Of a stretch of 64,000 nt of DNA, positions 1 to 64,000 are shown piece after piece; within the stretch, counting starts at the first letter, position 1; the number at the start of each line of letters is the position of its first letter. Below the pieces are notes generated by a model. It made no database searches. It was not told the DNA's origin and worked only from the letters and a program-made list of their open reading frames with translations. Source of the stretch: Promethearchaeota archaeon (lineage in GTDB: Archaea > Asgardarchaeota > Lokiarchaeia > Sigyniarchaeales > SOKP01); contig JAEOTA010000004.1 in assembly GCA_016840085.1 (NCBI GenBank), forward strand, positions 251,957-315,956. Reading direction: 5' to 3'. The position numbers were made by a program, and so were the translations under genes.

Positions 1-412
1 GAATTCTCGCTTTATCTACAAGTCCAACTGATGCTAGAATTGAACTAGCATACTCATCAGTTCCAATCTCTTTCGAACTCTTTCTACCTCTTTTTGAAAG
101 GCTTGGAACAATAATATTATCAAGTAAATTTAAAAATTTAAATGATCTAACTAATTGAAATGTTCGAGCAATCCCTAGATTCACTATTTTATAAGGGCGC
201 ATTCTAGTAATATCAATTCCGTCAAAATAAATTGTACCTGAATTAGTTTTCTCGAATCCTGATATTAAATTAAATACAGTAGTTTTACCTGCTCCATTTG
301 GTCCAATCAAGCCAATAAACTCTCCTCGCTTGATTTCAAAACTGAAATCATTTACAGCTGTTAAACCACCAAATTTTTTTGTTAAATTTTTAACCTCTAG
401 AATAATTCCCAT
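1..412 (-). CDS. livG: Branched-chain amino acid ABC transporter ATP-binding protein (runs off the window edge, 3' part missing)
   Basis: Hand translation from ATG at 412: MGIILEVKNLTKKFGGLTAVNDFSF...GPNGAGKTT...GIARTFQ; follows livM in the operon. Confidence 0.9.
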   Translation of the reverse strand, partial: MGIILEVKNLTKKFGGLTAVNDFSFEIKRGEFIGLIGPNGAGKTTVFNLISGFEKTNSGTIYFDGIDITRMRPYKIVNLGIARTFQLVRSFKFLNLLDNIIVPSLSKRGRKSSKEIGTDEYASSILASVGLVDKARI

Positions 413-453
413 TATTAATCACATTTAAATTTTTATTCCATTTAACCTATATC

Positions 454-1506
454 TTATCTACCCATTAAGACATCCCAGAAATCTTTCAGATGTTCTAAAA
501 TAGGTCTTAAAATCCCATGTTCAGCAAATCTAACAACAGTAATTAAAATTATGGCGAATATTGCAAATTTCCATAAGCCAACATCAAATGCAAAGGCGCC
601 AATCTCAACCACACCAATCTCTATTAGAATATATTCAAAAAAAATGAAGAAGAATGATCCTAATGCAGCCCCAATAATAGTAGTTAATCCTCCTAAAGAT
701 GCCATAAGAATAGCAAAAAATGAAATGACAAGTCCAAAATTTCCTGAGGGGTTTACTGAAGTAGTAGATAGGGCATAATAAGCTCCTGCTAATCCAGCAA
801 TTAACGCACTTATCATAAAAGCATAAATTTTATATCGTGTTGTATTGATTCCTGAAGCATCTGCTCCCGTTTCATCATCACGAATAGATTTAAAAATGGT
901 TCCTAATTTAGATTTACTAATTTGAATTAAAACTATAAAAATAACTATTGCTGATATGAATACAATTAGATATTCTACTATAGGATTTTCAGATAAGGAT
1001 GGTAAACCCGAAATTCCTTCAGAACCAAAAAATATATGTGAAAGCGATCCTAATAAAAAGAGTTTTAATAAAATTAAGCTGAATACGAGAGTTCCTAGTG
1101 CTAGATATGGACCTTTTAATCTTAAGCATGGAATCCCAATTAGTAATCCAAAAAATACTGCTCCTAAAGAACCAAGAATAATTGATAACCAAATAGGAAA
1201 ATTTTGATAATCAATTAGGTAAGCGCAAAGATAACCAGATATTCCAAAGAAAATTGCATGTCCAAAACTAATTTGTCCTGAAATCCCTGTAAGTAAATCC
1301 CAACTTGCTGCGAAAATTGCAAATATCAATGCTAATGTAAAATGGGGTAAGAAGAAATTTATGAAACTCTGATCAGTAGATAGGAATGGTAGAACAGTAA
1401 GAATAGCTAAACAAACTACAGTTAATCCTCCAGAAAAAGTCGTTACCCAAGATTTTAAATAACCTGGTAAATCACGCATCTTTTCTTTTATTTTATACCT
1501 TGTCAT
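454..1506 (-). CDS. livM: Branched-chain amino acid ABC permease
   Basis: GQISFGHAIFFG, RLKGPYLAL, SIRDDETGA motifs. Confidence 0.9.
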   Translation of the reverse strand: MTRYKIKEKMRDLPGYLKSWVTTFSGGLTVVCLAILTVLPFLSTDQSFINFFLPHFTLALIFAIFAASWDLLTGISGQISFGHAIFFGISGYLCAYLIDYQNFPIWLSIILGSLGAVFFGLLIGIPCLRLKGPYLALGTLVFSLILLKLFLLGSLSHIFFGSEGISGLPSLSENPIVEYLIVFISAIVIFIVLIQISKSKLGTIFKSIRDDETGADASGINTTRYKIYAFMISALIAGLAGAYYALSTTSVNPSGNFGLVISFFAILMASLGGLTTIIGAALGSFFFIFFEYILIEIGVVEIGAFAFDVGLWKFAIFAIILITVVRFAEHGILRPILEHLKDFWDVLMGR

Positions 1507-1546
1507 TTTTCTATTATCTCCTCATAAGGTTTTAATTTATTAATTA

Positions 1547-2428
1547 TCACCTAAGTTCTTTCTTTCCAAATAATCCTTGAGGTCTAATTACCAACATGAT
1601 AATAATAACTATAATGGGGATTAAATGAGCCCAAGAAGGGCCATTAGGAATGTAAATACTTGTGAAGCTAGTTACAAATCCTACTATATAGGCTCCAATA
1701 ACGCTTCCAACTAGACTTCCCATCCCTCCTAAAATCACTACTGCAAATGAATTTGTTAAAAATTCCCAACCCATTGTAGGGCCATTAATAGCAGCCGCAG
1801 GTATATATAAAACTGCAGCTATACTTGCAAGGAATGCGGAGATTATAACAGTATAAAGTAGAATTCTATTGGCATTAATACCCATAAGTGTTGCAGCTTC
1901 TCTATCTTGGGAAACTGCTCTAATTGATTTACCTATTTTTGACTTATTAATGAATAGAGCAAATAATGATACAATAATTAATGACATGATAATGACGAAT
2001 AGGAATTGATTAATCATTGAGTATCCAAATATTTCTGAAGTTCCAGAAATTAGAATATAATCATTAACTGCATAAGATTCAGTACCTGAAATTATCAAAG
2101 CCAACTGCTCAAGGAAGAAGGCTAATCCAAAAGTGATTAAAACAACACCAACATGAGTATCTTGTAAGGGTTTGATTAATATTAAATAAGTAAGACCTCC
2201 AAGTATAGTGACAATAATTAAAGCAATAATTACATTAAATAATAAATAATCAGGCCAAAAATCAAGAAACCATAAAAGCAAATATCCAGTTAACATGAAA
2301 TAAGCCCCATGAGACAAATTCATAATTTTTCCTACCCCATACACTAAGGAATAACCAAGAGCTATCAACGAAAAAACAGCTCCATTTAAAGTGCCATTGA
2401 ATAAAAAATTAAGAATATCTCCATTCAT
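1547..2428 (-). CDS. livH: Branched-chain amino acid ABC permease
   Basis: ALGYSLVYG..MNLSHG, IRAVSQDREAA, RPQGLFG motifs. Confidence 0.9.
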   Translation of the reverse strand: MNGDILNFLFNGTLNGAVFSLIALGYSLVYGVGKIMNLSHGAYFMLTGYLLLWFLDFWPDYLLFNVIIALIIVTILGGLTYLILIKPLQDTHVGVVLITFGLAFFLEQLALIISGTESYAVNDYILISGTSEIFGYSMINQFLFVIIMSLIIVSLFALFINKSKIGKSIRAVSQDREAATLMGINANRILLYTVIISAFLASIAAVLYIPAAAINGPTMGWEFLTNSFAVVILGGMGSLVGSVIGAYIVGFVTSFTSIYIPNGPSWAHLIPIIVIIIMLVIRPQGLFGKKELR

Positions 2429-2569
2429 AAATATCTTCTCATTCTAAATCATTTAATATTATTATTAATATTTTATCTCATATCTTATAAAGCTGATCTT
2501 TTTACATTTTTATAAAAAGAAAATACGAGTATAAATTGAGCTTATCTTCATTTTTATCTTTTATATAAT

Positions 2570-2585
2570 AAAAAAAAAAAAAAAA
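2570..2585 (-). terminator. Possible archaeal oligo-T terminator after the binding-protein gene
   Basis: 16-nt T run on the minus strand about 30 nt after the stop of 2614..4005. Confidence 0.4.
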
Positions 2586-2613
2586 TTATAAATTGAATTT
2601 ATTAAACTGCCTT

Positions 2614-4005
2614 TTAAGACCATGCCTCATCGACCCATGGTGCAACAAGATAATCAGCTGTGTGCAACCAAGGCGCGTATGGTGTATAAATAGCAGCTGG
2701 AACTACCTTCTTAGATCCATCAGGTTGCCATTGACACCATAATGTAAATCCATAAGGATAACCCGCGACAAGATCGTGAGAATTTGGCCACCATGCTGAT
2801 TCTCCAGACACACCAATAGGACGTTCAGTATTATCTGTTGTCCAAGTCTCCATCTCAGCAATAATATCATCTGTGTCTAATGAATCAATTGCTTCAATAG
2901 CATTAGCAAGCGCATTTACAGCATCATAAGCCCCACATGCAATATAAAGCGGTTCATGTTTAAATTGTGCGATAAACGCATCCCAAAATGCAATAGATTT
3001 CTCAGTTTTATTAGTTTTATGTAATGTTTGCATGATTGTCTCATAAGCGCATGATTCTCCACTAGACTTCCAAAAAGTATCTAATTGGGACTGAACGTCA
3101 ATACCAAAGATAAGGTAATCATATTCGTTAGCAGCATATTGTTGCATCATCAAAACTCCACCTTGAGCGGAAATGACTGGAATTAAAATATCACATCCAT
3201 CCTCTTGAAATGAAGCTAAATGGGTATTCATGTCCGCAGCACTAAGAGTAATATCATATCTGATTGGGTCTAGAACTTTTGCTTTCATACCTGTAAAAAC
3301 AGGTAAGTAATCTGCACAAGCAGCCACTAAAGTATCTACCCAGGTTAAATCTTCTGCTAGAATGCCAAATGTACTGATATCTTCATTAGGATAGGTAGCA
3401 TTCATTGTTAAGATAAAACCTGCTAATGTTTGCAATATTTGCATCCCTAGTGAACTTGAATTAATAGGCATAAATCTCCAGAAATATTTGTATGTATCAT
3501 AATCGGTCATAACATTTGTACAGAAAATATCAGTAGCAGCACCAGTATCAATAAAGATAATTTCTTCATCCATGAACTCTTCCACATATGCTAATAATGC
3601 TTCCGATCTGAAACCACCTACTGCGAAATCAACTTCTTTATCGAATATAAGTCTTCTTGCAGCATCAACTCCCCTAGAGGTTACAAGATTAGGATTAGAT
3701 TCGTCTGTATCTTCTTTGGTAACACCAATGTAGTATTTTACTCCTCCAACATCAACACCACCAGCTTCATTTATGTGTTTTGCAGCAAACCATGCTCCTT
3801 CGTAATTAGCATCACCTTGAATTTCTCCTGTATCACCAGCACATCCTATTATAATTGTATTTTCTTTATCAAAACCGCTTGGAGCTCCAGGGTATTTGAA
3901 TGGTGCTTCAGGGACTGCAAGGAAATACCAAGCTCCCAAGCCGATACCAACACCAATAACGGCGATAAGTACAATAGCTATAATTCTTTTTGTTAATTTT
4001 TCCAT
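2614..4005 (-). CDS. ABC substrate-binding protein, LivJ/LivK-like, N-terminal membrane anchor
   Basis: N-terminal TM; INEAGGV, GGFRSE, AYDAV motifs; first gene of the liv cluster. Confidence 0.85.
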   Translation of the reverse strand: MEKLTKRIIAIVLIAVIGVGIGLGAWYFLAVPEAPFKYPGAPSGFDKENTIIIGCAGDTGEIQGDANYEGAWFAAKHINEAGGVDVGGVKYYIGVTKEDTDESNPNLVTSRGVDAARRLIFDKEVDFAVGGFRSEALLAYVEEFMDEEIIFIDTGAATDIFCTNVMTDYDTYKYFWRFMPINSSSLGMQILQTLAGFILTMNATYPNEDISTFGILAEDLTWVDTLVAACADYLPVFTGMKAKVLDPIRYDITLSAADMNTHLASFQEDGCDILIPVISAQGGVLMMQQYAANEYDYLIFGIDVQSQLDTFWKSSGESCAYETIMQTLHKTNKTEKSIAFWDAFIAQFKHEPLYIACGAYDAVNALANAIEAIDSLDTDDIIAEMETWTTDNTERPIGVSGESAWWPNSHDLVAGYPYGFTLWCQWQPDGSKKVVPAAIYTPYAPWLHTADYLVAPWVDEAWS

Positions 4006-4235
4006 TTTTTAGATCACTTTTTTATTTTTTTTTTAGTTTTTAGGATTAAATTTAAATTGATCACTTACTAGTTCATTTTAGCATATATTTAAAGTTTTCA
4101 ACTTTCTTTATTTATAAAATGCATATTGAAGTAAAATTATTTAAAAAATTATTAAGAATAAAAAAAAATCTTAACAGGAAAATCAAAATCCAGTAAATTT
4201 CTAAAAATCAATTAAAAATAACAAATCTTCTTAGG

Positions 4236-7200
4236 CTAAAAACTAAAAATAAGTTGTAAAACAAACAAAACTCCAAAGCTAATAAATGCGATAAAAAGAG
4301 TGATAAGAGTGTAAAATCTCCATTTAATAGAAAGTTTTTCTCTTTCTTCTTTTCTTCCCATATATACTAAAGTAATTGTACCAATTACGGCGATTGATAT
4401 AAAAACAGTGAAAATATACCAAACAGGTGTGATATATATAAATAAAAATGCTATAACACTACCCCAACCATACGATAACCTTAATACTCTTCTTTTAAAT
4501 ATAACATCTGGATCAGTTGATTTAGCATAAGGAACAACTAGAATTAAAAATGCAAAAATCGCAATCGTCAATAAAGTCGGATGAATCGGACCTAATAAAA
4601 TACTTAGAAATAGTTCAGATAACAGAATACCAAGAAATACCGCCACAAAAGCGCTAAATGTTATCCATATAGATTTGAAATGAGTCTTTAAAAAACCAAA
4701 AACTATTTTAAACACATCATTTATCAATTGCTTGATTTTTCTGAAGAATTTAATAAGAATTTCAACAAAATTATTGAAAAGTTCACGTAATTCTTCTAAT
4801 AGAAATACAAAAGGATATATAAGCATTGTTATGAAAAGAATTGCTCCACTAAGTTCATAAGATAATGATACGTGATATAGTATTGAACTTAATAATGAGA
4901 AAAACGCTAGCCAAAAAGCAAAAGCCTTAAAAGAATGTTCTTTAAACGGTTTAACTATTATACCTAAAAACACTACAAATAATGATAGAGCTACGCTTAT
5001 ATTTAAGAAGAAATTGGTGTTTGGGACAAATCCTAAGAGTATGTGAACATCGACTGAAAGAAAAACTCCAATTGTCAAAAAGGAAATCTTTCTAAGACTT
5101 GATAATGATTTGTCTTCAAAAACACCTACATATTTATCAATACAAGTTAAAATGAAAAAGATTATACACGATAGTATTATTAGATTTAGAGCACGCAATG
5201 GATCTAAAGTAAGATAAAATAGTGGCCATATACCAAAGTCCAAGTATAAGATCATTAATAGAAAAAACCTAATTTTCTTTTTATTTGAGATTATATACTT
5301 TGAAAAATCTAATAGATTAAAAAGATAGGCTGTCTCAATTATTAAGATAAAAATTATAAGGGGTATAGATGTAAATAACAATTGAATGAATAAAGCAACA
5401 TAGAACCAAATTAAGTAAGTTGTGGTAAAGATCATTATGAATATCCACGATATAAATCTAAAGTAATTTGCTAATTTTCCTAAAAGTTTCACTAAGAATA
5501 TATCAAGTATCATTAGAACATGAACCATCAAGCTTAAACTTAAAAATACTAATTGGGGATCAATTTCTAATAAAATCAGACCTTGGAGCAAAAGGAAAAA
5601 TAGATTGAAATAAAAACATATTCCTAATACATGAGTTATATACGCTCTGTATTTAATGAGAGCTTCAGTTTTATCTGGATAAAGATGATTCAAAGCTTTA
5701 AACAAGGAATAATTTGTGTAAACTTGCATAATTATAAAAATCATGAATTCTAAACTAAGCAATACGGGATAATGTAAAATATACTGATTAATACTTAGAA
5801 GTGTAAATAATGAGATTGCAAAATAACTTATTGTATGTATGAAATTTCCATAACTTTTTTCAATCTTCTTTAGGATATGTATATCTAAAAACGTTAAAAT
5901 GAACAATATTAGTTGTGAAATGATTATACTTTCAAAAACACCTATTATTTCAGTTAATAACCCAAATATCATTAAACTAATTTCTATATACAATATCAAA
6001 ATCAATAAAGAATAGAATTTCGTTCTGAATTCTGGAAACTTTTCTTTAGTGAAAATAAAATCAATATAATTAATTGTTATAAACGAAATACATGTTTCAA
6101 TTAAAACTAACGAAAAGATGAAGAAAAAGTCTAATACATTATATATAATTAAAATTAATATCCAATTAATGGCGAGAAATCCTTGAAAACACAAAATTAG
6201 GATCAATTCAATTCGTTTTTTTACTCTTTCTTCCACTTTAATGAAAAAGTAGCTTAAAATAAATAATAAAAGAGAAGCATTTTGGGCAAATAATGAATAA
6301 TATGCTAATTGTTCTAAATTTTGAAACAATAATAATAAGCCATCAGATATTAAGGAAGCTAAGTAAAAAGATCCCCAAATAAATGTATTATAATAGAGTA
6401 TTAAACGATAAATAGAAATTTGTTGACGTGAGATATCTAAATAAGATAAAAAGTATATAGAAATAAGATTCAACACTGAAATTGTTAAAAATAATAGAAA
6501 TAAATTTAAATGAGAATGATATAAGAAAACGGATAGAGTATTACAAAATATGAACCATGATAAAACTATGAATTTGTTTCGTGTTGAATTGAATAAATAA
6601 TAGAAACTATGTCTATCGATGATGAATGTTTCGAAAAATAAACCTCCACTTAAAATTAAAACAAATAGATAAATTGATATGACACGATTTAAATCTATAA
6701 AAATTAAATAAAGTAAAAAGTTAAGACTTAAACCAATGGGAATAATTAGATATAGTATTAAGGAAATCTTATTAACATAGAGAAGTGGGTCTTGTACTTT
6801 AAATTCGATTTCAGATTTGATTATAAATCTTAAACATAATAAGAAGAGAATAGACCAAATTATAAGAAAATCCGTAATTTGATAAATTACTAATATTTGG
6901 GTGAATAAAAATTGCCTTAAAATAATTGGTAAGATAATCCCAATGAATAAAGAGAGGAGTAAAGAATTAAGGATATAGCATGTAAAATTAAGCCATTTTA
7001 TCTGATTTTTATCTTCATATAATTTCATAATACTATTTTTAATTTCGGCTTGCTCCTCTTTCACTAAATTTTTAAAAAGATTAGTCAAAATTTGGAAACA
7101 TGTTAAATACAAAAGAGCCCATGTTAGATACCAATAAGGTCTAATTACTTCAAGAATTAAAAGTAGTTCTAAAATAGGTAATGTAATAGGAATTGGAATT

Positions 7201-10200
7201 AAGAACCAGAGAACATATCGATATTCCGTTATTAAGAAATAGATAAAGAAAATGAAGACAATTGAGAAAATTGTAATAAAAATTCCAATTGAAACTTTAA
7301 AAAGAGTTAAGAAGAGTAATGATATTGAAGATGAGGCTCCAATGGTAACAATTAAATAAGGAATTACTTTATTAATTGGAATGTTCATCTTGAAATGATT
7401 AAAAACAAAAAAGGAAGTACCAAAGACGGTTAATGCAAGAAAAAAGGAAAATAATAAAAATCCCTGAAATAAACTGAATGTGTTGAAGGTTAACCAAGAA
7501 AAACCTAATATTAATAACCAAGAAAGACATAAATCTATAAGTCTTTTATGTAATTTTAAATATTTATTAGAAAAGAGACTTAAACCTACAACAATTAAGC
7601 TAATATTAATTGAAAATATTGGATTTAATATTATAGAATATAATACAAAATATACTGTTAAAAATATACCCGTTAAAATTGTGAAATAAGCTATAATTAA
7701 TATAAAACCTATTGACCTTATGTTCGGAAAAAAAGAATAAACAATTAAGCACAATCCAATTATTAATATATCTATTGAACTCGCAATTTCTAATGAAATC
7801 TTTATTGACATCAAGTAAAACTGCCAAAAAGAAGCATTTATTAATATTAATATTAACCATATTATTGAAGCAATTTTCCAATATTTAAAAATAGCGAATA
7901 CAGGGAATAATAAAACTACAGAAAATAGAATAAAAGACATATTTCTGAGTAAATGATTAGCAATAAATAGATTTTGGCTAATCCAATACAATAAAAATAG
8001 ACTTTCAGCCCATATAACAAATATAATATGAAAAAAATATTTCTTTATTTTAGTATATAATACAGGTAAGAACATTAGAGAGCATATTATTATACTGATA
8101 ATTAAAGAACCATTAAAATCATAAATTCCGAATAAATTTAACGAATTTGTAGCTATATCTATACCTGTTAGCCCTTTATATATTATGTAAAAATTTGCAA
8201 AGGGTATAATTATCCAAGCGTACCAACCTGATTTCCAAATCATCCAAGAAATCTTCCACTGATATATTCCTATAGAGATATAAAAAAGAAGAACACTTAG
8301 GTTAATAGCGATAATGATTGGAATAGGTTCTCCAATTGGAATCGATAAAGAAGAGATAATTAAGAAATATATGAATATTGGAAAAGAAAGGATAGGTGAT
8401 ATTAAATTAATAGTAAATGAGATCTTTCTGAATCTTTCAGATGATTTTTTGAAAAGAAGGACAAATCCAAATCCGGTTACACTCAGAGTTAAAGTAAAAG
8501 TAAGTATAGGATAGAAATCCAAATAAGGGGGATGATTGAAAAGTAATGAATATGATATAAAACTGATAAAATCGAATATAAACAGTAAAATGCTGGGTTT
8601 TATAAACCATTTATAATTTTCATCATTTTCACGATAAAAATGAATACCAACCAAAAGTAAAAAGATAAAAACTGAAATCGTTATGGTATAAAGAATCAAA
8701 ATATTCGTATATGAAATAAGATATACAAATGATAATACCGAGAACGATGTATATAATGAGAATTTTTCGAGAAAATTATTTTTCTTAAAATGTAATAAAA
8801 TTGAGAACAATAAAACTGAAATATAAGTTAGTAAGTATATGTTAATAGAAAAACCAATAAAGATAAGATTAAATTCAAAAATAATGTCATAAATATCAAG
8901 AAGAGCAATGATTTTTATTAATGTGATAAAACTTAGTAAATGATAAGATAAAAATCTAAATATTGGAAATAGACTTCTTTCTGAAAGAATAAGTGTATAA
9001 GATAGAATAAAAAGAAAAAGTGAAAGTATAGAGTTGAAGTAAAGCAAGCTTAAGAATAATAGTATATACAATAGATAAAATCTAAAAATTTTATACTCTG
9101 ATTCAACATCTATTGCCTTATTAAATTTTAACCAAAGATAACTCAAAAATAAAACAAGATTAACGATAATCATTGAAATTTGAATTCCGGGATTATTATT
9201 AAAGAAGGAGACTGTATTAGATAAAATATAGAATGTTTCGACATAAAAGCTTAATAATGAAACAGAAAATAAAATTACGGTTACTTTTTTCATTATTGAT
9301 TGATTAACTTCGGAAAAAAGATTCAATTTTTTGAAATAAGAGAAAGTAATGGGGGTTAAAAATGTAAAAGCTAGTATATACAAAACGATTTTTGTGAAAA
9401 TGGTATAGGAGAATATAAATATGAGAAAAAGACATACTATAATTTTAGTAAAAAGCCATGAGATAAATTCTAATCCATCTCTAAGCTTCTTAAATTCTAC
9501 TTTTATAATATATGTAAATGATTTAAGCAAGATTAAAACAAATAGAAAAAATAGTCCAAGATACCAGACTATATTATACTGTTTCAAAATAGAAGGAAAT
9601 AAATTCAGAATAGCGCTCTCATGAATTAAGAATATAATTACAAATGATAAAGAGAATATAATACCATGTAAAAGACTATCGCGTAAATATTTATGAACTT
9701 TTAATTCTTTGGAATAATTAAATAGCAGGATCAAAGTATAAATATTTATAACAAAAAATATCAAGAATGAACTGCTAATGATAAAAGGGCTAAAATAATG
9801 AAAAGAGAAAATTATAGGTAACTCTAAGATAATAAAGATTGAAATTGTTAACCAAGTAAATGTTTGAACTAATTTTAGAAAATTTATACTTCTTTCTTTT
9901 AATAAAAACTTGTTAGACAAAAAGATTAAGAATTTTAGAGTTGCAAAAAATAAAAAAAGAGATATAGTAATAATATGGACGATATGGGCGCTTAAGCCTA
10001 ATCTTTCTAATTCTAATCCAACAAAACTTGGAATTGAAATAATTAATCCTGATAGTATTAGGCTATTACCTAATATGACTTTCATAAGGAAATTCTCATT
10101 AAATAATCGTTTTTTATAAGAATATACACTTGGTAAATAAAAGAAAATTGATGCCGCAATGAAAGGTAAAAGAAACCCATAAAGAGTCCCATATAATAGG

Positions 10201-12752
10201 AGATAAATATAATAGAAAACAGTCGTTCCAGCTAAGACTACTTCAATAAAAGCTTGAGTTTTTAGAATCCTCATAGTGTATTTATCTTTCATTTGATAGT
10301 GTTTTATTAAATAGTAAGTAAAGGTTAGAATACCAAATACGATATATAGTGAATAATTCACTACTGATATGGTATCAATAGGCAATCCTAAACGAAAAAA
10401 ACGGTCTAAGCCGACAATAGTAGGGATTAATGTTATACACGCTGCTATTAAAACACAATCTATCAATAAAAGTTTACGTGAAATATTCTCATAAATTTTC
10501 TTTTTTAATAAGTAATATATTGGAAAAAATAAAATAGAGAAAAAACACATGAAAGGAATTAAAAAAACATACAAAGTGTTAAGTGTGAGAAGAAATGAAA
10601 TATAATAGGCTAATCCAGCGCTAAAACCTAATGTTATTAAATTTATTTTAACGGTCACTGATTTTGAAAACAAAATTTCATTCCTAGAGAATAGGTTAAC
10701 GAAGAAAGTCATAATTAGTAATGAAAAATAAATGGAAAATACTAATTTTAGGTACAAAATTAAGCTTACTAACATAATCGAGTAAAAGAAAAAGAAAAAC
10801 AAAGCAGTAAGCTCTATCGTCATCAAATAAGAATTTATATCTACAAATTTTTTGAATATAGATTCTTTTAATCTTTCTATTTTTAATCCAAATTTTAAGT
10901 TAATATAACTAAAAATGGATAAAAATAGTAGATCTAATGTTAAAACTATAAAATTATTTAATGAATTAATAAATATTGCCAGAAAAATATTTAAAATTAG
11001 TACCCAGAACAAATAATAACTATAGATTAAAAAATCGTTATGAGAAAATAATCCTATAAGATAATTCACAAATATGAAGAGAATGAAAATTATAGGAAAT
11101 AATATAGAGGAAACTATTAAGACTTGGAAAAAACTAAATATTTCAACAATAAAAAATGTCCTTAAATTAATTAAAATAAAAATAAGTAATTCAATCAATA
11201 AAATATTTGTAAATACACATATTCTGAAGAGTTTTGAGCGTTTTGCATAAAAGATTCTAGCGTATAAAATATAAAATGAAAACAATAAAATTATTAGAAT
11301 AATGGTTGAATGAAGTAAAATATTTGAAAATAATATGATTATTGGGTCTGATGTAAATCTAATATATTCAAAAATTAAAATGGGAAAGAAAGAGTATGTT
11401 ATTAAGGAAAAACTGATAACCGCAATTATATTTTGAAATATGATGATATCTTCTTTATGGAAATAATCAATTTTAACAAAAATTTGTAGAATTAGATATA
11501 AAGATAATAAAAAGACAATAAATTGAATATTTATAAGAAAAACAGTTGAGATTAGAGGAAGAACTCCAAATGAGATAGATATTAAAATCCCAATTGTATT
11601 AAATAAAAATACATATTTATTATACTTCTTAGGACAAAATTCTGTTTTTTGTTCATAATAAAAGGGAATATAAAGGAAGGGAAGTATCAGTAATATTAAA
11701 GTGGGATTATTTATTAAAAAACTGAATAAAACGACGAACAGAATTAAGATTCCAGATAAAATTGAACTATTTTTCTGATATTTAATATTTTCTACATTAT
11801 TTTTAGAATCATTAATTCTTTTCGAAGTCTTATATGTGTTTAATTTGTTATTATAATGAAAAAGAATGTAAAATCTGGACTTAAAATAAGCAATTATAAA
11901 TATTATAGTTAAAAAGGAGCTATTAATTAATTCTAATAAAGTATACTGAACACCTGATAGAATAGATGTAATCATTATAATAAATGGCATTTGAATTAAT
12001 AAAACGAATATTAGACTCACTACTGAAATAACGAATTTTTGCTTGAAAACAGTTAGATCTTGTAAAAATACTTTTTTATCTTTAATTTTATCTTTTATTT
12101 TACTGCGCTGGATTTTTGTATTGAAATATGTGATGAAATAAAATATTAAATTTGTTATGAGACAAAAAAGCCAAGATAGATTTGTAGAAATAGTAAATGC
12201 TAGAAATATGATATGGACGATGTAATTAATTAGAATTATAAAATTGTAAGGTTGTTTAATCATTAACCTTAGATTGATTGTATGTTTGAATTCATCCTCA
12301 TTTATGTCATAAAAACCAATTGGTTGGAAACCATAATAGTAATACACAATGTTATAAAGAGCGATAAAGCTAATTAAAGGAAGTTGCACAAATGTATACT
12401 CCACAGGGGAAATAATAATAAATATAGGAACAACTATAAAAGATAGTATAGAAATTAAAAATAAAACATGAATTCTAGCAACCAGATTGTTTTCCTTATT
12501 CACGAAAAAGGATTTATTTCTGTATTTATCAAAAGTTTTATAAAAAAACAATAACGCAAACATAAAAGTTAAAACTGAAAGAGGTAATGCCAGAAAATTT
12601 CCTGCAGGAAAGAGTCTATAAATCCAAAACCCAGTAAAGGCAGTTGCAAACGGGGCTATAATCAAATAAAAAAAAAACCACCAGAGCTTTTGAAGAAATT
12701 CTGTAGCTTTCTTAAGCTTCTCTTCAGAATTACTACTTCTGTCAGATTTCAT
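4236..12752 (-). CDS. Giant polytopic membrane protein of unknown function (2838 aa, about 85-90 hydrophobic segments)
   Basis: Uninterrupted 8.5-kb ORF in AT-rich DNA; hydrophobic ~20-aa segments alternate with short or Lys/Arg-rich loops; no soluble domain recognised. Confidence 0.85.
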   Translation of the reverse strand: MKSDRSSNSEEKLKKATEFLQKLWWFFFYLIIAPFATAFTGFWIYRLFPAGNFLALPLSVLTFMFALLFFYKTFDKYRNKSFFVNKENNLVARIHVLFLISILSFIVVPIFIIISPVEYTFVQLPLISFIALYNIVYYYYGFQPIGFYDINEDEFKHTINLRLMIKQPYNFIILINYIVHIIFLAFTISTNLSWLFCLITNLIFYFITYFNTKIQRSKIKDKIKDKKVFLQDLTVFKQKFVISVVSLIFVLLIQMPFIIMITSILSGVQYTLLELINSSFLTIIFIIAYFKSRFYILFHYNNKLNTYKTSKRINDSKNNVENIKYQKNSSILSGILILFVVLFSFLINNPTLILLILPFLYIPFYYEQKTEFCPKKYNKYVFLFNTIGILISISFGVLPLISTVFLINIQFIVFLLSLYLILQIFVKIDYFHKEDIIIFQNIIAVISFSLITYSFFPILIFEYIRFTSDPIIILFSNILLHSTIILIILLFSFYILYARIFYAKRSKLFRICVFTNILLIELLIFILINLRTFFIVEIFSFFQVLIVSSILFPIIFILFIFVNYLIGLFSHNDFLIYSYYLFWVLILNIFLAIFINSLNNFIVLTLDLLFLSIFSYINLKFGLKIERLKESIFKKFVDINSYLMTIELTALFFFFFYSIMLVSLILYLKLVFSIYFSLLIMTFFVNLFSRNEILFSKSVTVKINLITLGFSAGLAYYISFLLTLNTLYVFLIPFMCFFSILFFPIYYLLKKKIYENISRKLLLIDCVLIAACITLIPTIVGLDRFFRLGLPIDTISVVNYSLYIVFGILTFTYYLIKHYQMKDKYTMRILKTQAFIEVVLAGTTVFYYIYLLLYGTLYGFLLPFIAASIFFYLPSVYSYKKRLFNENFLMKVILGNSLILSGLIISIPSFVGLELERLGLSAHIVHIITISLFLFFATLKFLIFLSNKFLLKERSINFLKLVQTFTWLTISIFIILELPIIFSFHYFSPFIISSSFLIFFVINIYTLILLFNYSKELKVHKYLRDSLLHGIIFSLSFVIIFLIHESAILNLFPSILKQYNIVWYLGLFFLFVLILLKSFTYIIKVEFKKLRDGLEFISWLFTKIIVCLFLIFIFSYTIFTKIVLYILAFTFLTPITFSYFKKLNLFSEVNQSIMKKVTVILFSVSLLSFYVETFYILSNTVSFFNNNPGIQISMIIVNLVLFLSYLWLKFNKAIDVESEYKIFRFYLLYILLFLSLLYFNSILSLFLFILSYTLILSERSLFPIFRFLSYHLLSFITLIKIIALLDIYDIIFEFNLIFIGFSINIYLLTYISVLLFSILLHFKKNNFLEKFSLYTSFSVLSFVYLISYTNILILYTITISVFIFLLLVGIHFYRENDENYKWFIKPSILLFIFDFISFISYSLLFNHPPYLDFYPILTFTLTLSVTGFGFVLLFKKSSERFRKISFTINLISPILSFPIFIYFLIISSLSIPIGEPIPIIIAINLSVLLFYISIGIYQWKISWMIWKSGWYAWIIIPFANFYIIYKGLTGIDIATNSLNLFGIYDFNGSLIISIIICSLMFLPVLYTKIKKYFFHIIFVIWAESLFLLYWISQNLFIANHLLRNMSFILFSVVLLFPVFAIFKYWKIASIIWLILILINASFWQFYLMSIKISLEIASSIDILIIGLCLIVYSFFPNIRSIGFILIIAYFTILTGIFLTVYFVLYSIILNPIFSINISLIVVGLSLFSNKYLKLHKRLIDLCLSWLLILGFSWLTFNTFSLFQGFLLFSFFLALTVFGTSFFVFNHFKMNIPINKVIPYLIVTIGASSSISLLFLTLFKVSIGIFITIFSIVFIFFIYFLITEYRYVLWFLIPIPITLPILELLLILEVIRPYWYLTWALLYLTCFQILTNLFKNLVKEEQAEIKNSIMKLYEDKNQIKWLNFTCYILNSLLLSLFIGIILPIILRQFLFTQILVIYQITDFLIIWSILFLLCLRFIIKSEIEFKVQDPLLYVNKISLILYLIIPIGLSLNFLLYLIFIDLNRVISIYLFVLILSGGLFFETFIIDRHSFYYLFNSTRNKFIVLSWFIFCNTLSVFLYHSHLNLFLLFLTISVLNLISIYFLSYLDISRQQISIYRLILYYNTFIWGSFYLASLISDGLLLLFQNLEQLAYYSLFAQNASLLLFILSYFFIKVEERVKKRIELILILCFQGFLAINWILILIIYNVLDFFFIFSLVLIETCISFITINYIDFIFTKEKFPEFRTKFYSLLILILYIEISLMIFGLLTEIIGVFESIIISQLILFILTFLDIHILKKIEKSYGNFIHTISYFAISLFTLLSINQYILHYPVLLSLEFMIFIIMQVYTNYSLFKALNHLYPDKTEALIKYRAYITHVLGICFYFNLFFLLLQGLILLEIDPQLVFLSLSLMVHVLMILDIFLVKLLGKLANYFRFISWIFIMIFTTTYLIWFYVALFIQLLFTSIPLIIFILIIETAYLFNLLDFSKYIISNKKKIRFFLLMILYLDFGIWPLFYLTLDPLRALNLIILSCIIFFILTCIDKYVGVFEDKSLSSLRKISFLTIGVFLSVDVHILLGFVPNTNFFLNISVALSLFVVFLGIIVKPFKEHSFKAFAFWLAFFSLLSSILYHVSLSYELSGAILFITMLIYPFVFLLEELRELFNNFVEILIKFFRKIKQLINDVFKIVFGFLKTHFKSIWITFSAFVAVFLGILLSELFLSILLGPIHPTLLTIAIFAFLILVVPYAKSTDPDVIFKRRVLRLSYGWGSVIAFLFIYITPVWYIFTVFISIAVIGTITLVYMGRKEEREKLSIKWRFYTLITLFIAFISFGVLFVLQLIFSF

Positions 12753-12871
12753 TTTTTAAAATAAATTAAATGGTATTTTGAAAAAAATAGAAACAAAAAT
12801 TAATAAATTTATCAGAACTAGCATTTCTTCTTTTTCCCAAAAAACACAATTAGAATTGAAAAAAGATGAAA

Positions 12872-14194
12872 TCATTTAAATTTAGGAAGATAATCTTTTT
12901 GTATTTGACTCATTTCATTGAACATCTCTTCTGCAATTCCAAAGCTTCCCACATTAGGATCAGTGGCTAAACACGCAATTGCAAGATCTTTAGATTTATT
13001 CAACACAGCATCTACGCATAAATCTTGTATTGAAGCTTCAATGCGGAGTAAAGCAGCAATATTTCTAGGAATCTTTCCTAATTTAACTCCATGAACACCA
13101 TTTTTGTTAACTGTTGCTGAACACTCTAAGATTAGATCCTGTGGTAAATTATCTGTAATATTATCATTAGGAATATTAACTGCAAATTCATAGGAATTTT
13201 TATCTGTAATTATTGCCTCGATTATTGGTACTGCTCTTTCTCCAGAAGTTCTCTCGAATAAAATGCCTTTACTTGGATATCTTCCTCTTTTAAGTCTTTT
13301 ATGATAGTTGAGATATTTGTAATGAACAAATTGACCCTCATTGTCTATAAAGTTTATCCAATCAATCATATCCTTGGTTTGTGTGAATTCTTCACCGAAT
13401 TGTAAGTATTCTCCAACGTGGTTATCGCCAGCATAACAAAACCATCCAAATTTTTTAAAAACTTCAAATGTTAGAGTTGAAAATTCAAATCGATGTTCAT
13501 ATCCTCTAAAATAATCAAGAGCTTGTTCATTAAAAGTAGGCATTAAATCTTTGCCTGTTAATAAATCTTCTAAACTTAATAAGAATGCGAAATGATTTAG
13601 GCCACCTACTCCCATTTTTAACTCTCTAATTGATTTTTTAAACATGTTGGGTAAATATCCAACTAAAAACGCGATTTGATGGCATAAACCAATAAATTTT
13701 AACTCTTTGACACTTCTCTTTATCGCTAGACATACTCGAGATAATGGATTGGAAAAATTAATCAAAAAGGCATTTGGGCAAAATTTTTCAGCATCTTTAA
13801 CAATTTCGACAATTGAAGGGATTATTCTCCAGGCATGAAAAGTCCCTCCAGGACCTCCGCATTCACCTAATATTTGTGTTGCCCCGTATTTTCTCGGTAT
13901 TTCATAATCTTGACGCCATAATTCCATTCTATTTCCAACTTCAATCGAATTAATAATAAAATCAGCATCTTTAAAGGCTTTAGCTCTGTTTGTTGTTCTT
14001 TCAAGATGAAGCTTATTCTTTTGTCTTTCATTTTCAATCTCTAAAAGATCATAAACCATCTCTAATTTTTTTTTATTTACATCATGAAGTACAACGGTAG
14101 AACCTTCTAACAAATCACTTAGAAAAATATCGTTAAACATTGGGGGACCGAATGATGTCGAACCAGCGCCTACTAGCACAATTTTTGGTTGCAT
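12872..14194 (-). CDS. Family 4 glycoside hydrolase (NAD-dependent alpha-galactosidase/glucosidase-like)
   Basis: KIVLVGAGS, GECGGPGG, NFSNP, GLCH, GLNHF motifs. Confidence 0.9.
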   Translation of the reverse strand: MQPKIVLVGAGSTSFGPPMFNDIFLSDLLEGSTVVLHDVNKKKLEMVYDLLEIENERQKNKLHLERTTNRAKAFKDADFIINSIEVGNRMELWRQDYEIPRKYGATQILGECGGPGGTFHAWRIIPSIVEIVKDAEKFCPNAFLINFSNPLSRVCLAIKRSVKELKFIGLCHQIAFLVGYLPNMFKKSIRELKMGVGGLNHFAFLLSLEDLLTGKDLMPTFNEQALDYFRGYEHRFEFSTLTFEVFKKFGWFCYAGDNHVGEYLQFGEEFTQTKDMIDWINFIDNEGQFVHYKYLNYHKRLKRGRYPSKGILFERTSGERAVPIIEAIITDKNSYEFAVNIPNDNITDNLPQDLILECSATVNKNGVHGVKLGKIPRNIAALLRIEASIQDLCVDAVLNKSKDLAIACLATDPNVGSFGIAEEMFNEMSQIQKDYLPKFK

Positions 14195-14530
14195 GGTTTC
14201 AAATTATAAGCTTATAGGATTGAATTATTTATAATATATTTAAAAAATTGATTGATTTAAAGAGTTTTTAAAATCAAGGTTAACAAAATAAGCAAAATTT
14301 TATAATTTTTTGAATTATGGGAAAAAATTAATTTCAGAAATAGCTTATTTCGAACTTTAAATTAGAGATTAAACAATCTATAAAATCTCTTTTTTCTACA
14401 TTTTTGATTAAGTAAAAAAGATTATCACATTACTTAATTGTAAAAAATCTAATATTTAGATATAATGGGAAATCAATGGGTAAAATTTAAATAGATCTTT
14501 TCACATTTACTTATTAATGAGTTTTTCACA

Positions 14531-14662
14531 TAATACTATGGATGTTTGGTGTAAATTACCTTTACCGACATTTAAGGTAATTATCCGTAGTATTATTAAG
14601 AGAGAATAAATCAAATTTCTTGACCTCTTTCTGATAATTTTTACTGATTTGTTCTCTTTTAA
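14531..14662 (+). ncRNA. Candidate structured RNA or 5' leader with two abutting long hairpins
   Basis: Stems 14531-43/14583-95 (13 bp), 14554-62/14574-82 (9 bp) and 14596-613/14645-62 (18 bp); all three non-Watson-Crick pairs are G-U on the + strand; TATA-like TTTAAATA at 14487-14494. Confidence 0.55.
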
Positions 14663-14752
14663 CACTACATATCAATAATAATTATTCGAAATTGGTCAAA
14701 ATTAGCATTTAGGACCTCTAGTGAAAAATTTAATTAAAAAAGGAGGTGAAAA

Positions 14753-14935
14753 ATGCTGGAAAAAGAATCAGATAAAATGGATCTGATATTGGATTATTAT
14801 AAAGATTGGGATTCTTATAAAACTCCAGTTATGATGATGCTTGATAACTCAAAAGAATTTAATGAAAATATAGAAAATGTTGATGAGAGAAGACAGGGAT
14901 ATCTTTGGAGTAAATATAGGAAATTTTCCAAATAA
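14753..14935 (+). CDS. Small hypothetical protein (60 aa)
   Basis: Strong SD AAGGAGGTGA just before the ATG; GGAA-actg-TTCC hairpin and T tracts after the stop. Confidence 0.6.
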   Translation: MLEKESDKMDLILDYYKDWDSYKTPVMMMLDNSKEFNENIENVDERRQGYLWSKYRKFSK

Positions 14936-14997
14936 TAGGAAACTGTTCCAATCTTTTAAATTTTATTAAAATTTTTTTTAAATTAATTTATTTTCCT

Positions 14998-16179
14998 TTA
15001 ATCAAGAATCAACTTTATCCTTTCTAAAGCTTCTTTAATTTTTTCTTCAGGTTGAGTTAAAGCAAATCTCACATAACCTTCTCCATATTGACCAAAACCG
15101 GTCCCAGGTGTAACAACTACTCCTACTTCTATCAATTTTTTTACGAAATTCATGCTACTCTTTTCAGAAAACTTTTTAGGAATTTGTGTCCATACATAAA
15201 AGGTTGCCTGTGGTTTTTCTGTTTTCCATCCCATATCATTTAATCTTTTTATTAAAATATCCATCCTTTTTTCATACACTCTCACCGTTTTTTTTACTAT
15301 TTCAGGTTTCTCCTCAGATTTATATTCACTTAAACCTTTCATTACTGCTTTCTGTATGAATTTTGGACTTCCAGAGTCAATTTGAGACTTAACTTTCCTT
15401 ACTCCTTGTATTATTTCTTTATTACCTGCTATCCACCCACATCGAAAACCAGTCATATTAAACATTTTAGAGGCACTATTAATTTCTACATGATTTTGAT
15501 CTACTTGTAATATTGTCGGCGCAATATACTCATCAAACGTAAATTCTGAATATGGATTATCATAAACAATAAAAAAGTTATAGTCTTCAGCATAATCAGC
15601 TACCTTTTTTAAAAATTCCTTTGGGGCGATCGCGCCAGTAGGATTATTAGGATAATTTAGATACATCATTTTTGCTTTTTTAAGAATTTTAGTGTTAATT
15701 GCTTCTAAGTCTGGAAGAAATTTATTTTCTTTTATTAAAGGCATCGGATAGGGTTCAGCATCGCATAGTTTTGTTGCCCCATTTTCATACACAGGATATC
15801 CCGGATTAGGACAAAGAACTATATCTCCTGGATTTATAAAAGCTCTCGCAATATTAGCTACGCCTTCTTTTCCACCAATTACGTTTGTAATCTCATCTTT
15901 AAGGTCCAATTCTACATTAAATCTTACCTTATACCATTTTGCAACAACCTCTCTAAATTCTTCTTCACCCATACTTGCAGGATAATTATGGTTTTCTGGG
16001 ATTCTAACTTCTTCAACTAATGCATTAATAATCAAGTCTGGAGTTGCTAAATCAGGATCTCCTATTCCTAGTGAAATAAAATCCATGCCTTTTTTCTTCT
16101 TTTCTGCTATTAGCTGTTCAATCTCTACAAAAATATATTTTGGAATTCTTTTTACCCTCTCAGCGTAATCTACTTTAAT
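14998..16179 (-). CDS. PLP-dependent class I/II aminotransferase (LL-diaminopimelate aminotransferase-like), probable ATT start
   Basis: LGIGDPD, NYPNNPTG, DNPY, SASKMFNMTGFRCG, GEGYVRF; the frame extends 31 codons above the ORF-track ATG (IKVDYAERVKRIPKYIFVEI...) to an ATT preceded by AGGTG. Confidence 0.85.
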   Translation of the reverse strand: MKVDYAERVKRIPKYIFVEIEQLIAEKKKKGMDFISLGIGDPDLATPDLIINALVEEVRIPENHNYPASMGEEEFREVVAKWYKVRFNVELDLKDEITNVIGGKEGVANIARAFINPGDIVLCPNPGYPVYENGATKLCDAEPYPMPLIKENKFLPDLEAINTKILKKAKMMYLNYPNNPTGAIAPKEFLKKVADYAEDYNFFIVYDNPYSEFTFDEYIAPTILQVDQNHVEINSASKMFNMTGFRCGWIAGNKEIIQGVRKVKSQIDSGSPKFIQKAVMKGLSEYKSEEKPEIVKKTVRVYEKRMDILIKRLNDMGWKTEKPQATFYVWTQIPKKFSEKSSMNFVKKLIEVGVVVTPGTGFGQYGEGYVRFALTQPEEKIKEALERIKLILD

Positions 16180-16336
16180 TTAAAACACCTATTTTTAAGA
16201 ATTAGAGTGAAAGTACGTGTAGTCTATCATCTATATAATGATAAAAATTTTTCGAAATAGAATCTATTTTAATAAGAATTTATTAGAAAAATTGTACTAG
16301 AAAAAAAGCTAGAATATTTATTTTTTAAGATAATTA

Positions 16337-17644
16337 CTACTTTTTTTCTATTGGATTTATTTCATATTCATTCGGATCCATTGTTAGAAATGGTATGAAA
16401 TCGATATTTATTAGTATTGCCATGAATAAGAAAATTATAGCATAAATTGCAAATGTGGGTAATCCAACTAAGCTTGCGAATAGTATACTCGTTAGTTCTA
16501 ATCCAATTGTGGCTCCTAAATTAGTAAATGAGTTACACGTCGCATAATAAGTTGCATCATAATCCGGATATAATTGAGATTCCTGAGCAATTACAGCAGA
16601 AAAGGCAGAATTTTTCCAACCCGCAGCCCCCCCTAAAAGAAATGCAAAAAACATTAATATTGACCAAATCACTGGTATTAAAAATAGTAAGAAGGAGATC
16701 GTTGTTATTAACAATGAGATATAAACACTACGCTTCCTTGACTGTAAATCAGCCATTCTCCCTCCAAGTAAAGCTCCAGTAATAACTCCTAATCCAATAA
16801 TGAAAGCAGATAATGCATTAGGTGCATATAAATCTTCTCTTGTTGGATCACCAATTAAATCAATACTAGCGCCAGTAGAGCCAACCAAACCCCATTGAAT
16901 AAGAATAAAAAGAGGGATAAATAAAAATATTACTCCATCCACTATTGAATTAAATAAAGAGAATATATATACTTTCCAATTCTTAGCTTTACCAAAAATT
17001 ACTATAAGATTATCAATTATATTTATTTCTACTGATTTCTTAAGCTCTTTAACGATAATTATTAAAAACGAGAATATAATCATCGCTATCCCTAAACCTA
17101 TAAAAGCATATTCTATAATTCCTCCCGCTAATAAAATAAAAACAACTAATAAAGGACCACCTGCAATTATACCCACAGATCTAAATCCCCAACATACGCC
17201 TTGCACACGGCCTAGCCTTTCTTTTGGATATAAATCTAAAATTAGCCCATCTATAGCGGTATCTGCCATAGCTACTCCTATAACAATAAACACGCCTAGT
17301 ACCAATACCATTGTCATAGCATTTGATGGTGTTAAAATAAATGGAAAAAATACCCATAGTAGCCCTGATATAATACTAGGACCTATAATCCAAGGCTTTC
17401 TCCTTCCTATATTTTTAAAACCAAACTTGTCCGATAACATACCATAAATGAACTTTACTCCAAACGGCAGAAGAACCAATGACATTATAGAGGCAATCTC
17501 TCCCGCATCTACAGTTCCAATTAATTGTAGTAAATAGATAGGAATAATTGTTGTAAAATTACTCTGCACAATTCCTTGAGTAAAATAATTTAAAGAGAAT
17601 ACCCCAATGTATCTTTTTTTCAATTCGAGTTTTTCTTGTTCCAT
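16337..17644 (-). CDS. MFS transporter (AmpG/BT1-like)
   Basis: About 12 TM; PFGVKFIYGMLSDK, GRRKPWI, DTAIDGL, GGRMAD motifs. Confidence 0.85.
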   Translation of the reverse strand: MEQEKLELKKRYIGVFSLNYFTQGIVQSNFTTIIPIYLLQLIGTVDAGEIASIMSLVLLPFGVKFIYGMLSDKFGFKNIGRRKPWIIGPSIISGLLWVFFPFILTPSNAMTMVLVLGVFIVIGVAMADTAIDGLILDLYPKERLGRVQGVCWGFRSVGIIAGGPLLVVFILLAGGIIEYAFIGLGIAMIIFSFLIIIVKELKKSVEINIIDNLIVIFGKAKNWKVYIFSLFNSIVDGVIFLFIPLFILIQWGLVGSTGASIDLIGDPTREDLYAPNALSAFIIGLGVITGALLGGRMADLQSRKRSVYISLLITTISFLLFLIPVIWSILMFFAFLLGGAAGWKNSAFSAVIAQESQLYPDYDATYYATCNSFTNLGATIGLELTSILFASLVGLPTFAIYAIIFLFMAILINIDFIPFLTMDPNEYEINPIEKK

Positions 17645-17798
17645 TAGATTAAACTAAATCTTTTTGATTTACTATCTAATTTACTGTATAAAAGCTAATA
17701 TTATTTTAAGGTTTCAGAACAAAATTCTGTACTAAAATCTAAAAAACACGTTTTAACTTAATTAATATTTTTAAGTAAAAAAAGTGATTTGAAAATTT

Positions 17799-17987
17799 TT
17801 AAGATGGAAAATCTTTACGTATTTTAATTTCACGTTTATAGGCATTAATGCGATTTTGGATATGATTAAGGGGAAAAGATTGATTTAGGTGGTCTAAATT
17901 TTTTAGAATCGCTTCCAAAACCAATATAGAATTCTCTAAAATATTAATTCTCTCTTGGGCCTTTCTCATCATATACTTATACCTCAA
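17799..17987 (-). CDS. Small hypothetical helical protein
   Basis: 62-aa amphipathic, coiled-coil-like ORF in an intergenic gap. Confidence 0.45.
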   Translation of the reverse strand: MRYKYMMRKAQERINILENSILVLEAILKNLDHLNQSFPLNHIQNRINAYKREIKIRKDFPS

Positions 17988-18140
17988 TCCCTTATTTTTT
18001 TTAATAATTTTAAGATAAGTTTAACTTTAAAATTATGAGAGTCAATAGGTTTTGTGGATATAAAGTGCAAATTTAATTAAATCATGTATTTTTTTATTAT
18101 TTAATTAAAAATACAGATCTTCATTATTTAGGTTATAAAA

Positions 18141-19238
18141 TTGACTGATAAATTTTGGTATAAAGTAGCAAGAACTATTGTTAAAGCAGGTGTATTTCCT
18201 TTTCCTGTTAGTGAAGCTTTAATAGAATTGCTCCAAAATCTAATATCCGAAGATCAAGCGAAATTCTTGCTGATATTCAAAAAGCCTTCATTGACACTTG
18301 AACAGATTAAAGAAAGAACAGAGATGGATGAGGACTCAATCCTTAAAATTCTTGATATATTAATGTATAATGGTATCATAATTGGCGCGAAAAGTAGGAG
18401 TATGGGTGTAATGGTTTACAGATTGATGGGACCATTTCCAGGAATATTCGAGTATACCAACTTGAGGGGGGAAACAGATGAAAAACATATAAAATTAGCA
18501 AAATTGTTTGAAAAGCTTTTTTCAGAAAGAACTAAGTTAAATCAAGCCAACTATGAAACTATGATTAATACTTTTAAAAATTTACCCCCAACAGATAGAA
18601 CTCTCCCTGTAGAGAAAGAAGTGGAAGTGGGGACTGAAACTGTGATGCCCTTCGAAGATATTAAAAAATATGTTGAAGAATATGATGATATTGCTGTTGC
18701 ACATTGTTATTGCCGTCATCATAAAGATCTTGTGAATGATCCATGTAAATTGGGAGCTCCAAAAAATAATTGTTTTCTTTTTGATAAAAGCGCTCAATTT
18801 GCTATAGAGAAAGAATTTGGACATCGAGTTTCTAGAGAGGAGGCTATAAAAATCTTTAGAGAAGCAGAAGATTATGGGCTTGTTCATAAAGTGTTTCACG
18901 TTCATTCTGATCCAAATAGAGGGATTGAAGCGATTTGTAATTGCTGTAAATGCTGTTGTGGAATTATTGGAATGTATCGTGGCGGTATTATGCCACTGCA
19001 TACTATTTCTTCATATATTGCAGAAGTGAATGAAGAATCTTGTGTTGGATGCGGAACATGTGTTCAAATGTGTCCAATGGAAACGATAGAATTGGATGAT
19101 ACAATAGCGGTCATTAACGAAGAGAAATGCATTGGATGTGGTGTATGCGCTCATCATTGCCCCGAGGAAGCTATACATCTAAGGAGAACAGGTCCACGAG
19201 AAGTTTTTATCCCCCCTGCAATAATAAAATCAAACTAA
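18141..19238 (+). CDS. 4Fe-4S dicluster ferredoxin-domain protein
   Basis: CYCRH, ICNCCKCCC and two CxxCxxCxxxCP motifs at the C-terminus. Confidence 0.9.
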   Translation: MTDKFWYKVARTIVKAGVFPFPVSEALIELLQNLISEDQAKFLLIFKKPSLTLEQIKERTEMDEDSILKILDILMYNGIIIGAKSRSMGVMVYRLMGPFPGIFEYTNLRGETDEKHIKLAKLFEKLFSERTKLNQANYETMINTFKNLPPTDRTLPVEKEVEVGTETVMPFEDIKKYVEEYDDIAVAHCYCRHHKDLVNDPCKLGAPKNNCFLFDKSAQFAIEKEFGHRVSREEAIKIFREAEDYGLVHKVFHVHSDPNRGIEAICNCCKCCCGIIGMYRGGIMPLHTISSYIAEVNEESCVGCGTCVQMCPMETIELDDTIAVINEEKCIGCGVCAHHCPEEAIHLRRTGPREVFIPPAIIKSN

Positions 19239-19363
19239 TGATTTCTCTTCTAAACATTAAATTTATGCTCTTTTTGAAATACTGAATAATATTTTTATTT
19301 CAATTTACTTTAATTCCTTTTATTATTCAATGCAAATTAAATTATATTTAGGAGTGAATAAAA

Positions 19364-20191
19364 ATTAGCGAAAAAGATGTTGTTTTAATAGAAGAAAATG
19401 AAGAACAAACAATTACCACAATTAAATTGAATCGTTTAGAAAAAAAAAACGCTATAAATTGGGAAGTATTGTATGGTTTAGAAAAAGCGATTGAGGAAGT
19501 AGAACAATCAAAAACTAGGGTTATTATTTTAACCGGTGCATCTGATTTTTTTAGTTCTGGGATTGACTTAAATATATTAGCTGGTCAAGATCCTACTTCA
19601 AAAGAAAGGGGTCCAGACTTATCATCACCGCCCCATTTTAGGTATTACTTAAATACTAAACTTCACCCCGTTTTAATAAAGATTGCGAAAATTGAAAAAC
19701 CATTTATAGCTAGAATCGAGGGATTTTGTTTTGGTTTAGGTTTTGAACTAGCGCTTGCTTGTGACTTTCGATTTGCTTTAGAAAATGCTAAATTTAGCAT
19801 GCCTGAGGTAAAGGTAGGAATCATTCCTGACTGTTCTGGTACCACTCGACTCGCTCGAATCTGCGGAATCGCAAATGCAAAAGATATTGCACTAACAGGA
19901 AGGATTTTTGATGGCTTTGAAGCATATAGAATGGGGGTGGTAAATGGTATAGCAAAAAATAGAGAAGATTTGGATTTACTAGTTAAAAAATATACAGATG
20001 AATTAATAGATAGTGCTCCATTAGCAGTTGGTTTAGGTAAAAAATTAATAGATGACGTCTATGGACAAAATTTTGAATTTGGATTAGAAATGGAAGGACT
20101 TGTAAATTCTCAATTATTACAATCAAAAGATTTTATGACAGGAGCTATGGCTAGATTACAAAAGCAAAAACCAAAATGGAAAGGCAAATAA
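19364..20191 (+). CDS. Enoyl-CoA hydratase/isomerase family protein, probable ATT (or ATA) start
   Basis: FSSGIDL, GLGFELALACD, PEVKVGIIP motifs; frame extends 21 codons above TTG 19427 to an ATT after GGAGTGA. Confidence 0.85.
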   Translation: MSEKDVVLIEENEEQTITTIKLNRLEKKNAINWEVLYGLEKAIEEVEQSKTRVIILTGASDFFSSGIDLNILAGQDPTSKERGPDLSSPPHFRYYLNTKLHPVLIKIAKIEKPFIARIEGFCFGLGFELALACDFRFALENAKFSMPEVKVGIIPDCSGTTRLARICGIANAKDIALTGRIFDGFEAYRMGVVNGIAKNREDLDLLVKKYTDELIDSAPLAVGLGKKLIDDVYGQNFEFGLEMEGLVNSQLLQSKDFMTGAMARLQKQKPKWKGK

Positions 20192-20238
20192 AAATTATCT
20201 AGATCGTATTTTCAAAATTTAATAGGAGACCCTGATTT

Positions 20239-21120
20239 TTGGTAGTTAAAATAGATTATCATTCTAACAGTGAAATCATAGAATGGCAGTGGGCATCAGA
20301 TAACAAATTAATGCTTTATCCATATTGGACTTCTTGTTATTTAGTTGATGGTCTTCTAATTGATTCTGGGGCTCCTGGCGGAGAAAAAGATTTAAGAGAA
20401 TTCGTACGATCACTTCCTCCAAATAAAATGATTGATACGTGTTTTATTACCCATACACATGAAGATCATGCGGGAGGTGCTCATTTATTGAATACAGAAT
20501 TTGGAATTCCTATATATGCTGGTGAGAAAGCTATAGAAATTTTAAAAAGAGGAAGAACATATCCTGATTATCGTCAAATGGCATGGGGGACTAAGCTATT
20601 ACCTGTTAATGCAAAAATAACTAAGGGACCGCTAATTACAAAATCCAAAAAATATACCTTTGATTTATTTCCAATGGCCGGTCACGCTCCAGAGTTAATT
20701 ACTTTAATTGAAAAACAACAACAATGGGCTTTTGTAGCAGATGCAGTACAGCCAAAATATAAAATGATATTCGGTGGAAAGAGTGATATACCAGAGGATA
20801 TCTCATTAATTTATCAATCGCTCCAATCTCTTTACAACTTCACAGAGGGGATGGATCAACTTTTAATTTTTTCAGCTGGAAATGGTGTTCTACATGGAAG
20901 AGATTTCTTAATTAAAAAGATGAATGAAATTCAAGAATTACATAGTAAGGTCCATGAAAAATACAAAGAACTTCGTCGTAGTGGATACTCTGAAAAGCAA
21001 ATTGTTAGAAAAATACTAAAAAGAGTGTTTAGAAAGGAAAGCTTTATAGGACAAATGACCAGAGGAGCTTTATCAAAAACAAATTTAATAATTTCTCTTA
21101 TTAATTGGCAAATTGATTAG
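20239..21120 (+). CDS. Metallo-beta-lactamase fold hydrolase
   Basis: LIDSG, THTHEDHAGG, GHA, AD motifs. Confidence 0.85.
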   Translation: MVVKIDYHSNSEIIEWQWASDNKLMLYPYWTSCYLVDGLLIDSGAPGGEKDLREFVRSLPPNKMIDTCFITHTHEDHAGGAHLLNTEFGIPIYAGEKAIEILKRGRTYPDYRQMAWGTKLLPVNAKITKGPLITKSKKYTFDLFPMAGHAPELITLIEKQQQWAFVADAVQPKYKMIFGGKSDIPEDISLIYQSLQSLYNFTEGMDQLLIFSAGNGVLHGRDFLIKKMNEIQELHSKVHEKYKELRRSGYSEKQIVRKILKRVFRKESFIGQMTRGALSKTNLIISLINWQID

Positions 21121-21270
21121 AGTTTAATTCTGTTTATACTTTTAGGTCTTCGTTTAATTATTTGAAGACTAATAATTGAATCATAAAACTATATTTAAGA
21201 TAGTATTTATATTGAAATATATTGTAATATATAGAGAACCGAATAAATTAGGTATAAATTATTATTATAG

Positions 21271-21942
21271 TTGATTAAAATGGAAGAGCTTAGTGAAAAA
21301 GAAATTAGTAAGCTAAGTATAGATGAGTTAACTCATCTTTTCATGGATGTAATAAATGAACAAAATTTAAAGTTAATACAAGGAATTGAATTTCTTGTAG
21401 AGGAAAATTTTGAAAATTTTGAGAAAAATTTGCATTATGTGATAGATACTAATACAGAAGTCAAGATTAAGAAGAGATTTGAATCTAAAATATTCAAGTC
21501 AAAATTAATGTTTTCAAAAGCAGATAGATTAAAATTATTTAATAAAATAAATGATATTAAAAATATTGGGGAATTTTTAGCCAATAAAATGCTTCTTTAT
21601 AGAGTTGTATTCCCCGATGAAGAATTTAAACTACAAATTTTAAATATTCTTCAATCTTTAAAGATAATCTCCAATGATTTAGCTGATGCCGTCAAATTAA
21701 TAGGTTCTGATTTAAGTAAAGCTCATGACATTTGTGAAAAAATCAAAGATGAAAGAAGAAAAATGAGAAAAGAAGAATGGCAGCTATTAAACCGATTATA
21801 TAACTACGATATGGATTATTTATCCCGAACTTTCATCTATCTTAAAGAATTAATAGAAGATGTAATGATGTTAGCCGATCATATCAAAAACTTTTCAGAA
21901 AACATCCAATTCTTAGCAACTAAATATTTAATTTTCGATTAA
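21271..21942 (+). CDS. DUF47/PhoU-like phosphate transport regulator (divergent)
   Basis: Two helical-bundle repeats; directly upstream of PiT; resembles the DUF47 paralogs. Confidence 0.65.
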   Translation: MIKMEELSEKEISKLSIDELTHLFMDVINEQNLKLIQGIEFLVEENFENFEKNLHYVIDTNTEVKIKKRFESKIFKSKLMFSKADRLKLFNKINDIKNIGEFLANKMLLYRVVFPDEEFKLQILNILQSLKIISNDLADAVKLIGSDLSKAHDICEKIKDERRKMRKEEWQLLNRLYNYDMDYLSRTFIYLKELIEDVMMLADHIKNFSENIQFLATKYLIFD

Positions 21943-21964
21943 AAATAAATTATTTTGATTTGAT

Positions 21965-23002
21965 ATGGCTACTGATATCAATTTAGCTCTAATTTTAGTT
22001 TTAATAGTTATGGCTGTTGGTCTAGCCTTTTCAATAGGGGCTAATGATGAGACTCTTTCAGCATTAATAGGTGCTGGTGTATTAAAATTTAAAATAGCTT
22101 TGATATTAGGAGGAGTAGCTATAGGCGCAGGCATGATTCTTTTTAGCCAAGGTTTCGTACCAGAAACTGTTGGTAAAAGTCTTTTAGGTGAAGGTCTAGA
22201 AGAAAAATATACTAATTATATGCTTTTAACTGTCTTGGTTAGTAGTATATTATGGTTAGTTATTGGTAGTTTTGCTGGGATTCCCCTAAGTAGCACTCAT
22301 TCTTTAATTGGAAGTATTGTTGGAGTAATTGTCGTTTATTCTCTTTTTCAAGGAGGAATTGATCTCAATACCGCATTTAATTATGATAAATTAAGAGATG
22401 TTATTTTAAGTTGGTTCATTTCTCCATTATTAGGATTATTAATAACCTATATATTCTTTAAAATTAGCGCTAAATTATTTTTTTCTCGTTTAAGAGGTCT
22501 TAATCAGATTGAAAAATCTGAAAAATCTTTTAAATGGTTATTACTGTTCGCTGTTTTATTTGCTGAGATTTGGGTTGGGGCTAATTCAGGGGAGGCTTTA
22601 GGAATTCTTTTGAGTCTAAGAGAAAATAATTCTATAAGCAATGGTGAATATATCAGCTTTGTTATTTTATGCGGGATTTTCGCTTTTCTTGGTATTTATT
22701 TTGCTGCAAGATATGTTATCAGAAATTTGGCTTCTCATATGATAGCTACACGCCCTAGTGAGGGATTCATTATTCAAATGAGTTCAGCGTTTATTTTAAT
22801 GATTGCTACTTTATTTGGACTTCCAATTTCACATAGCCATGTGATTGTATTTTGTATTATTGGGTTAAATCTTGCTCAAAAAAAAGAAATAGATTCTAAA
22901 GGGCTAGCTAAGATGGGAGCCTTCTGGGTTCTTACATTTCCAGTTGCTGCCATTTTTGCGGGTTTTTTATATTATGGGCTAAGTATTTTTGGATTTTCGT
23001 GA
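21965..23002 (+). CDS. pit: Inorganic phosphate transporter, PiT family
   Basis: GAND, GIPLSSTH, GANS, GLPISHSH signature motifs. Confidence 0.9.
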   Translation: MATDINLALILVLIVMAVGLAFSIGANDETLSALIGAGVLKFKIALILGGVAIGAGMILFSQGFVPETVGKSLLGEGLEEKYTNYMLLTVLVSSILWLVIGSFAGIPLSSTHSLIGSIVGVIVVYSLFQGGIDLNTAFNYDKLRDVILSWFISPLLGLLITYIFFKISAKLFFSRLRGLNQIEKSEKSFKWLLLFAVLFAEIWVGANSGEALGILLSLRENNSISNGEYISFVILCGIFAFLGIYFAARYVIRNLASHMIATRPSEGFIIQMSSAFILMIATLFGLPISHSHVIVFCIIGLNLAQKKEIDSKGLAKMGAFWVLTFPVAAIFAGFLYYGLSIFGFS

Positions 23003-23076
23003 CATATTATAAAAAATATATATATTATATATAACTATATAGAACTTATAAATAGAGGAAAAAATAGGTGTTATAG

Positions 23077-23751
23077 ATGGGATCTTTAATTGAGTATTTA
23101 AAAAGAGAGACAGCTGTTAATGTGTTAGAAAAATCTATTAAACATGCACAAATAGTTCAAGAATGTGTAAAGATGCTAGATGAGGGTTTGCAGATTTTAT
23201 TAAAAGAGAAGGATCTTGAGAAATCTCATGATATTTTTCATAAAGTTGATATTTTAGAAAGAGATGCAGATAAACTAAGAAGAAAAATCCAAAGAGATGT
23301 TACAAGAGGCGAGTTAGATCCTACTGTCCGACAAAACTTATCCCATTTAATTAAAAGAATGGATGATGTTGCAAATTGCAGTACAGGAGTTGCTCGTAGA
23401 ATTAATACGATCCCCTTAAAATTTTGGGAACAGAGTAGCATTGAAACCATTGAGATAATCTTAGAAATGATGAAAAATACAGTTGAATGTGTTCAATTTT
23501 TAGATAAAATAGTAATTGATTTACTTGAAGAAAGAAAACATTTAAAGGATTACGCAAAGAAAATTAATCAACTTGAGCATGAAGTAGATTTACTTAATAT
23601 TAAATTAAGAAAAAACCTTCAAGACACTGATTACGATGTTAACTATTTTACTGTATTCACAGCAGGTAATGTTTTCGATATCATTGAAGCTATATCCGAT
23701 GCAATTGAAGCTGTTGCAGATTATATCATGGTATTATTAATTGGCACTTAA
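23077..23751 (+). CDS. DUF47 family phosphate transport regulator
   Basis: LERDAD.LRR, MDDVAN, LEHEVD, ISDAIEAVAD motifs. Confidence 0.85.
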   Translation: MGSLIEYLKRETAVNVLEKSIKHAQIVQECVKMLDEGLQILLKEKDLEKSHDIFHKVDILERDADKLRRKIQRDVTRGELDPTVRQNLSHLIKRMDDVANCSTGVARRINTIPLKFWEQSSIETIEIILEMMKNTVECVQFLDKIVIDLLEERKHLKDYAKKINQLEHEVDLLNIKLRKNLQDTDYDVNYFTVFTAGNVFDIIEAISDAIEAVADYIMVLLIGT

Positions 23752-23838
23752 AAATATAAACTGTTATTTAAAGATCTGCTTAATTGTTAATTAATTCTCT
23801 TCTTAAGAATTAATTTTTATTGAATCCTATAATAACAA

Positions 23839-24843
23839 TTAAACTAAATTGTTTATTATTATCTCAGAGATGTCTCCTGCATACTCGCCTGTGCGGCGTA
23901 TTGATTCTAAGATGTAGCCAATAGCAATCGATAACTCTGTGCTATTTGATGTATTTAAATTAATTTTTTCAGTAATGGATATTAATTTCTTTATAGCTTC
24001 TATATTGTCATTTGCAATTATTATACTTTTTTGGAGCCATGCATCAAGGCTTTTACCTAATAACTCTAATGATAATTTACTTGCCTTTAAAATATCATTA
24101 ATTAACTCTTTATCGATCTTTTTAAAATTTATTAATAATACGTTCTTAGCGATTTTAACAGCATGATCACCTATTCTCTCTAAGAAACGACTTATTTGGT
24201 GGAAATGACTTGCATCTTCTAATGTTATCCCCATTTTTTGACACAGAACAATATCTCTAAGAACAATATGCGACTGACGGCCAATAAGCCAATGCAATCT
24301 ATCTACATCATTATCTCGCTTAATTACTTCATCTGCTAAATTCTTGTCTCCTGTTTCAAGAGCTTTAATTGCATCTTCATGCATGCCTTGGACCAAAATA
24401 TACATTCTTCTTATAGTTTTCTCAAAAGGCATTTCCTTTGGATTAAGCAAATCTTTTATAATTATAATGTTATTAGATTCCTCTACTATTTCAGGTCCTA
24501 TTGCGATTTTGGTAAAATTTACAACACTATCTCTTAAAAATGGTTCAAACTTTTTACTAGACTTAACTGTAATAACACTATATCCCATAATATATGCTCC
24601 TATTAAAAGGCGAAAAAAATAATGTGATTCAGTTATATCATCTACGTCAAAAACCTTGCTTTTTATATAATCTTCAGAATTAATTTTTGGTGTAATGAGT
24701 AAATTCCCATCAGGTTGACTGAGAATTCCAATTGTATCTTTTGGTTCTATTTTATGTTTTTGAATCCATGCTTTTGGTAAACTAATTATAAAAGACGATC
24801 CACCCGTTTGTTGAACTTTTCTTGTTTCTATATTAAACGTCAT
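23839..24843 (-). CDS. phoU: Archaeal phosphate uptake regulator (AbrB-like DNA-binding domain plus PhoU repeats)
   Basis: ETRKVQQTGGSSFIISLPKAW N-terminus; DNDVDRL, LERIGDH, IRRTGEY. Confidence 0.9.
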   Translation of the reverse strand: MTFNIETRKVQQTGGSSFIISLPKAWIQKHKIEPKDTIGILSQPDGNLLITPKINSEDYIKSKVFDVDDITESHYFFRLLIGAYIMGYSVITVKSSKKFEPFLRDSVVNFTKIAIGPEIVEESNNIIIIKDLLNPKEMPFEKTIRRMYILVQGMHEDAIKALETGDKNLADEVIKRDNDVDRLHWLIGRQSHIVLRDIVLCQKMGITLEDASHFHQISRFLERIGDHAVKIAKNVLLINFKKIDKELINDILKASKLSLELLGKSLDAWLQKSIIIANDNIEAIKKLISITEKINLNTSNSTELSIAIGYILESIRRTGEYAGDISEIIINNLV

Positions 24844-24915
24844 TCTAATTCACAATCTCATTGTTTTATGTATATCTATATATAAAAAATATTTTTATAT
24901 TTTTATATAGGTTTT

Positions 24916-24933
24916 CTATATATTCTATATAGA
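24916..24933. promoter_or_regulatory. Putative phosphate-responsive operator CTATATATTCTATATAGA (copy 1, upstream of phoU)
   Basis: Identical 18-mer also at 32030-32047; extra CTATATAGA at 24990-24998. Confidence 0.5.
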
Positions 24934-25194
24934 TATTTCTTATATTTGTAAAAATGTATACAAAAAAGTAAAGTAACTTAATAACCTGACTATATAGATG
25001 TTAAAAGGTTGCTATAAATCAAAAAATCTAAAGTTATTTTAATCCTTTAATTTCTAAACTGTATTGAAAGATTAACTCCAATTATTAAAAATTTCTTTAT
25101 TTTGATTTATCATTTATAGAAATGAATGATTTTATGTCTAATTTCTATAGTTTATAGAGATATAGTTTATATTTTAACAATTTAATCCAATATT

Positions 25195-25803
25195 ATGGAT
25201 TTGTATGAAAATTTGCCAGATAAAGAGATTAAGCCTGTAGGAGAACTTTCAAAGAAGTTTTTAGAGTTAGGAATTAAAACCTTTAGAGAAGCATGTGATT
25301 ATGTACACAATATTGAATATGGTTATAATACAAATTATGACGATAAAATGGTTTTTTTTAAAGAAAAAAAGGGTACTTGTACATCTAAACATGCTGTTAT
25401 AGCGGGTCTTGCTGAAGAACTTAACATACCACTTTACAAGCATGTAGGTGTTTATAAATTTACAGAAGAAATCTCAACTGGTACAAATGAAATTCTGAAA
25501 AAATATAATTTACCTTTTGTACCAATGGTGCATTGCTTTTTAGTGTATAAAAATTTCTATTTTGATCTCACAGAAGGAAATTGTGACGGAAAAAATACAA
25601 CAATCGATGAATTTATCTATGAAGAAAAAGTAGATCCTTTTATTAGCAGGAAAGATGAATATTTACTATTTAAAAAAGTGTTAAAAGAATATATCTTACC
25701 ATCGAAAGAAATGGAAGGCATTATCGAAAGAACAGTATTAAAAGCAAGAGAACAATCTATTATTCTTTTAAAAGAAAATATAAAAAAACAGAAGAATTTA
25801 TGA
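25195..25803 (+). CDS. Hypothetical protein, transglutaminase-like fold suspected
   Basis: GTCTSKH...HCFL...FDLT gives a possible Cys-His-Asp triad. Confidence 0.6.
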   Translation: MDLYENLPDKEIKPVGELSKKFLELGIKTFREACDYVHNIEYGYNTNYDDKMVFFKEKKGTCTSKHAVIAGLAEELNIPLYKHVGVYKFTEEISTGTNEILKKYNLPFVPMVHCFLVYKNFYFDLTEGNCDGKNTTIDEFIYEEKVDPFISRKDEYLLFKKVLKEYILPSKEMEGIIERTVLKAREQSIILLKENIKKQKNL

Positions 25804-25842
25804 AACTATTAACTTATTTTATTCTTCTATTCTAATTCTTAC

Positions 25843-26526
25843 TTAAGGTCTCTTTGCTAATGTTAACATAATAATATAATCAGCAACTTCTTCAGCGTTA
25901 TCACTAATAACTTCTATTAGCGAAATGCTATTATATATTTCAATAGCTAAGAAAGGATTAACATTAGGATTATTTGAAATTAACATCCGGTTTATCGCAA
26001 AATGTATCTCATCACATTGATGCTCCAAAATATTAACCTCTTCTCCCAAATCTCGGATTTCTGACTCTTCAGCGGATAATAAGTTATTAACCATTTTATT
26101 CAGTTTTTTAACTGCTTCAACTGATATTCGTGTCATTTCTAAAATCCTGTTATGGATTTCTTCATCTAGCTTTAGAAATTCTGTATGGTTTATATATATG
26201 AGGATCCTCGCACTTGCATTAGCAGCATTTGCTACATCATCAATTTTTTGCGTAAGATGTATTAAATTCTCACGAATTGTATCGGAAAGTTCTGCTTTTG
26301 AAAGCATATTAAGAATATCCCGTCTCATACCATCAGCTTGATGTTCTAATTCATTAACTCTAAAAAAAACTTTTAATGCAAGATCAATATTTCTCTCCTC
26401 AAGGAGGAATGATATTCCCTTTTCAAATTCGACAACACATTCCAAAATTTTTTGCATATAAACCAATGTTTTGCTTATTGCGCTTTCTTCATTACGGGAT
26501 TGAAAATATTTAAATAATGAACTCAT
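25843..26526 (-). CDS. DUF47 family phosphate transport regulator
   Basis: LEHQADGMRR, IDDVAN, LEHQCD, ISDNAEEVAD; clear paralog of 23077..23751; last gene of the ABC operon. Confidence 0.85.
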   Translation of the reverse strand: MSSLFKYFQSRNEESAISKTLVYMQKILECVVEFEKGISFLLEERNIDLALKVFFRVNELEHQADGMRRDILNMLSKAELSDTIRENLIHLTQKIDDVANAANASARILIYINHTEFLKLDEEIHNRILEMTRISVEAVKKLNKMVNNLLSAEESEIRDLGEEVNILEHQCDEIHFAINRMLISNNPNVNPFLAIEIYNSISLIEVISDNAEEVADYIIMLTLAKRP

Positions 26527-26571
26527 AATAAATCCTCCATCTACTTTTATCTATAATATTATCTATTATTT

Positions 26572-27795
26572 TTATTCTAATTTTAATACTTCTTTTATTA
26601 CTTCATCACCAAGATGCTTGAATACTATCCCCAATTCTTTGGGAAAATATATAGTAACCTCTGAATTCTCTAAAAATGAATTATAAATTTCGTACGTAGC
26701 TGGTCTGGTGACTACAATTATTTTTTCTTTCTTATTTACTTTAATTAATATCTCAAATCGATAGAATACTCCCATAAATTTACGTCGAACTATCTTTCCT
26801 AATAGAGCATTTTTTTTTTCATTTATACGATTACCAAGTCGTATTTTCATTTGATTTGCTCGAACAACTAATAATACTTTATCATTTTGCTGAATTTCAT
26901 TATATAAAGATTCTCTTAAATATCCCGCAAAAATCTCTTTAACACCAATATTTATTGGCATTGGAACCATATCTTCTTGAATTTGAGCGAAAAATTTATC
27001 TCCCTGCTTCGATTTCGAATATATATCCCATAAAGGTTTTTCATTTTTCATACAAATTCCATCAAAATAGTTAATTTCACTCATAAAATTTGCTACAAAA
27101 AGATTTTTAGGTTGATAATATATTTCATAAGGAGTTCCAACTTGGGCGAGTGTTCCCTGATTAATTACCGCTATTCTATCAGCAACCATCATAGCTTCTT
27201 GTTCGTCATTAGTAACATGTACCACTGTTAATTCCAATTCTTTAGATTTTGCCATTAGTTGTAGCTCTTTCCTTAAATTCATTCTAAGTCCCGCATCTAG
27301 GGCTTTTAGAGGTTCATCTAATATTAATAATCTAGTTTGTTCTAGATTTAAAAGAGATCGGCATAAGGCAACTCTTTGTTTCATACCCCCACTCAATTCT
27401 TCTGGTAAAGCATCATTTCTTCCTGTAAGTAAAGTCATCATCAATACTTGATCTACTAATGTTTGAGTTAGTGTAGAATCTCGTGCATGAACCCTTCCAC
27501 TATAAGATATATTCTCAACAATATTCATATGAGGAAATAGAGCATAATTTTCAAACATGAAACCTATATCACGTTCTCCAGCAGTTTTTTTAGTTACATC
27601 TTTACTATCAAACAATATCTTTCCAGAGTCAGGTTTAAGGAGTCCAGCAATAATTTTAAGCAATGTAGTCTTACCTGCTCCTGTAGGACCAAGAATTATA
27701 AAATACTCTTCATCTTTAATCTCAAGAGAAATACTATCAAGAGCTCTAACATTTCTAAAAGATTTCGAAATTTTTTTCAATTCGAGATGTACCAT
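26572..27795 (-). CDS. ABC transporter ATP-binding protein (PotA/CysA/MalK-like) with H-loop His replaced by Asn
   Basis: GPTGAGKT, LSGGMKQR, ILDEP, VTND. Confidence 0.9.
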   Translation of the reverse strand: MVHLELKKISKSFRNVRALDSISLEIKDEEYFIILGPTGAGKTTLLKIIAGLLKPDSGKILFDSKDVTKKTAGERDIGFMFENYALFPHMNIVENISYSGRVHARDSTLTQTLVDQVLMMTLLTGRNDALPEELSGGMKQRVALCRSLLNLEQTRLLILDEPLKALDAGLRMNLRKELQLMAKSKELELTVVHVTNDEQEAMMVADRIAVINQGTLAQVGTPYEIYYQPKNLFVANFMSEINYFDGICMKNEKPLWDIYSKSKQGDKFFAQIQEDMVPMPINIGVKEIFAGYLRESLYNEIQQNDKVLLVVRANQMKIRLGNRINEKKNALLGKIVRRKFMGVFYRFEILIKVNKKEKIIVVTRPATYEIYNSFLENSEVTIYFPKELGIVFKHLGDEVIKEVLKLE

Positions 27796-27817
27796 AATAT
27801 TTTCACCTTATTTGATT

Positions 27818-28963
27818 CTATGATAAAGATAATTCATATAGAAGGTTATCTGGAGCTCTAAATACATGAATGTCATCTTGGTGAATTCCGACTATTAAAT
27901 TTTCTCCTGGAATAAAATTTTCTTCAAAATTTCCTGGCTTAATTGACATAAATTTATCCCCATTATCTAATGTTAAATAAAATCTCTTCGTAGCACCTAT
28001 GAATCTTGATGCTTCCAGAATTGCTTCAAAAAATTGCATGTTTGACCAATCATATTGACTACTTTCAAAATCATAATCTTGAGGAAATAAATATACATCT
28101 TCATAACGAAAAGAAATTACTGTATTATCATCTAAATTAAATTTCTCACTAAAATTATGAGTAATCAATTGAGGGCCCCCTAAACGAATCCAAATTTCCA
28201 TTCTTTCATTATCTAATAATTTTAGGACAAATCCTTGAAGAAAATTGGTCTCTCCCAAAAAATTTGATACAAAAATGCTTTCTGGATTTTCATATAATTC
28301 ATAAGGAGCTCCTATTTGGAGAATTCGTCCCGCTCTCATAATGATGATTTTATCAGCAATAGCCATTGCTTCTTCTTGATTGTGGGTTACATGTATTGCA
28401 GTAAGACCTAAATCTTTAATTAAATTTCGAAGCTCATGACGAAATACTTTTGATACTTTTGGATCTAAGGAACCTAAAGGCTCATCCATAATTAGGATTT
28501 TTGCGCCTGTAGCCATAGCTCTTGCAATTCCTAATTTTTGTAAGCCAGGATTACCAAAAATCGAGGGGTATTCATCAGCATATTGTAATAAATCAACTGT
28601 TTCCAAAGCTTTTTCAGCTTTATCAATAACATATTCATCACTATATCCACGCATTTCTAAACCAAAAGTTACATTTTCCCATACAGTTAAATGATTGAAT
28701 ATTTCAAAATGTTGAAAAATAAATCCCATATCTCTATCTTCAGGAGGAATTTCTCCAACATCTTTTCCCTCTATTAAAACTTCCCCTTTGGTAGGTTTTT
28801 CCAAACCTGCTATCATTCTGAGTGTTGTTGTCTTTCCACATCCGGTAGGACCAATCAAAAAGACATAATCACCATCGTCAATTTTTAAGGAAATATCATC
28901 AACCGCAAGAACTCTCCCTTCATTGAATGTTTTTGTTACATTAATCAATTCTATAGTCGGCAT
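27818..28963 (-). CDS. ABC transporter ATP-binding protein with degenerate signature motif
   Basis: GPTGCGKT, IMDEP, VTHN; FGNPGLQK where LSGGxxQR is expected. Confidence 0.9.
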   Translation of the reverse strand: MPTIELINVTKTFNEGRVLAVDDISLKIDDGDYVFLIGPTGCGKTTTLRMIAGLEKPTKGEVLIEGKDVGEIPPEDRDMGFIFQHFEIFNHLTVWENVTFGLEMRGYSDEYVIDKAEKALETVDLLQYADEYPSIFGNPGLQKLGIARAMATGAKILIMDEPLGSLDPKVSKVFRHELRNLIKDLGLTAIHVTHNQEEAMAIADKIIIMRAGRILQIGAPYELYENPESIFVSNFLGETNFLQGFVLKLLDNERMEIWIRLGGPQLITHNFSEKFNLDDNTVISFRYEDVYLFPQDYDFESSQYDWSNMQFFEAILEASRFIGATKRFYLTLDNGDKFMSIKPGNFEENFIPGENLIVGIHQDDIHVFRAPDNLLYELSLS

Positions 28964-28965
28964 AT

Positions 28966-30612
28966 TTACATTGCCCTCCTTTTGGTCACTACTCGTAATG
29001 CAAAAATTAATATTGCACTAATAATTATGACAACAACACTGGCAAAAATTGCGGAAGCATAAGCATTACTCTCTACCCAATCTACAATTAATACTGGTAC
29101 TGTTCTGATATTGCCCATGACTACAATAGTAGCCCCAGTTTCTCCCAAAGAACGTGTAAATACCATGATACAACCCGCAATTATTCCTTGTTTTATATTT
29201 GGAAGGGTTATTCTTCTGAATACTGTTAAATTAGAAGCGCCTAAAGTACGAGCAGCTTCTTCTACTCCTTTATCTGAAGTTTCTAATACCCCAATAATCG
29301 GTCTAACCATATAGGGAAAAGTAAATGCAATATGTACAAATAAAATCATATAAAATCCAGATTGAAAAAGTCCTAATCCCGCAGGTCCCCAAAATAAGAA
29401 TGTAGCAAATCCTAAAGCTGCCGATGGAATAGCAATAGGGATATCAAGAATGGTGTCAAGAAACGTGATTACTTTACCCCACTTTCTTTTTGTAATTATG
29501 AAAGCAAACGGGATCCCAAAAAGGAGATTAATCACAACGGCTAATGCTCCTATTTCTATTGAATATATAATACTTATATATAGATATGCCCATTTATAAT
29601 CTTGCCCCAGAAATAATTCTGTTATCCAATCTTCGCCTATAATTTGAGTTAAAATATAAAATGCAGGAAGTAAAATAATACTTAGAAGCATTAATATAGC
29701 CAGAATATCTCGTAAATATCTTAGACATTTATGGCTTAAAAAGCGTTCTATCCTTGGCCAGACAGATTTGATGGGAAATCCTGCTTTTCTAGTAAAAATT
29801 TTTATTGAAAATAAGAGTAGAATTGATATGGCAATTAAAATTCCAGCTAATAATGAGGCTGAGGGGAGTTCTAATTGTCTTCTAAATCCAACTATCATAA
29901 TTGGTGCAGTTTCTATCAAACCTGAAAGTATAATTGTAGCACCAGTCTCACCAAGACTTCTTGTAAAAGAGAGTATAGCTCCAGCTATTAATCCCTCTTT
30001 CATCAAAGGTAATGTTATAGTTCGAAATACAGTGAATCCAGAAGCGCCAAGAGTTAGAGCCGCATCTTCATATAATGTAGATGTCTTTTCTAACACAATT
30101 TTCATATTTCGTACGATATATGGAAAAGTGAACACAATATGACCGAATAGAATTAATGAAAATCCCGGTTCGATTCCAAATACTGCCCAAAATAATAGGA
30201 CTGAAAATCCTAACGCACTTGTGGGGACAGCCATGGGTAAATCTACTAATGCATCAAGAAATTTTTTACCTCTAAAGTTGTAGCGAGTTAAAATAATTGA
30301 GATAGGGAAAGCTATTATAATATCTATTCCGACAGCGATAGAAGCAATTGTGAAAGAATATCCAAGGGATTTTAAGATATTAAACCATTGTAAATTACCC
30401 AATAATTCGTCATTAAAAACATCATGGTTTATTGCAGGAATATTCAAAAAAATTGTAGAAAATATGTTAATTATTGGTCCAATAATTACCAAAATAAAAA
30501 AAACTATAGTGATAATATCTAAACTCTTTCTGTATACCAGTTTCGAAAAAAATCTATCTATTTTTAGGCTTAATGATAATTTAATATCCTCTAAGCTTTT
30601 ATTTTTCCTCAT
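28966..30612 (-). CDS. Fused double ABC permease (CysT/CysW/ModB-like halves)
   Basis: Two repeats with DLPMAVP/DIPIAIP, EDAALTLGAS/EEAARTLGAS and FTRSLGETGA. Confidence 0.9.
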   Translation of the reverse strand: MRKNKSLEDIKLSLSLKIDRFFSKLVYRKSLDIITIVFFILVIIGPIINIFSTIFLNIPAINHDVFNDELLGNLQWFNILKSLGYSFTIASIAVGIDIIIAFPISIILTRYNFRGKKFLDALVDLPMAVPTSALGFSVLLFWAVFGIEPGFSLILFGHIVFTFPYIVRNMKIVLEKTSTLYEDAALTLGASGFTVFRTITLPLMKEGLIAGAILSFTRSLGETGATIILSGLIETAPIMIVGFRRQLELPSASLLAGILIAISILLLFSIKIFTRKAGFPIKSVWPRIERFLSHKCLRYLRDILAILMLLSIILLPAFYILTQIIGEDWITELFLGQDYKWAYLYISIIYSIEIGALAVVINLLFGIPFAFIITKRKWGKVITFLDTILDIPIAIPSAALGFATFLFWGPAGLGLFQSGFYMILFVHIAFTFPYMVRPIIGVLETSDKGVEEAARTLGASNLTVFRRITLPNIKQGIIAGCIMVFTRSLGETGATIVVMGNIRTVPVLIVDWVESNAYASAIFASVVVIIISAILIFALRVVTKRRAM

Positions 30613-30663
30613 TTTTTGATGTTTTTTAATTACTTCTTTCTTTAATTTAATAATAATTCTCTT

Positions 30664-31788
30664 TTATTCCGTTGCTTTACAAAGTAGCCAAAAATCAGGA
30701 ATTCTCAGTAATACATTTCCATCAATTGGTGGTTCTAATTTAGGTACATTAAATTCAAGAGCAATTCCATTAGTTTCATAATTGAATACCTCAGGATCTA
30801 AAGGAATTAAAGGATTAATGGGCCTAAAACCATATTGGATAGCAGATTCAACGGTATCAGTTTTATTAAGGAAATTAAGAAAAGCTTCAGCTACAACCCT
30901 TTGCTCAGGAGTTATCCATTCAGCATTTAATATACAAAATGGATGATCACTATATAAGGTTCCTTCTTCTGGATAAATAGCAATAACTCTTCCCCCTGTT
31001 GATGTGCTTGAAATATCCCTTATTAGATTTTCATACAAGAAGACTATATTTAAAGCACTAGGTCCTTCATTTTTCATATAACGGGCTAAAAATCCAGTGG
31101 ATTTTCCATACATCAATGCACTAGATTCAAATTCCCTAAACCATTGCTGATTATCCGTGTTGATAAGTTCTGTCATTGATAAATTTATAGAAGAAATCCC
31201 CGATGCAGCAGATAATGCCATTATGACGCTCATAAACCCCGAATTTGATAACCTAGGATCTGTATGAGCCATTCTAATTTCAACATTTGGATCTACACTT
31301 AAATCATGAATGTCTAAAAATCCTTTAATATTATAAGATTCATTAAAAGATTCCCATGTAGCAATTACTACTGGTGAATAAATTATCTTTACAGCTTCAC
31401 TAATATTTACTATTGGCTCCTGAATTTTCGTTAAATCTCTCCATTTAGTAATTAAGATTGGCAACCAAATGGAACTTGCAGGGCTCCAAATTGTTGGATA
31501 AATTTCATTGTTTAAGATACTGATTATCGAGTCTGAAGAACCATATGGATGCATATCAATGGTTATTTTTTCATCTGGATGGTTATTATGCCACTCTTTC
31601 ATAAAATCTGAATATGCTACAGTCATCCAACTTGCCTTTTCAGAACTATAAATAATACTAATATGTGTTTTTTCCTCTTCCCCTCTAATTATAATACCCG
31701 CGGAAATATTTCCAATAATGAATCCTAAGATAAATATAATTAATAGATTGATTTTATTACGCTTTTTAATTTTACGTAATTTATTCAT
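30664..31788 (-). CDS. Membrane-anchored solute-binding protein (SBP_bac_11-like)
   Basis: SSEK, WSPASS, SPVVIA, TDPRLSNSG, STGFL, YEN, IYPEEGTLYSDHPF motifs. Confidence 0.8.
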   Translation of the reverse strand: MNKLRKIKKRNKINLLIIFILGFIIGNISAGIIIRGEEEKTHISIIYSSEKASWMTVAYSDFMKEWHNNHPDEKITIDMHPYGSSDSIISILNNEIYPTIWSPASSIWLPILITKWRDLTKIQEPIVNISEAVKIIYSPVVIATWESFNESYNIKGFLDIHDLSVDPNVEIRMAHTDPRLSNSGFMSVIMALSAASGISSINLSMTELINTDNQQWFREFESSALMYGKSTGFLARYMKNEGPSALNIVFLYENLIRDISSTSTGGRVIAIYPEEGTLYSDHPFCILNAEWITPEQRVVAEAFLNFLNKTDTVESAIQYGFRPINPLIPLDPEVFNYETNGIALEFNVPKLEPPIDGNVLLRIPDFWLLCKATE

Positions 31789-31816
31789 AATTTACAAAAA
31801 TTTATTAGATTTTCAT

Positions 31817-31915
31817 TTAAATAAAAGACCTAATATAGTTATCCATAAATGTGAATATAATCCCTGATAATAAACCTAAAATTAAAGCAATTATAAATAA
31901 GGTTTGTCTCTTCAT
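31817..31915 (-). CDS. Small single-TM peptide (32 aa) heading the ABC operon
   Basis: Hand translation MKRQTLFIIALILGLLSGIIFTFMDNYIRSFI*; below the ORF-track cutoff; co-oriented and 28 nt upstream of the SBP start. Confidence 0.5.
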   Translation of the reverse strand: MKRQTLFIIALILGLLSGIIFTFMDNYIRSFI

Positions 31916-32011
31916 ATGACTTACTTACTGATTATTCTATATATTTTTCAATCCTTTCAAAATCAAGGTATTTTTTTTTAAAAGTAGTTATGACTTCCTT
32001 GAATAGTTTTA

Positions 32012-32047
32012 CTATATATCATATATATCCTATATATTCTATATAGA
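32012..32047. promoter_or_regulatory. Four tandem 9-bp units (ctatatatc/atatatatc/ctatatatt/ctatataga), putative operator between the ABC operon and ppa
   Basis: Read directly; last two units equal the 18-mer upstream of phoU. Confidence 0.5.
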
Positions 32048-32167
32048 AAGATTCTCTTGGTAGATCATTAAAATAAGAGATATTATTAATATTTAAAGAA
32101 ATCATCTTTTGTATGTTTAAATTATTAAGAAGTAAAATTTAAGAAATATAGGCAAATTTAGATAATT

Positions 32168-32701
32168 ATGAATCTATGGAGAGATATCCCCCCTGGAGAT
32201 AATCCTCCCGTTCTTTTAAACACTGTTATAGAAGTAATTAGTGGCTCGAGAGATAAGTACGAGTATAAACCTGAATGGGAGGCTTTTGTATTAGATCGAA
32301 TTATCCCTTCATCTGTTGTTTTTCCCATAGAGTATGGTTTTATCCCCCAAACATGGTCAGACGATAATGATCCTCTGGATATAATGGTTTTAAGTTATGA
32401 ACCACTAGAAGTGGGGTGTATTGTAAAGGTTCGAGTTATTGGAGCTTTAGTTATTGAAGATGAACATGGTGATGACCCAAAAATTCTCTCTGTTTTAGTT
32501 AATGATGCTAGATTCAGTGGATATAATGATATTCATGATGTGCATAAACACAAACTAAAGGAAATTCAGGAGTTTTATGAGACATATAAAAGATTAGAAC
32601 CACATAAATGGGTTAAATTTAAAGAATGGAAAAATGCTGAAGGTGCAAAAGTAATTGTAGATTATTCAATTAACCTGTTTAAAAACAAGAAGCTAACTTA
32701 A
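32168..32701 (+). CDS. ppa: Family I inorganic pyrophosphatase
   Basis: DKYEY, LDR, YGFIPQT, DNDPLD, DPKIL, FYETYK motifs. Confidence 0.95.
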   Translation: MNLWRDIPPGDNPPVLLNTVIEVISGSRDKYEYKPEWEAFVLDRIIPSSVVFPIEYGFIPQTWSDDNDPLDIMVLSYEPLEVGCIVKVRVIGALVIEDEHGDDPKILSVLVNDARFSGYNDIHDVHKHKLKEIQEFYETYKRLEPHKWVKFKEWKNAEGAKVIVDYSINLFKNKKLT

Positions 32702-32742
32702 ATTAAGTTTTAATTATTTTAAGAATACGAATTTCTATAAAA

Positions 32743-34317
32743 CTATATTAAACTTACTCCTATAACACTTTTATGTGGGGTTTTTCCTATAAGTTTCAAT
32801 AAAGTTGGAACAATATCAGTAGTTTTACAAAAGGGAATATGTTTGTAGGGAATTTCTAATGATCCTCCAATTATTAGTGGAACGACCATACATTTTGTAA
32901 GACCAAGATCATGGTCATATATATTCTTATTTTTTTGTTTTCCATGATGAATGTTAAACACAACCGTGCCATCATTACTCAAAATTAAGTCACTACTTCT
33001 AGGATTCTTGAAATGACGCGGTATCAAGTCAGGGAAAATAGGAAAATCAAGATGATGAGTTGCTTCTAGCCATTCATTAATAGAATGATATTTATTATCC
33101 ATTAATCGGCTTGCTATATCATCATTTAAATACCCAAAGATATCATTATCAATATCGTCAGATATATAACGAGTTTTATATTCTTTGCCTCCTCCTTGAT
33201 ATTCAATTACTCCAGATAAAATTTTGTCATTATCATTGATTTTTCTTTTTAAATGAATAACTCCCTTATTATGTGTATTCTCATCATCTCTATAATACAT
33301 CATATGACTTCCTTCTATTCTAAATAATTGCTCTACTAAATTTATTCTTCTTGGCCCATAATTTTTAAGCTCCTTAAGAGTAGGACGAGTCCATTTATAT
33401 TTATATTCTGGATCGGTTAAACCCTTAAAATTGAAAAACCCTACACCCGCATACTCAGAAATATTCATATTTCCCTTTAAATTTTTGCGAGGATGATAAT
33501 GAGTAAGCTCATTTTGTTTAAAAAAATCAGATAAATTACCCACTTTATTTGCTTTATAGTTTCCATGATCAGAAGTGATTGCGATAGCTGTATCTTCTAG
33601 ATACCCTATTTTTTTTAGATTATCAAGTAATATACCAATGACTTTATCAATATGTAATAAATTAAGTTTATAAATGAATGAATCGAATCCATAAGCATGC
33701 ATTAGTAGATCTGAGGATATAAACCATAATAAAGAGCAAATAGGAGGCTCTGAGCTATCAAAAAACCTTTTTGGTGTATTGAAAACTTCAATCAATTTTT
33801 GTACTATTCCTGAATTAGCCCTGATGAGCCTTCGCTTTACATTTGGGAAATACTTCAAAATGAGATAATACATAGCAAGTTTTGTTTTTCTTTCAGGAAA
33901 AAAATAATTTGATCCTCTGCTGATAAATTGGGTTATACTTGCAGTATTTCCATCATTTATCATTTCAAGAATGGTCTTACAATTATTACCAATTTCTTTG
34001 TTAAGTTTATAGATTTGCATGTCTCTAGCAGCGTAACTTCTTAGAATTGGTGGAGAATAATCACGACCCATCCAATTTATTAAGGGAATACCGTGACATA
34101 ATTCTTTTTTATAATTTCCTGTGTAAGTCCCTGTTAAAAGAGATACTTGGGAAGGATACGTGATGGGAGGAAAATCCGTTATACAATTCTCAGAATAAAT
34201 CCCATTTTCCATTAATTTCTTCATATTAGGGAGGAATCCTTTACGTATAAAACTAAAAAAATGCTCTGCTCTAACGTCATCAATAACACAAAGAATAACT
34301 CTGTTTACCTTATTCAT
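32743..34317 (-). CDS. Alkaline phosphatase superfamily protein (nucleotide pyrophosphatase/phosphodiesterase-like)
   Basis: VIDD, PPITYP (Thr nucleophile), DLLMHAYG, TSDHG, YDH, DIVPT motifs. Confidence 0.85.
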   Translation of the reverse strand: MNKVNRVILCVIDDVRAEHFFSFIRKGFLPNMKKLMENGIYSENCITDFPPITYPSQVSLLTGTYTGNYKKELCHGIPLINWMGRDYSPPILRSYAARDMQIYKLNKEIGNNCKTILEMINDGNTASITQFISRGSNYFFPERKTKLAMYYLILKYFPNVKRRLIRANSGIVQKLIEVFNTPKRFFDSSEPPICSLLWFISSDLLMHAYGFDSFIYKLNLLHIDKVIGILLDNLKKIGYLEDTAIAITSDHGNYKANKVGNLSDFFKQNELTHYHPRKNLKGNMNISEYAGVGFFNFKGLTDPEYKYKWTRPTLKELKNYGPRRINLVEQLFRIEGSHMMYYRDDENTHNKGVIHLKRKINDNDKILSGVIEYQGGGKEYKTRYISDDIDNDIFGYLNDDIASRLMDNKYHSINEWLEATHHLDFPIFPDLIPRHFKNPRSSDLILSNDGTVVFNIHHGKQKNKNIYDHDLGLTKCMVVPLIIGGSLEIPYKHIPFCKTTDIVPTLLKLIGKTPHKSVIGVSLI

Positions 34318-34380
34318 TAAGCCTCAAATTAATGAATTATAGAAAATATAAAAATTAATATTATCAAAGATGGTTTTCTA

Positions 34381-34687
34381 TTAAGTACTACTTTTAAGTA
34401 TTAATTTTGCATACTCACCAAAAATTAAAATCCACAATTTTTTTCTTCCATACTTCTCAGTTCCAAATTTATCATAAAATAATCCAATTAAAAACTTCAA
34501 TGCCCAAGGAATAAAAGTAATTGAAAAGATGCCTAAGATCACTGCTAAATCGAATGTCATCATATTTGTTAGCCAAAATGGAATGATAATATATTGTATC
34601 CCATTATATAAACCTTGAGTTGAATAAAAAAAAAGAGAAAATATATGGATATGATTTCTTGAATTCTAAATTATCTTGATTTTCCAT
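34381..34687 (-). pseudogene. Truncated, frameshifted MFS transporter fragment
   Basis: ATG 34687 MENQDNLEFKK; +1 shift in the A9 run 34626-34634; then YSTQG...PWALKFLIGLFYDKFG..GRKKLWI aligns with the N-terminus of 16337..17644; ends after about 100 aa. Confidence 0.75.
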
Positions 34688-34788
34688 ATAATTACTTAGA
34701 CTTACGAATTAATAAAGAAGATCAATCTAATAAGAAAAGTCATTCAATTACGCTTTTTGAGAGATTTCAGTTAAAAATAAAAAGTATA

Positions 34789-34890
34789 AGCCCCCGGGGG
34801 GATTTGAACCCCCGACCTTCCGATTACAAATCGGATGCTATACCGCTTTGCCAAATAATGCGCTCATCAATATTTTTAAGCTACGGAGGC
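34789..34890 (-). tRNA. tRNA-Thr(UGU) with a 30-nt intron in the D-loop (about position 14/15; 34847-34876)
   Basis: Acceptor GCCTCCG/CGGGGGC, anticodon arm TCCGA-TTTGTAA-TCGGA, T arm GGGGG-TTCAAAT-CCCCC; removing 30 nt restores the D arm GCTTAGCGGTATAGC; no encoded CCA. Confidence 0.9.
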
Positions 34891-35046
34891 TAAATAAATT
34901 TTTACTATATTTTACATGAAACTGCTATAAATTTTTAATTTTGTGGTTTTAGAACGTAAAAAAAATCAACACAAAAAATTAAATGTTAACATATCTTTTC
35001 GTTAATCAAATACCTTATTATTAATTTAATTATAGTAAATTAGGAG

Positions 35047-35397
35047 TTGGTTAAAAAAATGTTCACAAAAGAGGATGTGGAGGTATTAGCGTTTCAAAGG
35101 TATAAATCTGATGAAAATTATGAAAAGAGTGTTTGGTATCTAGCTGAATTATGCTGTACAATAAACAAAAATGTCAAAAATGGATATGATATCAAACCCC
35201 TTGAGACTGATAATTTGGTGTTATTAATTAGAGAAGATGTTAATGGTGTAGTTATTGAACCAACGGAAGAAGAAATTAAAGAAATTGCTGAGACTATTTA
35301 TCAAGAACATCCAGAAAAATCAAAATTACACTGGTTTATTGCTGAAAAGCAACTCCTTTCAGAAGAGATAAAAAAAGTTATAGAGAATAATAGGTAG
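35047..35397 (+). CDS. Hypothetical protein with two DUF2934-like motifs
   Basis: EDVEVLAFQRY..VWYLAEL and EEIKEIAETIY..HWFIAEKQL; GGAG SD present. Confidence 0.7.
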   Translation: MVKKMFTKEDVEVLAFQRYKSDENYEKSVWYLAELCCTINKNVKNGYDIKPLETDNLVLLIREDVNGVVIEPTEEEIKEIAETIYQEHPEKSKLHWFIAEKQLLSEEIKKVIENNR

Positions 35398-35551
35398 AAA
35401 TACTTCTAATTCATAGAAATTAGCTAATTCTATTTATTTACAAAAATTCTTGACTTTAGAGTAGTACATAAGATATTAAAGAAGGAATAGTGAGTATTAT
35501 AATAAATATTATAATAATTATTTATAATAGACATTAAGATATTATTTTTTA

Positions 35552-38500
35552 TTGGTATTTATGCCACCTCCAAAAAAGAAAAAACTTGACGATAAGGAAC
35601 AAACTTCACTTTTTTCCTTTGTTGATGAAAAAAAACAGAAGAAAGATAAATCCCTAGAAAGATCTAAAAAAGAAGAAGTTAAAAAAGATAAAGAAGAAAA
35701 ACTAAAAATTAAGCCTATAGTTATAAAAGAAGAGAAAATTACAAATGCACCATTAACAGAAAAATCAGAAATCCCTCAAGTTTCTTTCTTTAAAGAAAAG
35801 GATGAACCTTTTGGGTTAAAAGAAGGAAATGTAACATTAGAGAAAGTACTCAGAGAAGGAGTAACTTCAAAATATATCCGTTATTTAATCGAAAAGGGAG
35901 AAGTAGTTAAAGACTTAAACAGAGGCTTATTACTTGATGTAGATTACGATGGTGGACAAAACAAGGCATATTGTAAATTCTACGATTTGGATACTGATGA
36001 TATAAAGATGTGGATTGACAATACTGATCATGAACCTTATTGTCTAAGTAAAGAGCCGATCTCAGAATTAGAAAAACTAAACTTAACAAATTATGAAGGA
36101 TTTAAACGATTTGAAAAAATCAAACGTTTTGACTTATTAAGAGATAAAGAGATTGAAATAACAAAGATTTATGGTAAAACACCTACAAATATCGGAGGAT
36201 CTGGCATTAATATCCGTAATATATTAGGTGAAAATGATAAAAAAGCGTGGGAAGCAGATATTCGATATCATTTAAATTATATCTTTGATAGGCAATTAAT
36301 CCCTGGATTAATCTATACTATTAAAAATGGAGAGATAATAGAAGTTAATTTTGAAGAGATTGACGTAAATTCTAAAAAAATGACTGAAGAGCTTCAAATC
36401 TTATTTCAAGATGAAGCTCCAGAAATTCAGGAGTTTTCTGAAAAATTCTTAGACATCTTTATTACTCCTATTCCTGATGCTAAAAGGATGGCTATGGATA
36501 TTGAAGTTATGGTTGGCGAAAGAGATTATAAAATTCCAGATCCACGTTTAGCCAATCAAGAAGTAATTAGTGTGTCATTTGTAGCTACTGATGGGTTAAA
36601 ACTTGTGTATATGCTTGAACGAGAAGGATATACTTTTGAAACATTACATAAAAAATTTCCCTCAGATGCTAAGGTTGTTTTATTTAAATCTGAGAAAGAT
36701 CTATTAATAGAAACTTTCCGGCTTATATGGGAGTATCCTATAATTATTACTTTTAATGGCGATAATTTTGATTTAAATTATTTATTCCATAGAGCAGAGA
36801 AATTAAAAATCGATAGAGACTTAAATCCTATTCATGTAAAACGAGGTTTTGGAATTTTATCAAAAGCAGAATGTGATTTAAGAAAAGGAATACATATTGA
36901 TGTATTTAATCTATTCTTTAACAGAAGTATTTCTGGATATGCATTTGGGGGTGCATATGAGAGTGCATCATTAAATGCTATCAGTGCTGCATTATTAGGA
37001 GAAGAAAAATTTCAGCATGAAGAAATAATTCATGAAATGGAATATGATATCCTCTCTTGGTATAATCTTAAAGATTCAATATTAACTTTGGAGTTAACTA
37101 AATTTAACAATTCTTTAGTCTGGAATTTAATAATCTTATTGTGTAGAATTACAAAAATGCCTATTCATGACATGGTTCGTAGGCAAATCTCAACCTGGAT
37201 ACAAAATATTTTTTATTTTGAGCATCGTAGAAAAAATGCTCTTATTCCTAGGCGGTCAGAGATAAGGGAAGAGAAACCAGGAGGGATTCTTTCTTCTAAA
37301 TCTGATGATGAGAAGTTTTTGGGAGCATATGTCGTACCACCTGTTCCAGGTATCCATTTTGATGTAGTAGTGATGGATTTTGCTTGTTTTTCGGATGATA
37401 CAGAAATTTTGACCAATAATGGATGGTTTACATATAGTGAACTAAAAAATCATAAAGAGAATCAGATAGAAGTAGCAACAGTCAATCCAAAGAATAACAA
37501 TATTGAATATAATGCAGTAAATGAGGTATTTGAATATGATTATAAAGAGAAAATGATTAATTTCAAACAACAAGGAATTGATATATTAGTAACGCCAAAT
37601 CATCGAATGGTTTATAATAAAAGGACAAACGAAAGAGAAAAAACAACTTTTGAAAAAAAAATCCGTATTAAATTGGCTAATGAATTAAAAGAAGATTATC
37701 TTTATGCTATTCCATATACTGGTAATTGGAAAGGTGAAAATAATCTTATACAAATAGGAAATAAAAATTATAATCCATCTGATTTTTTACCTTTTTTGGG
37801 ATGGTTCATTACCGATGGTGGCATATCGGGAAGAAGTGTGAATATCTACCAATCAAAAGAACAAAATTTTGATCATATAAGAAATTCAATAGAAAAACTT
37901 GGATTTCAATATAAAGAATATGAAAGAAATAGAGAGGGTAAGAAATTAGAGAAAATATTTAGTATCCATAATGTTTCATTTAGAGATGATTTAAAAAATT
38001 GGTTTAAAAAAAATCTGGGAATATACAAAAGAAATAGAATTCCACCTGAAATTTTTAAACTAAAAAGAAAGGATCTATTATTACTATTTAAATCTATGAT
38101 TTTAGGAGATAGTAGGTGGTCCGATGATATTTGCTATTCTTTTGATAGTTTAAGTGAAGATTTAGCAAATGATTTTCAAATTCTATGTTTAAAAATAGGT
38201 TATGGATGTAACATCAAAAAAGAAAATATCATTACAGAATTTGATAACAAGAAATATGAAAGAACGAACTATCGTTGTTTAATATCATATGAGAGAAAAA
38301 ATATCATTAGAAAACATCATACAAACTTTGCAGAATATCGGGGAAAAATTTGGTGCGTATCAGTTAATAATGGTACGGTTATTGTTAGAAGAAATGGAAA
38401 ACCTTTTGTTTCAGGTAACAGTCTTTATCCCTCTATTATAAAGGAATATAATCTTTCGTATGAGACAGTCCTATGCCCCCACAAGGATGATGAAGATAAT

Positions 38501-39496
38501 CTTGTGAAAGGAACCCCATATCATATATGTACGCATAAGATGGGAATCTTTGCTTATGTAGTTGGTTTTTTCCGTGATATCAGAGTAAAATATTTTAAAC
38601 CAAAATCAAGTGATAAAACGTTAACAGACAAACAACGTAGTTATTATCTGACCATACAACAAGCGTTAAAAGTCTTTATTAATGGCAGTTATGGAGTTTT
38701 TGGGTCTCAGAATTTCCCCTTGTTTTGTTTACCAGTTGCAGAAAGTACTACAGGTATAGGTCAATATTCAATAAAGCAAACAATTAAAAAAGCCGAAACC
38801 CTTGGAATAAGAGTTTTATACGGAGATACAGATTCTATTTTTCTTTTACATCCTAATAAAGAACAAATGAAGGAAATATCCAATTGGAGTAAAGAAGAGT
38901 TAGATCTTGATTTAGAAGAAGAAAAAACATATCAATTTTTAGCACTTTCTGAACGAAAAAAGAATTACGTTGGAATCTATAAGGATACTCAATATACCGA
39001 TATTAAAGGTTTAGTAGCCAAAAAGAAAAACACACCTGAATTTATCAAAAAAATTTTCAGTGAAATGATTAAAATATTGAAGCAAATTAAAAATAATGAA
39101 GATTTTTTGAAAGCAAAGGATCAAATTATAGGAATTGTAAGAGAGAATTTAAAGAAAATTGGTAAACCAGATACGTTTACCATAGAGGATTATGCTATAA
39201 ATATAGGTTTACAAAAAGATCTGAAGAATTACACTAAAGTTATTCCTCAACATGTTCGAGCTGCAATAGAATTAAGAGATACTACTGGAAAAGAATATCA
39301 AAAAGGTGAAACAATTAGTTTTATAAAGAGTAAAGGGGCAACCGGAGCAAAAGCAATTGAATTAGCCAAACTTCAAGATATAGATACTAAAAAATATAAA
39401 GAACTTTTAAAATCTGCTTTAGAACAGGTTTTAGATGCTTTAGGTATTACATTTGAAGAAATTCGAGGTATAAAAAAGATGGATGCTTTCTTTTAA
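35552..39496 (+). CDS. polB: Family B DNA polymerase (PolB1 type) containing an intein
   Basis: Exonuclease DIE, FNGDNFD and YNLKD; DFA/SLYPSII, KVFINGSYG, YGDTDS, KKNY; N-domain LLLDVDYDG..KAYCKFYD resembles crenarchaeal PolB1. Confidence 0.95.
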   Translation: MVFMPPPKKKKLDDKEQTSLFSFVDEKKQKKDKSLERSKKEEVKKDKEEKLKIKPIVIKEEKITNAPLTEKSEIPQVSFFKEKDEPFGLKEGNVTLEKVLREGVTSKYIRYLIEKGEVVKDLNRGLLLDVDYDGGQNKAYCKFYDLDTDDIKMWIDNTDHEPYCLSKEPISELEKLNLTNYEGFKRFEKIKRFDLLRDKEIEITKIYGKTPTNIGGSGINIRNILGENDKKAWEADIRYHLNYIFDRQLIPGLIYTIKNGEIIEVNFEEIDVNSKKMTEELQILFQDEAPEIQEFSEKFLDIFITPIPDAKRMAMDIEVMVGERDYKIPDPRLANQEVISVSFVATDGLKLVYMLEREGYTFETLHKKFPSDAKVVLFKSEKDLLIETFRLIWEYPIIITFNGDNFDLNYLFHRAEKLKIDRDLNPIHVKRGFGILSKAECDLRKGIHIDVFNLFFNRSISGYAFGGAYESASLNAISAALLGEEKFQHEEIIHEMEYDILSWYNLKDSILTLELTKFNNSLVWNLIILLCRITKMPIHDMVRRQISTWIQNIFYFEHRRKNALIPRRSEIREEKPGGILSSKSDDEKFLGAYVVPPVPGIHFDVVVMDFACFSDDTEILTNNGWFTYSELKNHKENQIEVATVNPKNNNIEYNAVNEVFEYDYKEKMINFKQQGIDILVTPNHRMVYNKRTNEREKTTFEKKIRIKLANELKEDYLYAIPYTGNWKGENNLIQIGNKNYNPSDFLPFLGWFITDGGISGRSVNIYQSKEQNFDHIRNSIEKLGFQYKEYERNREGKKLEKIFSIHNVSFRDDLKNWFKKNLGIYKRNRIPPEIFKLKRKDLLLLFKSMILGDSRWSDDICYSFDSLSEDLANDFQILCLKIGYGCNIKKENIITEFDNKKYERTNYRCLISYERKNIIRKHHTNFAEYRGKIWCVSVNNGTVIVRRNGKPFVSGNSLYPSIIKEYNLSYETVLCPHKDDEDNLVKGTPYHICTHKMGIFAYVVGFFRDIRVKYFKPKSSDKTLTDKQRSYYLTIQQALKVFINGSYGVFGSQNFPLFCLPVAESTTGIGQYSIKQTIKKAETLGIRVLYGDTDSIFLLHPNKEQMKEISNWSKEELDLDLEEEKTYQFLALSERKKNYVGIYKDTQYTDIKGLVAKKKNTPEFIKKIFSEMIKILKQIKNNEDFLKAKDQIIGIVRENLKKIGKPDTFTIEDYAINIGLQKDLKNYTKVIPQHVRAAIELRDTTGKEYQKGETISFIKSKGATGAKAIELAKLQDIDTKKYKELLKSALEQVLDALGITFEEIRGIKKMDAFF
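37385..38419 (+). mobile_element. Intein (345 aa) with LAGLIDADG homing endonuclease in polymerase motif A
   Basis: Splits DFA|SLYPSII; starts CFSDDTEILT; block B VTPNHR; LGWFITDG and KSMILGD motifs; ends VSGN followed by Ser+1. Confidence 0.93.
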
Positions 39497-39540
39497 TTTG
39501 TAATGAAAATATAAAAAAAGAAAAAAATAATTTGTTATTC

Positions 39541-39954
39541 TTATTTTTTATTAAATTCGGCTGGATTTCCACCAGTTTCTAGATATTCGGCATATTTTTT
39601 CAAACTTTTTAATAACATCTCTCCAGCTATACCTAGTATTGGCTCTTGACTAGCATCGTTAAATTCTGCCCAAATTGTAGCTTCGACAACATCTCCTTTG
39701 GGCTTTAAGACATACCCTAAACTAGTCATTGGGCTTCCTTCTTGAGCTGCTGAAAGGCTCTCAGGGGGATTAGTTTCCAAGCGAGTGGATGTAACATCTC
39801 CTACATTTGTTTTAAAAAAATAATTTCCTTCTCCAAGTTTAGTTGCTTCATTTACGACAATGTTCCACTTAGCATAATTATCATCATCGTCTATAATCTT
39901 AAATATTAACTCTTGAGCTGCTGAAATATCTACTTTTTTCTCAACACGCGGCAT
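39541..39954 (-). CDS. SRPBCC/START (polyketide cyclase-like) domain protein
   Basis: VEKKVDISAAQELIFKIIDD..YAKWN N-terminus; C-terminal helix LKSLKKYAE. Confidence 0.75.
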   Translation of the reverse strand: MPRVEKKVDISAAQELIFKIIDDDDNYAKWNIVVNEATKLGEGNYFFKTNVGDVTSTRLETNPPESLSAAQEGSPMTSLGYVLKPKGDVVEATIWAEFNDASQEPILGIAGEMLLKSLKKYAEYLETGGNPAEFNKK

Positions 39955-40052
39955 TTTATTTACACCTTTAGAATCTCAATTTAAAAGAATAAAATATCTT
40001 TATTATGGTTAGAACAGAAGAATTTATAAAATTATATTTTTTTAAAAAGAGA

Positions 40053-41135
40053 TTATAATTGAAAATATAAGAAACCCATTATCAAGGCACATAAAATAGG
40101 ATTTAGAATATTATCATCTATTTTAAGATTTGAAATATCAATTACAAAGAACATTAAAGCTCCTCCACCTGCAATTATTAAGATTTCAGTTGTCTCGAGG
40201 ATAGATTCGAATAACATAAGAGGAATTATAGACACCATAAAAGAGGTAAAAAAACCAGCAAAATATCCAATAATTGTTTTTTCAGATGATTTCGGAAAAT
40301 AAATCTTCCCGAATCTTAATCCAAAAATAGACGCTGCCCCATCACCTATAGTTGCAATTAAAATTGCTGCAGCAAAAACACCAAAAGGAAAAAAGAAGAT
40401 CGGTACAAAGGATAAAATCAGAACAGTTGGTCTTATAAATTCAAAATTATCTTTACGTTTCATCGTCTTGCTCAAGAGATTTAAAACATTATCAGGGATA
40501 AGATGGAATAAATTATGATTCTCAAAAATAAACGATAATCTTATATAATCTAATGCACCAAAAACTAAAATCCCCGAATAACCAACAGTTAAAATTAAAA
40601 ATCTACTAAATTCTCTCCCAGTAATCCCCAAAGCAACACCAGCATTCCATAAATTATCCCAAATATATACCCCAAAAATCCAAATAAAAATAATTACTCC
40701 TGCTGGAAATAAATGTAATGCTTTTCGATGCATTTCTGTTTTAAGTTTTTGGGATCTTGAAGTATTTGTCTCTTCAGGCTCTTTATCGAAATGTTTTAGG
40801 AATGTATTAAAATTTCTCTTTACTTTCATATTTGGATTTTTCTTTACAACAAATTGATATTGATAATACAATATTAAAATTATTAAACTTGGAGTAAAAA
40901 TGCAAATAAAAAATACAGATAAGACTAGAAATAAACTCAAACTTGGGTTATTAGTAGAGAAAAACAAGGGATATAGCAGTCCCGCTGTAATCCATAAAGT
41001 CAAGGTCAAAATACTGTTACTAAAATTATGTTCTTTGGGATGGCTGTCATTTAATTTAATAGCATAGTAAAATAAGCCTAATCCACCAACTATAAACAAT
41101 ATCGTCACTGGTAATGATATTATATCATATACCAT
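40053..41135 (-). CDS. CTP-dependent polyprenol/diacylglycerol kinase family (dolichol/phytol kinase-like)
   Basis: HRKALH, GDGAASIFG..FG, KTIIG, IDDNILNP motifs; multi-TM. Confidence 0.85.
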   Translation of the reverse strand: MVYDIISLPVTILFIVGGLGLFYYAIKLNDSHPKEHNFSNSILTLTLWITAGLLYPLFFSTNNPSLSLFLVLSVFFICIFTPSLIILILYYQYQFVVKKNPNMKVKRNFNTFLKHFDKEPEETNTSRSQKLKTEMHRKALHLFPAGVIIFIWIFGVYIWDNLWNAGVALGITGREFSRFLILTVGYSGILVFGALDYIRLSFIFENHNLFHLIPDNVLNLLSKTMKRKDNFEFIRPTVLILSFVPIFFFPFGVFAAAILIATIGDGAASIFGLRFGKIYFPKSSEKTIIGYFAGFFTSFMVSIIPLMLFESILETTEILIIAGGGALMFFVIDISNLKIDDNILNPILCALIMGFLYFQL

Positions 41136-41253
41136 GATATCTTTTAGTAAAATGTTATTTCAAAAATATCTTTTGGAATGATTATAGTTTTAATAATTTC
41201 ATAAAAAAATAGCAGATTAAGAAAAATAAATAAAAATTAAAAAATCAAAATAG

Positions 41254-41541
41254 TTAAAGCCCAAATAAAAGAACGTTATCTAAAATTTTATGAACTTTTT
41301 TTAAGTTTTCTTCCCCTAAAGCTTCATCAGCTTTCACTTTTAAATCTAAAGCGGCACTAAACGCTTTAAAGAATGTGTTCTGAAGAAAATCGTTAAATCC
41401 ACTTTTCTCGCCCTTCTCTTCTTTGAATTCTTCTACTCTTTTAAGCATAGCTTCTTCATATTCCTTGGCGGTATCTGTCCTAAGTTCTGCTAATTTACGG
41501 ATTTTCATCCCATCTTTATCCTCAACGAATTCTTCTGACAC
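41254..41541 (-). CDS. Small helical hypothetical protein, probably translationally coupled to tes
   Basis: GTG start abuts the tes stop codon; SD-like GAAGGTGAGG inside the tes 3' end. Confidence 0.7.
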   Translation of the reverse strand: MSEEFVEDKDGMKIRKLAELRTDTAKEYEEAMLKRVEEFKEEKGEKSGFNDFLQNTFFKAFSAALDLKVKADEALGEENLKKVHKILDNVLLFGL

Positions 41542-43278
41542 TTATTCCTCACCTTCCTTCTTTATTCCACCATTACGAGCTACTTCGTGTCTTATTTCTT
41601 CTATAGTTTGACCTGTGGTCGTGTCAAACTCATCTCTCACTTTCGCAGTTAATTTCTTGGCAATTTGTTTTTCTATATGAGGCCTATGTAATGTATTCAT
41701 AGTGCAAAAACTAATTTCTTTGACAGATCCATCTGGCATGGCTACGCCAAAATGAACAATACATCTTTTTGTTCTTTCAATATCCATATTATACGCATCT
41801 TGAAAGTGCATACTCGAAAGTAACAATGTTCCATAGCTAAATGAGCTTACGCTCTCCCAATCTCCTCGCATTATGAGTCTTGAAAATAATTCCATAAGTT
41901 TTCCTGGTTTTTTCATGTATTGTAATACACCGAGTAAAAAGCGGGCTCGGAGTTGAGTTTTGTCTAAAAAGTTTAGTCCTTGGTCAAGCGTTTTCCCAAA
42001 ATCACCTAAAAGATCTTCAAAAACTTTGATAGGCTTTTTCTCTTTATGTTTAATTTTTGCCCAAAAGCGATTCGCGAAATCTATAACTTTTAATGGATCA
42101 AAATAGTTCATTACGGGAACCATCTCATCTGTATCGGGATCTACCACCATATATGAGGCAAATCCGCAGTCAGGATGGCATGTAAACTCAATAGGATCAA
42201 CGTCAGCTAAATAAGCTACAACTCTCCCAAATTCCACAATGGTTGAGAGTGGATACCACGCATTCTCCATAGAAATCTTTCCACCCGTTTGTTCCTCGAT
42301 TTTCTTAAGAATATCAGCATTAGTTATTCGAAGATCTTGTCTCTCTTCAAACGCAATTCGACCACATAAAGAAACAGGTTGAAATGTTATACCCCGAACA
42401 ACATCCACATTATCAATAGCATATTGGATTATATTACCAACTTCAATATCAGTAACTCCCTTTGCAATTGTTGCTACTAAAACAATAGAAGCGAGTCCCG
42501 CTTTACGGCAATTATCTACGACTCTTTGTTTATATCTCATAAGGTTTTTAATACCACGAGTCTTTTCATATGTCACATCATTGATACCGTCAAATTGGAA
42601 ATATAGGGTGTCTAAACCCATTTCTTTGCATTTCTTAGTAAACTCTAGACCCCCATTTTTAGATTGAAAACCATATCCATTAGTAGCCACAATAACTTCT
42701 TTAAATCCGTGGTCTTTTGCCATTTTGCAAATTTCTGGAAAATCTTTTCTAACTGTTGGTTCTCCACCAGTAAACATAATTGCAATGGCAGGAATTGGTT
42801 TACTTCTGAAATGTGTCATTATTCTATCAATTTCTTCTAATGTGGGTTCAATAAGATATCCAGCTTTTTGTACATTCGCATAGCAAAAATTGCAATTAAA
42901 ATTACAGCGATTTGTAAGATCTATTAAAGCTAATGAGCAGGTTGAGAGATGCTGTTCACATAATCCGCAATTATAAGGGCAACCTCTTGGATCTTGACCA
43001 ATAAAATCAGGGGGATTAGCTTCCCCATCTTTTTCAAATTGCCAAACCACCTTTCCATGTTCATCCTTTATGGCCCAATGAGTCCATTTATAATATTTTG
43101 CACTTGAACTAATCTTATCTCTGAAATCACCATGTTCTGGACATGTTTTACGCATCCAAATTTCATCATTTTCTTCGTACACCTCGGCACCGATTTTTCC
43201 GAGACACTCAGGACACACACTTTCAGTTTTACGATAATATTTTTCATTCAAATAATCAGAATCATCTAAGTGGTACAT
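41542..43278 (-). CDS. tes: Radical SAM tetraether lipid synthase (Tes / GDGT-MAS family)
   Basis: N-terminal CPEC..CPEHG; CPYNCGLCEQH; CNFNCNFC; TCHPDCG; MHFQDAYNMD.ERTKRC; FC motif. Confidence 0.85.
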   Translation of the reverse strand: MYHLDDSDYLNEKYYRKTESVCPECLGKIGAEVYEENDEIWMRKTCPEHGDFRDKISSSAKYYKWTHWAIKDEHGKVVWQFEKDGEANPPDFIGQDPRGCPYNCGLCEQHLSTCSLALIDLTNRCNFNCNFCYANVQKAGYLIEPTLEEIDRIMTHFRSKPIPAIAIMFTGGEPTVRKDFPEICKMAKDHGFKEVIVATNGYGFQSKNGGLEFTKKCKEMGLDTLYFQFDGINDVTYEKTRGIKNLMRYKQRVVDNCRKAGLASIVLVATIAKGVTDIEVGNIIQYAIDNVDVVRGITFQPVSLCGRIAFEERQDLRITNADILKKIEEQTGGKISMENAWYPLSTIVEFGRVVAYLADVDPIEFTCHPDCGFASYMVVDPDTDEMVPVMNYFDPLKVIDFANRFWAKIKHKEKKPIKVFEDLLGDFGKTLDQGLNFLDKTQLRARFLLGVLQYMKKPGKLMELFSRLIMRGDWESVSSFSYGTLLLSSMHFQDAYNMDIERTKRCIVHFGVAMPDGSVKEISFCTMNTLHRPHIEKQIAKKLTAKVRDEFDTTTGQTIEEIRHEVARNGGIKKEGEE

Positions 43279-43537
43279 ATTATCACTTTTTCATTTACAA
43301 TTACTACATTTAAGTAAGCTTATTTTATTAAAATAAGTATTTATACAAAGATCAATTTTTTGATTTTTAAAGGTTTTGAGACGTTTCCTACTATTCCGAA
43401 TATTATTTGTGAATAAAATTAAAAACAAATCTCTCTTGGCATTTACTACTATTTTTTGGTAGTTTAGCATTTTGTGATAATTGATAATATGTATTTAGTT
43501 TTATATTGCTTAGAAAATTTTACTTGTAAATTTGGTT

Positions 43538-44329
43538 TTATAATTTTTTTCCATACAAAACCAGGTGTCTTGACATGCCTTTAATGGATGGTTCTTTGCT
43601 TAGTTTTAAAACCATCTTAGTTGTTTGGTTAAAAAACTTTTCGTCCCAATTTTGAGCTTCTAGGATTTCTTCAGGGATATTAAGCACTCTTGTCCAATGA
43701 CAAACCCCGTATATGTCAAGAACTTTGATTCCTTCCCTGTTGAAAAAATTTCTAGCTTCTTTTGGGCTGAAAACCTTGTGTTTCCATTTCTGATCCTCCA
43801 ATTGAGAATCAATTAAAGTTAGAATGGAATATGGATTTTCATAAAATTTATTGATAGCAATGACCCATTTGTTATTAAGATATATTGAAACAATGCCCCC
43901 TTTTTTACTAACCCTTATTAATTCTTTTATAGCTAACTCATCAACCATTCCATCCCAACACAGAACAAAATCGAAACTATTATCAACAAAATGAAGATTA
44001 CGAACATTACATTCTAAAATGTCCACGTTATCAATTACACTTTCATTTATCATTTTTTGCTTTGCTACGTTTAACATTTTAGGAGATAAATCGCATAAAG
44101 TAATTGAATAACCTGTTCTTGCTAACGGCAAGGTTATTCTTCCAGTTCCCCCGGCAGCATCTAAAATCTTAGCACTTTTGTTTTTTGGCAAATATTTTTT
44201 TAATAATTCCCAATCAATATAATTTTCTACAGCACCCCTAAAAGTCTTATAGAAATCGTCATAAGTTTTAGCCCGATTATTCCACTTTTTTTTGCTTCTT
44301 TCAAATTCCTTGAGATTATATTGATTCAT
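43538..44329 (-). CDS. Class I SAM-dependent methyltransferase
   Basis: ILDAAGGTG, DLSPKML, FDFVL motifs. Confidence 0.85.
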   Translation of the reverse strand: MNQYNLKEFERSKKKWNNRAKTYDDFYKTFRGAVENYIDWELLKKYLPKNKSAKILDAAGGTGRITLPLARTGYSITLCDLSPKMLNVAKQKMINESVIDNVDILECNVRNLHFVDNSFDFVLCWDGMVDELAIKELIRVSKKGGIVSIYLNNKWVIAINKFYENPYSILTLIDSQLEDQKWKHKVFSPKEARNFFNREGIKVLDIYGVCHWTRVLNIPEEILEAQNWDEKFFNQTTKMVLKLSKEPSIKGMSRHLVLYGKKL

Positions 44330-44566
44330 TTAACAATATTCACCTAAATTTAATTTTAGTATAATCTACATTTATAAAATTATTAGTTATATTATTAAAG
44401 GTATTGTACACCACAAATTTAAACCAAATAACAAATTATTATATCTTTTTAATTTATATTGGCGTTTTTAAGAAACTTAGTTTTAAATATCAAACTGGTT
44501 AATAATTAATACATAAAATTTAATATTACACAAATTAATTAAACAAAAAAAAATAGTGGATGAATT

Positions 44567-45160
44567 ATGTCTGGTAAAGGTGTTGTTGGAGCGATTATAG
44601 CTAGTGTCATTCTTTCTGTAGGTATTACAGGTGCGTTAGCATATTTTCTTTTACCTGTTGTTTTTCCAAATATAACTGAAGAACCTCCTACTTATGAAGA
44701 CCAAGGGATTGTACTTCAGTCAATTTATTATGAAACGGATTCTGCAGCTGTAATTATTGATACAGATACAACATACGAAAAAGTTCCTGATACAGAGGTA
44801 AATATAACGATAGAACAAAATTCAAGAATTCAAGCTACGTTTTCAGGCGATTTTCGATTAGCTGTAGATGGTAGCTTTAAGGGGGGGTGTAATTTCTTTA
44901 TAGTGCTTAAGATAGAGGGCATAGGCAATCGAACAATGAGAATTCATTTCTATGATAATACAGGCCCCTATCCAACTACTACAAGAGTGTTTAGTCATAA
45001 TCTTAATATTGGATATCAAACAGAGGGTTTATCTGCTGGAACTTATACTATTTCAGTTCATTGGATGTCTGAATATGATGCCACTGGTTATGCTCAATTA
45101 AATTTAGCTTATCCCGGCTCTAATAGAACACGTACTTTATTAGTTCAAGAAATAATTTAA
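44567..45160 (+). CDS. Single-TM-anchored beta-rich surface protein
   Basis: N-terminal hydrophobic helix followed by a beta-strand-rich domain. Confidence 0.7.
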   Translation: MSGKGVVGAIIASVILSVGITGALAYFLLPVVFPNITEEPPTYEDQGIVLQSIYYETDSAAVIIDTDTTYEKVPDTEVNITIEQNSRIQATFSGDFRLAVDGSFKGGCNFFIVLKIEGIGNRTMRIHFYDNTGPYPTTTRVFSHNLNIGYQTEGLSAGTYTISVHWMSEYDATGYAQLNLAYPGSNRTRTLLVQEII

Positions 45161-45282
45161 AATTAATTTTCAAATTTTATTTATAATTTTTTTTTTTAAT
45201 CTTTATTAGAGTGTTATTCAAAATAAGATTTAAAATTAAAAAATACAAAATAAATATTTAAAGAAATAAATGTAATTTCAAT

Positions 45283-46671
45283 ATGGTAAAAATGAATGTA
45301 ACAAACTCTGGTTTTATAAATGATATAAACATGATTCTTGCAACAGATTTTTACCAACTGACAATGGGTGCGGCTTATTATCAATATAATCTTGAAAACA
45401 ATATTAATGAAACAGATGATATCGCCACCTTTGAATTATTTATAAGAAAATTTCCAAAAAACCGTAATTATTTAATATTTGCGGGATTAGAACAAGCAAT
45501 TCAATATCTACAAAATGCCAGATTCACAGAACGAACAATTGAATTTCTGAGAAATAAAGCAGTTTTTAAAAATATAGACTCCAGTTACTTTGATGAGTAT
45601 TTACCTGATTTTAAGTTCAATGTGGATGTTTGGGCTATGAGGGAAGGAAATTTTTTCTTTCCTAATGAACCTATTATGAGAGTGCAAGGTCCTATGTTTC
45701 ATGCTCAAATCGTTGAAACATATTTATTAAATGTAATTAATTACCAAACTCTGGTTGCATCTAAGGCTTCAAGAATTAAAAATATAGCACAGGATAAAAC
45801 TCTTCTTGAATTTGGAACGAGAAGATCTCATGGACCACTTGCAGGGGTGTATGCTGCTAGAGCAAGTTATGTTGCTGGATTTGACGGAACTAGCAATGTA
45901 ATAGCAGATCTCGAATTAGGAATTAACTCAACTGGCACAATGGCTCATAGTTTTGTCCAGAAATTTGATAATGAGTCAGATAGTTTTGATTCCTATAATA
46001 TAATCTATGGTGAAAATTCCATTTTACTAATTGATACTTATGATACTGAGAAGGGTGCTGAAAAATCATGCAAGTATGGAAATAAAATCAGAGGTGTAAG
46101 GATAGATTCTGGTGATCTTATTGACCATGCTAAAAAAGTTCGGAAAATTTTAGATGAACGTGGATGTGAGAAGGTCTTAATCGTTGCAAGCTCGGATTTA
46201 AATGAATACAAAATAAAAGAAATTATTGATAAAAAGGCTCCTATAGATGCATTTGGTGTTGGAACGGAATTAGCAACTTCAAGAGATGATCCAACAATAT
46301 CTGGTGTTTATAAGTTGATAGAATATAATAATTTACCCAGAATAAAGATAAGTGAAGAAAAAATGACATATCCAGGAATAAAACAAGTTTATCGGATTTA
46401 TAATAATAACAATATGTTTAAGGAAGATATCTTAGCACTAGAAAACGAATCATCGCCTCCCAATTCTGAAGCTTTATTAATACCAATAATGAAAAATGGA
46501 AATCTGATAATTAAATTACCAACCTTAGATGAGATTCAGCAACTTTATTTAGATAACATAAAAAAACTACCACCCTCCTATAAAAGTTTAGAAGAAGCTC
46601 AACTATTCAAGTTAAAAATTTCGGAAAAGCTAAGAGAGTTGACTAATTCACTAATAGAAAAACATCCATAA
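45283..46671 (+). CDS. pncB: Nicotinate phosphoribosyltransferase
   Basis: TDFYQLTM, EFGTRR, GTMAHS, DTYD, RIDSGD, FGVGT motifs. Confidence 0.93.
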   Translation: MVKMNVTNSGFINDINMILATDFYQLTMGAAYYQYNLENNINETDDIATFELFIRKFPKNRNYLIFAGLEQAIQYLQNARFTERTIEFLRNKAVFKNIDSSYFDEYLPDFKFNVDVWAMREGNFFFPNEPIMRVQGPMFHAQIVETYLLNVINYQTLVASKASRIKNIAQDKTLLEFGTRRSHGPLAGVYAARASYVAGFDGTSNVIADLELGINSTGTMAHSFVQKFDNESDSFDSYNIIYGENSILLIDTYDTEKGAEKSCKYGNKIRGVRIDSGDLIDHAKKVRKILDERGCEKVLIVASSDLNEYKIKEIIDKKAPIDAFGVGTELATSRDDPTISGVYKLIEYNNLPRIKISEEKMTYPGIKQVYRIYNNNNMFKEDILALENESSPPNSEALLIPIMKNGNLIIKLPTLDEIQQLYLDNIKKLPPSYKSLEEAQLFKLKISEKLRELTNSLIEKHP

Positions 46672-46684
46672 AGAAAAGATGCAA

Positions 46685-47556
46685 TTAATCTTTAAAATCA
46701 ACATTTGTTAATTCTACACTGATTTCCCAGAGTCTTTTTACTACTTCGTCATCATATGAAATCTTTGCTGATTTTGCTTCTTTTCTATTTTTAAAATACA
46801 TTCCACTCACCCCATTTACTTCTGGAGAAGAGGCTAAAAATATTGATGTTTTAGCACCTTCTTTAGGGGTTTTCATAAATAATCCTATAAGATGATAAAA
46901 ATATTTTACAAAAGGCCTGAAATTGCGAATCATTTTAGTTTTCACAAATCCAGGGTGAAGGCAATTAACAGTTACTCCTGTTTCACTTAATCTTTTAGCA
47001 AATTCATGAGTAAAGAGAACAACTGCTAATTTCGAAAGGCCATATGCCTTTAATTGACCATAATTTTTCTCGCCATTTAGATTCTCAAAATCAATGGATT
47101 TCGCTTGAATACTAGAAGCTACATTTACTATCCGTGCAGGGTTACCTTTTTTTAAAACATCAAATAATAAGATACTTAACATAAATTGAGCTAAATAATT
47201 AACTGCAAATGTAGTTTCAATTCCATCAACAGTTAAAGTACGTTTAGGAAGGTTCACACCAGCATTATTTATTAAAACATCTAATTTTTCATGTTTGCCC
47301 TTAAACTCCCTTACTACTCTATGAATTTCTTTTTGAGAAGATAAATCTGCTAAAATGAATTCAATTGATTCGTCTCCACAATTCTCTTTAATTTCTTTTA
47401 TTGCCGCTTCAGCTCGTTCCTGATTCCGACACACTAGTACTAAATGTGCTCCTAATTTTGCTAATCCAATCGCAGTAGCTTTACCAATACCGAATTAGCA
47501 CCAGTAATCATGCAGATTTTTCCACCGATAATTTTTCTGTTTTCTGCTCTACTCAA
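46685..47556 (-). pseudogene. Short-chain dehydrogenase (retinol dehydrogenase-like) with a 1-nt deletion in the TGxxxGxG motif
   Basis: TTG 47556 ...MITGAN, then TC at 47492-93 (one base missing), then GIGKATA; NNAG, YGLSK and HPG are intact; could be an assembly error. Confidence 0.75.
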
Positions 47557-47695
47557 AGTAATATATACTACAAAATCATTAATTTCCTAATTAAGACTAA
47601 TAAAACAAGTTAAAGAATAAAGCTATATTAATAAAATGTTGGATTAAATTCTAATATATAGCAGATTCAGCTATATTTTTAATCTTTTTATATTA

Positions 47696-48625
47696 CTATA
47701 GCTTTTGTAGTTTTGAAACTCTTTTTAGCATTAATCCCCAAAAATTATCCTTATTTACTCCTCCGTTACAACTAATTTTATCACCAACAGATAGCTTAAT
47801 TTTTTCAAACGCATTATCACTAACTCTAATCATTAAATTTTCAATAGTGTCAATATCATCCTCATTATAATCACTTATTTTTTTAAGTTGGGGGCCAAAT
47901 CTTACATTTTTAAGGGTAATTAAGTAAAATATGGTTATATTTCCTTGAAATTCAGATTCTCTTCTTTCAATATCCGATATTTCTCCATCATAAATAGTAA
48001 TTCTCGAATCAATATAATTCATTAATTTAGCTTTCGTTGATGTTTCATCAATAAGAGCTTTTGACTTCTCACCAATTTTAGCTTCTATTATGGCGATGTT
48101 CTTTATTTTTTCCTCGAAATCTTCAGGTAGAATTGTTAATGTCCAATCTTTAATTTTTAACCATCCTTGTTTTAATGAATAGATTAATCCAATCCAGAAA
48201 TGACTACAAAAACCCATTTCGGAACCAATTCGACAGTCGCAATCGCGTTCAGGGTTTCCTATATTCTTATCTGTTATAGATAAAAAAGATGAGACTTCCC
48301 AATTCCATCCTTTAAATTGAAGCTCTATCTCATGTTCATTTGGATTCACTATTCTAATGTCAGCAATATTCTCTCTATCTTCACCATTGATCTTCTTTAA
48401 TGCTAAATTAATTCCATTAGAAATTATTTCCAATTCCTTTTGTTTTAATAGCTCTTTAAATTCTTCTTCAGCTAGACTATCAAGGATAAAATCAATTAAT
48501 TCTGATTTCTTCAATTTTGAAAATCCCTTTATCTCAAAATCTCGACAAATTTGTTTCAAATCATCTACATTTAAAGATTGTAAAAGAAAATTCAAGTAAG
48601 TTCTATCATCTATTTCTCTATTCAT
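47696..48625 (-). CDS. SAP/Rho-N-like plus SWIM zinc finger plus OB-fold-like protein
   Basis: LNVDDLKQICRDFEIKGFSKLKKSELI; CDC-x8-CSH; C-terminal LSVGDKISCNG. Confidence 0.7.
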   Translation of the reverse strand: MNREIDDRTYLNFLLQSLNVDDLKQICRDFEIKGFSKLKKSELIDFILDSLAEEEFKELLKQKELEIISNGINLALKKINGEDRENIADIRIVNPNEHEIELQFKGWNWEVSSFLSITDKNIGNPERDCDCRIGSEMGFCSHFWIGLIYSLKQGWLKIKDWTLTILPEDFEEKIKNIAIIEAKIGEKSKALIDETSTKAKLMNYIDSRITIYDGEISDIERRESEFQGNITIFYLITLKNVRFGPQLKKISDYNEDDIDTIENLMIRVSDNAFEKIKLSVGDKISCNGGVNKDNFWGLMLKRVSKLQKL

Positions 48626-48837
48626 TTTAGGTTAAGCCCAAAAATTTTAAATTGTAAATTCTCCAAGTATAATTTGAATATATTGTTTATAATTATAACT
48701 ATTGTAAAAATTTTTTCATCAAATTACTATTAGAAAACCTAATTACATAAAAGTGGGAAAATGATTAGTATCCTATAAGAAGTGTAAAATAAGCGAAATT
48801 AACCTTTCAAATTAAAATTAAGTAAAACTGAATGTAT

Positions 48838-49452
48838 TTAATTTGTCATTGTCCCACTAACAAGAAAATCTGTCAAATTATCAACAAGTTCTTCCTCTTC
48901 AAGGGCAAATTCGCTCCGAATCCACCAATTAAAGACTCCAAGTACAGTAGATGTCCAAACTCTAGCTGTTAACTTAGGATTCTGGTCACGAGCTCCGAAA
49001 TCTAACAGCTTTAAGATGATTTTTTCTACTTCTTTCGTAAAATTATCAATAATCTCGTTTCTTTTCGTTCTATATTTATTATTAATCCCACCCATTTGCT
49101 CAAGAAAAATGAGAAAAGTCTCTTTTTTGGCTCTAAATATTTTTGCATATCCTCGAAAAAGATTCTTAACAGCAGAGATTGGGGGAATTCTATTTTCTTG
49201 GAAATATATGAATAATTCTTTAAATTTACTTACCATAAGTTCAGCTAATCCACTAATTATAACCTCGAATACTTCCTCTTTACTTTTAAAGTAGTTATAA
49301 AAATTTCCCACAGAGGTTCCAGCTTTTTTTGTGATATCTTTTATACGAGTATTGTTAAATCCTTTTTCTTCAAAAACAGAGAGAGCTGACATTATAAATA
49401 GGTTCCTTTTTTCCTTCTTAATTATTTCAGATTTTTTTGCCCTTAAAGACAC
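48838..49452 (-). CDS. TetR/AcrR family transcriptional regulator
   Basis: ALSVFEEKGFNNTRIKDITKKAGTSVGNFYNYFKSKEE HTH. Confidence 0.92.
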   Translation of the reverse strand: MSLRAKKSEIIKKEKRNLFIMSALSVFEEKGFNNTRIKDITKKAGTSVGNFYNYFKSKEEVFEVIISGLAELMVSKFKELFIYFQENRIPPISAVKNLFRGYAKIFRAKKETFLIFLEQMGGINNKYRTKRNEIIDNFTKEVEKIILKLLDFGARDQNPKLTARVWTSTVLGVFNWWIRSEFALEEEELVDNLTDFLVSGTMTN

Positions 49453-49619
49453 TTAAACTCAACTCAAAAAATAATGGACATTTTATATCATAGTAAAATT
49501 CATTAAAATTATTATAACAGAGTATTTTTAATTTCCTTTCATTTTAAATTTTTTTTATCAAATATAAATCTTTAGTCTCTTTTCTTTTAAATCTGATACT
49601 CTCCTTCAATATTATTGGA

Positions 49620-50810
49620 ATGAGGTTGACAGAACAGATTCAATTAAAAAACACTACACAATTGTCTTATCTATGTCATTTATCCAATAATCTCTATAAT
49701 CTCGCCAATTACTATGTGAGACAAGAATTTTTTAATTTAGGAAATTGGTTGAGATATTATGATTTATGGTATATGCTAAAAGAGAAGGAACCATATAAAA
49801 AACTCCCTTCACAAACTGCTCAGCAAACTTTAAAACTCGTGGATAAGAATTGGAAATCATTTTTCCACTCTCTTAAAACCCATAAAAAGCACCCAGAAAA
49901 ATATTTAGGGTCTCCAAAACCGCCACGATATAAAAAGAAAGATGGCGAGTGTATGATTGGTTTCACAAATCAACAATGCAGGATCAAGGGAGGTTTTCTT
50001 TATTTCCCGAAAAAAACTCAATTACCTCCCGTTAAAACACGTATAAAAAGTAAATTACACCACGTCAGAATCATTCCTAAAGGATTGTATTATATCTTAG
50101 AAATTATTTATCAAAAAGATGTAAATGATTTGAATTTGGATAAAGAGAGAGTTATTGGGATTGATTTAGGATTGAACAATATCATAACTATGGTAAATAA
50201 TGCGGGGTTACAATCCGCTATTATTAAAGGTGGTAGTGTTAAATCTATTAATCAATTCTACAACAAACAACTTGCCAAATATAAAAGCATAAAGGATAAG
50301 CAATGGATTGGTTCTGAAACAAAAAGAATGCAATGGCTAACCCGTAAAAGAAACAATAAAATAAATGATATTTTTCATAAAATTTCGAGAGCAGTGATTA
50401 ATTACTGTATTGAACATGATTTTGGAACGATAATCATCGGCTATAATAAAAATTGGAAATATAAGATAACAATAGGGAAGAGGAACAACCAGAACTTTGT
50501 CCAAATTCCTTTTTCCAAATTAGTGTCCCAAATTAAATACAAATCAGATTTAATCGGGATCAATGTTATTTTAGAGCCAGAATCTTTCACTTCGAGATGT
50601 AGTTTCTTAGATAATGAATCAATTGTAAAGCATGAAAAATATCAAGGAAGACGTATTTGCAGAGGGTTATACTGCAGTCAAGAAGGGATCATTATCAATG
50701 CGGATGTGAACGGAGCATATAACATCCTTAAAAAAGCAGTCCCAAAAGCTATATCGGCAGATGGGATAGAGGGTGTAGGGTTACACCCACGTTCTATTAC
50801 GATTTCATAG
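49620..50810 (+). mobile_element. tnpB: RNA-guided endonuclease TnpB (IS200/IS605 family, solo IS1341-like; no TnpA seen)
   Basis: NLYN, IGIDLG (RuvC-I), ESFTSRCS (RuvC-II), NADVNGAYNI (RuvC-III). Confidence 0.92.
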
Positions 50811-50870
50811 CTGAAATAAGAAATAGAATAGAATTTTAATTTCATGAAGGAATATTAAAAATAACCTTAC
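50771..50870 (+). ncRNA. Probable omega/reRNA region at the TnpB right end (boundaries approximate)
   Basis: Hairpins GGGTGTA-gggt-TACACCC (50771-88) and ATTTCA-tagc-TGAAAT (50802-17) overlap the tnpB 3' end, the established location of TnpB guide scaffolds. Confidence 0.45.
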
Positions 50871-51081
50871 ATAAGAAATTATATTAAAATTTATTACTTT
50901 TTAAATTTCTAATTTTAATTGTTTTTTAAAGTTTCTTAGAAATCTGGAATCTTCTAATCTTTAAAAAAAAATGTCTAAATATTAGTAATAAATAGGAAAA
51001 TAATTAAAATTATATAAATGGGTTATTTTAATATCTTTTCTATAATATTTTGTCGTAACATAAAGGTAAGAAATTAATGAA

Positions 51082-51095
51082 TGAATGATCATTCA
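51082..51095. promoter_or_regulatory. Perfect 14-bp palindrome TGAATGATCATTCA, TetR-operator-like
   Basis: Read directly; extra TGAATGA half-sites on both sides. Confidence 0.45.
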
Positions 51096-51244
51096 GTGAA
51101 TGAGGATTCGGTTAAAAGTAAGAAAATTTAACCTTTGCAAGTGTAGGAAAAGATTTATATACTTAACTATCTTTATTAATAAAAATACTTATTTAATTAA
51201 AAAAACATTTGAATAAAACACAATCACTTGAGGTGAAGAAATAG

Positions 51245-51454
51245 TTGAGTATTATGAACCCTGATTTTCTATTAAAATTTGGTGAGATAAAGTTCGCTGA
51301 AGAAAACAGTATCCCGATTAATGATTTTGAACTTTCATTAAAAAGATATTTCTCAATGAAGGAGAAGATGCCACATGGAAGGTATAAATTCGGTGAAATT
51401 GACAATTCTTTTGTAAAGGATTTTACACGTTCTTTTTTGAGCTATTTTGAATAA
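51245..51454 (+). CDS. Small hypothetical protein
   Basis: SD GAGGTGA upstream of TTG; 69 aa. Confidence 0.55.
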   Translation: MSIMNPDFLLKFGEIKFAEENSIPINDFELSLKRYFSMKEKMPHGRYKFGEIDNSFVKDFTRSFLSYFE

Positions 51455-51674
51455 ATTATAAAACTAATTTTTTAATTGGTTTAAATATATTTCTTGTCTT
51501 TATTTTCTTAATTTCTAAACCCAAACCCAAAATTTTTAGAATTTTATTATCACTCAAATTCCTTTTGTAATTGCGGAGATATTAAAAAATAGCTTTAAGT
51601 GGGATTTTGAATAAATTTTTTATTAATTATTTTATTTAGATTTATAGTAAAAACGAAATTTCGGATAAACACAT

Positions 51675-52556
51675 ATGAGAATAGGATTTAAGAAAAAATT
51701 TTTTTTAATGTTTATATTTCTAATTTCCCCCTTTTTTGTCAATGTTAATAGCGTTGAGGGCGTAAAATCATCATCAGGGTATTCCCAACATCCAATATTA
51801 TTTCTCCATGGATGGACTGGCGATGCTAGTGGGTGGAATGCTATGAAAGATCGCTTTTATAATGATGGGTGGCCCTCTGAACTATTAAAAGCATTTACAT
51901 TTAGTGATTCTGGAGATTATTCTCCGAATGGCAATATACAGAATGCGGAAAGAATAAGATATTGGGTAGATGATATTTTGAATTTCACAGGCGCTGAAAA
52001 AGTAGATCTTATAGCTCATAGTATGGGAGGCCTTAGTAGTAGGTATTATATCAAACTTTTAGGTGGAATAAATAAGGTTGATGATTATGTATGTATGGGG
52101 AGTCCGCACCATGGTGTACCAGGAGGTACTAAAGTTTTTCAGCCCAATTGTACATTTTTATACAATTTAAACGATGGGGATGAAACTCCTGGTGGCATTC
52201 TAAATGATACAATAGGACCACGTGTAGATGTTATTGGGGGTGCTATCTATAACGGCACTCATACCGCAGGAAATATCAATTATACTTCAATTTATAGTAA
52301 TGGAGATACCATATGCTCACCTTATACAACCTCAAGACTTGATGGGGCAAATAATATAGAAGTAGACGGAATAGAACACATCGCAATGCTTTATGATGAG
52401 TCTCTCTATACTATAATCAAACATGCCGTATATGATGATCTCTCAAATGGTAATACTAATGACTCCTCAATTCCAGGATATAATTTATTAATCCTGTTAG
52501 GTTTGGTTTCACTATTCACTATCTTAATAATTAGAAGGCAAAAAATCAAAATTTGA
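51675..52556 (+). CDS. Secreted alpha/beta-hydrolase (lipase class 2-like) with Loki-CTERM-type sorting tail
   Basis: Signal peptide; LHGW, AHSMGG, GSPHHG, D and H candidates; C-terminal IPGY plus TM plus RRQK. Confidence 0.88.
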   Translation: MRIGFKKKFFLMFIFLISPFFVNVNSVEGVKSSSGYSQHPILFLHGWTGDASGWNAMKDRFYNDGWPSELLKAFTFSDSGDYSPNGNIQNAERIRYWVDDILNFTGAEKVDLIAHSMGGLSSRYYIKLLGGINKVDDYVCMGSPHHGVPGGTKVFQPNCTFLYNLNDGDETPGGILNDTIGPRVDVIGGAIYNGTHTAGNINYTSIYSNGDTICSPYTTSRLDGANNIEVDGIEHIAMLYDESLYTIIKHAVYDDLSNGNTNDSSIPGYNLLILLGLVSLFTILIIRRQKIKI

Positions 52557-52785
52557 TATTTCATTCGAATACGATCTTTTACTATTTTCTTCTTATTTTT
52601 ATTAAAAGTAAGCTATTTGAAAGATCCCTTTGAATCAATAAATTAAATAAGAGTATTATTCTTTATTGGTTATTATAGATTAGAATCAATAAATTTATAA
52701 GGCTCATTTATCGAGTACAATATAATAAAAAAAGTTTAATTTACTTAGATAACTATACTAATTGTAATAAAAACAAAAGTATATT

Positions 52786-53244
52786 ATGGTAGAAAACGAT
52801 AAAGAACTCTGCTGGACAATTAAGCTTGATTGGTTAAATATTTTAAATTTGCTTGACCTAACTAGTATCACTCAAATTCCTGAGTTTAAAAAAGAAAAAG
52901 CAATTAAAAAGGTCACTAGAATTTATGGTACAGAGAATCTTATGGAATTTGAGCCAGAACATCTTGATGAGCTTGTTGTAAATGAATTAAGAGAGTTAAT
53001 GAAAAAAGAATTAGATCTCAATAAAAGAAAGCAAGAAAGAATTGAACGAGAAATACGTAATAAGATAATACCACTAAAAAGAGGTGGTATTGTAAAAATC
53101 GATCCTCGCGACTTAAAAGATTTCAAAGGAGATCCAGAAGAAATGTTGAAGTATTTTTATAAAAAATTCCTTGGAGATAAGGATGATGATGACAAAGATG
53201 ACGACAAAGATAAAAAAGAAGATAGCACTGGTTATTATATTTGA
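52786..53244 (+). CDS. Hypothetical protein with acidic tail ending GYYI
   Basis: 152-aa ORF; coiled-coil middle; DKDDDDKDDDKDKKEDSTGYYI end. Confidence 0.75.
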   Translation: MVENDKELCWTIKLDWLNILNLLDLTSITQIPEFKKEKAIKKVTRIYGTENLMEFEPEHLDELVVNELRELMKKELDLNKRKQERIEREIRNKIIPLKRGGIVKIDPRDLKDFKGDPEEMLKYFYKKFLGDKDDDDKDDDKDKKEDSTGYYI

Positions 53245-53268
53245 TGAAATGATAATTAAATAAAAAAT

Positions 53269-54870
53269 TTAATATATTTTATGTTTTAAGAACTTTAGGT
53301 CTACTTGTTTTATCTTCCTATAGCTAAAATTGAAGATTAAATAAATTAATCCGGACCAAATTATCCAAGACATTGCCTGAAATGTATCTATATTTATAAT
53401 GTAATTAATAAAATCCTCCAACACATAAAATCCAAAATCATTCAAATCACCTGAAAAATCTACTACTTTTGGATTAAGATTAATCGCAATAACTTCATGT
53501 GTATTGTCCTTTAATGTATCAAAGATGTTAGCAATAGTTAGATTTGTTGGATCAGTTAACTTCAATTTAATGAAGGTGTTCAAATCCTCATTTGTATGAA
53601 TATCACTTCCTCCTATGCAGGTTAGATTATTACTTACACAATAATTCCTTATTTGTTGATATTTACCACCATACCCTCCGCTATTTACAATTTCAAATCC
53701 GTCTACGCCCCACTCTTTTAATTGATCTAATGGATATGGAACTCCAAAACCTCCATTTGGATTTGTGTCATAATTATAATGATTAACTGTAATATAACCT
53801 CCACTTCCTTTCACATAACTAATAGTGTCTGAAGCATTCATCGCCTTTGGGCCACCAGGAGTATATGATTGAAGGGGTACGATTTCTTCGGCAATACCAA
53901 AATAATTCATATGAATATCATTTTCATTATCTGTCCATTCCTCTGCCATGAAAACTATAAAATCTAAATCATGCTCTTCAACATATTTTTGAGCCAATCT
54001 AGCCCCTCTCATGTTATCATGGTCAGAAAAGGCTGCCCCTGATATGCCTTGCTTTATATACCAGTCAATTCTTTCTTCTACGGTAAACCAACCATCACTA
54101 AAGATAGTATGAACATGAAAATCGAATAGAAATTCATCATCTTCGAGTGGAACGATAGGCTTAATTTTATGGGGGGGGAATGGTGTAGAGATTAAAACAA
54201 TGTTAGTAGCTAATAATAAAACACCAATTCCAACGTAAAATACAGTTTCTCGTTTTATTAATTGTGTGTTTTTTTTTTTTTTTTGGTTTGAGATTTTCCT
54301 AGATAAGTTAAGCGTTAGTTTAGGATGAAATAATTTAAGCAAAGTGTAAGCTACTTTTATAAAAATGAGAATTATGGCAAGATGAACTCCTACTTGGACA
54401 GGTACCATAAAATATCTACTTATAAAGAAATATCCTTGCACAGCAAACCCAATAAGAATGTATATTCCGATTAGTAAAACAGTTAGAGTCAATATTTTAA
54501 AAGAAAAGTAAATGATATCAGCTAAAGGGTAAGTAATATAATTATATTTATCTGAACTAAACATGCCCTTTTTCTTTAAATATAAATAAATTATTCTCAG
54601 AATTGGGTAAATTATGAAAAATAGAATCAACCATGTAAATTCATACTCTAAAATGAAAGCAATCGCCATAAATGGCTCTATAATGTATCTTAGTAATGGT
54701 AAATTACTTGAATATTCTGAAGAAACATCAACTTGGCCAAGAGCATCATAGAATATTACAGTTCTTTTTCCAATAATTGATAAAACTACAAGGAAAACAA
54801 ACCATACTAAGAAAATAACAGAAATACTCGTGAAAAATTTATTATTTTTTATGAATGATTTAAACTTCAT
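53269..54870 (-). CDS. Membrane-bound PHP-domain metallophosphoesterase
   Basis: About 5 N-terminal TMs; DFHVHT..SDG, SDHD, EEW, NH, GGSDIH; C-terminal TM. Confidence 0.85.
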   Translation of the reverse strand: MKFKSFIKNNKFFTSISVIFLVWFVFLVVLSIIGKRTVIFYDALGQVDVSSEYSSNLPLLRYIIEPFMAIAFILEYEFTWLILFFIIYPILRIIYLYLKKKGMFSSDKYNYITYPLADIIYFSFKILTLTVLLIGIYILIGFAVQGYFFISRYFMVPVQVGVHLAIILIFIKVAYTLLKLFHPKLTLNLSRKISNQKKKKNTQLIKRETVFYVGIGVLLLATNIVLISTPFPPHKIKPIVPLEDDEFLFDFHVHTIFSDGWFTVEERIDWYIKQGISGAAFSDHDNMRGARLAQKYVEEHDLDFIVFMAEEWTDNENDIHMNYFGIAEEIVPLQSYTPGGPKAMNASDTISYVKGSGGYITVNHYNYDTNPNGGFGVPYPLDQLKEWGVDGFEIVNSGGYGGKYQQIRNYCVSNNLTCIGGSDIHTNEDLNTFIKLKLTDPTNLTIANIFDTLKDNTHEVIAINLNPKVVDFSGDLNDFGFYVLEDFINYIINIDTFQAMSWIIWSGLIYLIFNFSYRKIKQVDLKFLKHKIY

Positions 54871-54939
54871 AATAACTAATTTAATTAAACTAACTAATAA
54901 ATTTTAAAAAAATAAAGAGGAGTAACTCAATTAAAATTT

Positions 54940-56157
54940 TTAAGCTAATATATAATTATCTAATGTCTTTAGCGATTTCACATGTTTTTGATAAATCATA
55001 ACATCAACAACTGGTAGAGTATCACAAATCTTTCTTCTTAGATCTTTTTCGGTAATCTTACATGATTTAGAAGGTTCTATACCTTTTAACATCAAATATA
55101 ATAACGGCATTTGAGGATTAGATGGATGAATATCATAATTTAGATATTTTAACGAGGACTTTAATTTATTGAGTATAAATGTTACAAATTCCCGTTTATT
55201 TCTAATTTCAAAATTCAAATGAATTGTTTCCCATAAATATTTTCGATTTATTAAACGAATTATTTTAACTTGTTTATCAAATTTTTCAAAATTTTTTGAA
55301 ATTTCTACTAAGAAAATCCCTCTTTTAAATGAATTATCTATAGAGCATACTGCTTCTGGAGAACCTGGATTATATATCCAATCTTCAAGTATGAATTGTT
55401 TATGAAAATGACCCAAAGCCAAATAATTTACTCGATGTCGTAAAGGTTGAATATCGTCTAATTTAACACCAGGAACTGTTTCCATCTGACCTTCAATGCC
55501 AAAATGTTGTAAAAGAATGTTAAATAAACCATTATTTTTCAAAATTGCTTTTCTTATTTTTGAAAGGAAAGAAATTGGTTTTTCGCCAAGATAATGAGTG
55601 CCATAAATCATCACATCTTTAATTTGGATTTTTCCTCCTTTTTTTGTTTCAAAATTATAAGGTTTGAACATCTCTTCTGAAGGAGCTTCTAAATCGATAT
55701 CAAGGAGGACTATTAATCCTAAGCTATTTAAAAGTTTTAACCATGATTGACCTCTTCGTTCGAATCTAAATCCTCTTGAAAATTTACGGATATCATGATT
55801 TCCCTCTATTGCTATAATTAAAATGGAATTATTTGTAAATTCTTTGAAATCCATTAACATATTAACAATTTTAGTCAATTTTCCTGGCAACATTTCAAGG
55901 GAAGTAAATATATCACCACCTAATAAAATAAAATCAACATGAAAGTTTATTGCTAATTCTAATATTTCTTGAAATGCTCGAATGAAATCATCTGATCGAT
56001 ATTCATTTCGATACTGTGCTGTTCCTAGGTGTACATCACTGGCGTGAATAAATTTGACATTATTTTGAAATTTATTTTTAGAATCCTTTAAACTTTTGAA
56101 TTTAGTGTCGAAATAGTTATTGATTGTCATATGTAATAATGAATTAATTTTGTTCAA
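54940..56157 (-). CDS. Mre11/SbcD-like DNA repair metallophosphoesterase
   Basis: SDVHLG, GGDIF, GNHD, ALGHFH, NPGSPE motifs. Confidence 0.88.
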   Translation of the reverse strand: MNKINSLLHMTINNYFDTKFKSLKDSKNKFQNNVKFIHASDVHLGTAQYRNEYRSDDFIRAFQEILELAINFHVDFILLGGDIFTSLEMLPGKLTKIVNMLMDFKEFTNNSILIIAIEGNHDIRKFSRGFRFERRGQSWLKLLNSLGLIVLLDIDLEAPSEEMFKPYNFETKKGGKIQIKDVMIYGTHYLGEKPISFLSKIRKAILKNNGLFNILLQHFGIEGQMETVPGVKLDDIQPLRHRVNYLALGHFHKQFILEDWIYNPGSPEAVCSIDNSFKRGIFLVEISKNFEKFDKQVKIIRLINRKYLWETIHLNFEIRNKREFVTFILNKLKSSLKYLNYDIHPSNPQMPLLYLMLKGIEPSKSCKITEKDLRRKICDTLPVVDVMIYQKHVKSLKTLDNYILA

Positions 56158-56276
56158 ATTAGATTAATACTTATATACAAATGAGCTTTATAAGTGGTAA
56201 AAGTCTAACCAAGTAGTGAATAATAATTTTTTTGCATATATAACTTACAATAAATTATACAAGATTTAAAGGAAAA

Positions 56277-56852
56277 ATGAGAAATTCAAAACATAAATAT
56301 GAAACTGGTGTGATTCATGGAAGATTTCAAGTATTACATAATGATCATATTAAATACTTACTTGCTGGTAAGGAATTGTGTAGCCATCTTATCATAGGTA
56401 TTACTAATCCTGATCCCTCCTTCACAAAAGATTCAGAAGCAAATCCTCACAGGAGCACTCCTTTAGCGAATCCATTAACCTATTATGAGAGGTATGTCAT
56501 GGTACAAGCAGCACTTTTGGAACAAGGTTTAAGTTTGTCAGAGTTTTCTATTGTCCCTTTTCCAATAAATGTACCAGAACTTATTCAATATTATGTTCCT
56601 ATGGATGCCATATTTTTTCTTACAATCTACGATAATTGGGGTCGCCAAAAGAAAGAATATTTCAACGCGCTAGGCTTAAAAATATATGTGCTGTGGGAAG
56701 TTCCATTAGAAAAAAAAGGACTCAGTTCTAATGATATACGTGAATTTATGATTAAAGAAGAAGCATGGGAACATTTAGTCCCTAATAGTGTAGCGAAATT
56801 CTTAAAGGAATGGGACATTGCTCAAAGACTAAAAGAAATTGGATCAAAATGA
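56277..56852 (+). CDS. Nicotinate/nicotinamide-nucleotide adenylyltransferase (NadM-like)
   Basis: HGRFQVLHNDH, NPLTYYER, LSSNDIR, WEHLVP motifs. Confidence 0.85.
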   Translation: MRNSKHKYETGVIHGRFQVLHNDHIKYLLAGKELCSHLIIGITNPDPSFTKDSEANPHRSTPLANPLTYYERYVMVQAALLEQGLSLSEFSIVPFPINVPELIQYYVPMDAIFFLTIYDNWGRQKKEYFNALGLKIYVLWEVPLEKKGLSSNDIREFMIKEEAWEHLVPNSVAKFLKEWDIAQRLKEIGSK

Positions 56853-57018
56853 GAATCTTTCTTATAAATAAATTCATATATAAATGAATTCACTTTATTA
56901 CTTTATCTAAATATTACTTTAATTAATTATTAATATAAAATTAACAATATAAGAATTAAATTAATTCTTTTTTGGTGGAAAAAAAATCACTTCAAATCAA
57001 ATTTATCTTGATAGAGTT

Positions 57019-57738
57019 TTGGTAGTTTATATATTTCTACCAATTCTAGCGATCTTTTTTTCATTGTTGGCTTATCGAATATTAAAAAGAAAGAAACAAC
57101 GGTTAAATCTAATTTTTAGCTTATTCTTTATATGTACAATTATTGGAAATATATTCAATATGATTTATGTTCCTTTGGATCCATCTAAGTATAATATAGC
57201 TATAGTATTCCTTAATTTTATTGCAAATTTTTTCGTGTTTTTCGCTCCAATCTTTATTCTTATTGTAAATATAATCATCTTAGAATCAAGTGTAATATTT
57301 TCTGTAAAACGCCAAAACCGTTATGTTATTATTTATGGTTCTTTAGTTTTCTTCGGAATGTTAATACTTTTATTATTGCAAGTTTTATTTAAATTACCTG
57401 TAGGCCTTGTTATAAATGAAGATACTGGAAGACCAGAATGGAGTGTAGTATTCTTTATTTATGTGATTTCAATCATTAGTGGCTTTGCAGTTATCCCAAT
57501 AATTCGTACATCTTTAAAAATTTACTCTAGTTTAGAAAAAAGAGCGTTAAAAAAAAAATGGCTCTACTATTTTATTGGATCTTTAGGTGTGTTTAGTATC
57601 GCATATTTTATTTTTATAACTAATCTTGTAGCTAATGATAATGATACTCTTAGGACGATTATGTCGGTATATGGGCTTACAGTTATATTTTGGGCTTCTT
57701 TGATGTATTATGGAATTGGCTTTAAGTTAAAAAAATAA
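57019..57738 (+). CDS. Stand-alone seven-TM membrane protein
   Basis: Seven hydrophobic segments by eye; LAYRILKR, LNLIFS, PEWS, LKKKW motifs shared with nearby paralogs. Confidence 0.8.
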   Translation: MVVYIFLPILAIFFSLLAYRILKRKKQRLNLIFSLFFICTIIGNIFNMIYVPLDPSKYNIAIVFLNFIANFFVFFAPIFILIVNIIILESSVIFSVKRQNRYVIIYGSLVFFGMLILLLLQVLFKLPVGLVINEDTGRPEWSVVFFIYVISIISGFAVIPIIRTSLKIYSSLEKRALKKKWLYYFIGSLGVFSIAYFIFITNLVANDNDTLRTIMSVYGLTVIFWASLMYYGIGFKLKK

Positions 57739-57914
57739 AAACATTCTAAATATTTCTACTTAATGGACGTTTTACTCTTAAATTTTGATAACTCTGGATA
57801 TCCACTTCACTAAAGAAATTCCTTTTTTTCACGTGAAATAATAGAAAGTTTTATATAGAGTTTTAAAAAGTATTAATTAACTCTCAAAAAATAGTTGATG
57901 ATAAGGCGTTTTGA

Positions 57915-59018
57915 ATGCAAATAATTAGTAAAAAACATCTAATAGCACATGAAAAGGATATTTATTTTCGAAGGTTTGCTGCTAAAAATGGAGATGAATA
58001 TGGATTAAGATATGGAACTCAAAATGATGCAAAAGCGATTTCTATGATTTTTAAAGAAATTTATAATTATGAATATGCCTATCCCTTAGTTTATGATATA
58101 AATCATTTAAAAAGGGAGTTAGTAAAAAAAAATAATTTTTGGATTGTAGGTGAACTAACAGATAATAGAGAAATTGGTGGTTTTGGGTTAGTAGAGAAAA
58201 AAAGATATATTGCTCATGCTAGCCAGTGTGTTGTAAAGAAAAAACTTCAGGGTCTAGGAGTTGCAGCAAAACTTGGTGGGGCAGGTATTGTATCAGTAAT
58301 AAAAACACCTCCGTTCAAAGATGTGTTAAGACTTGACGGGGAAGCTCGAGGATTGAAAATTGGGGCACAAAAACTTATTCATAATGCTGGAGCAATACCA
58401 TATGGATTAATCCCAGCATATATCAATTATGGAGATAAAAGACGTTTTAAAGTTGACGATAATAACCCCGTTCCTCCATTACATGAAGAAGCTGCGTTTC
58501 TTTATTCAATTATATTTAGAAATTTATGGAAGAAACGAGATAAAAAAATCTATTTATTAAATAACGAGGATATAGTCTTTTTTTATAATTATGTTAAAAA
58601 AATGTCTAGAAAGATGAAAGATGATACCTTAATCTTAGAAAAGGGTAAAAAAAGTAAAGGATATGAACTTTATGGGGTTTCTAAAGACTTCTATGAAGGA
58701 AGAGTGAACATCTATGGATACATAAAAGAAAAATCATTAAATGACTTACTTAAAAGGTTTCAAAATTGGAGAATTATTTTATGGAGAATTCCTACAACTC
58801 AAAATGGAGTACATTCTATGTCTCTTGCTTTGGAAAAAGGATTTAATATCGTTGGATATGACTTAGGTTTCAATAATATTAATTGGACATTATTTGATTC
58901 AGTTATTATGGCATACTACCCTAACGGGGGATCCCACATTTTAAAAGTAAAATGTCTTGATGAGACTAAACCCCTTTTAAATAAGATTAGAGAATTATTT
59001 TTTTTTAGTGTAAATTAA
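57915..59018 (+). CDS. GNAT-fold protein
   Basis: CVVKKKLQGLGVA acetyl-CoA-binding motif A; AQKL..AG..PYG. Confidence 0.7.
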   Translation: MQIISKKHLIAHEKDIYFRRFAAKNGDEYGLRYGTQNDAKAISMIFKEIYNYEYAYPLVYDINHLKRELVKKNNFWIVGELTDNREIGGFGLVEKKRYIAHASQCVVKKKLQGLGVAAKLGGAGIVSVIKTPPFKDVLRLDGEARGLKIGAQKLIHNAGAIPYGLIPAYINYGDKRRFKVDDNNPVPPLHEEAAFLYSIIFRNLWKKRDKKIYLLNNEDIVFFYNYVKKMSRKMKDDTLILEKGKKSKGYELYGVSKDFYEGRVNIYGYIKEKSLNDLLKRFQNWRIILWRIPTTQNGVHSMSLALEKGFNIVGYDLGFNNINWTLFDSVIMAYYPNGGSHILKVKCLDETKPLLNKIRELFFFSVN

Positions 59019-59057
59019 TTCATTTCTACTAAATTACTTTAATTTTATACTTTTCAT

Positions 59058-59513
59058 TTAAAAAAGTAAAGAGACTACTTTTTCTTCTAAGGTCTGAGTA
59101 CCCGTTCCAAAAAGTTTATCAAGAGTCTCTTTAAAGGGTTCAAACTGAGCCATTTTAGTAAGATTACACCCATTAAATTGGTTTTTAAACCTTTTTAGTA
59201 ATTTTTCTAAAAGGGGCAAAATTGTTTTGTATAAATATTTTTCAAGTCTTTCATCTTTATCTAATACTATAAAAGCAACAGTTTCTTGTTTTTTTCCGAA
59301 ACAATCAATGACTTTACCTTTTTTGAATATTATTGAATATTTACTGCTCTCAAAATATTCTACTGGTTCCATTAAACATTCAGCAAAAGTTAATAACCCA
59401 CTCATTAATCCACTTGAACAAATTAGATTGGTTTGATCTTTACTAGCCCTATGATAACTAGTAAATATAATAGGAATTCCTTGGAATAAAATACCTGCTT
59501 CACGTATTAACAT
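59058..59513 (-). CDS. Stand-alone longin-like domain protein
   Basis: IREAGILFQGIPI, SGLMSGLLTFAE, VEYFES..IIFKK and FKNQF pattern fits beta-beta-alpha-beta-beta-beta-alpha-alpha. Confidence 0.7.
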   Translation of the reverse strand: MLIREAGILFQGIPIIFTSYHRASKDQTNLICSSGLMSGLLTFAECLMEPVEYFESSKYSIIFKKGKVIDCFGKKQETVAFIVLDKDERLEKYLYKTILPLLEKLLKRFKNQFNGCNLTKMAQFEPFKETLDKLFGTGTQTLEEKVVSLLF

Positions 59514-59735
59514 ATCTATTCAGAATAGGTTTGTATTAATTTGCTAATGGGATATATTCTTATGAAAATGCTCCTAATATACACCCAAATTTAATTATTT
59601 AAATTTATTGGTCTTATACGATATTTCGTTGTAATAGAACGACATAATTTTGTTAGGAGTTTTGAGAAATTAATATCGATGATTACTTTTTTATTAATAA
59701 AATATTAGTGATCTCTCTTTATTTATTAGATAAAT

Positions 59736-60471
59736 TTACTCTAATTGTCACCCGACACCAATATACATTAAATATCCGCCTGTTATTATCAATATTAGGC
59801 TTACTATTCCTATTATTATTCTAAATGTGGGAATATTTAAAGTGTTAGAAATAAAAATGCTATACATAAAGGTATAAATTGCACATAATCCAAATGTAAA
59901 AAACCTCCATTTTTTCTTTAGAGAGCTATCATTAAATTTCTTGTATATTTTATAAGAAAGGTAAAGACATGGTCCAACAATTATTATAGATGCAACAATC
60001 ACTACATACATAAAAAATGGGATCATCCAGTGGGGTGTCCATTCGGGTGGGCCGATTTCCACACCCCAGTCTTCAATAAAGAGAAAAAATATCATGCAAA
60101 ACATCGCTATTCCATAACTTATTAATAATATAACCTGTTTACCAATACTCATGACATTTTTTGATTTTAACAAGATTAATTCAGAGATAAGTATAAATAT
60201 AGGGGAATAGAAAGTAAAAAAAATTTGTTATGAAATTCATTATAAGCACTATATCTGCATTAGTAATAGGGGCATATATAAAATTGATAAATAAACTAAT
60301 AGCAATAGATATATAAAACCCGGAAAATATTATATTCAGTTGCTTTCTATCTCGTTTAAGGATTTTTTAAGCTAAATATATAAATATGCTAAACATTACA
60401 CCTTGAGCTATGTAGACGGTTAAGAATCTTGTAATACTTAACTGATAAAGAAATATCTTGAAATCAAGCAA
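59736..60471 (-). pseudogene. Degraded paralog of the 7TM protein at 57019..57738
   Basis: TTG 60471; premature TAA at 60367-69 (LA*KILKR vs LAYRILKR); frameshift in the A run 60216-23; possible second early stop TGA 59748-50 before QLE*. Confidence 0.8.
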
Positions 60472-60574
60472 AAGATTTTTTTCTTCTATGAAAATTTAAT
60501 CTGCTAATGATATATTTAAGACTTATTATTAATAGTTTTTATCTTAAATTAAAAAATACCTAAGCAATAAATTT

Positions 60575-61702
60575 CTATATTGAAAAAATGTCATCAATGA
60601 TATTTTTAATAGGATAAAATATAGCTAAATCTCCATCCCAATCAATTAAAACATTTTTATATATTTTTTCAACTTTTAGAATTAATTTTTTTAGGTTATG
60701 TTGAAAATATTTCAATTCTTCTTTACTAATTAATACTCCTGTTATAATATCGCTGGAAAAAATGGTAACAATTTTTCCTTTCTTCTTTATAACAGAAAGT
60801 TTGTGATCTAAGGTGCCAATTAATTCACTAAGCATGATATTGACAGATGTTAATGCTCCAGATTTGAACTGGCTTTCCAAAAAATTCATACTATCAGTAA
60901 ACGAGTAATTATATAAACAAAGTCCAGCTTGATTCATAATACATATATTTTCAATTTTATTTTGCCAATCATATTCAAAAAAGGGTGGAAATTTTCTAAA
61001 AAAAATGAAAATTAAGCCAATTGCTATTAATTGTAAGTTAATCCCGATTAACCGAAATACAAGATCTAAAGTATCGATAATCAATTCCATTGAAAGAATA
61101 TACCCTCCCAGTATAAGTGCTAGAATTAATGTCATTTTTAAGGCTCCCTTTGAAATAATTTCTTGTTCTTTAGATTTTTTACCAAAATCTTTAACATATA
61201 TTATAAAAAACAAGATGAACAATGGCCATGAGAGAATTGAAAGAGACTTGGCGATTTCTAAACTAAAGAAAAAAATAATTAAGAAAATTGATAATTGGAC
61301 TGAAAAACATACTGTAAAAAAAAACTTTTTAAACAGAAATTTTTTATAATTTTCCATGAAAACTATAAAAAACAATGCGGCTATCATTATTGAAAGAAAA
61401 CCAAGATTTAAAAAAAGATTTCTGTAATTCCCATACGACCAAATCAAAAATGGAGAAATTATAATGTCGTTAGAATAGTAATCAGCTATTAGAAAGAACA
61501 TCCTCATTAAGTAAAATCCATAAAATAATGCAGAAAATCCTAAATCTTGCGAATTTTTAAGTTGTTTTGGTTGTTTTATATATTTGATTAGAAAAAGTAT
61601 CCCTAATTCAAGAGAGAAAAAAACAAATATCCATTCCATTACTAAAGAAACAATTCTTAGTGGACCAGTTATAGGAAATTCGAGAAATATAATATTAATC
61701 AT
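60575..61702 (-). CDS. 7TM membrane protein fused to a C-terminal longin-like domain
   Basis: Seven TMs; linker FPPFFEYDW; then ICIMNQAGLCLY...SGALTSVNIMLSE...WDGDLAIF. Confidence 0.8.
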   Translation of the reverse strand: MINIIFLEFPITGPLRIVSLVMEWIFVFFSLELGILFLIKYIKQPKQLKNSQDLGFSALFYGFYLMRMFFLIADYYSNDIIISPFLIWSYGNYRNLFLNLGFLSIMIAALFFIVFMENYKKFLFKKFFFTVCFSVQLSIFLIIFFFSLEIAKSLSILSWPLFILFFIIYVKDFGKKSKEQEIISKGALKMTLILALILGGYILSMELIIDTLDLVFRLIGINLQLIAIGLIFIFFRKFPPFFEYDWQNKIENICIMNQAGLCLYNYSFTDSMNFLESQFKSGALTSVNIMLSELIGTLDHKLSVIKKKGKIVTIFSSDIITGVLISKEELKYFQHNLKKLILKVEKIYKNVLIDWDGDLAIFYPIKNIIDDIFSI

Positions 61703-61705
61703 CGT

Positions 61706-62872
61706 CTATTGTTGTATAATTTTTGTCATAATAAAGTCAAAACTACCAAATATCTTTTCTTGCTGTCCTTTCAAATTATTTAAATTTAATAGAATCTCTT
61801 TAAAAAAAGATTCAAATTGTGTCCTTATAGATTTTAGAAGATGATGTGCGCTAATTAAATCTTTCTTTACAACTAAAAGATATGTTATATACGCTTGATT
61901 AACTCCATATTCTAAAAAAATATAATAATCTCCTTGATTTATTTTATTAATTCTTTCATTTTTAGTATCAGTGATAATTGTGATAATATATTCGATTCCC
62001 ATTATTCCCCTTGGAAAAAATTTGTCTTTATTATAAAGATAACTTTGATTAGAGTCTTTATAATCATTAGTTTGTTCAATAAAATTACAAGAATAAAGAC
62101 AACTCTTATTTTGTTGATTAATTATAAATAACTTGGACAGATTTTCTCTCCATTCAAATTCATAAAATGGAGGAAAGTTATAAACAGAAAAGGACATAAT
62201 AATGAATCCTATTAATAACTCACTTATTCCTGTGAAATATATTATTTCATTAATAATTGGAGGTAAAACACCTAATCCTACTAATGATGCAAATATTAAA
62301 GCAAACAAACTTACTATTGATCCAATAAAAAATAATTTAAACTTCTTTTTGATACTACCTACTGACTTTTTAATCAATATTAATTGAAATCTTATAATAT
62401 ATAAACCATTTAGTATAACAAAAGAAATAGTCGCAAGAAAAATTGGCGAACGTATGGAAGGTACTAAAAAAACCAGTATAACAGGTATGAAATTTAGAAT
62501 CATCAAGATTTTAGCGGTTATTTGATTAATAATAATTGAAAAGTCTTTCTTTATTATAAAAAAAGAAACACTTATAGTAGAAAAAAAAGCTATACACCAT
62601 CCCATTCTGTATATAACCTCATATAAAAGTCCTTTTTCAATAAAATTTCTTGATATCTGTATAAACAATGGTCCTAAAACCATAACTATAATAAACGTCC
62701 CAAAAGCTAATAAAATCCTATTTAATGGAAGATTTACATCTTGGATTTTATAATATTGATAAAAAAAAAAGAAGGCTAACTGAACACCTATAATTACTGG
62801 CACTAAATAACCGAGAAATTGTATTTCTTTACTAACTTCAATTTCAAAAAACATTTTATGTATATTTGCCAA
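61706..62872 (-). CDS. 7TM membrane protein fused to a C-terminal longin-like domain
   Basis: Seven TMs; linker FPPFYEFEW; then LFIINQQNKSCLY...GIMGIEYII...INKINQGDYYIFLEYG...FESFF. Confidence 0.8.
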   Translation of the reverse strand: MANIHKMFFEIEVSKEIQFLGYLVPVIIGVQLAFFFFYQYYKIQDVNLPLNRILLAFGTFIIVMVLGPLFIQISRNFIEKGLLYEVIYRMGWCIAFFSTISVSFFIIKKDFSIIINQITAKILMILNFIPVILVFLVPSIRSPIFLATISFVILNGLYIIRFQLILIKKSVGSIKKKFKLFFIGSIVSLFALIFASLVGLGVLPPIINEIIYFTGISELLIGFIIMSFSVYNFPPFYEFEWRENLSKLFIINQQNKSCLYSCNFIEQTNDYKDSNQSYLYNKDKFFPRGIMGIEYIITIITDTKNERINKINQGDYYIFLEYGVNQAYITYLLVVKKDLISAHHLLKSIRTQFESFFKEILLNLNNLKGQQEKIFGSFDFIMTKIIQQ

Positions 62873-62978
62873 ATTTAAACTGCTTATATGTATTTCTAAT
62901 GTTAATTTCCACTAATTAATGTTAATTATTTTTTTTTAAAAATTCAATAATATACATTAAAATTAAATATTGATTCGC

Positions 62979-63512
62979 TTATAATAAATTGAAATCTTTC
63001 AGAATTTTTCTTACCAAAATTTCGAATATGAATTCCACATTTTCTCCTGTTTTAGATGAGCTTTTTATATATTTAAATAAATTGTATTGTTGCGCTAATT
63101 CTTCTGATTTTTTATCTGAGACAACTATTTGATCTTGAAGATCTAACTTTCCGCCAACCATTAGTATAGGTACATCTTTTTCAGCAGATAATCCATTTGT
63201 GAAATTTTCCAACCATTCATCAATTCTATTTAATGTACTCTCTCTTGTGAGATCAAACATAAAAATTCCTGCAGAAGATCCTCTTGAATATAAAGGTAAT
63301 AGAAACTGGAACACTTTCTCTCCACCAAAATCCCAAACTTGTAGTGCAATTCTTATATCTTCGATTTCGATAAATTTAAGAAAGATCTCAGCACCCATAG
63401 TAAGTTTGATATCCTCCTCAAAATAACCTGTAAGATAGCGTCGAGCTAAGGTAGTTTTTCCTACACCAGTTTCTCCAAATATACATATTTTATAAGCCAT
63501 TTCTTTTTTCAT
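62979..63512 (-). CDS. Ras-superfamily small GTPase (Rab-like)
   Basis: G1 GETGVGKT, G2 LTMG, G3 WDFGGE, G4 GKLD, G5 SSK; no C-terminal Cys. Confidence 0.92.
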   Translation of the reverse strand: MKKEMAYKICIFGETGVGKTTLARRYLTGYFEEDIKLTMGAEIFLKFIEIEDIRIALQVWDFGGEKVFQFLLPLYSRGSSAGIFMFDLTRESTLNRIDEWLENFTNGLSAEKDVPILMVGGKLDLQDQIVVSDKKSEELAQQYNLFKYIKSSSKTGENVEFIFEILVRKILKDFNLL

Positions 63513-63940
63513 CTATATCATCTCTTACTTATTATATAATTAACAATAATCAAATTTGAGTTACTTTTAAACTAAATTGGCAATTATAATTCTCAACCTG
63601 CTTATTAAGTAAAAATAATTAAGTTAGATAAGTACTATGCCAAATTTTAATGAAATATATTCTTAAAATCTTTTCAGATTAACACAAAAATTCAATTATT
63701 TAAATTTAAATTTATTTGAATATTTTTCTATTTAAAAAGACAACAAAATGGTATAAAGAGTATTTAGATTTTTTAAATGATTAATAGAAAAACTATTATT
63801 AAATCTAAGAGATATTGAATTAATAGTATCTAATTTGAAATGAAATTAATAATAAAAATAAAACAAAAAAAAATAGAATTGAGTAAATTTTAACTTTAAA
63901 TCTTTTTATTTTTTTCTATTTATTTACTTGATTTTTCGAG

Positions 63941-64000
63941 CTAGAATAATAATCCATAACGATTTTTAATTCGTCGGCGTAATACTTCCTCTGAATTGAA
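63941..64000 (-). CDS. 3' end of a gene entering from beyond the window
   Basis: Open frame FNSEEVLRRRIKNRYGLLF* with higher GC than the flanking intergenic DNA. Confidence 0.45.
   Translation of the reverse strand, partial: FNSEEVLRRRIKNRYGLLF

Follow-up and report, generated by a model that had tools for sequence, protein, structure and literature searches.

Several described systems come close to parts of the protein considered here. Among characterised proteins, we know of none more polytopic than Piezo, with its 38 transmembrane (TM) helices. The Piezo chain of about 2500 aa carries these 38 TM helices, with nine 4-TM units in the blade and a capped pore at the C-terminus (PMC12377734). 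From Omnitrophota, giant proteins with many TM regions have been reported; they exceed 30,000 aa and are packed with enzyme, SecA and adhesion domains (bioRxiv 10.1101/2023.11.21.568195). Soluble alpha-solenoids of the TPR/HEAT type (Ski3, Ctr9, IFT-A, exportins, nucleoporins) consist of stacked hairpins and grow by tandem duplication, and the bacterial DUF2339 family (PF10101), whose function is unknown, is an all-membrane hairpin protein lacking a catalytic domain.

The gene described here lies on a 64,000-nucleotide stretch of Lokiarchaeia DNA (the window; Table 1), and its product resembles each of these systems in some respect. Like Piezo1 and Piezo2, it is a very large polytopic chain of similar length, with repeated 4-TM units in its arms and a long cytoplasmic helix near the C-terminus. 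Unlike Piezo, it belongs to a family with 89-139 predicted TM helices, it has no extracellular cap, and its conserved region is central and flanked by two arms; we therefore read the likeness as an analogy only. It shares many TM regions with the Omnitrophota giants but is made of membrane helices only, and it shares helical hairpins that multiply by tandem duplication with the soluble solenoids, while every one of its helices is hydrophobic and the positive-inside rule is obeyed. DUF2339, on the other hand, is much shorter (a 659-position model). The family is real and undescribed, and its architecture is outside the characterised kinds found; the literature search returned no paper on it or its locus tags.

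Table 1. Features of the giant gene and its immediate neighbours, in window positions
Feature	Residues and helices	Positions	Strand	Basis
Giant membrane-protein gene, whole; intact, ATG-initiated, single-copy	2838 aa, 335 kDa; 89 predicted TM helices, N-in/C-out	4236..12752	-	ORF, hydropathy, DP, AlphaFold2
N-module, conserved cytoplasmic loops	1-320; TM1-8	11793..12752	-	conservation; separate ORF in some lineages
N-arm, low conservation	321-1300; ~TM9-39	8853..11792	-	conservation profile
Duplication hot zone 1, in N-arm	~490-975	9828..11285	-	repeat/duplication mapping
Conserved core	1301-1860; TM40-59	7173..8852	-	conservation, duplication mapping
Order-wide near-invariant patch	1497-1676; TM47-52	7725..8264	-	family alignment
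C-arm	1861-2650; ~TM60-84	4803..7172	-	repeat/duplication mapping
C-cap, starting with the amphipathic helix	2651-2838; TM85-89	4236..4802	-	conservation
Cytoplasmic amphipathic helix, strongest hydrophobic moment of the protein	~2653-2690	4683..4796	-	AlphaFold2 model, hydrophobic moment
Branched-chain amino acid type ABC operon, directly downstream		2-4005	-	
GH4 alpha-galactosidase-like gene, PLP aminotransferase (LL-DAP type best hit) and MFS transporter, upstream		12872-17644	-	

The gene, its predicted topology and its distribution

In regard to the authenticity of the gene, its GC content of only about 24% and the 7.6% contamination of the host genome bin could point to an assembly artefact or to a chance open frame in AT-rich DNA. 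Such an explanation is scarcely credible. At the base composition of the gene, the chance of an open frame of this length is about 1e-93. Logan contigs from two runs, which may be those of the source study, each cover the gene in one piece with 0 differences, and collinear full-length homologues are encoded by many unrelated genomes, some of them in a single contig. The dN/dS ratio is 0.21 against the closest relative (0.17 for the core alone) and 0.20-0.22 in five other homologue pairs, which places the gene under purifying selection at about 0.2. An assembly chimera, a possibility raised in the first-pass annotation, is thereby excluded. The protein is 46.5% L+I+F, with a GRAVY of 1.11, and in the 4.68 Mb host genome its ORF is by far the richest in helices, with 81 hydrophobic windows against 18 for the runner-up. 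The longest ORF of that genome is a different one (5925 aa, about 13 hydrophobic segments; contig C30 of genome G000, 63233-81010, minus strand, beyond the window), unrelated to the giant protein in tblastn. No promoter or terminator signal above chance was found at the 3' end of the giant gene. The published value for the P. syntrophicum homologue is low, 152 RPKM, the third lowest among 116 rows considered of a table in which all values lie at 109-375, and it says little about expression.

The first-pass annotation had described, by eye, about 85-90 TM helices (89 counted), arranged as hairpins with one short and one Lys/Arg-rich loop, and no enzymatic or soluble domain, a description that is borne out here. 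A single-sequence topology DP (hydropathy plus the positive-inside rule) gave 89 TM helices at both thresholds tried, with the C-terminus outside. Two AlphaFold2 models contain 40 helices in residues 700-1890 (pLDDT 81.9, pTM 0.54) and 29 in residues 1891-2838 (pLDDT 83.7, pTM 0.50), and these, together with 20 helices recognised from hydropathy alone in residues 1-700, again amount to 89; plain hydropathy windows gave 72-87 hydrophobic segments. The predicted fold is all-helical, and the predicted topology consists of 44 hairpins plus one helix, with the N-terminus inside and the C-terminus outside. In the 89-helix assignment, basic inside loops alternate strictly with outside loops along the chain: the 45 inside loops hold on average 3.9 K/R (minimum 1.2) in 18 aa, and the 44 outside loops 0.2 K/R (maximum 1.05) in 7 aa, the K/R values being family averages. 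The longest loop is about 41 aa, which leaves no place for a soluble domain, and the longest outside loop is about 16-20 aa. A period of 63 aa, with harmonics, is present in both hydropathy and K/R. All 92 near-full-length homologues are likewise predicted as N-in/C-out, with odd TM counts of 77-115.

Comparison with known families returned no match along the length of the protein. Pfam and NCBIfam scans of the whole protein, its segments, 84 core sequences and long homologues gave nothing relevant, and PDB sequence searches with the protein and with the core profile were empty. Foldseek with both AlphaFold2 models gave no significant match, in searches where a single-domain match may be missed owing to the length of the models; the top rows are soluble TPR/HEAT-type alpha-solenoids, all non-significant (E at least 0.008, TM-score about 0.1, rmsd about 30 Å). 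The VIA fold search returned small bundles only, at background Z. Piezo Pfam models matched neither the whole protein nor its four segments, and PF12166 and PF24871 had no hits at E up to 1. TM89 is preceded by an inside loop that is basic and 18 aa long, and with outside loops averaging 7 aa a Piezo-type cap is absent; 4-TM duplications are present, with no significant fold row in the searches with the long models. As for soluble solenoids, the 63-aa hairpin period and the expansion of the arms by duplication agree with their architecture, while for superhelical stacking the Foldseek rows, weak and non-significant, give a hint only. TPR, HEAT and ARM repeat HMMs of Pfam and NCBIfam did not match, and the GRAVY value is not that of amphipathic soluble helices. 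DUF2339 showed a weak ESM feature match (rank 17, score 0.84, 13% of cluster members), but its HMM matched 0 of 3 gene-carrying genomes at E up to 1, while control genomes did match.

Full-length homologues are present in Asgard genomes, within narrow limits. With the core profile, the gene was found in 95 of 116 genomes (all at least 85% complete) of the three Lokiarchaeia families of the host's order, almost always as a single copy, and in none of 152 genomes from 25 other Asgard families. It is near-core in one Asgard order, and as searches of other Asgard lineages gave no copy, its relevance to eukaryote origins is doubtful. An exhaustive hmmsearch of the core profile against 1.84 billion representatives, in which remote homology between hydrophobic helices can be missed, matched 53 clusters; among those inspected that have a named source, all bear Asgard labels except for one Nanopelagicaceae bin. 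Nearly all named homologues come from Promethearchaeota/Lokiarchaeia. A few NCBI records carry the labels Thor-, Hod-, Hermod- or Odinarchaeota, and one Nanopelagicaceae; as their similarity to the query is that of genus- or family-level relatives, they probably come from mislabelled bins. Within the host's family, several genomes that are nearly complete, including three of genus g16 (92-99% complete), yielded no copy of the gene, not even when a deeper alignment was used, and an essential role in cell shape is therefore unlikely there.

Four homologues come from cultured strains: DSAG12_00898 of P. syntrophicum (3940 aa, about 115-121 TM by DP), the paralogues NEF87_002906 (3146 aa, about 85-91) and NEF87_003094 (4905 aa, about 133-139) of L. 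ossiferum, and K9W44_04180 of Ca. H. repetitus (4296 aa, about 119-129). They match the core profile at E 1e-59 to 1e-70, with identical invariant residues and similar termini, while their arms are longer than those of the query and their gene neighbours differ. All are annotated as hypothetical, and with locus tags available from three cultured strains the family can be tested now. If made as one chain, the protein would hold 89 TM helices here and about 135 in L. ossiferum, more than twice the 38 of Piezo, and such a number raises questions on insertion, folding and the control of topology.

Modular plan and changes in length

Conservation along the giant protein peaks at residues 1-320, 1300-1860 and in the last 190, and the regions between these peaks form the two arms. 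Positions conserved at 90% or more are denser in the inside loops (69 of 823, 8.4%) than in the outside loops (5 of 328, 1.5%). In the C-cap, a conserved cytoplasmic motif, E-x(4,5)-SIKWRFY, precedes the last helix. The profiles of the N-module and the C-terminal region show no homology to each other.

Repeats were detected by profile self-comparison and are limited, as far as sequence can reveal them, to 4-TM and 8-TM units in the arms; a single repeat unit along the whole chain was not detectable. Hot zone 1 contains a 130-aa (4-TM) tandem repeat (716-824 vs 847-954, 35% identity, E 1e-11), while hot zone 2 (about 1986-2657) falls in the C-arm, with old repeats of 122 and 244 aa. All 40 records of recent duplication (45% identity or more) map to residues ~490-975 or ~1986-2657, and thus to the arms only; none was seen in the core of any homologue. 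The duplications span 2-12 hairpins, and their offsets lie near whole hairpin numbers, mostly 2, 3 or 4, with a mean deviation of 0.10 vs 0.25 for random; relatives share events. Close relatives differ in length, with values of about 2700 to 3750 aa, at a dN/dS that remains near 0.2. Judging from predicted topologies, the family changes its length by whole hairpins while orientation never flips, and it represents a natural experiment in which length varies under constant orientation. The 4905-aa paralogue of L. ossiferum (L031:3279-18005, plus strand) has about four 300-aa tandem units in its C-arm, at residues ~2780-4170, with a period longer than that of the host's family.

The N-module can also exist on its own. 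In loci L058 and L064 it is encoded by an ORF of its own, about 312 aa long, which overlaps the main gene at its start, and in four further genomes it has its own frame. The cut falls in the cytoplasmic loop after TM8, so that the split products have 8 + 81 = 89 TM helices. On a quick tree, split forms intermingle with fused ones, which may point to repeated fission or re-fusion of the module. It could be argued from this that the protein is a polyprotein, cut into smaller membrane proteins, with the 89-helix chain as no more than a transient form: as the natural fission after TM8 demonstrates, at least one module functions as a chain of its own, and a further homologue, in locus L041 (4228-12837, plus strand), is divided near residue 2065 into two ORFs of 2065 and 796 aa, 22 nt apart, which may be a second natural split or a sequence error. 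However, neither a protease domain nor a repeated cleavage motif was seen, most homologues are fused, and topology is kept through the duplications, which makes such processing improbable. Two further variants concern the N-module. In the P0111 subgroup, a zinc ribbon sits in one of its cytoplasmic loops (P0111 residues ~160-190), with an insert at the same site in P0112 and P0113; no other soluble domain was recognised in the family. In locus L061 (14476-14754, minus strand), a 92-aa ORF resembling the first two N-module helices lies upstream of an intact fused gene and is probably a partial duplication of the module.

Possible roles of the core and the arms

The gene, its conservation and the selection on it, its modular plan and its pattern of duplications are shown, and several models could account for them. 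We tentatively favour, at a probability of roughly 0.4, an intramembrane hairpin solenoid that acts as a scaffold and organises or bends the membrane from the cytoplasmic side. According to this model, the helical hairpins would form a solenoid-like ribbon within the cytoplasmic membrane, and with a spacing of about 1 nm between stacked hairpins its length would be about 45 nm; the pTM values of 0.50-0.54, with good local confidence, are compatible with an elongated chain. The conserved core and the two conserved end modules would be sites of docking or organisation that are read chiefly from the cytoplasm, and the arms would be spacers in which topology matters more than length. Short outside loops, longer basic inside loops and the C-terminal amphipathic helix could give the ribbon a wedge shape, which would bend or corral a patch of membrane. 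This ribbon shape, its partners and its shaping of the membrane are what we infer. The scaffold is supported by the hairpin period, by whole-hairpin duplications in the arms only and by the topology kept in 92 of 92 homologues, as well as by the free length at dN/dS near 0.2, the natural split after TM8 and the denser conservation of the inside loops.

The first-pass annotation had also arrived at a scaffold, membrane-shaping or mechanosensory protein and had linked it to Asgard cell protrusions. Its scaffold-like anatomy stands, given the 63-aa hairpin repeat, arms grown by duplication, no catalytic match and the weak, non-significant solenoid rows, while the case for a link with protrusions across the Asgard archaea has become weaker. 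Cultured members of the host's order are bounded by a single membrane, carry branched protrusions and lack an ordered S-layer. In the genomes searched, the gene family was not found outside three families and is patchy in the host's, and protrusions are also present in M. peptidophilum, which we take to be a member of Hodarchaeales, so a general role in them is doubtful.

The core provides a counterpoint to the scaffold model, as does the failure to detect one repeat unit along the whole chain. About 26 positions are kept across the order, and most of them fall in the near-invariant patch: six Trp (W1506, W1513, W1581, W1590, W1625, W1632), four Pro (P1517, P1563, P1617, P1676) and the polar N1520, D1532, S1549, E1583, N1594 and N1639, in addition to G1509, G1548 and F1642. 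In the predicted topology N1520 and E1583 lie mid-membrane, and the mid-membrane N1484, N1520, E1583 and N1639, conserved order-wide, cluster in TM46-51. Such a patch, with Asn and Glu in the membrane interior, looks less like part of a passive scaffold than like a site of binding, transport or catalysis, and an invariant core of this kind, overlooked in the first-pass annotation, leaves room for a transport or catalytic role. A complex prediction for a core homodimer (residues 1439-1729) scored 0.00 with an uncertain fold and provides no evidence either way; alignment depth for coevolution was Neff/L 0.025.

One such role would be that of a tension-gated channel or transporter analogous to Piezo, in which the core is the permeation path and the arms are membrane-spanning levers. 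The mid-membrane cluster would suit it, as would the long cytoplasmic amphipathic helix near the C-terminus and the growth of the arms in 4-TM units, comparable to the nine of the Piezo blade (PMC12377734). We nevertheless consider it unlikely, since there is no Piezo sequence signal, the extracellular cap is missing, the conserved part is central and not C-terminal, and arm length that varies freely within a genus would be hard to square with a tuned gate. A broader proposal, also unlikely, joins this role with the scaffold: a single-chain intramembrane solenoid of 90-140 helices, with the core as a gated pore or sensing site and length-tunable arms that bend or sense the membrane, would be a new class of membrane protein in which archaea arrived independently at the principle of the Piezo blade, and would help to shape Lokiarchaeia cells that lack an ordered S-layer.

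Alternatively, the core could be a new intramembrane enzyme or flippase, handling for example lipids, lipid-linked glycans or an envelope polymer, with the arms as a ruler or substrate track. Trp-rich patches with Glu, Asn and Asp, such as the one in the core, resemble glycan- or lipid-binding sites in general. Two homologue fragments, P0181 and P0116, are named 'O-antigen polymerase' by NCBI, a name that no model reproduced, as neither has a Pfam or NCBIfam match at E up to 10. The large outside loops employed by Wzy and GT-C enzymes are absent from the giant protein. A GH4 glycosidase usually lies directly upstream of the giant gene in the host's family; however, GH4 is multi-copy, it also occurs in genomes where the giant gene was not found, and the linkage is lost outside the family. 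Taken together, an enzyme or flippase appears quite unlikely.

It is also conceivable, though again quite unlikely, that the protein is an intramembrane chaperone or platform holding membrane proteins or complexes in a microdomain, as HEAT/TPR solenoids hold their cargo, a reading that overlaps with the scaffold. The solenoid-like plan and the scattered conserved polar residues within arm helices (E521, K1103, E2219, E2257, H2411, D2568) are consistent with it. Furthermore, in the genus of P. syntrophicum, a protein of about 300 aa with 3 TM helices and an SPFH/flotillin gene are encoded directly upstream (L034:727-2942, plus strand; L037; L038), but this adjacency is confined to that genus (3 loci), and a search of the host genome gave no Flot domain.

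The neighbourhood as a whole gives no function for the giant protein. The GH4 and aminotransferase genes each occur in 18 of 21 host-family loci examined, and the downstream ABC operon keeps the same order in 13 loci of the host genus, and in this genus only. The gaps beside the giant gene are 120 and 231 nt, and its neighbours differ in the other two families. Elsewhere in the window are a 1314-aa family B DNA polymerase with an intein carrying a LAGLIDADG-like domain (35552-39496, plus strand), a 578-aa radical SAM protein with an N-terminal HMPTM zinc ribbon (41542-43278, minus strand) and a 396-aa IS605 OrfB/TnpB with a Cas12f1-like TNB domain (49620-50810, plus strand).

Follow-up and report, generated by a model that had tools for sequence, protein, structure and literature searches.

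A candidate orthophosphate importer of Asgard archaea related to sulfate and molybdate ABC transporters

The operon described here lies in a 64,000-nucleotide stretch of a Promethearchaeota genome (the window) and unites a solute-binding protein (SBP), two BPD_transp_1 domains and ABC ATPases, the composition of a type I ABC importer, in one conserved unit. On balance, we lean towards orthophosphate as its substrate, with the system being kin to sulfate and molybdate importers and independent of PstSCAB. Phosphate import appears the most likely function because the operon is linked to genes of phosphate regulators and, in one family, has a promoter box in common with pst. A literature search, with subscription papers largely outside it, retrieved no description of this importer.

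Operon organization and distribution

The six operon genes are co-oriented and separated by gaps of 2-51 nt (Table 1). The sequence-only reading had proposed this arrangement, and every open reading frame was recovered on the minus strand, component by component, including the CysT/ModB-like double permease, which has two PF00528 domains and matches sulfate permease, ModB and CysT models best. The same window also harbours Pit, DUF47, AbrB-PhoU and alkaline-phosphatase-superfamily genes and a promoter box, a stronger phosphate context than ppa and omitted from that reading. An ORF at 21271-21942 was rejected as a third DUF47 (match only at E 0.065).

Table 1. Features of the importer operon and its surroundings in the window
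Feature	Position	Strand	Evidence
Pit/PHO4 phosphate transporter (context)	21965-23002	+	PF01384 1e-50
Pit-linked DUF47 (context)	23077-23751	+	
AbrB-PhoU fusion	23839-24843	-	PF04014 + PF01895
Second copy of the candidate box, upstream of the AbrB-PhoU gene	24915-24932		
DUF47 (PhoU-like), closes the operon	25843-26526	-	PF01865 1e-23
ATPase 2	26572-27795	-	ABC_tran
ATPase 1	27818-28963	-	ABC_tran; TOBE_2 at 6.6e-5, just over its cut-off
Fused double permease, CysT/CysW/ModB/WtpB-like, 548 aa	28966-30612	-	two PF00528 domains
SBP, membrane-anchored, 374 aa	30664-31788	-	PF13531 E 1.7e-12
Single-helix membrane peptide, 32 aa, leads the operon	31817-31915	-	ORF; no Pfam match
Candidate phosphate-regulon box, between operon and ppa	32020-32046		CTATATA units, 10-bp period
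Inorganic pyrophosphatase ppa, divergent from the operon	32168-32701	+	
Alkaline-phosphatase-superfamily phosphodiesterase (context)	32743-34317	-	PF01663

The SBP is present in 81 of 301 Asgard genomes, and the module also occurs in Bathyarchaeia and in the cultured Promethearchaeum syntrophicum MK-D1 and Ca. Lokiarchaeum ossiferum. The small peptide at the head of the operon is not a chance ORF, since homologues of 32-46 codons keep its position in most of the Lokiarchaeia loci whose upstream sequence extends far enough, MK-D1 among them; none were seen by locus comparison in lineages outside Lokiarchaeia. It is probably an accessory subunit. The permease is 70-93% conserved inside the family of the window and is split into two separate genes in one lineage (L072-L074).

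Binding protein

The structure model of the SBP (pLDDT 92) was most similar to Sbp, AfuA, TbpA and STM0429 in the structure search, with Sbp as the top match by both Foldseek and profile (best fold match 5um2, E 5e-13) and the phosphoester-binding AfuA, TbpA and VcA0625 ranking immediately beside it. Comparison with 1sbp gave Z 26.4 and rmsd 3.8 over 293 aligned residues at ~12% identity, while TbpA, STM0429 and VcA0625 reached Z-scores of 26.7, 25.5 and 23.6 at 11-14% identity. Residues S84, S181-G184 and Y252-E253 align with the anion site of Sbp, and the protein has both this motif and an Sbp-like fold. The invariant E50, K51, H175 and H282 are extra relative to Sbp, and in the alignment E50, together with the likewise invariant E253 that Sbp also holds, falls in or beside the pocket motifs. 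The pocket is putatively of the oxyanion type.

At the level of family models, the SBP stands apart. It matches no NCBIfam model, the sulfate-binding ones included, shows weak ModA similarity and scores below all ModA/WtpA models; the pairing of a ModA/WtpA-type SBP with a homodimeric permease that marks ModABC/WtpABC is not found here. PF12849 and PstS models gave no match, whereas a true Asgard PstS matches both, PstS was absent from the top 50 SBP matches, and hhalign against E. coli PstS returned a probability of 0.4. A PDB search with the single SBP sequence yielded no match.

At E-values of 1e-10 or less, 1,519 clusters fall into the SBP family, and fusions to vWA domains are numerous among the nearest non-archaeal relatives, in agreement with the earlier remark that this SBP type is often fused to vWA. 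These bacterial proteins, which JGI annotates as 'Ca-activated chloride channel family protein', belong to the same SBP family, and ~80 long homologues keep the putative pocket residues (E253 80/80, K51 73/78, S181 76/80, S84 75/78). They differ from the Asgard operon, a full importer lacking vWA, in bearing vWA domains and having no permease in four short contigs. A TelA/XpaC context was considered for them and rejected, as such neighbours were not seen in these contigs and no paper on this context was found in the literature search.

Permease and ATPases

Among NCBIfam models, the permease matched sulfate permease best (5.6e-73), followed by ModB (3e-63), CysT (8e-61) and WtpB (1e-59), with PstC at only 7e-24. 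With the scores of both halves summed, it passes the ModB cut-off (213 vs 182.6 bits) and, narrowly, that of TIGR00969 (245.7 vs 240). It stays under the equivalog cut-offs of CysT (206 vs 246) and CysW (181 vs 329), and far under those of PstC (84 vs 196 bits) and PstA (71 vs 193) as well as the ThiP/PhnU2 models. Its identity to CysU/CysW is 31-40%, and the ATPases are 38-43% identical to CysA compared with 26-28% to PstB.

In ATPase 1, the Walker A/B motifs, Q-loop and H-loop are intact and the signature motif is degenerate, being non-canonical in 80 of 82 sequences. ATPase 2 has an intact signature, with Q replaced by E in the Q-loop and H by N in the H-loop; in other lineages its Walker B glutamate is lost instead. 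Such complementary degeneration implies a single active site.

Phosphate-regulator linkage and promoter box

DUF47 adjoins the SBP operon in all 49 near loci and in 32 of 38 distant ones (34 of 38 counting PhoU), and of the 87 loci that could be scored, 83 have DUF47 or PhoU next to the operon; the loci are related by kinship and hence not independent observations. DUF47 placement varies (upstream, downstream, divergent or convergent), and the linkage holds down to 35% SBP identity, Bathyarchaeia included. The proposal that the importer is distinct from Pst and belongs to a phosphorus context, which was to fall if orthologous operons lacked phosphate genes, is supported by this linkage and, in the window's family, by the box in common with pst. 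The operon DUF47 has invariant acidic motifs and is sister to the Pit-linked DUF47 clade (support 98/97); one publication describes DUF47 as a regulator of phosphate transport that pairs with pit (PMC9239043). The operon DUF47 is likely the regulator of the importer. When DUF47 was modelled in a complex with the two ATPases, the score was 0.72, against 0.70 with ATPase 2 replaced and 0.00 in partner-replaced controls, with no verdict from the tool. Furthermore, a pst operon neighbours the SBP locus in several cases from two families (L038, L049, L052, L079, L082, L089).

The 18-bp box was trained solely on SBP-operon promoters. Across the 4.68-Mb source genome, its best site, scoring 27.9, is in the SBP operon promoter, where an overlapping second site scores 20.1, and its second-best is in the AbrB-PhoU promoter (25.4), which was outside the training set; column-shuffled motifs gave no site of at least 22. 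Sites scoring at least 18 precede 9 of 16 AbrB-PhoU genes and occur in 12 of the 19 pst regions that were held out, the latter in the window's family only, with three of the 12 coming from genomes without the SBP (G138, G267, G104); as background, 3 of 1325 genome windows reach at least 17. A promoter element common to pst and PhoU genes, as in a phosphate regulon, is present in the window's own family only. In two small sets from other families, Heimdall-like (f7, n=14) and Promethearchaeaceae (f2, n=9), motifs derived de novo from the promoters were not recovered in the corresponding pst regions. AbrB-PhoU is a candidate DNA-binding regulator of the box. A sigma-70 promoter scan, a model not relevant for archaea, showed no excess, and the sole RNA run over the MK-D1 locus gave one flat contig across the whole stretch, probably DNA.

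Phosphate transporters in carrier genomes

In the source genome (98.8% complete), neither PstC nor PstS was found. Four carriers that are 92-96% complete (G006, G017, G076, G112) have the importer, and no Pst, Pit or Na/Pi transporter was found in them; they mostly correspond to the loci without adjacent DUF47 (L067, L072-L074). Gap-filling is nevertheless weak evidence, since there are genomes in which none of the four systems was seen, namely G023 (one contig), G029 and G119. A PF12849 match in G023 was considered as PstS and rejected, as NCBIfam classifies it as TupA-like, so this genome remains a counter-example. Mutual exclusion with Pst is likewise absent, with PstC in 28 of 81 SBP-positive genomes (14/31 vs 9/38 in the window's own family).

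Alternative substrates

It is also possible, if unlikely, that the substrate is a different phosphorus anion (sugar phosphate, nucleotide monophosphate, phosphonate, phosphite or pyrophosphate), taken up in a phosphate-starvation response, with the phosphodiesterase or ppa freeing the phosphate. All signs of a regulon would suit any source of phosphorus, the top folds include AfuA, VcA0625, TbpA and STM0429, the best models for the ATPases are PhnT2/PotA (below cut-off), and for genomes that also have Pst a second substrate would be the greater benefit. The phosphodiesterase lies inside 21 of 49 near loci, but in none of the distant ones, and the box is upstream of it in 0/27 cases. Locus maps showed no C-P lyase, phosphonatase or phosphite dehydrogenase-like family recurring beside the operon across lineages, and the known partners of DUF47, which is also paired with pit, act on orthophosphate transporters. 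As to pyrophosphate and polyphosphate, which the sequence-only reading had listed as ligands alongside phosphate, the phosphorus context stands and so does the divergent ppa; ppa as a conserved partner does not, as it adjoins only one other locus (L089). Pyrophosphate is poorly supported because this link is nearly unique to the source genome.

Sulfate stays a live rival, given that the closest solved SBP relatives, and the best-ranked matches of known ligand (structural, profile and Atlas), are sulfate-binding proteins. A divergent sulfate/thiosulfate importer with DUF47 as a general anion-transport regulator would account for the Sbp-like anion site and the likeness to CysU/CysW and CysA; some Pit-family proteins transport sulfate, and genes for sulfate activation lie elsewhere in the genomes of some carriers (G207, G213, G026). 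We regard it as distinctly unlikely, as no sulfur-assimilation genes recur in the locus maps, no Sat, CysD or true APS kinase was found in the source genome, the box is common with pst and AbrB-PhoU, and the SBP is remote from Sbp in sequence.

The conserved dead ATPase site, the constant DUF47 partner and the occurrence of the SBP domain in relatives with vWA domains and beside a kinase gene, lacking a permease in short contigs, could point to a phosphate sensor or slow transceptor signalling via DUF47 and AbrB-PhoU, or to a carrier of another solute. This is very unlikely, since the importer is complete, with one fully consensus ATP site and a well-conserved permease. Least probable is a molybdate/tungstate importer, for which the ModB score and the weak ModA similarity speak, and against which stand separate TupABC-like (source genome, on C49) or WtpA-like (G006) systems, the lack of recurring Mo/W-cofactor context in archaeal loci, and linkage and box of phosphate type.

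Comparison with known systems

With the sulfate importer Sbp/CysP-CysT(U)-CysW-CysA, the Asgard system has in common the SBP fold, the aligned anion-site serine/glycine motif, two unlike permease halves nearest CysT/CysW and CysA-like ATPases. It differs in its low SBP identity and four extra invariant residues, in its pair of dissimilar ATPases, one site of which is dead, in place of a homodimer, and in the permease fusion, DUF47, small membrane peptide and phosphate rather than sulfur context. PstSCAB-PhoU is likewise of the type I ABC class and has a partner of PhoU fold; it is a frequent genomic neighbour and in one family has the promoter box in common. However, the Asgard SBP has no alignable PstS similarity, the permease is far under the Pst cut-offs, the ATPases are longer and CysA/PotA-like rather than PstB-like, and the partner is DUF47, not canonical PhoU.

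ModABC/WtpABC/TupABC resemble the operon in the oxyanion-type permease, but the double permease, two ATPases and an SBP under ModA/WtpA models set it apart, and separate Tup/Wtp-like systems coexist in carrier genomes. Phosphoester and phosphonate importers of the AfuABC/TbpA/PhnS type belong to the same structural cluster of binding proteins and include fused double permeases (ThiP, PhnU2), yet identity is 11-14%, the permease is far under their models and matching catabolic genes are absent from the Asgard operon. Finally, the operon DUF47 is sister to those of DUF47-Pit pairs, yet accompanies an ABC importer.

Proposed mechanism and implications

In the orthophosphate reading, the anchored SBP would hold the tetrahedral anion between its lobes through backbone and serine contacts as in sulfate-binding protein, and E50, K51, H175 and H282, which by sequence lie near the anion site, would suit protonated phosphate. 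The loaded SBP would dock on the fused permease, and the ATPase heterodimer would hydrolyse ATP at one site only, to which ATPase 1 contributes its Walker A/B motifs, Q-loop and H-loop and ATPase 2 its signature. By analogy with PhoU, DUF47 may tune uptake to internal phosphate, and AbrB-PhoU may govern transcription via the box, jointly with pst where present.

In textbooks, the ABC importer of orthophosphate is PstSCAB. We tentatively suggest, with doubt prevailing, that a second phosphate ABC importer, kin to the sulfate transporters, evolved independently, with a one-site ATPase heterodimer, a PhoU-like regulator, a small membrane subunit and an archaeal phosphate box, and that the many bacterial SBP-vWA proteins with the same pocket are phosphate sensors. 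Expression and screening of the soluble SBP are straightforward, and the operon occurs in cultured MK-D1. If true, phosphate import would provide a second ABC route on a sulfate-binding scaffold, and with it a natural test of phosphate versus sulfate discrimination, assign a ligand for the first time within a large and uncharacterised SBP family, widen the DUF47 partnership from Pit to an ABC transporter, and account for the phosphorus supply of some Pst-less Asgard archaea.

Organization of the operon and its surroundings

All six genes that the sequence-only reading had assigned to one minus-strand operon were recovered at their coordinates, separated by gaps of 2-51 nt. Going by the names of its homologues, the genome belongs to Promethearchaeota. 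Searches with Pfam and NCBIfam placed the binding protein (SBP) in PF13531 and recognized two BPD_transp_1 domains in the permease, while two ABC ATPases and DUF47 complete the operon. The divergent orientation relative to ppa was also found; the ppa linkage itself is not conserved, ppa being adjacent at only one other locus among the non-redundant scorable loci. Pit, a second DUF47, an AbrB-PhoU fusion and an alkaline-phosphatase-superfamily gene, all missing from that reading, also surround the operon.

Where a Lokiarchaeia locus extends far enough upstream, the SBP is in most cases preceded by a hydrophobic ORF of 32-46 codons with a conserved C-terminus, which in some loci starts with TTG or GTG; no such ORF was found in the other lineages compared. 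This small ORF is a genuine gene. In Heimdall-like loci (L057, L059, L061, L064, L068, L070, L078), which lack the upstream peptide, one more membrane helix is present at the C-terminus of the SBP and may do the same job.

Features of the window
Feature	Position	Strand	Observation
222-aa ORF	21271-21942		upstream of Pit, conserved together with it across the own family; no Pfam match; weak full-length DUF47 likeness (E 0.065), very long branch in tree; perhaps a PhoU-fold protein that has diverged strongly
AbrB-PhoU fusion	23839-24843	minus	candidate regulator of the box
Box, AbrB-PhoU promoter	24915		among two best genomic sites
Transglutaminase-like ORF	25195-25803		PF01841 E 1e-3, below cut-off; 67-82% conserved, recurrent inside the phosphate cluster of the own family
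Importer operon	25843-31915	minus	six genes
Box, operon promoter	32029		among two best genomic sites
Family B DNA polymerase	35552-39496		1314 aa vs ~980 aa in most relatives; the translation points to an inserted intein at about residues 610-960

Distribution and gene context

The SBP is present in 81 of the 301 sampled Asgard genomes, almost always in single copy, and gene maps of ~140 loci showed the SBP-permease-ATPase-ATPase order kept down to ~35% SBP identity. Among Asgard archaea the module occurs in Loki-, Heimdall- and further lineages, and two of its carriers, MK-D1 (L142) and Ca. L. ossiferum (L143), have complete genomes; it also occurs in Bathyarchaeia. Our literature search returned no published description of this importer.

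The phosphate-gene context supposed for orthologous operons was borne out: DUF47 adjoins 49/49 near loci (SBP identity of at least 60%) and 32/38 distant ones, with DUF47 or PhoU adjacent in 34 of the latter, in counts of non-redundant scorable loci that are related to one another and slightly biased upwards, as a truncated locus that showed no such neighbour was left unscored. The adjacent DUF47 occupies several positions and orientations. Pit lies nearby in 31 of the 49 near loci, and in a tree the Lokiarchaeia operon DUF47 is sister to a Pit-linked DUF47 clade (98/97). In PMC9239043, DUF47 is described as a regulator of phosphate transport that pairs with pit. Several loci have pst operons adjoining; lokiarchaeial pst operons (L038, L049, L052, L082) often hold fused PstC-PstA ORFs of 660-800 aa.

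In three loci of one lineage (L072-L074) the permeases are two separate genes and the ATPase pair is missing beside them, the distance being ~6.5 kb to a CysA-like ATPase and ~13 kb to DUF47; Pst, Pit and Na/Pi transporter were not found in the genomes tested. In one genome (L133), SBP and permease form a single 896-aa ORF, either a fusion or an assembly error.

A shared promoter box

The motif of the 18-bp candidate promoter box, with consensus CCTATATATTCTATATAG, was built solely from 53 promoters of this operon within the own family and tested on held-out data. Its two best sites in the 4.68-Mb genome are the promoters of the operon and of AbrB-PhoU, a level that no site of shuffled motifs reached in the same genome. 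Among 16 AbrB-PhoU genes, 9 have an upstream site scoring at least 18, against only 6 among 254 other genes, and these six are almost all divergent neighbours that share the operon promoter. Furthermore, 12 of 19 pst regions of the family reach at least 18 and 15 at least 15, the sites lying either ahead of pstS or in the interval separating it from pstC, and three of these regions come from genomes that lack the SBP; by comparison, only 3/1325 equal-sized own-genome windows reach 17. Such a box, common to operon, AbrB-PhoU and pst, is the strongest support for phosphate-regulon membership, and the operon is predicted to be co-regulated as a member in its own family; the pattern did not carry over to the two other families examined. 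The third-best site (20.9; L228 2872-2890, G000 C14:8371-8389) follows an alanyl-tRNA synthetase gene, with a calcineurin-like phosphoesterase gene and a NUDIX gene ~600 nt further downstream, and may be a further regulon member or chance.

An asymmetric ATPase pair

Among 82 pairs, ATPase 1 retains Walker B, Q-loop and H-loop, with Walker A intact wherever aligned, but 80 of the pairs show a degenerate signature in it. In ATPase 2 the signature is preserved; its Q-loop glutamine is mostly replaced by E, and mostly the H-loop H is also changed to N or the Walker B glutamate lost. Since both subunits of an ABC pair contribute to each ATP site, one with its Walker motifs and the other with its signature, all these defects gather in one site, and the pair would have one active and one dead site. 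Exporters and the fused ATPases of sugar importers are known to show such asymmetry, but it is unusual for the CysA/PotA type.

Probable ligand and relation to other transporters

The highest permease scores came from the sulfate, ModB, CysT and WtpB models, with PstC/PstA trailing far behind. For the confident SBP model (pLDDT 92.4), Foldseek ranked sulfate-binding proteins first and AfuA next, an exhaustive aligner tied TbpA (Z 26.7) with Sbp (Z 26.4), followed by STM0429, and PstS stayed outside the top 50 of both; Sbp was also the best solved relative by profile. The importer would work in a mode like that of Pst-PhoU but fails Pst membership, in agreement with its earlier designation as non-Pst.

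A weak alignment with E. coli Sbp (probability 27, E 7e-4) sets S84, S181-N182-S183-G184 and Y252-E253 on S45, S130-G131-G132-A133 and W192 of the sulfate site, and its gap-free extension puts S49 on D11. The invariance or near-invariance of these SBP positions makes a small tetrahedral anion the likely ligand. Sbp has nothing that corresponds to the invariant residues E50, K51, H175 and H282, and a carboxylate and lysine beside the predicted site would suit protonated phosphate. The comparisons show the architecture, its conservation, the ATPase asymmetry and, in one family, the shared box, whereas the ligand is inferred. Orthophosphate is the ligand towards which we lean, and another phosphorus anion is a less likely second choice. 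Sulfate or thiosulfate, favoured by a build similar to that of sulfate importers, appears doubtful: family cut-offs, ATPase arrangement and gene context all fail for a sulfate importer, and sulfate activation genes were not recognisable in the own genome. The same putative pocket residues are kept in ~80 long homologues, those examined being vWA fusions. That the system is a sensor or carries another solute is unlikely. Molybdate or tungstate, suggested by the ModB score, is very improbable, a separate TupABC-like system being present in the own genome.

Within this SBP family, three apparently bacterial loci (L045, L046, L230) hold a stand-alone SBP directly followed by an SBP-vWA fusion, a Ser/Thr kinase gene precedes the SBP-family gene in L229, and P0153 joins an OpuAC domain to SBP-vWA.

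The own genome has two Pit genes, and PstC, PstS and Na/Pi cotransporter were not recognised in it. In four genomes, 92-96% complete, this importer was the only phosphate importer found. Pst, Pit, Na/Pi cotransporter and this importer were all not found in G023 (one contig, 97% complete), G029 and G119, which may have another phosphate route or genes that were missed; G023 nevertheless has three DUF47 genes. As Pst co-occurs with the importer in 28 of the 81 carriers and none of these systems was found in these three genomes, the importer is neither a strict replacement of Pst nor required.
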